From assembly GCA_023818895.1 (NCBI GenBank), contig JAMWCX010000001.1, positions 479,789 to 511,788 of the forward strand: a stretch of 32,000 nucleotides of DNA, given 5' to 3'. This DNA is from Candidatus Omnitrophota bacterium (lineage in GTDB: Bacteria > Omnitrophota > Gorgyraeia > 2-01-FULL-45-10). Both the position numbers and the translations under genes were made by a program. Within the stretch, counting starts at the first letter, position 1. Every line of letters starts with the position of its first letter. The notes beneath the pieces were generated by a model. The model saw only the letters and a list, made by a program, of their open reading frames with translations, searched no databases and was not told the DNA's origin. Shown in pieces: positions 1 to 32,000 of this stretch.

Positions 1-497
1 ATTACGTCAACAACATATAAAGCTTGTGTCTTTCTCACTATCTCGCCTATTGCCTTTATATCATAGACCGTGGCCGTGGACGTCTCGCACAACGTGGTAT
101 AGACACCTTTCACATCTGGGTTCTTCTTTAAGATGCCCTCTATGTCCGCCGGACAGGGAGCGCTGCCCCATGGAATATCGAGCGCTATCACCTCAATACC
201 ATAGGCCTTAGCTATCTCGCCAAATCTCTCGCCAAATTTTCCGCCGCGCACGACGACTATCTTGTCGCCAGGCGAGCAGACATTTACCACCGAAGCCTCC
301 ATCGCTCCCGTGCCGCTTGAGGTAAACGTAAAGACATCGCCGCTCGTCTTGAATATCTTCTTGAGACCATCCGTCACTTCCTTGAATATCGCCTGATATT
401 CCTTGGTCCTGTGATGTATTATCGGCTTGGACATTTCTATTCGGATCTCTTCAGGAACCGGCGTCGGCCCTGGTGTCATCAGATAGTTTTTTGTCAT
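1..497 (-). CDS. Class V PLP-dependent aminotransferase (serine-pyruvate / alanine-glyoxylate aminotransferase type), N-terminal part; the 3' end runs off the window
   Basis: This gene is absent from the ORF track because it is truncated by the window edge. My translation from ATG 497-495 is MTKNYLMTPGPTPVPEEIRIEMSKPIIHHRTKEYQAIFKEVTDGLKKIFKTSGDVFTFTSSGTGAMEASVVNVCSPGDKIVVVRGGKFGERFGEIAKAYGIEV... This is the typical LMxPGPxxVP ... HRxxE(Y/F) ... (S/T)GTGAMEA N-terminus of this family. An AGGAGAG RBS lies 5 nt upstream of the ATG. Confidence 0.8.
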   Translation of the reverse strand, partial: MTKNYLMTPGPTPVPEEIRIEMSKPIIHHRTKEYQAIFKEVTDGLKKIFKTSGDVFTFTSSGTGAMEASVVNVCSPGDKIVVVRGGKFGERFGEIAKAYGIEVIALDIPWGSAPCPADIEGILKKNPDVKGVYTTLCETSTATVYDIKAIGEIVRKTQALYVVDV

Positions 498-515
498 TTA
501 GTCTCTCCTGCGGTT

Positions 516-1109
516 TTATTTTTTCTTCATATTTTCCACCACTTCATCTACAAGGCCGTATGCTTTTGCCTCCTCGGCCGACATATAGTAATCCCTGTCC
601 GTATCTTTCCTTATCTTTTCGATTGGTTGCTTCGTGTGCTTGGCTAATATTTCTTCTATCCTGGCGCGAAGCCTCAATATCTCCTGCGCTTGAATACTGA
701 TATCGGATGCCTGCCCCTGCACTCCTCCCCATGGCTGGTGTATCATTATCCTCGCATGAGGAAGGGCATAGCGCTTTCCTGGCGTGCCAGCCGCAAGAAG
801 AACGGCCCCCATGCTGGAAGCCTGACCTACACAATAAGTATTAACGTCGGGCTTAACGAATTGTATTGTATCATATATCGCAAGCCCACTGGTTACCGAC
901 CCGCCGGGCGTATTTATGTAAACATTAATATCCTTGTCCTGGTCTTCCATTTGGAGGAACAAAAGTTGGGCTATTATAAGGTTTGATACGGTATCGTCTA
1001 TAGCTGTTCCTATAAATACTATCCTATCCTTTAATAATCTCGAATAGATATCATAAGCCCTCTCCGCCCTGCCGGTCGTCTCTATCACCATGGGCACCAA
1101 TATACTCAT
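516..1109 (-). CDS. clpP: ATP-dependent Clp protease proteolytic subunit ClpP
   Basis: 197 aa. It shows the N-terminal motif [19 protein letters not shown], the catalytic Ser context GQASSMGA and the His context MIHQP. An AGGAGG RBS lies 4 nt upstream of ATG 1109. Confidence 0.97.
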
Positions 1110-1162
1110 GCGAACCTCCTACTTTAAATTGAAAAAATAACCACAGATAACGTTAATGTATT

Positions 1163-1199
1163 GCCCGACTGACCGGAACTTAAAAACGGCCAGACGGGC
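1163..1199 (-). other. Intercistronic stem-loop between tig and clpP (possible attenuator or mRNA-processing/stability element)
   Basis: On the minus-strand RNA, GCCCGUCUGGCCG - 11-nt loop - CGGUCAGUCGGGC forms a 13-position stem with one U-U mismatch and one G-U pair. No U-tract follows it, so it is not a canonical terminator. Confidence 0.3.
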
Positions 1200-1245
1200 T
1201 GCTTCCATAGCCTATATATAAAGCTATGCTCATCGAGATACCATC

Positions 1246-2523
1246 TTATTCTTTTTCGGAGATCTTAGCATTATCCAGGAGGAAGCGTATCGTCTTTCCC
1301 TCACGTATCTTTTCCGCAAGGTTATCGACAAGTTCCTGGCTTTCATAATAGGCTCGAACCTCTTCCTCCTTCTTTCCATTCTGCGCCGCTATCGCCCTGT
1401 AGGCATTGTTCAGGTCTTCTTCGTCGGCTTTGATATGTTCGCGAGTAGCTATCTCATCTAGTATGAAGAGAAGCCTGACCTGCCGAACGGCGTCATTCTT
1501 GAAGCGCTCTTTGAATTCGGCATCTCTTTTATCAAGGTCTTCCTTTTTAAATCCCTTTTCTATAAGCCGCCTCTTGGCATCCTCTACCATGTAATCAAGC
1601 TGCCTGGTAACAAAAGCGGAAGGAACGCTGAACACATTGTCGTCCATAAGTTTGTTCAAAAGACTATTTTCCAGCTCGATATCCGCGTTGGCCTTCGCGT
1701 GAGACTCCATCTCGCTGGCGATTTCTTTCCGCAGCTCGTCAAGGTTTGCCTTGCCCATCTCTTTAGCAAAGTCATCGTTCAGGTCTGAAAGCTTCCGCTC
1801 CTTTATCTCTTTTATAAGGACATGGTATGTGGCGCGCTTTCCGGCGAAGGCCTTATCCGGATATTTTTCAGGCAACGTCACCTCGATGTCCTTCTCTTCG
1901 CCCTTCTTCATTCCTACCATATTTTCCGAAAGGCCCACCACAAAGGAATCTTTGTCGATAGCGACCCATAAGTTTTCTCTTTTCTTGTGGATTGGCTTGC
2001 CGTCAACGAAACATTCCAAGTCACCCACCACATAATCGCCCATCTTGACCGCCCTATCGTCAATGGATATGTACTTCGCGTTAAGCTCCCTGAGATTCTG
2101 CAGCATCTTATCAATATCAGCGTCTGAGATAGAAACTTTCTTCTTCTCGAGAGCCAGCCCCTTATACTCCTTCAGCTTAAATTTGGGGCGAGTATCGACT
2201 CTTGCCTTGAAAGTAAGCGGCTTATCTTCTTCGAATATCACATCGCTTATCTCGGGCAACGACACAGGATGTATATCGTGTTCCTGTAAAGCCCTCCTGT
2301 AGGCCTGCGGAATAAGCCGCTTGAGAACCTCCTGTCTCGCATCTTTGGCATAATGGAGTCTGACCATCTCGATGGGCGCCTTGCCGACTCGGAAACCCGG
2401 TATGCTGGCAGCCTTGGCTATGTCGTTATAAACTTCATCGAATACGCGCGCTATCGCCTCTTTTGAGACCTCTATCTCAAAAAGGGTCGAGCACTCTTCA
2501 AGCGATTTCGCTTTTGATTTCAC
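1246..2523 (-). CDS. tig: Trigger factor (ribosome-associated chaperone / PPIase)
   Basis: 425 aa. The N-terminal ribosome-binding region carries the GFRxGKxP signature (IPGFRVGKAPIEMV), followed by a central FKBP-like segment and a C-terminal helical arm. It sits in the classical tig-clpP arrangement. The start is GTG, preceded by GGAGGAAAGAAGG. Confidence 0.95.
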   Translation of the reverse strand: MKSKAKSLEECSTLFEIEVSKEAIARVFDEVYNDIAKAASIPGFRVGKAPIEMVRLHYAKDARQEVLKRLIPQAYRRALQEHDIHPVSLPEISDVIFEEDKPLTFKARVDTRPKFKLKEYKGLALEKKKVSISDADIDKMLQNLRELNAKYISIDDRAVKMGDYVVGDLECFVDGKPIHKKRENLWVAIDKDSFVVGLSENMVGMKKGEEKDIEVTLPEKYPDKAFAGKRATYHVLIKEIKERKLSDLNDDFAKEMGKANLDELRKEIASEMESHAKANADIELENSLLNKLMDDNVFSVPSAFVTRQLDYMVEDAKRRLIEKGFKKEDLDKRDAEFKERFKNDAVRQVRLLFILDEIATREHIKADEEDLNNAYRAIAAQNGKKEEEVRAYYESQELVDNLAEKIREGKTIRFLLDNAKISEKE

Positions 2524-2604
2524 CTTTCACCTTCTTTCCTCCGCGCTCCATAAATATTGAAACGATTTCAATACGAAGGCACCTGGCCAAATTTTGAAGA
2601 AAGC

Positions 2605-2633
2605 ATTATATCATAAAGAGACTACATTGTAAA
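2605..2633 (-). promoter_or_regulatory. Sigma70-type promoter for tig(-clpP)
   Basis: The minus strand reads TTTACA (2633-2628), a 17-nt spacer, then TATAAT (2610-2605). The -35 box overlaps the last codons of lptB. The predicted leader to the GTG at 2523 is about 75 nt. Confidence 0.5.
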
Positions 2634-3344
2634 TTTTTCGCCCAGGTATATCTCCCTGGCCCTGGGATCGGAAATAAGATCTTCCTTTGTGCCCGAAATA
2701 AGTATATTTCCTTCGGCCATGAGATAAGAACGATCTGTTATAGTGAGCGTCTCTCTCACATTGTGGTCGGTAACGAGTATGCCGAGCCCTTTGGCTTTGA
2801 GCTCTTTTATTATCTCTTGACATTCCGCTACCGCTATGGGATCTATTCCGCTAAAAGGTTCGTCAAGAAGTATGAACATCGGATTGGTCACAAGCGCCCT
2901 TGTGATCTCCACTCGCCTCTTCTCCCCTCCGGACAAGGTATAGGCCTTATTGTCTCTCAGGTGCGCTATCTTCAACTCATTAAGCAGCTCATCACACCTC
3001 CGAGCCCTTTCCCGCGGAGAAAAACCCAAAGTTTCCAGAACGGCCATTATATTTTCACCGACTGTAAGCTTCCTGAATATCGAGGGTTCCTGAGAAAGAT
3101 ATCCTATACCGCACCTTGCCCGCATATGAAGCGGCATCTTCGTTATGTCCTGTCTGTCGAATATTATTCTGCCTTCATCGGGAGGTATGATTCCTGTGAT
3201 CATATAAAAAGTGGTCGTCTTCCCAGCGCCGTTAGGCCCCAAAAGCCCTACGACCTCGCCTCGCTTAACGTTGATATTTACGGAATTAACGACACAGCGG
3301 CCGCCGTATTCCTTGACGAGGCCTATGGTCTCTAAAAGGTGCAT
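2622..3344 (-). CDS. lptB: LPS export ABC transporter ATP-binding protein LptB
   Basis: 240 aa. It has Walker A GPNGAGKTT, the signature LSGGEKRRVEI and Walker B ILLDEPFSGIDP. LptB-typical strings are also present: GIGYLSQEPSIFRKLTV, VTDHNVRETL and C-terminal YLGEKF. Its ATG directly abuts the stop of the upstream LptC/A-like gene (TAGATG). Confidence 0.93.
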   Translation of the reverse strand: MHLLETIGLVKEYGGRCVVNSVNINVKRGEVVGLLGPNGAGKTTTFYMITGIIPPDEGRIIFDRQDITKMPLHMRARCGIGYLSQEPSIFRKLTVGENIMAVLETLGFSPRERARRCDELLNELKIAHLRDNKAYTLSGGEKRRVEITRALVTNPMFILLDEPFSGIDPIAVAECQEIIKELKAKGLGILVTDHNVRETLTITDRSYLMAEGNILISGTKEDLISDPRAREIYLGEKFTM

Positions 3345-4139
3345 CTATCTTTTCCCTTCTCCGAGAAAATCGGCGCCGAAACCGGTGCCGCCTTCCTGGT
3401 ATATAACAAGCTTGGGTTTCCCGCTTAAGGTTATTTTCTTTTCTTTTTCCGAATAGCTCGCCTTATCGCTGTAGGTAATATTTTCGCCGCGAGTTATCTT
3501 GACATTGCCCTCGGCGACTATCTCCTTGAGCTGTCTTGTATCAGGATCCAAATATACGGTTATCTTGTCAGCGTCTATATCGCCGTCCTCGCTGACGACT
3601 TTGACATTCTGAAGAAAGTACGCCTGGTTCTTTTCGTAATCGAACTGAACCTCGCCGTCGCAGGTTATGACTGTCTTTGTCTTCTTGGATTTCCCATCGC
3701 TCTTGGAGCTCTTATCTTTAGGCGCCGTTCCGACATCTATAAAGCTTCCTGTAAAATTCGGTGTTGACTCTATTGTCGCCTTCACGTTCTTCTCAAGGCG
3801 CACATTATTTTTGGCGCGGTCGTAGACGCCCTGGTCCGCCGTTATAACGGCTTCCGCTTCCTCGCCGTAGGCCTTGGCTACTATATTATCAAGTCTTATC
3901 TCATTTTCGGAAATCGCCTCCGCAGTCTCGCCCCTCACATCCCATTTCTTCGAGCCTTTCTCGTTTAAGCCCTCAAGATTGAACGAAAGCACCTTGTGAG
4001 CTACCGGATCGCTTGTGGCTTGCGGAGCGGTCTCCTGGGCCTTTTTCTGCTGCTTTGGCGGCTCTTTTCTCGCGCAGGATGCGGTAAAAAGCAACGTAAC
4101 TAAGGGCACTATCAGTGCATAACGTCCGAGTTTGTTCAC
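3345..4139 (-). CDS. OstA/LptA-family protein with an LptC-like N-terminal half and an LptA-like C-terminal half; predicted lipoprotein
   Basis: The ORF track gives 3345-4235. I prefer the GTG start at 4139, which forms a GTGA overlap with the stop of the upstream acyltransferase gene. That start yields MNKLGRYALIVPLVTLLFTASC, a signal peptide with a lipobox-like TASC. The N-terminal half (FNLEGLNEKGSKKWDVRGETAEA...ITADQGVYDRAKNNVRLEKNV) is LptC-like. The C-terminal half (ITCDGEVQFDYEKNQAYFLQNVKVV...ADKITVYLD...EIVAEGNVKI...SDKASYSEKEKKITLSGKPKL) is LptA/OstA_N-like. The gene lies immediately upstream of lptB. Confidence 0.75.
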   Translation of the reverse strand: MNKLGRYALIVPLVTLLFTASCARKEPPKQQKKAQETAPQATSDPVAHKVLSFNLEGLNEKGSKKWDVRGETAEAISENEIRLDNIVAKAYGEEAEAVITADQGVYDRAKNNVRLEKNVKATIESTPNFTGSFIDVGTAPKDKSSKSDGKSKKTKTVITCDGEVQFDYEKNQAYFLQNVKVVSEDGDIDADKITVYLDPDTRQLKEIVAEGNVKITRGENITYSDKASYSEKEKKITLSGKPKLVIYQEGGTGFGADFLGEGKR

Positions 4140-5038
4140 ATCGTCTCCTTTGATGGTTTTGTTTTCCATCTGCGGTGCAGCCAGACCCACTGATCCGGAT
4201 ACCGCCTTACATAACTCTCGACCACATCGGACCACTTCTGAGTATTGGTGACCATATCGGCCTGCCTGTCTGCGGTGTCTACAAGTTCAATAGGTTTTTC
4301 AATGAAAAACTCATGCCGGCGCCCCTGTCTGACAAGAAACGCTGGTATCAGCGCCGCCCCGCTCGCCTTGGCAAGGGCTACTGGTCCCACCGGCGTATAG
4401 GCGGGCTGGCCGAAGAAATTGACAAAGACGCCTTCGACCGAATCTACATCCTGGTCAGCCAGTATGCCTAGTATCCTGTTAGCCCGAAGTATCTTCAAAA
4501 ATGCGCGGGGCGACTGGTCGCGGTCCAGGACGTTTACATCGTGAATCCGGCGTAAGCTGTTGAGATATTTATCGTACTTTTCAAAATATATCTTTCTGCC
4601 TATAGCCACTCCCGAATATCCCTTGAGTCTAAGAGTCAGCGCAAGCAGCTCCCAGTTACCTAAATGGGCGGTCAGCGTAATTACGCCCTTACCCGCTGCC
4701 AAAGCCGCGTCGATTATCTCTAAATTTCTTATGTGAACAAACCTATCAATATTTGATTCGTTTATCTTTGGAAAATTTATAAGCTCTGCTGCCGTCTTGC
4801 CCAGATGCTCAAATACTGCCAAGGCGATCTTCCGTATCTCGGCATCGCTCTTTTCGCCTCCGAAAGCCATCTTCAAGTTATCTATCGTTATCTGCCTGTA
4901 CTTACCAAGAAGAAGGAACGCCATCCTGCCACAGAGAGCCGCTATACGAAGGCTTACGCGCATCGGAAGGATATAAAATAAAAAGGCCACGCACCGGCCA
5001 AGATAGTATAGGTAGTACCTCCTGTATTTAAATTTCAT
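4136..5038 (-). CDS. Lysophospholipid/lipid A late acyltransferase family protein (LpxL/HtrB-like)
   Basis: It has an N-terminal membrane anchor (YYLYYLGRCVAFLFYILP) and the family HX4(D/E) box in LTAHLGNWELL, and downstream ILADQD. I place the start at ATG 5038 (MKFKYRRYY..., GGAAAG RBS) rather than the track start at 5113. A consensus promoter (5064-5092) and the gap terminator (5112-5143) occupy the extension. Confidence 0.8.
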   Translation of the reverse strand: MKFKYRRYYLYYLGRCVAFLFYILPMRVSLRIAALCGRMAFLLLGKYRQITIDNLKMAFGGEKSDAEIRKIALAVFEHLGKTAAELINFPKINESNIDRFVHIRNLEIIDAALAAGKGVITLTAHLGNWELLALTLRLKGYSGVAIGRKIYFEKYDKYLNSLRRIHDVNVLDRDQSPRAFLKILRANRILGILADQDVDSVEGVFVNFFGQPAYTPVGPVALAKASGAALIPAFLVRQGRRHEFFIEKPIELVDTADRQADMVTNTQKWSDVVESYVRRYPDQWVWLHRRWKTKPSKETM

Positions 5039-5063
5039 CAAACTTTCCGCAATTGTGTTAATT

Positions 5064-5092
5064 ACTATATTATAACGATGATGGTTTGTCAA
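5064..5092 (-). promoter_or_regulatory. Sigma70-type promoter for the lpxL-like / lptCA-like / lptB unit
   Basis: The minus strand reads TTGACA (5092-5087), a 17-nt spacer, then TATAGT (5069-5064). It lies just downstream of the gap terminator, about 26 nt upstream of ATG 5038. Confidence 0.5.
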
Positions 5093-5111
5093 GAAGGCAT
5101 TGCCGTAAAAC

Positions 5112-5143
5112 AAGTGGGGCCGGGTTAAATTCCGGCCCCACTT
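5112..5143 (-). terminator. Rho-independent terminator after gap
   Basis: A perfect 12-bp GC-rich stem (AAGUGGGGCCGG / CCGGCCCCACUU) with an 8-nt loop. On the minus strand it is followed by GUUUUAC. It lies 30 nt downstream of the gap stop codon. Confidence 0.7.
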
Positions 5144-5172
5144 AATCTCTCGCTTATAAGCTTATGATGTGA

Positions 5173-6270
<1,098 letters not shown>

Positions 6271-6337
6271 TTAGGAGCTACTATACAATATTCCGGAAAA
6301 TTTTTCCAGTATTTTTTCAGATAGGCAAGCTCGATAA

Positions 6338-7645
6338 TCACACCCTGCCGCGCAAGAAGATGAGGAAATCCGCAGGATTGACGACACCTAAAATATTGCC
6401 ATACTCGTCCTTAACGATTATGAGCTCGCCCTTGCGCGCTTCCACCTTTTCGAGGGCGGATTTAAGCGAAGTATGAGGACTGACCGTTATGAACTTACGT
6501 TGCATGACTTTTGCCACAGAAGAATCGAGCTCCTCGGCAAGCGCCTCTGGTATCCTGAAGACTACCTCTTTATCAATAGACCTGAGCTTATCCCTCACAA
6601 AGTCATAAAGCTGTGAGATTATTATCCTCTTGTAACTTATGGCTATGGGTATGAACGGTTTTCCTTCTATGAAATTAAGATGAGTCTCCAGGGTGGATTG
6701 GCCGCTTTCCTGGTCGACGGCCAGAAGATAGCGAAGAGAGCTGTCAGGAACTTCATCGGTCCTCCCTTCAGGGATGGCGGCAAGGTATGAGAGCTCATAT
6801 ACTTCCTTCTCACCGACATCTAAAAAAGGATAGTTTTCCTTTATATACATCGCCAATTCCCCATCCTGGTCGCGGTAATGGGTCACATATTTCTCAAGGG
6901 TATCTATCGCATCGGCCAGGAACACACCGAGCGCCACGTCGACATTATATAGAAGACCGCTGGCGACGATGGCGGCGTCGTCAGACTGGCCGGGTCCTAC
7001 ATGGTGGCGTATATACATATACTTTATATACTTCGAAGCGCTTCGCTTCACCTTCTTCTCATCGACAATGAGACCGCAGGAACGGTAGGCAGCGATCCTA
7101 TCTTCATGTTCGTTGTGCGCCAGCATCTCGCCGTCAAGGCCCATACCGTCCATCACCTTTGTGTTTACAAGGTAGCATTTACCATATCCTATATTTATAT
7201 TATAAATTTCCTGCGTCTTTTTTCTAATTTCGGGCTCGTCCCTCAGGCCGCCAAGATAAAGACCTTTAAGTATATCGTGATAGTTTACCGTTCTCTCCTT
7301 AAACTGCGGTATGCCGAGAAGCGGCCGGCCGCTGCGGGTAACAAGCTTCTCGCGCGGGTCATCCGCCAGGGCGCTGTCGACAAATTCCACTATCTCATCT
7401 ATCAGCTCCTGCCTTTTAGTCTTTACTACCTTTGGCGAGCGGCCGAGGGCGCTGACGATATCGTCTACGGTGGTGTTAACGTAGAATCTTTTATTGAAGG
7501 CGCCGGCGCCGTTGTGAGCCCTTCCCTCGATCGACTGCATGAAGACAAGATCCTCTATCCTCGGGATAGTATAAAGCCGTTCCGAGGTCTTCAGGTGATG
7601 AAAATCCTGTTGAATAAGCTCAGCTGGCGCTATCTTCTTGGGCAT
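6338..7645 (-). CDS. Hypothetical protein of 435 aa with a C-terminal CBS motif; N-terminal ~370 aa unrecognised
   Basis: This is a long, clean ORF on the same strand as its neighbours. The last ~60 aa (VMQRKFITVSPHTSLKSALEKVEARKGELIIVKDEYGNILGVVNPADFLIFL) read as a single CBS unit. I recognise no family for residues 1-370. It occupies the position directly downstream of pstB. Confidence 0.8.
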   Translation of the reverse strand: MPKKIAPAELIQQDFHHLKTSERLYTIPRIEDLVFMQSIEGRAHNGAGAFNKRFYVNTTVDDIVSALGRSPKVVKTKRQELIDEIVEFVDSALADDPREKLVTRSGRPLLGIPQFKERTVNYHDILKGLYLGGLRDEPEIRKKTQEIYNINIGYGKCYLVNTKVMDGMGLDGEMLAHNEHEDRIAAYRSCGLIVDEKKVKRSASKYIKYMYIRHHVGPGQSDDAAIVASGLLYNVDVALGVFLADAIDTLEKYVTHYRDQDGELAMYIKENYPFLDVGEKEVYELSYLAAIPEGRTDEVPDSSLRYLLAVDQESGQSTLETHLNFIEGKPFIPIAISYKRIIISQLYDFVRDKLRSIDKEVVFRIPEALAEELDSSVAKVMQRKFITVSPHTSLKSALEKVEARKGELIIVKDEYGNILGVVNPADFLIFLRGRV

Positions 7646-7655
7646 ACGAGGAGCG

Positions 7656-7683
7656 ATTATATCACATGCGTCTTTTTATACAA
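7656..7683 (-). promoter_or_regulatory. Candidate promoter placed so close to the CBS-gene ATG that the transcript would be (near-)leaderless
   Basis: The minus strand reads TTGTAT (7683-7678), a 16-nt spacer, then TATAAT (7661-7656). Only 10 nt (CGCTCCTCGT, no SD) separate the -10 box from ATG 7645. Confidence 0.3.
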
Positions 7684-7690
7684 GCACTAT

Positions 7691-8467
7691 CTACGCATCA
7701 GAACTTTCGATAAATTGACCGCTTATATACGCCCGCGCCTTAGGATCCTTGGGATTTTCAAAAAAATCCTCGACCGGGCCGTGTTCCACAAGATTTCCCA
7801 TATAGAGGAATATAATGTAGTCGGCAAGCCGTCTTGCCTGTCTTAGTATATGGGTTACAAGGACGATAGTATATCTATTTTTCAGATCAAGCAACTTGCG
7901 CTCTATACGTTCCGCCGATATCGGATCAAGGGCGGATGTTGGCTCATCGCCAAGTATCACCTCTGGCTCTACCGCGAGCCCACGCGCAAGACATAATCTT
8001 TGTTGTTGACCTATAGAAAGACGAGAGGCGGGTTTATGCAACCTGTCCTTTACCTCGTCCCAGAGTGTGGCCTCCTTAAGATAGTGTGACACAGCGTCAT
8101 CCAGCGCCTTCCTATCCTTGATTCCGTGAAGCCTCGGCCCGTAAGCGACATTTTCATATATGGACATCGGCAGGACCTGCGGCCGCTGGAACAATAATCC
8201 CATTTTTTTTCTTAGATGCGTAACCTCAACATTCGGATCGTTTATGTCTTCGCCGTCTACCAGAACCTGCCCCTTAATGCTAACCCCCTCCTGCAGCTCC
8301 AGAAGCCGGTTAAAAGATTTAAGCAGTGTTGTCTTGCCGCAACCGGATGGCCCTATTATAGCTGTTATCTTCTTATCTGGTATATCTATACTGATATCAT
8401 TAAGAACTTTCTGGGAACCGTATGAGACATTAAGATTTTTAACGCTTATATGAGTCCTGTAATACAT
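7691..8467 (-). CDS. pstB: Phosphate ABC transporter ATP-binding protein PstB
   Basis: 258 aa. It has Walker A GPSGCGKTT and the signature LSIGQQQRLCLARGLA. PstB-typical strings include LRKKMGLLFQRPQVLPMSIYENVAYGPRLHG and C-terminal YISGQF. A GAGGTG RBS is present. Confidence 0.95.
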   Translation of the reverse strand: MYYRTHISVKNLNVSYGSQKVLNDISIDIPDKKITAIIGPSGCGKTTLLKSFNRLLELQEGVSIKGQVLVDGEDINDPNVEVTHLRKKMGLLFQRPQVLPMSIYENVAYGPRLHGIKDRKALDDAVSHYLKEATLWDEVKDRLHKPASRLSIGQQQRLCLARGLAVEPEVILGDEPTSALDPISAERIERKLLDLKNRYTIVLVTHILRQARRLADYIIFLYMGNLVEHGPVEDFFENPKDPKARAYISGQFIESSDA

Positions 8468-8475
8468 ATATCACC

Positions 8476-9327
8476 TCATTTTATTATGTTTCTTACAAAC
8501 TTCTTCGACATAAGCCTTGCCACAACGCTTACGGCCAGGATAAGAAGCGTGAGCACCAGGGCTGAAGCGTATCCGCGTTGCCGTACCTCAGGAAATGGCG
8601 TACCGAGCTGAAAAAAGATGGCGAGCGGAAGCGTCGCGACAGGCTTAAAAAGCGAATAAGGGATATAATCCGTAAAGCCGGCGGTAAACAGGACCGATGC
8701 CGCATCGCCTATGCCGCGGCCGAACGATATGAGGGCCGCTGTCAATATGCCGGGGAAGGCCTGTCTGGTTATGACCTTTGCGGCGAGCTCCCACCTGGTT
8801 GAGCCAAGCGCCAGACAGGATTCGTTCATTTCGAAAGGTATCATCCTCAATGTCTCGTCTATGCTTCTCGCCATGATAGGGATTATCAGAAGGGCGACAG
8901 TAAAAATACCCGCTATAAGAGATGCTTTGAGGCCGAAGAATATCATTACGGTAAAACCAAAAGCGCCATATACTATTGACGGCACTCCCCATAAAACATC
9001 GAGAAAGAAGCGCACCATTTTTGAAAACTTAGATTTTTTCCTTCGATATATGTGCAGGTAAAATACGACGGGCAGGCTCACAGCAAGGGCTAATGCAGTG
9101 GCGCCTGTCCCTATGGCAAGAGATCCCAATATAGCGTTGAGTATCCCGCCTTCTCTTCCGATGTAATAACCGCCTTGCGGTGTTTTTATTATCATATCTA
9201 TACTGAGAGCCGGCAACCCCTTAATAAAGACGGTGGAAAGTATGAATATGAGGCTCATTACGGTGATAATCGCAGAGCCCGCCATTATGATTTTAAAAAA
9301 ACCTTCTTCTAGATTTCTCCTGTCCAT
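8476..9327 (-). CDS. pstA: Phosphate ABC transporter permease PstA
   Basis: 283 aa and polytopic. This is the second permease of the pstSCAB order. It carries an EAA-like loop (ESCLALGSTRWELAAKVITRQAFPGILTA). Confidence 0.9.
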   Translation of the reverse strand: MDRRNLEEGFFKIIMAGSAIITVMSLIFILSTVFIKGLPALSIDMIIKTPQGGYYIGREGGILNAILGSLAIGTGATALALAVSLPVVFYLHIYRRKKSKFSKMVRFFLDVLWGVPSIVYGAFGFTVMIFFGLKASLIAGIFTVALLIIPIMARSIDETLRMIPFEMNESCLALGSTRWELAAKVITRQAFPGILTAALISFGRGIGDAASVLFTAGFTDYIPYSLFKPVATLPLAIFFQLGTPFPEVRQRGYASALVLTLLILAVSVVARLMSKKFVRNIIK

Positions 9328-9332
9328 AAATT

Positions 9333-10253
9333 TCAGGCCTCATCTTCCATGCGTCCGAGTATCTTCCATCCGACAATATTAAACAAAACCGTCACCAAAA
9401 AGAGCATCAGTGCCGCAAGAAGCACGGCGGCGTCATAAAGCGGGATAGACATCATCTCGCCATAGGTGTTCGCTATGAGAGCCGGAAGCGGATATGCCGG
9501 ATCAAACAAAGACCTTGGTATCACATGCATAGCGCAGCCGGCCACCATCAGAACCGCCATCGTCTCTCCGAAGGCGCGCGAAAGACCGAGGATTACGGCG
9601 GCGAATATCCCTGGCCTTGCCTTCTTAAGCACGACCCCTTTGACAGTCTGCCATTTAGTGGCCCCCAGGGCAAGGGACGCCTCGCGCATGCTAAAAGGCA
9701 CGCCAGATAGCACTTCCTCGGCGATTGCTATTATTATAGGAAGGACCATGACCGCCAATACTATACCTGCTGTCAGGACGCAGAATCCCGTATAGTTGTC
9801 CGACAAAAAAGGAAAAAACGGGAAATGGCCGACACAGAAAGGCATTATATGATCGCGTACAAGCGGCACGATTGTTACCATGCCCCAGAATCCGTATATC
9901 ACAGGCGATATGCCGGCAAGAACGTCTATGACCGGCTTTACAAGCTCGCGCGTCCTCTTGTGGCAATATTCCGAAAGATATAATGCTGTGAAAATACCTA
10001 GCGGTATGGCGATCACCATTGAAATCGTGGTAACCCAAACAGTCCCAGCTACGAATGCCGCAAGGCCGAATCGCCCTTCTGTCGGCCTCCATAGGCTTGA
10101 GAAAAGTATGTCTCGTATGCCGCTGCGGACAAGAATCGGCAAGGATCGTATATAAAGACCGACCGCTATCAGAAACACAATGCTCAAAATTCCGATACAG
10201 AGCATAAACATCAGCTTCCTTGCGATCAGATCTTTTAGCCTTCTTGTATCCAT
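9333..10253 (-). CDS. pstC: Phosphate ABC transporter permease PstC
   Basis: 306 aa and polytopic. This is the first permease after pstS. It carries the EAA loop REASLALGATKWQTVKGVVLKKARPGIFAAVILG. Confidence 0.9.
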   Translation of the reverse strand: MDTRRLKDLIARKLMFMLCIGILSIVFLIAVGLYIRSLPILVRSGIRDILFSSLWRPTEGRFGLAAFVAGTVWVTTISMVIAIPLGIFTALYLSEYCHKRTRELVKPVIDVLAGISPVIYGFWGMVTIVPLVRDHIMPFCVGHFPFFPFLSDNYTGFCVLTAGIVLAVMVLPIIIAIAEEVLSGVPFSMREASLALGATKWQTVKGVVLKKARPGIFAAVILGLSRAFGETMAVLMVAGCAMHVIPRSLFDPAYPLPALIANTYGEMMSIPLYDAAVLLAALMLFLVTVLFNIVGWKILGRMEDEA

Positions 10254-10268
10254 AAAAAATACCGCCCT

Positions 10269-11204
10269 CTATTCAATGCCACTAAGCACATTCAGGCGTT
10301 CTTCCTTGGGAAGCGGCAGGCTCGCGCCGACCTCTTCAACTATTTTTGAGCCCTCGTCGCTTAATGCGAATTCTATGAACTCTCTTACTAACCTCTTCGG
10401 CTTTCCTTTCACAAATAAATAATTTTTCCGGCCAACAGGATAAGAACCATCTTCAATCGCCCTGATTGCGGCCTGCCGCGTTCCGAATATCTCATTGGCA
10501 TCTGCCCTACCATTATCATTAGAATCTATAGGGACTATAAGCACGCCGTCCACTATTTTTCCTTCACGAGTAAATATATAGCTAAAATTATTATAGCCTA
10601 CACCCAGAGGGTCTCTCTTTACCGTTTCCAAAATACCGGGGTCGCCATAAACACCGACTCCTTTCAGGTCCTCCTGTTTTTTTCCCGTAAAGGCGGCCCA
10701 GCTAGCAGCAGCGCCGCACGAATCAGACCTGGTGTATACATGTATAGGTTTGCCAGTCTTTGAACCGGCAATATCGTCCCATGTCTTTGCCGCGCCTGTT
10801 ATGTAGATGGCGGTCCATGCGTTCTTTGAAACACCTTTTTGCATAAGCTCTTTCAAAACGGGGTTCTTTTCACTAACCACAGGATATACGGCATCATGTA
10901 AAACGTATACGGCAACTATGCCTTTCTTTAACTCTGCCGGATCCGGCTCGCGTGACACCATCCCAATATCCACAAGTCCGGCCATGGCGTCAGATGCGCC
11001 CTTTCCCGCTCCGCCTGCCGATACGTCAATCTTGACAGTGGGATGGGCCTTCTGGAAGCCTTCAGCCCAGGCAATAACTGTAGGATACATAGCCCATGCG
11101 CCCGAGATAGTAATGGTGCGTTCGAGATCCTTATCGGACGAACATGCGAACTGGCAAGAAAGCAGCAAAATAACCGCTGCCGCAATACAACTTTTAAACC
11201 TCAT
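10269..11204 (-). CDS. pstS: Phosphate ABC transporter substrate-binding protein (PstS family), probable lipoprotein
   Basis: The track start at 11210 is GTG. I prefer ATG 11204, which lies 6 nt after AAGGAG. The signal/lipobox region is MRFKSCIAAAVILLLSCQFAC. PstS-like strings include ITISGAWAMYP and DVSAGGAGKGASDAMAGLVDIGMVSRE. Confidence 0.9.
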   Translation of the reverse strand: MRFKSCIAAAVILLLSCQFACSSDKDLERTITISGAWAMYPTVIAWAEGFQKAHPTVKIDVSAGGAGKGASDAMAGLVDIGMVSREPDPAELKKGIVAVYVLHDAVYPVVSEKNPVLKELMQKGVSKNAWTAIYITGAAKTWDDIAGSKTGKPIHVYTRSDSCGAAASWAAFTGKKQEDLKGVGVYGDPGILETVKRDPLGVGYNNFSYIFTREGKIVDGVLIVPIDSNDNGRADANEIFGTRQAAIRAIEDGSYPVGRKNYLFVKGKPKRLVREFIEFALSDEGSKIVEEVGASLPLPKEERLNVLSGIE

Positions 11205-11223
11205 GCGCACCTCCTTAAAAATA

Positions 11224-12651
11224 TCAGAATTTAACTATAACATCGAACAGAAACTGAGTGTAGGGATTCTGCTTGCCGTCGGACTTTATCGGCTTCATCC
11301 AGTAATAGGAAAAATTCAGGGCCGTATTCTTGAAAAGCTGATACTCGAACATCGCTTTTATGCCCTTGCCATTGGTGCCCCCCGCCGCCGGCAGGCCATT
11401 GGCACCCGTCGGCGCGTTGATGCCGGCATACGTCCCAAAGCCGTAGAAATTAGAATCCGGCAGAAAGTCAGGCACAGAGTCGCGGCCAAGATAGCGCCAC
11501 TCAAGCTTCGTCCTCCAGTCGCCGTTATCCTTTAATTTATTATTACCTATATAGCCTCCTATCTGGATAGCCTTATTAGTATCATTATCATGACAAGAAG
11601 GATTATATAGGAAGTCTCCGTAGAAGCCGTGCTGAAACTCCCATTCCATGACCTTCTGATTATCCACTTTCCATAATAAATCAAAAACATCATACTCATA
11701 CTTATATGTGCCAAGAAGAGGGTTGGCGGCGCTGGCCGCCATGCCGCCGAGATCACCGCGCCAGACACGCGAATTTGTGCCCGCGCTGTTGGCGTTCGGC
11801 GTCTTATGCTGCAGATTCGCGAAATCATACAGGGTAACGGCGATGTTTAATATCGAATCAAATATACCAAACTTAGCGGTCTTGATACCTACCTGATAAC
11901 CCCAAAGGAGAGGATCCGTATTAGAACTTGCCAGCTCATCCATCCATAGCATAGCGATATTAGAGTATAGGCCAAATGCTGGCAATATATCGGTTTTTAC
12001 TTCAGGAGATTCGTACTGTAACGCTATACCTCCCGGACATATGTCAGGATCCCACATCATCTCGGATACCTCGTAGGGATTCTGGAATTTGCCCGTCCAT
12101 AACTTCAAGTCCTTGTAATAGTTGCCGTATTCGATTAACCAGGTCTTCGGCGCTTCAAACCTCAGGTAATACTGATCAAACATGGCATCAGCCTTGCTGA
12201 AATAATTATTCAGGATAATATCTCCGGACCGCGAGTTAGCGTCGCCGCCGTTGAACCTGCAGCCGGCATAAGCGACCTCGTTCACCTTAGCCTCGATATA
12301 GAACCGCGGTCGTATGCTCTCCTGCCACCTCTGTTTTGATATTGTATTGGCGGTGGTGGCGTCTGTGGTCTTGCCCCAGTCTGCCCTCGTCCTGAAGCGA
12401 ACATCCCCGCCGATCTTTATCCTCTCGGTCCATTCAGAAGGCCCAGAGGAGACTTTAGCCCTGGCTGCCATCTCCTCCTGTTTCTTCATAGCTATATCCG
12501 CCCTCAGTCCGGCAGCTTCCTCCGAGGTTATTAACCCCTTCTTGACCATCAGGTTCATAAGCATATCGATCTCGGACTCAAGTGCCCAACATGCGCCTGC
12601 CGCCAATAGAATCAACAGGCTCATCAATCCACTCACGATATACTTCTTCAT
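11224..12651 (-). CDS. Outer-membrane beta-barrel porin (phosphate-related by context only)
   Basis: I place the start at ATG 12651, 6 nt after GGGAGG; the track start 12711 abuts the rrf2 stop. The signal peptide is MKKYIVSGLMSLLILLAAGACWA. A short charged helical segment follows, then a Gly/Tyr/Asn/Trp-rich alternating pattern. The C-terminus is FDVIVKF, whose terminal Phe is typical of the OMP beta-signal. Confidence 0.7.
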   Translation of the reverse strand: MKKYIVSGLMSLLILLAAGACWALESEIDMLMNLMVKKGLITSEEAAGLRADIAMKKQEEMAARAKVSSGPSEWTERIKIGGDVRFRTRADWGKTTDATTANTISKQRWQESIRPRFYIEAKVNEVAYAGCRFNGGDANSRSGDIILNNYFSKADAMFDQYYLRFEAPKTWLIEYGNYYKDLKLWTGKFQNPYEVSEMMWDPDICPGGIALQYESPEVKTDILPAFGLYSNIAMLWMDELASSNTDPLLWGYQVGIKTAKFGIFDSILNIAVTLYDFANLQHKTPNANSAGTNSRVWRGDLGGMAASAANPLLGTYKYEYDVFDLLWKVDNQKVMEWEFQHGFYGDFLYNPSCHDNDTNKAIQIGGYIGNNKLKDNGDWRTKLEWRYLGRDSVPDFLPDSNFYGFGTYAGINAPTGANGLPAAGGTNGKGIKAMFEYQLFKNTALNFSYYWMKPIKSDGKQNPYTQFLFDVIVKF

Positions 12652-12688
12652 CACACGCCTCCCATTTTTATTGTCTACTTGTTTAGTA

Positions 12689-12711
12689 GTGTTTATATTA
12701 AAAATATACAC
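12689..12711. promoter_or_regulatory. 23-bp imperfect palindrome (11-1-11) between rrf2 and the porin gene
   Basis: The minus-strand orientation reads GTGTATATTTT-T-AATATAAACAC, with 9 of 11 symmetric positions pairing. It starts immediately after the rrf2 stop codon (12712-12714), about 37 nt upstream of the porin ATG. Confidence 0.3.
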
Positions 12712-13167
12712 TCATACATAATATGTAAGCGTCTTCTTTTTTCTTTTCGCATGGCCGATTGTTCTCTCGCAAATATCGGCAAGCGTGATATGGTCTAGTA
12801 TCTGCGCCGTAACGTTTCTTACATCGAGCATTATGCTTCGCAAGCCGCAAGTCCTCTCTTTCGGACAGGCGATATGAAATGCCTTAGAAACGCATCCGAC
12901 TGGCGCGAGGGGACCGTCTATAAGCCTTATTATCTCGCCAAGCCTTATATCCTTCGGCGACTTTAGAAGCTCGTAACCGCCGCCCACTCCAGCCCTGCTT
13001 CGCAGGTAGCCAGCGCCTTTTAAGAGCAGCATTATCTGCTCAAGGAATTTCTTTGGTATCCCCTCTTTGCGGGCGATATCCTGCATCTGCGTCATTCCGG
13101 TATTATATCGTAACGCAAGATATATAAGGGCACGCAATGCGTAGTCACCCTTCTTTGATATCTTCAT
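12712..13167 (-). CDS. Rrf2-family transcriptional regulator with a three-Cys (Fe-S type) motif
   Basis: 151 aa. The N-terminal wHTH is MKISKKGDYALRALIYLA...QDIARKEGIPKKFLEQIMLLLKGAGYLRSRAGVGGGYEL. A Cx8Cx5C cluster (GCVSKAFHIACPKERTCG) sits in the position of the IscR/NsrR cluster ligands. Confidence 0.9.
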   Translation of the reverse strand: MKISKKGDYALRALIYLALRYNTGMTQMQDIARKEGIPKKFLEQIMLLLKGAGYLRSRAGVGGGYELLKSPKDIRLGEIIRLIDGPLAPVGCVSKAFHIACPKERTCGLRSIMLDVRNVTAQILDHITLADICERTIGHAKRKKKTLTYYV

Positions 13168-13192
13168 GGTAACGGCTTCCCCAAATTAGGTC

Positions 13193-13245
13193 CAAAAACA
13201 AAAAATTCAAACAATCGCCGAAAGCCTGCGCCCTGGCAGCGCTTC
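13193..13245 (-). terminator. Terminator-like hairpin plus U-tract in the fmt-rrf2 spacer (fmt terminator or leader attenuator)
   Basis: On the minus-strand RNA, GGAAGC-G-CUGC (loop CAGGGC) GCAG-GCUUUC forms 10 bp with one bulge. It is followed by GGCG, then AUUGUUUGAAUUUUUUGUUUUUGG. Confidence 0.4.
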
Positions 13246-13261
13246 CGTGCCTCTATAGCAT

Positions 13262-13295
13262 AATGTCTATAAAGTATATAGACTTTATATACATT
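13262..13295. promoter_or_regulatory. 34-bp near-perfect palindrome overlapping the -10 / start-site region of the rrf2 promoter (candidate autoregulatory operator)
   Basis: The plus strand reads AATGTCTATAAAGTATA|TAGACTTTATATACATT, with 15 of 17 symmetric positions pairing. Confidence 0.4.
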
Positions 13296-13314
13296 ATTCA
13301 GCGAACGTTGTCAA
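13286..13314 (-). promoter_or_regulatory. Sigma70-type promoter upstream of rrf2
   Basis: The minus strand reads TTGACA (13314-13309), a 17-nt spacer, then TATATA (13291-13286). Confidence 0.5.
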
Positions 13315-13329
13315 CTCTTTTTTGAACTT

Positions 13330-14277
13330 TTATAGTTTCGAGGGAAAGACGTAGCCTGCCTCTATCCTGTGGCCCCGAACGAAGGAGTCGGAGTCTAGTA
13401 TTCTGCCGCCCTCAAGCTGGAGGTTCTTTATGGCAAGCGTGCCGGCGCCTGTATTTACTATTATGCCTTTATTCTTTATAACCGCGAGGACTTCGCCCGT
13501 GTCGGCATTGTTGTCTTGCGCATCGTTGAAAAGCTCGGCATGCAGTATTTTGAGAATTTTGCCGCGGTAGTATGTGTAAGCCCCCGGCCATGGTATAAGG
13601 CCTCTTACCCTATCGCGTATCTTAACTGCCGGAAGAGTCCAGTCAATCACGCCATCCTCTTTTTTTAATTTGGGGGCATAGGTGGCTTTTTCGCTGTCCT
13701 GCTTCTCGAATTTTTCTTTTTTCGAGGCGATTAAATCTATAGCTTCAAGGAGCGCCAACGCGCTGGTATCGGAGAGCTTTTCGGTAAGAGTGATATTGGT
13801 ATCTTCTTCCTCTATGGGGATCTCCTTTTTTAGGATAATATCGCCTTCGTCCATGCGCTCGTTCATCCTAATAACAGTAACCCCCGTGATCCTCTCCCCT
13901 TCTATTATAGCCCAGTTCGTCGGCGCCGCGCCTCGGTATTTAGGAAGCAGCGACCCGTGAATATTTATCGAATAGATCTTTGGGATTGAGATGATCTCCT
14001 TTTTGAGTATCTTACCGAAGGATATTACTACGAAAAGATCGGCATCCAAATTTTTTAGATAATCTATGGCCTCCGCCGACGAAATATCCTGAGGCTGGTA
14101 TACAGGTATGCCATGCGTTTCGGCTAGCACCTTGATCGGTGGAGGTGACATCTTAAGGCTGCGTCCGGCTCTCCTGTCCGGCTGCGTCACTACCACCGGC
14201 ACTTTGTGCAGCGACCCTATGAGCGCTTTAAGCGCTGGTACCGCGAATTCAGATGTCCCGAAGAATACTATTCTCAT
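13330..14277 (-). CDS. fmt: Methionyl-tRNA formyltransferase
   Basis: It reads MRIVFFGTSEFAVPAL, the SLLPKYRGAAP motif (HGSLLPKYRGAAPTNWAI) and a C-terminal Fmt domain. I prefer ATG 14277, preceded by GAGGGA at a 4-nt spacing. The track start 14289 is a TTG that actually forms part of that RBS region. Confidence 0.95.
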   Translation of the reverse strand: MRIVFFGTSEFAVPALKALIGSLHKVPVVVTQPDRRAGRSLKMSPPPIKVLAETHGIPVYQPQDISSAEAIDYLKNLDADLFVVISFGKILKKEIISIPKIYSINIHGSLLPKYRGAAPTNWAIIEGERITGVTVIRMNERMDEGDIILKKEIPIEEEDTNITLTEKLSDTSALALLEAIDLIASKKEKFEKQDSEKATYAPKLKKEDGVIDWTLPAVKIRDRVRGLIPWPGAYTYYRGKILKILHAELFNDAQDNNADTGEVLAVIKNKGIIVNTGAGTLAIKNLQLEGGRILDSDSFVRGHRIEAGYVFPSKL

Positions 14278-14382
14278 ATCGTCCCTCAAATTTTTGCGCC
14301 TTACTGCCTTTCCACCCTATCCATCCGGCTAAGACCCTAACCCAATTGTGCTGCCATTTCACAGCACCTAAAAAATTTCCTA

Positions 14383-16383
14383 TCACATTGAGATAGGGTC
14401 AACGTCAACCGCTATAAAGACGCTGTGTGGCTTGTGGAATTTCGCGAGCACCCTCTTTAAAAGATCGCACATCCTCTTCTTGTCGTCACCTTTCAACATT
14501 ATATTATACCTGTAGTGCCCGCGCACCCGCGAAATTGGCGCAGCGGCGGGCCCCCCTATCATCACATCCTTATCCTCGGCTCTTATGGCATTCGCAAGGG
14601 CAGCCGCCGTCTTTTGCGTAAATTCCTCGTTCCTGGCTCTCACCACCACTTTTATGAGACTCACGAAAGGAGGCAAGAGAAGCTCCTTCCTCGAGGCTAT
14701 CTCCTCCTCGTAGAACCTATCATAATCGTGTTTTGCGGCCGCAAGTATCGCATAATGATGAGGCGCGTATGTCTGAACGATTACTTCTCCGCCGTCCTCG
14801 CCACGGCCCGCGCGGCCAGCCACCTGAGTAAGGAGGTTGAAGGTGCGCTCACTGGCACGGAAATCTGGCAGGTTGAGAGTGACATCAGCCGAAACAACCC
14901 CAACGAGCGTAACTTCCGGAAAATCAAGTCCCTTCGCTATCATCTGGGTACCCACAAGCATACTGGCATCACCGGACTTGAACTCCCCCAGAATCCTGTC
15001 GTGCGACCCTTTCTTAACAGTCGTATCCGAATCCATTCTTGCTATATGGATGTGGCTGAAAGCATGGCTCAGCTCGGATTCCACCCTCTCTGTTCCCAAA
15101 CCAAAATAGCGTATATAGCCTGACCTGCATTTCGGGCATATATCAGGAGGGTTTTGGGTTGAATTGCAGTAATGGCAAATGAGCTTCTTTTCCTCGAAAT
15201 GATACACCATCACGGCATCGCACCTCTTGCATTTAAGGACAAGTCCGCATTTCCTGCAGTTGACGAAAGTGGAAAAGCCGCGCCTATTGAGAAATATTAT
15301 CGCCTGTTTTTTATTCTTAAGGGCGTTGTCGATGGCGTCAAGCAGCACTTTGGAAAATATAGTTATCTTCTTTCGTGTGGCAAGCTCCATCCTCATATCG
15401 ACGATCTTGACCTTTGGAAGCAGCCTCTCCTCTATCCTCTTGGTAAGCTTTATAAGTTTATAACGACCTTCTTTTGCTTTATAATAGGATTCGAGCGAGG
15501 GCGTGGCGCTGCCTAGGACAAGCGGGCAGCTATTAAGACGCGCGCGCTCTTCGGCAACATCGCGCGCGTGGTAACGCGGCACATCCTCCTGCTTATAGGT
15601 AGTCTCGTGTTCTTCGTCGACGATAATGAGGCCTAAGTTTTTCACGGGGCTGAATATGGCCGATCTCGCGCCGACGACAATATCAGCCCTTCCGTCTTTT
15701 ATCTTCTTCCACTCAAGAAACCTCTTTGCTGGCGTAAGGTGTGAATGGATCACAGCCACACGGTTGCCGAACCTGGAGACGAAGCGCTCTATCGTCTGCG
15801 GCGTAAGCGCTATCTCTGGAACAAGCATTATCGCCTGCCCACCCTTTTTTAGAACATAGTCTATGGCCTGCAGGTAAACTTCCGTCTTGCCGCTCGCGGT
15901 AATACCGTGAAGAAGAAACGTCCTGTGCTCTTTTTTATCTATGCAGTCCGCTATCATCCTTAGCGCCTTGGCCTGTTCCTCCATAAGGACATGAGGTTCT
16001 GTCCTCGAATAGTCCTCTACATTGATGTGGGATTCTTTTATCCTCGAGCCAAGGCTTTTCTTACCCTTTTTGATACCGCCGGGTATCGCAGCCTCAATGG
16101 CCTCGCCCCACGAGCAGAAGTAATTATCGCTTATCCATTTAGTGAGAGAAAGCATCTCAGAGCTCAGGATAGGCTCCGCGTCGATGACAGTCTCGATCGG
16201 CTTTATCCCCTCGCGACCGGCCGTCTCGCTGAATCCCACGACGTAACCTACCACCTTCTTTGAACCAAACGACACAAAAACACGGCTTCCTATGGCCAAT
16301 CTGCTCAAAAGCTCTTCCGGTATTTGATACTGGAAGAGCTTGTCTATAGGGAGCGCTATCGCGATGTCAGCGTATTTTGGCAT
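14383..16383 (-). CDS. priA: Primosomal replication-restart helicase PriA
   Basis: 666 aa. It has Walker A GITASGKT, a DEEH box (IVDEEHE) and the Cys-rich zinc region CRKCGLVLKCKRCDAVMVYHFEEKKLICHYCNSTQNPPDICPKCRS. Confidence 0.95.
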   Translation of the reverse strand: MPKYADIAIALPIDKLFQYQIPEELLSRLAIGSRVFVSFGSKKVVGYVVGFSETAGREGIKPIETVIDAEPILSSEMLSLTKWISDNYFCSWGEAIEAAIPGGIKKGKKSLGSRIKESHINVEDYSRTEPHVLMEEQAKALRMIADCIDKKEHRTFLLHGITASGKTEVYLQAIDYVLKKGGQAIMLVPEIALTPQTIERFVSRFGNRVAVIHSHLTPAKRFLEWKKIKDGRADIVVGARSAIFSPVKNLGLIIVDEEHETTYKQEDVPRYHARDVAEERARLNSCPLVLGSATPSLESYYKAKEGRYKLIKLTKRIEERLLPKVKIVDMRMELATRKKITIFSKVLLDAIDNALKNKKQAIIFLNRRGFSTFVNCRKCGLVLKCKRCDAVMVYHFEEKKLICHYCNSTQNPPDICPKCRSGYIRYFGLGTERVESELSHAFSHIHIARMDSDTTVKKGSHDRILGEFKSGDASMLVGTQMIAKGLDFPEVTLVGVVSADVTLNLPDFRASERTFNLLTQVAGRAGRGEDGGEVIVQTYAPHHYAILAAAKHDYDRFYEEEIASRKELLLPPFVSLIKVVVRARNEEFTQKTAAALANAIRAEDKDVMIGGPAAAPISRVRGHYRYNIMLKGDDKKRMCDLLKRVLAKFHKPHSVFIAVDVDPISM

Positions 16384-16443
16384 ATTCGCACTTGTTGGAA
16401 ATTCGCTACCAGCGATCGGTCACAAAACTTTTACCGATTTTTG

Positions 16444-17115
16444 TCAATTTTTGTCCAGCTCTTTTTTTATCTTCTTCATGTCCTCCCATACCAGCTTCTT
16501 GTCTTGCGGATTCCTCAATAAATACGCCGGATGGAAGGTGGGCATCACTTTGATACCTTCGTATTCATAAAACTTCCCTCTCAGTGCCGATATCGGCTTA
16601 TCGGCATTGAGGAGGGTCTGGCTGGCAAATTTACCGAGCGCGCATATAACCTTCGGTCGTATTATCTCAATCTGTCTTTTCACGTTTTCACGACAGGCGA
16701 GTATCTCGCTCGGAAGAGGTGAGCGGTTGTTAGGCGGTCTGCATTTTAAGATATTAGCTATGTAGACGTCGGATCTCTTCATCCCCATCGCCTCTATGAT
16801 CCTGGTGAGAAGCTGCCCCGCCCTTCCAACAAAAGGCAGACCCTGAATATCTTCATCCTCTCCCGGAGCCTCTCCTATGAACATGAGCGCGGCATGCGGA
16901 TTGCCTGAACCGAACACGACATTGCGCCTTGTTCGGGAAAGCTCACAGGCCTCGCATTTGAGCACCTCTTTTTTCAGAGTCTCAAGGTCTTCCTTTACGG
17001 GCTTTGTAGCAAGCAGGGACTCATCTTTCGAGAAGAACTCCGCCATCCCCGATTCCTTTTCAAGATCTATATAAAACTTTACGGCCGATATTATCTCCTC
17101 GAGATCCCCATCCAT
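16444..17115 (-). CDS. Uracil-DNA glycosylase, family 4 (Fe-S type)
   Basis: It has the motifs GEAPGEDEDIQGLPFVGRAGQLL and HPAYLLRNP, plus the Cys ligands CEACE...LKCRPP. I prefer ATG 17115 (GGGGGAAATTAGG upstream), one nt after the TAG of the upstream gene. The track TTG start is at 17139. Confidence 0.9.
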   Translation of the reverse strand: MDGDLEEIISAVKFYIDLEKESGMAEFFSKDESLLATKPVKEDLETLKKEVLKCEACELSRTRRNVVFGSGNPHAALMFIGEAPGEDEDIQGLPFVGRAGQLLTRIIEAMGMKRSDVYIANILKCRPPNNRSPLPSEILACRENVKRQIEIIRPKVICALGKFASQTLLNADKPISALRGKFYEYEGIKVMPTFHPAYLLRNPQDKKLVWEDMKKIKKELDKN

Positions 17116-17116
17116 C

Positions 17117-18256
17117 CTAATTTCCCCCACACATCTCAAGCGCTAGCTTCGCTATATCGTAACACGCTCGCGGCCTTGCTATTTTTTTGATATCCTCACG
17201 CATCTTCTTCAGCTTATCGGGATGTGTCGCCAAGTCTTCAAGAACTTTCCTCAACTGGTCCAGCTTGTCTATTTTAATAGCGGCGCCTGAGGATGTGAGA
17301 AAATCGCTATTGCGTGTCTCCTGGCCGATTATAGGAAAGACGATGATAAGCGGCAAGCCGCTTGCCAGACTTTCGGTGCTCGTTATACCGCCTGACTTGG
17401 ATATAAGGACATCCGATATGGCCATGTACTCGTTTACGTTATTTATGAAACCAAGAACGGTCAGGTGGTTCTTAAGGCCGGCCTTAAGGCCCTCGACCCT
17501 CTTTATCAAGTCTTTATTGTGTCCGCAAATCGCGATTATTTGAACCGGCTTAGATATACTGTCTATTACCTTCACTATGCTTTCGATCGGACCTAAGCCG
17601 AATCCGCCGCCTATGTTCATCACGGTAAATACACCTTCCCTTAGCCCGAGCTTTGCCAGAATTGTGCTTTTATCGACCGATTTTGAAAACACTGGCTCGA
17701 CTGGTATGCCGAGAACCTTTATGCGGTCCGGATCCTGCTTCCAACGCAGCAAGTCCTCTTTAGCGGCCTCTCCGGCGACCACATACATGTCTGTTCTCGG
17801 AGCGACCCACCATGAATGCAGTCTGTAATCAGTAACTACCGTTATAAGGCGGCTCTGGATCTCTCCCTTCTCCTTCATGCGCGATATGATCTCGCTCGCG
17901 AAAAAATGGGTCGAGACTATAACATCGGGCCTTGTTTCAACAAGGTATCTGCGAAACCTCCCCGAATTCGCCCAGTTGTTCAGCCTCCGCAGTTTGGCGA
18001 CGAGTAGATGCACATAGTAATTGTCAGTTAGAAAATAGCCCAGCCCCCAGAAAGTCGGCAGTCTGTTCACCATAGTAAGATATATTTTTAGATAAGACCA
18101 CTTGAAAAACCTATTGGTATAGTCAAGCGAGTCTATTATGGTGATATGAGCATCCTTCGGAGCAATCTCGTCGAGCGCGGCTTTTATGGCAAGAGAGGCC
18201 TTCTTATGGCCTATCCCCGCCGTAGCGTATACTACCAATATCTTCTTATTGACCAT
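17117..18256 (-). CDS. MGDG-synthase / UgtP-like glycolipid glycosyltransferase (GT28 family)
   Basis: 379 aa. The N-terminus is KILVVYATAGIGHKKASLAIKAAL, followed by a MGDG_synth-like region and a C-terminal GT28 half (KSGGITSTESLASGLPLII). Confidence 0.8.
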   Translation of the reverse strand: MVNKKILVVYATAGIGHKKASLAIKAALDEIAPKDAHITIIDSLDYTNRFFKWSYLKIYLTMVNRLPTFWGLGYFLTDNYYVHLLVAKLRRLNNWANSGRFRRYLVETRPDVIVSTHFFASEIISRMKEKGEIQSRLITVVTDYRLHSWWVAPRTDMYVVAGEAAKEDLLRWKQDPDRIKVLGIPVEPVFSKSVDKSTILAKLGLREGVFTVMNIGGGFGLGPIESIVKVIDSISKPVQIIAICGHNKDLIKRVEGLKAGLKNHLTVLGFINNVNEYMAISDVLISKSGGITSTESLASGLPLIIVFPIIGQETRNSDFLTSSGAAIKIDKLDQLRKVLEDLATHPDKLKKMREDIKKIARPRACYDIAKLALEMCGGN

Positions 18257-18320
18257 ACTGCCTTCTTTCCCCGCGCTTTCTTACCAAAGTCACATATAAA
18301 AGAAAGCGTAGCGCCTGTTT

Positions 18321-18926
18321 TTATTTTCCCTTGCCCTCTTTTTTCCGTCTCACAGCTCTTTCAGCCTTGCGCTTGTCGCGCCCAAGCAGCCATTTAACCG
18401 ATTCCAAAAGATCCCTAAACACATAATCCGGTTTCAAACCCTTTTTGCGCACCTCCTGGAGAGTCGCCTTACCGGACAGCACAAATATAGTACGCATGCC
18501 AAGCCGCTTACCCGCCTCTACATCAACGAAACTATCACCGATGAAATATGTCTGGCGCGGATCTATTGAATATTTCTCGATGGCCCTCTCAAGCATACCT
18601 GTCTTGGGTTTTCTGCAATCGCAGTTATCGTCGTCCTTGTGAACGCAATAAAATACCTCCTCTATTCTGGCGCCGGCGGCCCCTATCTTATCAAGCATCA
18701 TGCTGTTGATCTCGGCAAGCTTCTCTTTCGTAAAATACCCTTTTGCCACACCGCCTTGATTAGAAACTATTATTATCCTGTATCTGTTCTGGCAGAGAAG
18801 CTTTAGCGCTTCAAGTGAACCCGGCAGGAAATGGAAATCCTTGGTCTCTGTAACGTAATTGTATTTTGTCCATCCGCCAGGATCTTTGTTTATGACACCA
18901 TCTCTGTCCAGGAATATCGCTTTCAT
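18321..18926 (-). CDS. gmhB: D-glycero-D-manno-heptose 1,7-bisphosphate phosphatase GmhB (HAD-IIIA)
   Basis: It has the HAD motif I FLDRDGVIN, VSNQGGVAKGYF, the Zn-site/CRKP string YCVHKDDDNCDCRKPKTGM and GDSFVDVEAG. It carries an unusual Lys/Arg-rich 20-aa C-terminal tail (GRDKRKAERAVRRKKEGKGK). Its start forms an ATGA overlap with the upstream gene. Confidence 0.85.
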   Translation of the reverse strand: MKAIFLDRDGVINKDPGGWTKYNYVTETKDFHFLPGSLEALKLLCQNRYRIIIVSNQGGVAKGYFTKEKLAEINSMMLDKIGAAGARIEEVFYCVHKDDDNCDCRKPKTGMLERAIEKYSIDPRQTYFIGDSFVDVEAGKRLGMRTIFVLSGKATLQEVRKKGLKPDYVFRDLLESVKWLLGRDKRKAERAVRRKKEGKGK

Positions 18927-20341
18927 TGTCCGCCTTCTCCTTGGCGCCGTTTGGAATAAGAAGAAATCCTATCCTCTTTAAGCAGCATCGCCATAAGCAA
19001 CATAACGACTGGCAAAAAATGAATGAGAAACCTGCTCCATGTCTTTGACGCAAAAAATACGACGTCGACGTACGAGATCATGTAGAAAATAATGTAGCCG
19101 CCCACGGCAAGGACAACGGATGATGTGAGGTATTTCTGAGTCCGTGTAAATAGTTTTTTGTGATGAATCGCCAGCACTAGAAAGAACGCCGGCCACAATA
19201 TATTCCACTTCTTTGGTCCGAAGAGCTGCTTCTGCAACTCGTAGAATATCGGCATCAACTTGCCGGCCTGTTTTATGAGGTTGGCGGGGTTAATATTAGC
19301 TAGATTTATTTCGTCATTCGAAATGTGCCAAATACCTTTGGCCAGATTCCAGGGAAACAGCGCAATAAATATCACCGAGCCATAAAAAATAGGATAAAGC
19401 AGTCTTTTCAGAGAAAAATTCCGGCGATCCGATACAACGAATAAACATACCATTAAGGAATTAATCACACAATAAAGAAGCCCCTCATTTTTAGTCCAGC
19501 CCGCCATCGCGACCATAAACGCGGACATCACTAAAGACGCAACGTCAGAACTGTCCTCAAACCACCGGAGAAGAAAAAGCACGCTTGCGAAATAATAATA
19601 TGCCAGAGGAACTTCCAGATAAGCGTTGGTGGCATAAGCGTTAAACTGGGGCACGCTTGCCAAAAGAAAAGTGAACAAAAGAGCGTAGGTACGGTCTGAA
19701 AAGCGCCGCACAGTAAAATAGAACATTCCTAATATGCCGCAAAAAAATAAGGCGAATATGATTTTCACCAGCTGGTCGTTAAGATTTCCCATGCACATAT
19801 ACAGGAAAGTCTCGGCAAGCGGAATATTAAGAGGGTAGTCTGGATGCGGAAAGAGCCTGGCGAGGTAAGCAAAATACTCCTGGGGAATGGAATTGGCAAG
19901 ATAGAATATTTTGGATTTGATAGCGTATATCGCCACCGCATCGTACGCCTCTATGGGCCTCACTAGCGCCCTGAAGAAGGCATGAAATATTTCAAAAGAA
20001 ATCCCAGCTATAAGAAATATATCCAGCATGCCATAAGCCTTTACCGGGCCTGGTAGCGTTTCTATGACAGGCAGCTCCCTACCGCGGCTGATTCGTAAAA
20101 TATTTACCCCAAGCAAAATAAGCCACGCTAAAAGAAGCCCTGTAACATTAAAATCGAATTGTAGGAAATAAAAGAGCAGCATCTCTATGGTCAGCGCGGC
20201 GATACCGAGTCCGAAAGATATCGCGATAGCTTCCCAGAGAAAAAACTTTCTGGAATTTTCCGGAAATAAACAGAGTATATTAAAACCTATAAACGTCAGA
20301 GCCACTATAGAAATAATCAGATTAAATATCTGCATTGTCAT
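18923..20341 (-). CDS. Polytopic membrane protein, putative GT-C-fold (ArnT/PMT/GtrC-like) glycosyltransferase
   Basis: 472 aa, with roughly a dozen hydrophobic segments. It has a loop with an acidic residue after the early TMs (RPIEAYDAVAIYAIKSK) and a KNEG-containing loop. The context is a DPM1-like GT2 gene. The assignment rests on architecture and context, not on strong motifs. Confidence 0.5.
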   Translation of the reverse strand: MTMQIFNLIISIVALTFIGFNILCLFPENSRKFFLWEAIAISFGLGIAALTIEMLLFYFLQFDFNVTGLLLAWLILLGVNILRISRGRELPVIETLPGPVKAYGMLDIFLIAGISFEIFHAFFRALVRPIEAYDAVAIYAIKSKIFYLANSIPQEYFAYLARLFPHPDYPLNIPLAETFLYMCMGNLNDQLVKIIFALFFCGILGMFYFTVRRFSDRTYALLFTFLLASVPQFNAYATNAYLEVPLAYYYFASVLFLLRWFEDSSDVASLVMSAFMVAMAGWTKNEGLLYCVINSLMVCLFVVSDRRNFSLKRLLYPIFYGSVIFIALFPWNLAKGIWHISNDEINLANINPANLIKQAGKLMPIFYELQKQLFGPKKWNILWPAFFLVLAIHHKKLFTRTQKYLTSSVVLAVGGYIIFYMISYVDVVFFASKTWSRFLIHFLPVVMLLMAMLLKEDRISSYSKRRQGEGGQ

Positions 20342-20745
20342 TTAACAATCCTGAGCACATATCGCGAGTCATCCAGGCCGGCAAGGAAGGTGTAGCCGGC
20401 CTTTTTCACGCCAGGTTTATTATAAACGATAATTATATCAGGCCTAACATTGCTTTCAAGGCGCGGATAAAGATAATACGCGGCTCTTCTTTTATCAAGC
20501 GAGCCTTCCTCTATGCCGATTATAGAATATGTAACATCAGCCGGTGTCCTCTCATTGCAAAGTGTAAGCAACTCGTAAAGACTGTCGCCAGTCACATAGG
20601 AGCGCTTTTCTTCGAGAGACCTCGTCATAAGCATCTGATAATCATGAAGATTGCCCTTTATGAAAAGCTCCCGACCAGTAAAGCTCAACCACAGTATTAT
20701 CCATACCAGTAAAAGTATCTTAAGAACCCTGTGTCTTATCATCAT
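20338..20745 (-). CDS. Hypothetical single-pass membrane-anchored protein (135 aa)
   Basis: It has an N-terminal TM segment (VLKILLLVWIILWLSF) followed by a ~105-aa mixed alpha/beta-looking domain containing AAYYLYPR. Its stop overlaps the GT-C-like start (ATGA), which suggests coupled translation. Confidence 0.6.
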   Translation of the reverse strand: MMIRHRVLKILLLVWIILWLSFTGRELFIKGNLHDYQMLMTRSLEEKRSYVTGDSLYELLTLCNERTPADVTYSIIGIEEGSLDKRRAAYYLYPRLESNVRPDIIIVYNKPGVKKAGYTFLAGLDDSRYVLRIVK

Positions 20746-20806
20746 ATTTGGCGTCTTCTACCCAATACATTATTCTGACGACTTATTGCGACAAGAATAT
20801 GGTTTT

Positions 20807-22189
20807 TCAGTTAGCTACAACCCACCTAAAGAACCTTCTGGCAAGAAAGAAAAAATGCCTCGGCGATTTTATTGACATAAGTTGATAAAAAATTATATGC
20901 GGCCTGAGATAAAAAGCGGCGAAAGCAAGTCGGTGTATGTTTTTAAGCCGTTTTCTCGTAAGAGCCTTTGGCACATATGCGGCGTTGGTAAAATAAAACC
21001 TTTCCCAATCGACGTCATCCAACTCGCCGCCTGCGCGTAGGGCTTCGTAACTTTCAGTCCCCGGAAACGGAAGATACGTAAAATAATTTGCTCTTTTAAG
21101 AGGCAATTTTAAGGAAAAATCGATCGTCTGGCGCATTGTTTCCTCGGTCTCGCCGGGGAAACCCAGTATAAAAAAACCTGCCATATCGATGCCCGCCTTA
21201 GCGATCCTGTTAACATACTCGCTGATGCGCGCCGTTGTAATACCCTTCTTCATCGATGAAAGAACCTTGTCAGAGCCAGATTCTATACCAAGCGAAATCA
21301 TATAAAGACCTGTGTCCTTCATTAACTTTAACATCTCGTCATCAAGTGTGTCCATCCTTACCCCATTGGGCACAGCCCAACTCATACCGAGGCTAAGGGA
21401 TTTGAGTTTACGCAGGAACTCCTTAACATAAGCGGCGTCCATAGTGAAGTTATCATCCACTATATGAAACTCCTTTATGCCGAAATCATTCTTAAGCATC
21501 TGCAGCTCTGAAAGGACGTTTTCTACGGACCTACGGCGTATCTTCTTGCCGGAAACAAGGCTGCCGGCGCAGAAGGTGCAAGGATATGGACATCCTCTCG
21601 TCACCATAATAGGCGCTATCGGAAACTGTCTGAAGAAAGCTCCATGCTGCGCCTCAGGATAAGTTTGGGGCTGAATAAGATCCCATGCCGGAGAACCCAG
21701 TCTGTCAAGGTCTGCCGTAACTATGCTGGCGTTAACTCTTACCGCCGCGCCTTCACGATACGCCAGGCCAGGGATAGATGAGAAATCCCCGCTTCCTTTT
21801 TCCAAAGCATCAAGAAATAGCGGAAATCCTTCTTCAGCCTCGCCCGCAAACAAAAAATCTAAATTTTCTTCCTTCTTAAGCGTCTCTTCCGGCAGGGCCG
21901 TGGGATGGGGCCCCCCAGCCACTGTAACCACATCTTTCCTGAAGGACTTGGCAGCATCAAGGGCCCTTCGTAAAAACGGCAGGTCAAAAGTATAACACTG
22001 AAATCCCACAACATCAGGATCGAATCTCTTGAGCGCGCCTGGAAGTTTGTCAATGCTCACCCCTTCCTTAATGCAATCAAGAATACTGACCTTATGATGA
22101 CTTCTGATAGCGGCGGCCAAATAGCCAAGCCCTAAAGAAGGTTGTATATGGTCGCTTCTGTTGTAAGGTTTTACAAGCAGCACTTTCAT
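20807..22189 (-). CDS. B12-binding-domain radical SAM protein (class B type)
   Basis: 460 aa. The N-terminal cobalamin-binding-like Rossmann segment reads KVLLVKPY...LGLGYLAAAI...DVVGFQCYT...VVTVAGGPHPTALPEE. It is followed by the CX3CX2C cluster motif VTRGCPYPCTFCAGS and a radical-SAM barrel (GIESGSDKVL). Confidence 0.9.
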   Translation of the reverse strand: MKVLLVKPYNRSDHIQPSLGLGYLAAAIRSHHKVSILDCIKEGVSIDKLPGALKRFDPDVVGFQCYTFDLPFLRRALDAAKSFRKDVVTVAGGPHPTALPEETLKKEENLDFLFAGEAEEGFPLFLDALEKGSGDFSSIPGLAYREGAAVRVNASIVTADLDRLGSPAWDLIQPQTYPEAQHGAFFRQFPIAPIMVTRGCPYPCTFCAGSLVSGKKIRRRSVENVLSELQMLKNDFGIKEFHIVDDNFTMDAAYVKEFLRKLKSLSLGMSWAVPNGVRMDTLDDEMLKLMKDTGLYMISLGIESGSDKVLSSMKKGITTARISEYVNRIAKAGIDMAGFFILGFPGETEETMRQTIDFSLKLPLKRANYFTYLPFPGTESYEALRAGGELDDVDWERFYFTNAAYVPKALTRKRLKNIHRLAFAAFYLRPHIIFYQLMSIKSPRHFFFLARRFFRWVVAN

Positions 22190-22193
22190 TTAG

Positions 22194-22892
22194 TTAGTCT
22201 ATAAATCTGTATAGAAGGATCGCTCCGATAGCGCTGAAACCATGCTTCCAGGATATCTTTTTTCCTTCGGCGTAGGTTCTGCCGTAATACGCTATCGGCA
22301 TCTCATATACCCTTAAGGCTTTATTCTTCAATATCTTGGCGGTAAGCTCAGGTTCTACCGAAAATCCGTTAGAGCGAATTCTGATATTCGCGATTGCGCT
22401 TTTCCTGAACATCTTGTAACAGGTCTCAATATCAGATAGGGTGGAATTAAAAAGAAGATTCATGAGGAATGTTATCACGCCGTTACCAACCTTATGCCAA
22501 AACATGTACACACGCTGCGGCTTGCCGCCCGAAAGCCTTGAACCGTACACCACGTCGGCGAATCCTTCCTCTATGGGTCTGGCCATCTCCACGAATTCAT
22601 TCGGGTCATACTCAAGGTCCGCGTCCTGCACAACGATGATATCGCCCGTCGCCCTGGCGAATCCGGTTCGCAATGCCGCCCCTTTGCCCATGTTCCTTTC
22701 GTGAAAAATAACCTCCACGCGGCTGTCGAGATGAGTATTCTTAAGAAGCTCGGCCGTGCCGTCTTTGGAGCCGTCATCGACTACGATAAGCTCCTTTACT
22801 ATCGGAAGAGAAAGCACTTTTTCTATTATCTTAAGCACGGTGGCTTGCTCGTTATACACCGGCATCACCACAGATAAAATCTTTTCTCTCAT
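22194..22892 (-). CDS. GT2 glycosyltransferase of the DPM1 / ArnC / GtrB (polyprenyl-phosphate sugar synthase) type
   Basis: It reads LSVVMPVYNEQATV...LIVVDDGSKDGT...NMGKGAALRTGFARATGDIIVVQDADLEYDP. I prefer ATG 22892 (AAGGA 9 nt upstream) over the track TTG at 22898. Only 4 nt separate it from the radical SAM gene. Confidence 0.85.
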   Translation of the reverse strand: MREKILSVVMPVYNEQATVLKIIEKVLSLPIVKELIVVDDGSKDGTAELLKNTHLDSRVEVIFHERNMGKGAALRTGFARATGDIIVVQDADLEYDPNEFVEMARPIEEGFADVVYGSRLSGGKPQRVYMFWHKVGNGVITFLMNLLFNSTLSDIETCYKMFRKSAIANIRIRSNGFSVEPELTAKILKNKALRVYEMPIAYYGRTYAEGKKISWKHGFSAIGAILLYRFID

Positions 22893-22904
22893 TTTCAAAG
22901 TCCT

Positions 22905-23981
22905 TTATTTTGGCTTCCTGGAAAGTCGTCTAAGCATATTAAGAACGCTATCCTTTTCAGGGTTTATCGCAACTTTAGCGCCATGCAGAAATGACAATGC
23001 TTTAAGAAAATTTCCAATTAAAGGATTGTCTGTGAGCACCACTTCGATGGCCTTTTTTCTCCTGCGCTTCAATAACTGCAGGAATGAGCCAAGAGCAAAA
23101 GGGGCACAAGCGACCTCTTGCTTTCTTACGTCAAAGTGATCAATCGTGATCGGCCATTCAACACCCTTTTTGGTTAATATGAGCATCTGATGGCCATCCC
23201 TCGCTACGGCAGCCGCTATCTTGTCTACCTTCGCTCCGAATGATAAGTCCTCTGCGAGGTATGCGGCCCGAACGCGCCTTCCCCATTTTCTAAAATATAT
23301 ACTCTCATTGGCCTTGAATAGAGACTCGCGCCTATCCAGCTCTTTGAAGCTAATGCCTTCTTTATGGTACACATAGGAAGCTTTTGCGCGCACGATGGTG
23401 AAACCTGCTTCTTGAGCTCTCTTAGAAAAATCCGTCTCCTCAAAGTATCCTATGTTATAGTCTTCGTCAAACAAACCAACCTTCTCCAGGACAGCCCGTT
23501 TCATGAGCATGCAGAAACCGCGAGCCACATTAAGCTCTTGAACCTGACCTTTAAGACTTTTAAGGCTTAGGGCAAAACTTTCGATAACTAGCCCTTTCGG
23601 TGGAAACTGCCCCGATGTGTTACTTGATGGATTCACTATACCTATATCTTCTTTTGAGTCAAGGACGGAAAGCATCTCCTCCAACCATCCTGATGTGGCA
23701 ATCGTATCATTATTCATCAAACATATATAAGGGCTGTCCGATGCTGCCAAGCCCTGATTGGCCGCCTTTACAAAACCGAGGTTGGCGGAATTACGCAATA
23801 CTTTTATATCAAGATGAGGCACACTAGCAAGAGCATCGAGAAATGAGGATGTCTTAAGATCGCTTCCGTTATCAATAATTACAAATCTGAAAGGCGTATT
23901 GGTGTTTTTGAGTATCGAGTCGATACACTCTTTCGTGGCTTCAAGCTGATTCCAGACAGGTATAATTATGTCGCACTTCAT
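22905..23981 (-). CDS. Two-domain glycosyltransferase, paralog A: GT2 (GT-A) domain plus shared ~120-aa C-terminal module
   Basis: 358 aa. It reads MKCDIIIPVWNQ, FVIIDNGSD, NLGFVKAANQGL, LMNNDTIATSGWLEEM, DIGIVNPSSN, GFCMLMKR, FEETDFS and YVYH. The C-terminal module runs from WGRRVRAAYLAED to the end. Its start forms an ATGA overlap with the upstream gene. Confidence 0.85.
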   Translation of the reverse strand: MKCDIIIPVWNQLEATKECIDSILKNTNTPFRFVIIDNGSDLKTSSFLDALASVPHLDIKVLRNSANLGFVKAANQGLAASDSPYICLMNNDTIATSGWLEEMLSVLDSKEDIGIVNPSSNTSGQFPPKGLVIESFALSLKSLKGQVQELNVARGFCMLMKRAVLEKVGLFDEDYNIGYFEETDFSKRAQEAGFTIVRAKASYVYHKEGISFKELDRRESLFKANESIYFRKWGRRVRAAYLAEDLSFGAKVDKIAAAVARDGHQMLILTKKGVEWPITIDHFDVRKQEVACAPFALGSFLQLLKRRRKKAIEVVLTDNPLIGNFLKALSFLHGAKVAINPEKDSVLNMLRRLSRKPK

Positions 23982-24751
23982 TTTTCAACCTTATCTTTTA
24001 CCAGCTCCCAATACTTTGCCCATTTGAGGAAATTTATAAACGCGAAGAGGATAGCAAACACGAGGCCGTAGAGGCCGTCTTTATACCCTTGTTTTTTCAC
24101 ATAAGATTTCCAAAAGATCTTTAACGATTTACCTATGAGGCCTTTCTTGATCGCCTTTGTGGCTAGCACTCCTTCTTTCTCGAGAAGCTTTTGGGCCGCT
24201 ATGGTCGAGTATCGGTTCTGCCTCGAAACAAACTGTTCAATCGTATCAAAAGGATGATGGTCTATATCCGCGTCGATCTTCCCCACGTTGCCTTTATAGA
24301 TGGGAGTTTCATGGACCGCCCCTTCGTATCTTGCGTATCTGCGGTTCACAAGGTTCGGTATATAATGATGAAATCCTCCGAAATCCATGGAATGGCCAAG
24401 AAAGAAATTACGCCTCCTGAATTTGTAGACAACGACACCGTCATTCCTTGCTATGACCTCCGCAAGCTTCATCCTAAAATCATCCGTTACCACATCGTCG
24501 GCGTCTATATGAAGCACCCAGTCGTATTTCGCGTTATCGTTGGCTGCGTTCCGATCATCGGCAAAAGATCCCGTGAACCTATGCTGGATGACGCGAGCGC
24601 CCATCGATTTCGCGATTTCGACAGTCCTATCGGTCGAAAAACCGTCAACTACCACAATGTCATCGGCCCATTTCACACTCTCAAGGCAGCGCGAAATATT
24701 CTTCTCCTCGTTTTTTGCGATCACCGCAACTGTAACATTTATCTTTTGCAT
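23978..24751 (-). CDS. GT2 glycosyltransferase, WaaE/KdtX-like (LPS-core type), paralog 1
   Basis: I prefer ATG 24751 (MQKINVTVAVIAKNEEKNISRCLESVKWADDIVVVDGFSTDRTVEIAK), giving 257 aa. The track start 24847 would overlap the upstream paralog by 109 nt. It also carries the DADD motif (HIDADDVV). Confidence 0.85.
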   Translation of the reverse strand: MQKINVTVAVIAKNEEKNISRCLESVKWADDIVVVDGFSTDRTVEIAKSMGARVIQHRFTGSFADDRNAANDNAKYDWVLHIDADDVVTDDFRMKLAEVIARNDGVVVYKFRRRNFFLGHSMDFGGFHHYIPNLVNRRYARYEGAVHETPIYKGNVGKIDADIDHHPFDTIEQFVSRQNRYSTIAAQKLLEKEGVLATKAIKKGLIGKSLKIFWKSYVKKQGYKDGLYGLVFAILFAFINFLKWAKYWELVKDKVEK

Positions 24752-25536
24752 AAACCTTTCGTCTTTAATTTCGAATTTTCGGATTCGCGACTCAGCATCT
24801 CTTTGTATTTTATGTAACTCATGAACTGGTAAAGGGCTCCAGCCCAAGAGACCGTAAATCCAAGAAGGCCATCCTTGTAGCCGCCTTTCTGAATATATGC
24901 CTTAATAAATCTTGAGAGGGCCTTTCGGTACATCTTGATAAAATTAATCTTGCGCCTCTCCTTAAACCACTTCTCCGCCTCAAGGGTCGTCTGGTTGTTA
25001 AGGCTCGTAAAAAAATCGTGGAAGTTCCTGTATGAGTAATGGATAATGTCCTTCTTCAGGTGGCCGCAAGAACCGTCTATAAATACCCTCGGATGCACCA
25101 CTGCCTCTTCGTACCTGAAAAACCTTTTGTCGAAAAGTCTCACCTTAGGAGCCGGATACCATCCGCCCCAGCGAATCCATTTATCTCCTATATATGTCTT
25201 TATGGGTATAGTATAGGCCTTGTCCTTGGGGCCCGCTTTGATTAAAGATGAGATCTCGTCGGCAAGCTCACGACTAATTCGCTCATCAGCATCGAGACTA
25301 AGAACCCAATCGTTTTTCGCGAGGCTATAAGCGTAATTACGGTGCCTGCCCTCTATATCCATCTTCCTGGTGAACACCTTGTCGGTATACTTTTTAGCGA
25401 TATTAACGGTGTTATCCGAACTGGAATCGTCCAGCACCACTGTCTCGTCCGCCCAAGAGGCGCTTTTGAGGCAATCCGCGATATTGTCTTCCTCATTTTT
25501 TGTGATCACTACCACGCTTACTGGAACCTTATCCAT
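24739..25536 (-). CDS. GT2 glycosyltransferase, WaaE/KdtX-like (LPS-core type), paralog 2
   Basis: 265 aa. It reads MDKVPVSVVVITKNEEDNIADCLKSASWADETVVLDDSSSDNTVNIAK and SLDADERI. The C-terminal amphipathic region (YKDGLLGFTV) parallels YKDGLYGLVF of paralog 1. Confidence 0.85.
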   Translation of the reverse strand: MDKVPVSVVVITKNEEDNIADCLKSASWADETVVLDDSSSDNTVNIAKKYTDKVFTRKMDIEGRHRNYAYSLAKNDWVLSLDADERISRELADEISSLIKAGPKDKAYTIPIKTYIGDKWIRWGGWYPAPKVRLFDKRFFRYEEAVVHPRVFIDGSCGHLKKDIIHYSYRNFHDFFTSLNNQTTLEAEKWFKERRKINFIKMYRKALSRFIKAYIQKGGYKDGLLGFTVSWAGALYQFMSYIKYKEMLSRESENSKLKTKGLCKR

Positions 25537-25559
25537 GATAACCTATCCCTTTCGAGTGA

Positions 25560-26573
25560 CTAATAATAAGTGACTTTCGCCTTATGGACGAACGCGAGCG
25601 CCTGGAGGGCCTTGCCGAAAAACTCATCTCCCACGCATATCTCGCTATAACGTTTTTTCTTTTTTAGTATACTGAAGGCGGTCTTTATATGAAAATTGTC
25701 AGGCGCCATATTGACCGCTATTATATTCGAATGGGCTGGGATATCAACCTTTTCTTTTACAAAGAACCATACCCAGTTGCCAGCCCTGGCAAGTCTGGTG
25801 GCTTCTGAAAATAGCTTCTTAAGCACGTTCTGATCATACGTATCAAGCACATACGCGATGCGCCTAGGCTTGCCCCACCTGAATTCGTAAATTTCCTTAT
25901 TTCTTCGAAAATCCTCATCGAAGGTCTTGAGGCGCCTGAAGGAGGCATTCTCGCGATGATAAACATACGCGCCGCAAGCCCTGACGCAACGGTAGCCTTC
26001 TTTGACCGCCCGTCGCGAAAAATCGGTGTCCTCGAAGTTACCCATCCCGTATATCTCGTCAAAAAAACCTATCTTACTAATAAGGTCCCTCTTTAATAGC
26101 ATGCAGAATCCTATGGCGCTGCCAAGCTCGATGTATTTTCCGCGCAATGGTTTCAATCTCTCAGCATAACGCTCAAGAGGCTCGCCCGGGGCCGGCCTCT
26201 GACCAAGGTTATTGCTTGAAGGATTGACAATTCCAATATCGTCAGAGCGTTCAGCGATCGATATCATTTCCTCAAGCCAGCCCTCGGTAACAATAGTGTC
26301 ATTATTCAGCAGGCAAACAAATGGGGCGTCCGAAAGGGCCATACCGTGGTTCACCGCCTTGATAAAGCCAAGATTTTCACTGTTCCTCACAAGAAGGAGC
26401 GGGATCTCGCCGGCTGTTTTAAGGCCTTCGAGGTATTTTCTCGTATCGTCGGTGCTGGCATTATCTATTATTATCAGCCGGTACCCTGTTTTTGTATTAT
26501 TACGTATGGACTCAACGCAATCTTTTGTGAAAGATAAGTTGTTCCATACAGGAATTATGATATCACATTTCAT
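25560..26573 (-). CDS. Two-domain glycosyltransferase, paralog B (GT2 plus shared C-terminal module)
   Basis: 337 aa. It reads MKCDIIIPVWNN, LIIIDNAST, NLGFIKAVNHGM, LLNNDTIVTEGWLEEM, DIGIVNPSSN, GFCMLLKR, FEDTDFS and YVYH. The C-terminal module runs from WGKPRRIAYVLD to the end. Its start forms an ATGA overlap with paralog C. Confidence 0.85.
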   Translation of the reverse strand: MKCDIIIPVWNNLSFTKDCVESIRNNTKTGYRLIIIDNASTDDTRKYLEGLKTAGEIPLLLVRNSENLGFIKAVNHGMALSDAPFVCLLNNDTIVTEGWLEEMISIAERSDDIGIVNPSSNNLGQRPAPGEPLERYAERLKPLRGKYIELGSAIGFCMLLKRDLISKIGFFDEIYGMGNFEDTDFSRRAVKEGYRCVRACGAYVYHRENASFRRLKTFDEDFRRNKEIYEFRWGKPRRIAYVLDTYDQNVLKKLFSEATRLARAGNWVWFFVKEKVDIPAHSNIIAVNMAPDNFHIKTAFSILKKKKRYSEICVGDEFFGKALQALAFVHKAKVTYY

Positions 26574-27622
26574 GCCTTAACCCCAGCGGCCGCATCAATT
26601 GTCTTGATAACACTATGGGTATCTTTCTCAGCGTCAAAATAATGGATGGATTTAAACATCTTCGAAAGCACGCGTGCCATATCGCGATCATCGACAAAAA
26701 TTCCAGTGTATCGCTTATCTTCATTTTTCATCTTGTTGAAAAACAATATGGTTGAGAATATTACAGCCGAAAATATCGGCGGAAAAAATCTTTCCCTTAC
26801 GTTTATATGTTCGATAAAAAGACTTTTGGCAGTGTTCCAAAGATAAACCACATGCTGCTTTCTCGCAAGGTCTAAAACAAGTTTAGCGATTTTTGAATCA
26901 GCCTTATCGCTCGTCACGATGAACACGAGTTTAAGTCGCCGTCCCCATCTTGAATAAAAAAGCTCCTTATTCTTTTCGTGCAAAGCGATGCGCTTGTCGT
27001 CCTTAAATAGGCTTGCGAATGTCGAATCCCGAAGATGGCGAACCGTGACATCGCGCACCTTCACACAACGGAAGCCTGCGCGTATCGCCCGCACCGAAAA
27101 ATCATCGTCATCATAATATCCAAAACCATATGCCTCGTCGAACCCGCCGATCTTTTCTACCACGGATCTCTTTATCAAAACACAGTATCCTCTGCAAAAA
27201 TCGACTTCGATGTAAGGTTTAGTAAGCGGCGGGTGGCGCAGTTTGTCCGCAAAATCAGGATTTACAAGGCCGATGTCTTCTTCGGAATCCGCAACCTCGA
27301 TCATCCTTTTGAGCCAGTCGTCTGTCTCTATGATGGTATCATTATTCATTACGCAAATATACGGTGCGCGAGACAGCTCGATACCTTGGTTCACGGCCTT
27401 CACCCAGCCGAGATTTTCATCGTTTCTTACGAGCAATGAGTCAGGATGGGTGATCTTATATTCTTCGAGAAATTTCATAGTTAAAGGACCACTTGCATTG
27501 TCAATAAGAATCAGGCGGTAAGGTGTATGAGTTTTGGCCTCTATACTCTTAAGGCAATTTGAAGTAAGGTCTTCTTTGTTGTAAACCGGTATTATTATGT
27601 CACAAGCTTTCAATCCGTTCAC
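26570..27622 (-). CDS. Two-domain glycosyltransferase, paralog C (GT2 plus shared C-terminal module)
   Basis: 350 aa with a GTG start in a GTGA overlap with paralog D. It reads ACDIIIPVYNK, LILIDNASG, NLGWVKAVNQGI, VMNNDTII and GYCVLIKR. The acidic box is YDDDDFS. The C-terminal module runs from WGRRLKLVFIV. Confidence 0.85.
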   Translation of the reverse strand: MNGLKACDIIIPVYNKEDLTSNCLKSIEAKTHTPYRLILIDNASGPLTMKFLEEYKITHPDSLLVRNDENLGWVKAVNQGIELSRAPYICVMNNDTIIETDDWLKRMIEVADSEEDIGLVNPDFADKLRHPPLTKPYIEVDFCRGYCVLIKRSVVEKIGGFDEAYGFGYYDDDDFSVRAIRAGFRCVKVRDVTVRHLRDSTFASLFKDDKRIALHEKNKELFYSRWGRRLKLVFIVTSDKADSKIAKLVLDLARKQHVVYLWNTAKSLFIEHINVRERFFPPIFSAVIFSTILFFNKMKNEDKRYTGIFVDDRDMARVLSKMFKSIHYFDAEKDTHSVIKTIDAAAGVKA

Positions 27623-28743
27623 GCAGTGCGCGTCCTCTCAATGATAGCCTGGAGCTTTTTTTTCATGTCTTCACCTATATCCACTCTGCAAACAAATGCC
27701 CTATGAATGGGGTAAAACGCCGTCAGCAAGATCGGATTGTCTTTGCCAACAACTATCATAGCGTCATATCTTTTGCGCGCCTTAGTTCCAAACGAGCGTT
27801 CTATAAGGCGCGCCAGAGCTTGCGCCTGCCTGAAGATGTCGGGTAGGAAATTGTATTTGATATTCTGATGTAACGGAATTCTAGCTTCCGACGAGATGGC
27901 GGCAAGGCGCTTCTTATTTGCCTCCCTGTCGCCGAACACCCATAGATTTACCCAGCACCATTCTCGGGCCAGAAAAAGCACACCATCTAAAACATTTTTT
28001 ATATCGGCGTCGCTAATGCTATCATCGATCGCAAAAACCCATCCTATTCGCAAATGTCGGGGCCATTTTTGAAAATATGTCTTCTCACCTGGCGATACAA
28101 GCCTTTTTCTGTCGCCCATAACGTTAAAGGTGGCATGCTGTTTATGATAAACATAGGCATCATGCACCGAAACGCATCGGTAACCTGCTTTATGAGCTCT
28201 CATGGAATAGTCCGTATCATCAAAACCGCCTATTCCAAAGGCTTCATCCAGATATCCTATCTTATCTATCACTTCGCGTTTGATTAGCATGCAGAAACCG
28301 AAGCATTGATTCATCTCCATATAGCGGCCCTTGTTGGCTTCGAGCCTCTTGGCGTACTCCTCTATCGGCGTGTCAAGATGGCCGTCGCAGACCGGGTTAA
28401 GAAGGCCGGCGTCTTTATGCGCTTCGGCAAATTCTACCAGCCTTTCAAGCCAGCCCGGAGCCGGGATGGTATCGTTATTCAGAACGCAGACATACGGGGC
28501 GCTTGATGCTTGAAGGCCCTGATTGACAGCCTTGACAAAACCGAGGTTCTGCTCATTGCGTATCAGGACTTTCTCGACACCGTCTATTTTCAGGCCCCTC
28601 AGATATTCGGCAGTCGCAGCAGCACTACCGTTATCGACCAGAATAAGGCGATACGGATACCGAGTGTTCTTTATCAGATTTTCAATGCACGCGCGCGTGT
28701 GCTCCGGCTGGTTCCATATCGGTATGATGATGTCACATTTCAT
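27619..28743 (-). CDS. Two-domain glycosyltransferase, paralog D (GT2 plus shared C-terminal module)
   Basis: 374 aa. It reads MKCDIIIPIWNQ, LILVDNGSA, NLGFVKAVNQGL, VLNNDTIPAPGWLERL, GFCMLIKR, FDDTDYS and YVYH. The C-terminal module runs from WPRHLRIGWVFAIDD. An AAGAGG RBS is present. Confidence 0.85.
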   Translation of the reverse strand: MKCDIIIPIWNQPEHTRACIENLIKNTRYPYRLILVDNGSAAATAEYLRGLKIDGVEKVLIRNEQNLGFVKAVNQGLQASSAPYVCVLNNDTIPAPGWLERLVEFAEAHKDAGLLNPVCDGHLDTPIEEYAKRLEANKGRYMEMNQCFGFCMLIKREVIDKIGYLDEAFGIGGFDDTDYSMRAHKAGYRCVSVHDAYVYHKQHATFNVMGDRKRLVSPGEKTYFQKWPRHLRIGWVFAIDDSISDADIKNVLDGVLFLAREWCWVNLWVFGDREANKKRLAAISSEARIPLHQNIKYNFLPDIFRQAQALARLIERSFGTKARKRYDAMIVVGKDNPILLTAFYPIHRAFVCRVDIGEDMKKKLQAIIERTRTA

Positions 28744-28787
28744 ATAATCCTCTTGGCAGCCAAGCCTGTGGGGGTGCCCTACTTACT

Positions 28788-29876
28788 CTATCTTTTCTCC
28801 AAGAGCTTATCGACAGCCCTCATGACATCTTCAGGTTTTATACTATCAAGGCATTTCTGTGTAACGCACTTTACGTACTTGAAATTTCTGTAACATGGCC
28901 TGCACGGCACCTTGCTTGTAATGGTCATATGCTTCTCGCTCGGAGGATACGGTCCATATACCTTTTCATCAACAGGCCCGAATATCGATATTGTCTTCAC
29001 GCCGAGACCCACGGACATGTGCAAGGGTCCGCCGTCGTTTGTGATGATGAGCGCGCAACGAGACGCAAGCGCAAGAAACATACCTATGGGAACCTTCCCA
29101 CAAGCCATGATGGCGTTATGTTTCATAAGGGCTTGGACGGCCTCGCAAAGCTCTATCTCCCTTACGTCACCGAACAATATGATTTTTGCTTTATATCTTT
29201 CGGCCAATAGATTGGCAACTTCGGCGAAGCTTGCTTTATCCCATCTTCTGTATTTGGCATCGAGGCCCCAACTTGCGCCGCAGCCGGGAAGCATGCCGAC
29301 GAGAAGCTCGTCCGTCCCAACGCCATTCTCGGCAAGAAATCTGTCGCCGGCCCTCTTATCAAGATCTGAAACATACACCTTGGGGCCGCTTATTATGTTG
29401 CCGCTATCTATATTTAGAGGTTTCAATAGATCCAGATAGTACTCTATGACGTGTTTTCCCGAAAAACTTTCTATATCGATCTTGTCGGTCAGAAAACGGC
29501 CCCTGTCCCTGAAATTGAAACCCGCTCGTTTTTTGACACCCAGTAACTTAAGAAGCAGGCTATATTGATATCCCAAAGAAAGATCGATGGCTATATCGAA
29601 TCGCTCCTTTTTTATTTCCCTCAGAAATCCTATAACGCGCTTCATACATTCGACCCTCGATCTCTTCCACAAGTCCCTGTAATCATCCTTCTCATATACG
29701 AATATCTTGTCTATATCGGGGTTGGAACGTATAACCTCGTAAGCGCGCTTATTACATACGTAGCCTATAAACCCTCCAGGGTATTTCTTTTTAATACATT
29801 CCACTAAAGGAGTCGAGAACAGGACATCTCCTATGCCGAACGGATTTATAATGAGTATACGCGGGTTATCTTTCAT
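28788..29876 (-). CDS. Glycosyltransferase family 9 (ADP-heptose:LPS heptosyltransferase-like)
   Basis: 362 aa. It starts RILIINPFGIGDVLFSTPLVECIKKKYP, carries the central GASWGLDAKYRRW and ends with ALIITNDGGPLHMSVGLGVKTISIFGP. These are typical RfaF/RfaC-family strings. Confidence 0.85.
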   Translation of the reverse strand: MKDNPRILIINPFGIGDVLFSTPLVECIKKKYPGGFIGYVCNKRAYEVIRSNPDIDKIFVYEKDDYRDLWKRSRVECMKRVIGFLREIKKERFDIAIDLSLGYQYSLLLKLLGVKKRAGFNFRDRGRFLTDKIDIESFSGKHVIEYYLDLLKPLNIDSGNIISGPKVYVSDLDKRAGDRFLAENGVGTDELLVGMLPGCGASWGLDAKYRRWDKASFAEVANLLAERYKAKIILFGDVREIELCEAVQALMKHNAIMACGKVPIGMFLALASRCALIITNDGGPLHMSVGLGVKTISIFGPVDEKVYGPYPPSEKHMTITSKVPCRPCYRNFKYVKCVTQKCLDSIKPEDVMRAVDKLLEKR

Positions 29877-31117
29877 GCGGGCCTTCCCGCGCGCACCCCG
29901 GCTGTCGCCGCGCTTACGCCTATCGAACTCCAGAAAAGGGTCGCAAGATTGAGTGAATATAGGTTGGTATCGAAGAAACCGAGCACAAGGAATGCCAGCA
30001 CACCCATCGATAGACCTAAAAGCACCGATTCGTAAAATTTGTCTTTTATCTTTTTAAGGCTCTTGCCCACCCCCACAAAATAGGCGGCCATCAAATATAT
30101 AAAACCCACAAGTCCCACAAGACCTGTGTCAGCGGCCATCTGAAGGTAGCAGTTATGAGCATACGCGCCTTTCTTGCCTTTCCACTCATCGTTACGAAGC
30201 CTCATGAACTCCTGGAAGAAGCTGTTAAGGCCGTTTCCTATTACAGGATGGACCTTGAATATTTCCCATCCCGTACCCCACATGAAAAATCTATCACTCA
30301 CGCTGGATATCCCGAATATATAATTGGCCATCTCCATTCTAAGAAAAAACGGCATGACGAGCATCACGACTAATACCGCTATTAACCAGAACCGCTTCTT
30401 AGCGAGCGCTATATATATACACGAGACAGCAAACCCCACCCAAGCGCCGCGCGCCTTGGTAAGGAACAAAAGATAGAAAAGGGCGAGCGATACAGACGCC
30501 ACCACCCACCTTATCCTCAGTCCTTTAAGATCAAATATAGTAACGCAGGCTATGGGCATAATCACAAGTAATATCCATGCCGCTAGATCGTTAGGAAATG
30601 GAAAGCAGGCGGTAGGAAATCCCCGGAAAAAGCCGGCTCCGTCATTAGGCGCCCTGTATTTGTATACCGGATATTGATGCAAAAAATCGGGTATCGGTCC
30701 ATAGAGCTGAATGAACCCGTCGGCCAGAATAACTATTGTCGAAAGAAATGCGATAACAAAAAGATCCTTAAGCTTGGCCTCCGTGTCGATGCTCTCGACT
30801 ATAACATAGTAAAAAGCTATATACTTCAGGACCTTCGAGAAAAGGGCTTTTAGGCTAAGGCCGAAATATGCCGTAACGAAGAAAGACGGAATAATCGTTG
30901 CAACAAAGATAAGAAACGGTAGTTCTAACCCTGTTTTTGGAAGACTGATATCCTTATTTATTATTCTCCTCGCGAGAAAGAGGACTATGCCAACGGAAAT
31001 AGCTATTTCAGATATGGATTTCGAAAAAGGCGCGGCAAAAACAACGGCAAAGACGCACCACTTCATCGCGTAGGAAAATATTGTATTAAATTTATCTTCA
31101 ACCGGCTTCCTTAACAC
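29873..31117 (-). CDS. O-antigen ligase / Wzy_C-domain membrane protein (WaaL-like, or PglL-type O-oligosaccharyltransferase-like)
   Basis: It is polytopic, with the loop TKARGAWVG and the Wzy_C-type AHNCYLQMAADTGLVGLVGF. The start is uncertain. I chose GTG 31117 (GGAAGGA 6 nt upstream). Alternatives are ATG 31066 (no SD) or the track TTG 31156, which overlaps the upstream gene by 59 nt. Confidence 0.8.
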   Translation of the reverse strand: MLRKPVEDKFNTIFSYAMKWCVFAVVFAAPFSKSISEIAISVGIVLFLARRIINKDISLPKTGLELPFLIFVATIIPSFFVTAYFGLSLKALFSKVLKYIAFYYVIVESIDTEAKLKDLFVIAFLSTIVILADGFIQLYGPIPDFLHQYPVYKYRAPNDGAGFFRGFPTACFPFPNDLAAWILLVIMPIACVTIFDLKGLRIRWVVASVSLALFYLLFLTKARGAWVGFAVSCIYIALAKKRFWLIAVLVVMLVMPFFLRMEMANYIFGISSVSDRFFMWGTGWEIFKVHPVIGNGLNSFFQEFMRLRNDEWKGKKGAYAHNCYLQMAADTGLVGLVGFIYLMAAYFVGVGKSLKKIKDKFYESVLLGLSMGVLAFLVLGFFDTNLYSLNLATLFWSSIGVSAATAGVRAGRPA

Positions 31118-32000
31118 TTTTAATCCTTCCGAACCTTCCTGTGTCGACCATGGCAAGCCTTACGCCGAGAGCGAAAAGCGACATTATGACTATCCCTATA
31201 ACCACAAAAGCCGACTTTAACGAAAGTCTCTGAATCAATAAGGCGCTAACACCCAGGCAGATGCATATGCCGTATACGACCAGCACCGCTCGCTTCTTTT
31301 TAAAACCCAAAAGCGCAAGCCTGTGCGACGAATGGTCCCTGCCGCCCTGAAATATAGAACGCCCCTCTTTTATACGCATAATAGTTACGAGTGTGGTGTC
31401 AAATATCGGATAGGCAAGTATTATGACAGGCATGGCAAGGGACGTCGTCAAAAAGCGAGTGCTCCAGCTGCCGAGAATAGCGGTGGAAGCAAGAAGAAAT
31501 CCAAGGACAAGACTTCCTGAATCACCCATAAAGATCTTCGCCTCCGGGAAATTATGCTTAAGAAATCCTAAAGATGATCCGGCAATCGCAAAGGAGACAA
31601 CAGCTATGCTTATTTGGCTGCCGCTCCACATCACTATCCCGAAAAAGACAGCCGCGATCGTCGCTATGCCTGCGGAGAGGCCGTTCATATTATCGAGAAG
31701 GTTAAACGAGTTAGTTATGCCGACTATCCATAAATATGTCAATATCGTGCTAAGATAATAATTTTGCAAAAAGCCTATCCGAACGCCAGATTTTATTACA
31801 ACCATCGCTGCAAGAAATTGGGCAAGAAGCTTAACCTCCGGCATCATTCCCATCCTGTCATCGACCAGCCCAACCACAAGAAGAATGGAAGCGCCTATAA
31901 TTATGCTCAAAAGCCGCGGATCCTGGCCCAAATTTACGGTCGTGAAGAGGCCGGCCGTAAACGCTATGTAAATGCCAACACCCCCAAGAAGTGGAGTCGG
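31098..32000 (-). CDS. Polyprenyl-phosphate N-acetylhexosamine-1-phosphate transferase (WecA/MraY family, GT4 PNPT); the 5' end lies beyond the window
   Basis: The reading frame stays open upstream of the track start. My translation of 32000-31932 is PTPLLGGVGIYIAFTAGLFTTVN. It has the DD motif VGLVDDRMG and the family box NSFNLLDNMNGLS, and is polytopic. The true start lies outside the window. Confidence 0.85.
   Translation of the reverse strand, partial: PTPLLGGVGIYIAFTAGLFTTVNLGQDPRLLSIIIGASILLVVGLVDDRMGMMPEVKLLAQFLAAMVVIKSGVRIGFLQNYYLSTILTYLWIVGITNSFNLLDNMNGLSAGIATIAAVFFGIVMWSGSQISIAVVSFAIAGSSLGFLKHNFPEAKIFMGDSGSLVLGFLLASTAILGSWSTRFLTTSLAMPVIILAYPIFDTTLVTIMRIKEGRSIFQGGRDHSSHRLALLGFKKKRAVLVVYGICICLGVSALLIQRLSLKSAFVVIGIVIMSLFALGVRLAMVDTGRFGRIKSVKEAG

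Follow-up and report, generated by a model that had tools for sequence, protein, structure and literature searches.

GT2 glycosyltransferases of an Omnitrophota envelope-glycan locus carry a shared C-terminal domain resembling the GT4 N-terminal half, a possible membrane or lipid-acceptor tether

The N-domains of GT4 glycosyltransferases, which adopt the GT-B fold, mediate membrane association (PMC12022483). In PimA, the residues 77-RKVKK-81 of helix alpha2 are required for phospholipid binding (PMC9202250); the PimA sequence, which we checked, contains ...HRKVKKWIAEGDFDVLHIH.... Alg14 is an N-half that bears the acceptor site and a membrane anchor (PMC8993221). Here we describe four glycosyltransferases from a Candidatus Omnitrophota bacterium in which a GT2 domain is followed by a module resembling such an N-half. 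They are encoded in a 32,000-nucleotide stretch of contig JAMWCX010000001.1, referred to below as the window.

An earlier note on this DNA had described four alignable open reading frames, and all of them were found on the minus strand as it had placed them. Paralog D (27619..28743, 374 aa) consists of a GT2 part of residues 1-230 (28054-28743) and a tail of residues 231-374 (27622-28053). The corresponding parts are residues 1-229 (26936-27622) and 230-350 (26573-26935) in paralog C (26570..27622, 350 aa), residues 1-236 (25866-26573) and 237-337 (25563-25865) in paralog B (25560..26573, 337 aa), and residues 1-236 (23274-23981) and 237-358 (22908-23273) in paralog A (22905..23981, 358 aa). 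D, C and B are chained by 4-nt overlaps, again as described: the GTG start codon of C overlaps the stop codon of D as GTGA, and the ATG of B overlaps the stop of C as ATGA. Paralog A also starts with ATG and overlaps the stop codon of an upstream short GT2 gene (s2) as ATGA (4 nt). The four proteins align over their full length, B being 45% identical to A, and C and D 37% each. Nearly all of the sequence strings listed as shared were present (MKCDIIIP, DN(G/A)S, NLG(F/W)(V/I)KA, NNDT, the acidic box and the W(G/P)(R/K) junction), but C departs from some of them, with ACDIIIPVYN, DWLK, YDDDDFS and TVRH.

The N-terminal ~235 aa of each paralog scored 83-94 bits on Pfam PF00535 (cut-off 23.3). 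The AlphaFold2 full-length model (pLDDT 92.2, pTM 0.89) had GT-A enzymes as its best Foldseek matches (E ~1e-13), in agreement with the Pfam result and with the catalytic domain proposed before. Each paralog retains the invariant acidic residues of the family (IDN, NNDT and (E/D)(E/D)xD). A, B, C and D are thus confirmed as paralogous GT2 enzymes with a bona fide GT2/GT-A domain. No named equivalog applies to them, because all NCBIfam matches were far under the cut-offs (best, MftF, 61 bits versus 280). Since the acidic residues are kept, each paralog most likely transfers a single sugar from a nucleotide-sugar donor onto a growing lipid-linked glycan, on the cytoplasmic side of the inner membrane.

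The C-terminal module common to the four paralogs is rich in lysine and comprises 100-145 residues, and the tails share only 13-27% identity. A profile was built from B-type tails of other genomes, including no window sequence, and searched against 53 ORFs of the window. It recovered the other three tails, all in register, with E values of 6.8e-10 for A, 1.1e-6 for C and 3.1e-4 for D, and the next best ORF reached only E 0.6; by this sequence comparison, the low similarity among the tails is real. The tail of D contains two insertions relative to that of B. Searches against Pfam, NCBIfam and PDB sequences matched no annotated family. AlphaFold2 predicted a five-stranded Rossmann-like domain that folds alone at pLDDT 93.4, so that the idea of a folded module outside annotated families was upheld. 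In B, the predicted elements are b238-243, a248-263, b267-272, b284-288, a294-304, b311-314, a317-330 and b333-336, giving the order b-a-b-b-a-b-a-b over ~100 residues. The predicted structure added two strands to those listed earlier, namely beta3, in a conserved P-x-H-S-N-I region, and the terminal beta5. No transmembrane segment was detected in the window paralogs (maximum KD19 of 1.43).

We compared the tail alone with known structures using Foldseek. The best matches were GT4/GT1 enzymes, at a Foldseek probability of 1.00, with MshA first (E 2.7e-3, TM 0.71-0.74), followed by plant UGTs, BshA, WaaG and PimA; nothing fell below E 1e-3. Generic Rossmann-like folds were close behind the GT-B enzymes in the ranking: methylglyoxal synthase, universal stress proteins and phosphopantothenoylcysteine synthetase matched at E 0.02-0.07. 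The tail could be a generic small-ligand-binding or regulatory domain of the MGS-like or USP-like type, unrelated to GT-B, which would adjust GT2 activity in response to a nucleotide or metabolite. Its conserved His and Arg could line a ligand site, and no sequence method linked the tail significantly to GT-B. We consider this reading unlikely, as the highest Foldseek probability and TM-score belong to GT-B enzymes. In addition, a Pfam scan of 75 single tails gave not even a weak match to any of these three families, nor a match to any nucleotide-binding family, and a non-systematic reading of the tail alignment revealed no glycine-rich nucleotide-binding loop.

Only two families recurred in that scan, both of them GT4 N-terminal domains: PF13439 in 10 tails and PF13579 in four; no other family occurred in more than two tails. 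All of the GT4 matches stayed under the gathering score, reaching 21 bits at best versus 28.5 or 29.7. Their register was consistent, with tail residues ~20-106 aligned to profile positions ~5-97, and they span the first ~60% of the Pfam domain. A further GT4 N-domain match was obtained with the second tail of the fusion protein P0166 (E 5e-4), and the tail of A matched Glyco_trans_4_4 weakly (E 0.21). Profile-profile comparison (hhalign) of the tail with a narrow GT4-N alignment was non-significant (P 0.01-0.05, probability 1-4%). The tail is assigned to the N-half of GT-B rather than the C-half because of the Pfam register; the Foldseek results carried no target ranges. The orphan GT-B N-half proposed by the earlier note is thus favoured by the structural ranking and by the recurrence of GT4 N-domains in one register, but every match is sub-threshold or marginal, and homology to GT-B is probable rather than proven. 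We infer that the tail most likely arose by truncation from the N-terminal domain of a GT4-type GT-B enzyme and has no donor site. Of the parts of a GT-B enzyme, the Gly-rich loop, the two final strands and the entire donor-binding C-terminal half are missing from it, and it therefore cannot itself be a transferase.

Within the tail, conservation is highest in a polybasic patch where helix alpha2 ends, directly before strand beta4. It corresponds to TKARKR in D (residues 320-325; 27769-27786, minus strand), KMKNEDKR in C (26711-26734, minus), KKKKR in B (residues 304-308; 25650-25664, minus) and KRRRKK in A (residues 305-310; 23052-23069, minus), the patch of C being the weakest among the four. 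At least three K/R within six residues at the end of alpha2, and a net positive charge (median +10), were found in 75/75 tails. K307 is conserved in 73/75, H281 in 69/75 and R238 in 67/75. For the window paralogs, the net charge is +6 to +8 in the tails and 0 to -5 in the GT2 parts.

These features point to the reading that we prefer, to which we give about even odds (roughly 0.5): soluble GT2 enzymes of an envelope-glycan locus would carry a truncated GT4-type N-domain as a tether to the membrane or the lipid acceptor. By analogy with PimA, the tail would hold and orient the GT-A domain, which has no transmembrane segment, on the membrane, and it may help to present a phosphate-bearing lipid acceptor. 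This job would equal that of the N-domain in GT-B enzymes and of Alg14 for Alg13, and the four enzymes may act in sequence. Two observations speak against a membrane role: alpha2 does not exceed the other tail helices in hydrophobic moment (0.36-0.44), and the patch of C is weak.

The surrounding genes for which coordinates are given here are all on the minus strand. The locus runs from WecA through a Wzy_C ligase-like gene, GT9, the paralogs D, C and B, two short GT2 genes, A, a DPM-synthase-like GT2 and radical SAM to PMT_2, and synteny is kept in more than 20 loci. The WecA/MraY-type polyprenyl-phosphate sugar-phosphate transferase (PF00953; 31098..31931) probably starts further upstream, because its orthologs, at ~346 aa, are longer than the listed ORF. 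The Wzy_C membrane protein of the O-antigen ligase family (29873..31156) and, immediately upstream of D, the GT9 gene of the heptosyltransferase family (28788..29876) are syntenic in related loci. Between B and A lie s1 (24739..25536, 265 aa), a short GT2 gene without the tail, and its paralog s2 (23978..24847), whose listed TTG start gives 289 aa; an alternative ATG at 24751 gives 257 aa, agreeing with ortholog lengths. Downstream of A are a 234-aa GT2 (22194..22898; syntenic at 62-84% identity), read as a polyprenyl-phosphate sugar synthase of the DPM-synthase-like type, a B12-binding radical SAM enzyme inside the cluster (20807..22189; syntenic in several loci) and a PMT_2 (ArnT-like GT-C) membrane glycosyltransferase (18923..20341; syntenic). 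The cluster also contains a HAD phosphatase, and the window contains LpxL-like and Lpt genes. The best explanation is a conserved Omnitrophota cell-envelope glycan locus of the LPS-core/O-antigen type.

With 107 clusters in a set of 1.84 billion representatives, the GT2-tail fusion is rare. The tail always follows a GT2 domain of the paralogs' type and was seen only in Omnitrophota-type MAGs, in the conserved locus; it is an unannotated module that, judged from its sequence distribution, is lineage-specific. Related loci contain one to four such genes. B is present in every one and is alone in many (L021-24, 27, 29, 33, 34 and 36). Natural fusions join D with C (L020, 784 aa; P0166; P0175) and, in other metagenomes, a B-like with an s2-like protein (P0149, P0356, P0357 and P0385), and in both the tail sits between two GT-A domains. 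Other fusions combine the tail with a methyltransferase or a deacetylase domain. Translational coupling and the fusions of D with C and of B-like with s2-like proteins show that these neighbours serve a common pathway.

The hetero-oligomeric assembly line of four subunits that the earlier note raised found no support as stated: the tail cannot exist only to join four paralogs, and four-way hetero-oligomerisation was not its ancestral role, because many genomes have only B. A broader version, in which the tail is an oligomerisation scaffold that joins paralogs, or a tailed enzyme and a short GT2, and channels the glycan through an assembly line or a two-site synthase like K4CP or PmHS2, is a possible but doubtful alternative. 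The overlaps D/C, C/B and s2/A suggest coupled synthesis, gene order is conserved, two GT-A domains flank the tail in the fusions, and the two-GT-A polymerases K4CP and PmHS2 are the best matches of the full-length model. However, those alignments have an rmsd of 14-21 Å and thus pair two domains that do not superpose as a unit, a uniformly polybasic surface makes a poor like-with-like interface, and the methyltransferase and deacetylase fusions show that unrelated neighbours are tolerated. The same alignments run for 350-390 columns, past the first GT-A domain, and together with the GT2-tail-GT2 fusions they would fit a tail left over from a bifunctional GT2-GT2 enzyme, as the decayed front half of its second GT-A domain. 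This is very improbable, as no GT-A enzyme was among the top 50 Foldseek matches of the tail alone, no GT2 Pfam family matched any tail, and in the fusions a complete extra GT2 domain comes after the tail, which does not take the place of one.

Among described systems, the catalytic part is closest to inverting GT2 enzymes of the Glyco_tranf_2_3 or WbbL-rhamnosyltransferase-like type (PF00535, PF13641), sharing their motifs, predicted GT-A fold, solubility and envelope-glycan setting; the C-terminal ~100-145 residues, in contrast, are not covered by the scanned models or solved structures. K4CP and PmHS2 differ in that their second domain is a complete catalytic GT-A. The tail resembles the GT4 N-domains of PimA, MshA, WaaG and BshA in its Rossmann-like b-a-b arrangement, in an LA(R/N)xG(H/N)xV motif at the alpha1/beta2 junction (LARDGH in A) and in a basic alpha2 directly preceding a hydrophobic beta4. 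The amphipathic RKVKK helix of PimA, which binds anionic membranes, occupies the topological position of the polybasic patch, and GT4 enzymes bind both membrane and acceptor through the N-domain. The tail differs in its size (~100 residues and five strands versus ~170-200 residues and seven strands), in having no Gly-rich loop after beta1 and in its place behind a GT-A domain. Alg14/Alg13 and the bacterial EpsE/EpsF split GT-B enzymes provide a precedent for an N-half that gives membrane anchor and acceptor site with no covalent C-half, although the tail has no Alg14 Pfam match and no orphan GT-B C-half was found nearby. Alg14 depends on Alg13 for an active site, whereas here catalysis would come from the unrelated GT-A domain.

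The four ORFs of the earlier note, A (22905-23981, 358 aa), B (25560-26573, 337 aa), C (26570-27622, 350 aa), and D (27619-28743, 374 aa), are all encoded on the minus strand. The proteins aligned over their full length, with B, C, and D sharing 45%, 37%, and 37% identity with A, and the motif strings quoted in that note were found in the alignment. C is the most diverged of the four copies. The 4-nt overlaps between D and C (GTGA) and between C and B (ATGA) are both real, and the start of A overlaps, by ATGA, the upstream short tail-less GT2 gene s2 (23978-24847, minus strand). The listed TTG start of s2 gives a protein of 289 aa and an overlap of 109 nt with s1 (24739-25536), the other short GT2 gene between B and A. 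The ATG at 24751 (MQKINVTVAV) is the likelier start of s2, as the resulting protein of 257 aa agrees with its orthologs, mostly 254-282 aa, and the overlap is just 13 nt.

The N-terminal part of the four proteins was assigned to GT2 by Pfam. PF00535 (Glycos_transf_2) matched residues ~5-170 with 86.3, 94.1, 83.0, and 93.2 bits against a cut-off of 23.3, and a match to PF13641 lengthened the GT2 region to about residue 215. NCBIfam returned sub-threshold matches only, to assorted GT2 equivalogs, all inside the first ~245 residues. The columns invariant among A to D include D37, N90-N91-D92-T93, D172-E173, D184, H206, and W233, and D37, N90, N91, D92, D172, E173, D184, and H206 were also invariant in a 60-sequence alignment. 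By analogy, the invariant acidic motifs may serve in nucleotide-sugar and metal binding and as the catalytic base. An AlphaFold2 model of B, run on the 60-sequence alignment, has two domains (pLDDT 92.2, pTM 0.89). The top Foldseek matches of the full-length model were all GT-A enzymes (E 3e-13 to 7e-11), including K4CP, PmHS2, ppGalNAc-Ts, and WrtF (TM ≤0.57), and in this search the two-domain architecture had no counterpart among solved structures. The GT-A/GT2 assignment of the earlier note was thus confirmed by Pfam above the gathering score and by the predicted fold; judged by sequence, the four proteins have an ordinary GT2 as their catalytic part, with predicted glycosyl transfer activity.

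The C-terminal module, which we call the tail, follows the GT2 domain in each protein. Because pairwise identity among the tails of A to D is only 13-27%, a non-circular test was built, in which a profile made solely from B-type tails outside this genome was compared with each of the 53 ORFs of ≥100 aa in the window. This profile matched the tails of A (E 6.8e-10), C (E 1.1e-6), and D (E 3.1e-4) in register, and the best unrelated ORF scored E 0.6. The common C-terminal module noticed by eye is therefore real. In the model of B, the tail is composed of b238-243, a248-263, b267-272, b284-288, a294-304, b311-314, a317-330, and b333-336, and identical elements were predicted, at a pLDDT of 93.4, when the tail was modeled in isolation.

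Known domain families did not account for the tail. No family was assigned to it by Pfam or NCBIfam, with either the full proteins or the isolated tails, and searches of PDB sequences, made with protein A and with two tail profiles, gave no relevant match over the tail; the matches that came up, one to a mitochondrial ribosomal protein and one to a de novo TIM barrel, were spurious. GT-B enzymes led the tail-only Foldseek search, with MshA at the top (E 2.7e-3, TM 0.71-0.74, probability 1.00), followed by plant UGTs, a GT4 mannosyltransferase, BshA, WaaG, PimA, and GlgM. The GT-B matches had TM values of 0.56-0.74 and probabilities up to 1.00, in a table that gives no target ranges. Methylglyoxal synthase and universal stress proteins came close behind, and nothing fell below E 1e-3. 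A second GT-A domain of the K4CP or PmHS2 kind was considered and rejected: no GT-A enzyme appeared in the top 50 of this search, and no GT2 family matched any tail in Pfam.

We then compared the tail with GT-B families at the sequence level. When 75 diverse tails were scanned singly against Pfam, the only recurrent families were GT4 N-domains, namely PF13439 (10 of 75, best E 0.0016) and PF13579 (4 of 75); each of 33 other families was matched by one or two tails. In a common register, tail residues ~20-106 matched positions ~5-97 of the profiles, which are 158 or 170 long, so that the tail corresponds to the initial ~60% of a GT4 N-domain. The best scores, 19.0 bits for PF13439 and 20.9 bits for PF13579, stayed below the gathering cut-offs of 28.5 and 29.7. 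Glyco_trans_4_4 matched the tail of A at E 0.21 and the second tail of P0166, a fused protein cluster, at E 5e-4, and the tail consensus sequence had no glycosyltransferase match in Pfam. Comparison by hhalign of the tail family, and of its GC-rich subgroup, with a GT4 N-domain alignment gave P values of 0.01-0.05 and was not significant; the target was narrow, as it comprised one Omnitrophota GT4 protein together with 120 homologs of it. When the 1279 locus ORFs were searched iteratively for GT4 N-domains of greater diversity, only 13 near-orthologs came back. At relaxed, low stringency, hhalign aligned the two over their whole length in the expected register, again without significance. Five strands are predicted in the ~100 residues of the tail, with beta5 as the last element of the protein, as against ~7 strands in a complete N-domain, and D-x-Y-D replaces G-G after beta1 in the tail alignment. 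No GT-B C-terminal family was matched in the tail scans and no GT-B C-domain was found in the four proteins by Pfam, so that the lack of a donor-binding half proposed in the earlier note holds. Its "orphan GT-B N-terminal half" is partly supported: the lead of MshA and the recurrent PF13439/PF13579 register support it, but all scores are sub-threshold, hhalign is not significant, and there are only five strands. We give about two chances in three to the reading of the tail as a truncated, divergent N-domain of the GT4 type.

The distribution of the tail was surveyed with its profile against 1.84 billion representative proteins using HMMER. Only 107 clusters were retrieved at E ≤1e-3, and in every non-fragment match the tail lay at about residues 235-350, right behind a GT2 domain. 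Among these clusters there was no standalone tail, contig-end fragments apart, and no tail in a GT-B enzyme; the tail HMM likewise detected nothing significant outside GT2-tail proteins among all locus ORFs. B has >120 full-length homologs at 59-72% identity, besides one partial protein 100% identical to it, and all the named homologs are "glycosyltransferase family 2 protein" of Candidatus Omnitrophota/Omnitrophica MAGs. A locus scan with one genome per species returned 47 loci, of which L001-L037 and L040 are of the Omnitrophota type; the matches in other phyla (L038, L039, L041-L047) cover the GT2 part only. In these searches, the GT2-tail architecture was confined to one lineage. Nine records (L001, L011, L017, L019, L021, L029, L033, L035, and L037) are titled uncultured Planctomycetia/Planctomycetales bacterium. 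They keep the synteny and have B orthologs up to 72% identical, and their titles are probably a labeling matter of Omnitrophota-type MAGs, which bears on the stated taxonomic range.

The gene order is kept in >20 loci: a WecA-type transferase, a Wzy_C ligase-family protein, GT9, D, C, B, s1, s2, A, a DPM-synthase-like GT2, a B12-binding radical SAM enzyme, and PMT_2 (ArnT-like). The window also encodes a HAD phosphatase, an MGDG-synthase-like GT-B, an LpxL-like acyltransferase, and Lpt genes. From this context, we infer an LPS-core/O-antigen-type glycan locus. A divergent, GC-richer subgroup in GCA_023247275.1 has the same macro-synteny (WecA, Wzy_C, GT9 ... PMT_2 ... MGDG-synthase-like, UDG, PriA). 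The run of MGDG-synthase-like GT-B, uracil-DNA glycosylase, and PriA adjoins the glycan cluster in the window (14383-18256) and in that relative (L048, 16870-21113), indicating a stable chromosomal neighborhood rather than a mobile island. The radical SAM gene (20807-22189, minus strand) lies inside the cluster and is syntenic, with 59-73% identity, in six loci (L001, L002, L003, L008, L020, and L028); its presence may point to an uncommon modification of a sugar or lipid, for example methylation. Between it and the PMT_2 gene is a 135-aa ORF (20338-20745, minus strand) with a hydrophobic N-terminal segment and no Pfam match, whose 3' end overlaps the PMT_2 gene start by 4 nt. At 3345-4235 (minus strand), one ORF matched LptC as well as LptA/LptD_N, which suggests an LptC-LptA-like protein, either fused or tandem. 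The ORF shares about 100 nt with the LpxL-like ORF upstream of it (4136-5113), and thus one of the two start codons is probably miscalled.

The constant gene order and the translational coupling of neighboring genes place the paralogs in a single pathway and allow for contacts between neighbors, as do the fusions found in the survey, in which the tail becomes an internal domain. D and C are joined as GT2-tail-GT2-tail in P0166, P0175, and a 784-aa ORF (L020, 7421-9775), and a GT2-tail protein is joined to an s2-like short GT2 in P0149, P0356, P0357, and P0385. Other partners are a methyltransferase (P0137, P0139, P0145), a Glyco_trans_1_2 region (P0143, Omnitrophota), and a polysaccharide deacetylase (P0181). 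These features favor the main rival reading, in which the tail is an oligomerization module, possibly acting with the short GT2s, and which takes up the assembly line suggested in the earlier note. The number of GT2-tail genes per locus nevertheless varies from one to four; all four are present in the window, L002, L005, L008, L011, L028, and L032, and B is alone in L021-24, L027, L029, L033, L034, and L036. As genomes with B alone exist, the tail did not evolve for joining four paralogs. We consider tail-mediated oligomerization unlikely.

In the window paralogs, the tails carry a net charge of +6 to +8 and the GT2 parts 0 to -5, and the net charge was positive in all 75 tails (median +10). 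The C-terminal end of alpha2 has ≥3 K/R within six residues in 75/75 tails and ≥4 in 71/75, forming a polybasic patch directly before beta4; alpha2 does not stand out in its hydrophobic moment. The most conserved tail residues, in B numbering, are K307 (73/75), H281 (69/75), and R238 (67/75). Such an evenly basic surface would be an unlikely like-with-like interface, a further point against oligomerization. A to D have no transmembrane segment, and transmembrane anchoring was rejected (maximum 19-residue hydropathy 1.43). As the acceptors of a locus of this kind are lipid-linked, the tail is proposed, by analogy, as a tether that would bring the soluble GT-A catalytic domain to the membrane and the lipid acceptor. 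A bolder combination is doubtful: a portable membrane/lipid-acceptor module cut from GT-B and grafted on GT-A as a natural chimera, serving also as a docking hub that joins D with C and B with s2 into a membrane-bound assembly line in Omnitrophota, with the fused variants as frozen snapshots.

Nucleotide-sugar glycosyltransferases have two main folds, GT-A and GT-B, which are commonly regarded as separate solutions. The GT2-tail proteins are an apparent natural GT-A/GT-B domain chimera. As the earlier note suspected, the domain and architecture are not described in Pfam, NCBIfam, PDB, or the literature searched, which covered truncated or half GT-B domains and Omnitrophota glycosyltransferases; no description of Omnitrophota surface chemistry was found there either. 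Omnitrophota is a phylum known almost wholly from metagenome-assembled genomes, and the unannotated family is a marker of its conserved envelope-glycan locus. In practice, the benefit is modest: the family supplies a new domain model, with which about a hundred protein clusters can be annotated better. If a GT-A enzyme has indeed borrowed half a GT-B domain, the acceptor- and membrane-side half of GT-B would work as an independent module, and the polybasic alpha2 patch with the conserved His and Arg would give a handle on the way in which soluble GT-A enzymes locate acceptors that are lipid-linked.

In principle, a glycosyltransferase with a Rossmann-like accessory domain is nothing new. K4CP and PmHS2 are bifunctional enzymes with two GT-A domains, whereas the Foldseek and Pfam searches with the tail showed no second GT-A. 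Alg14 is a free-standing N-half on which Alg13 depends for its acceptor site and membrane anchor (PMC8993221). In the Alg14/EpsE type, the N-half has an Alg13-like C-half partner, but the window holds no such partner for the tail; the sole Glyco_tran_28_C match is the complete MGDG-synthase-like GT-B (17117-18256). This type of split enzyme was rejected, as no Alg14 match was obtained at E up to 1-10 and no Alg13-like partner is nearby. A GT4-type GT-B N-domain has a Gly-rich loop, about seven strands, and a Glycos_transf_1 partner, whereas the tail has neither the Gly-rich loop nor the last strands nor a donor-binding half. In monotopic GT-B enzymes, GT4 N-domains are the membrane-interacting halves (PMC12022483), and mutation of 77-RKVKK-81 in PimA abolished phospholipid binding (PMC9202250). 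We checked the PimA sequence at the equivalent alpha2 (...HRKVKKWIAEG-DFDVLHIH), which carries this motif; the basic alpha2 helix of PimA and the patch of the tail occupy the same position.
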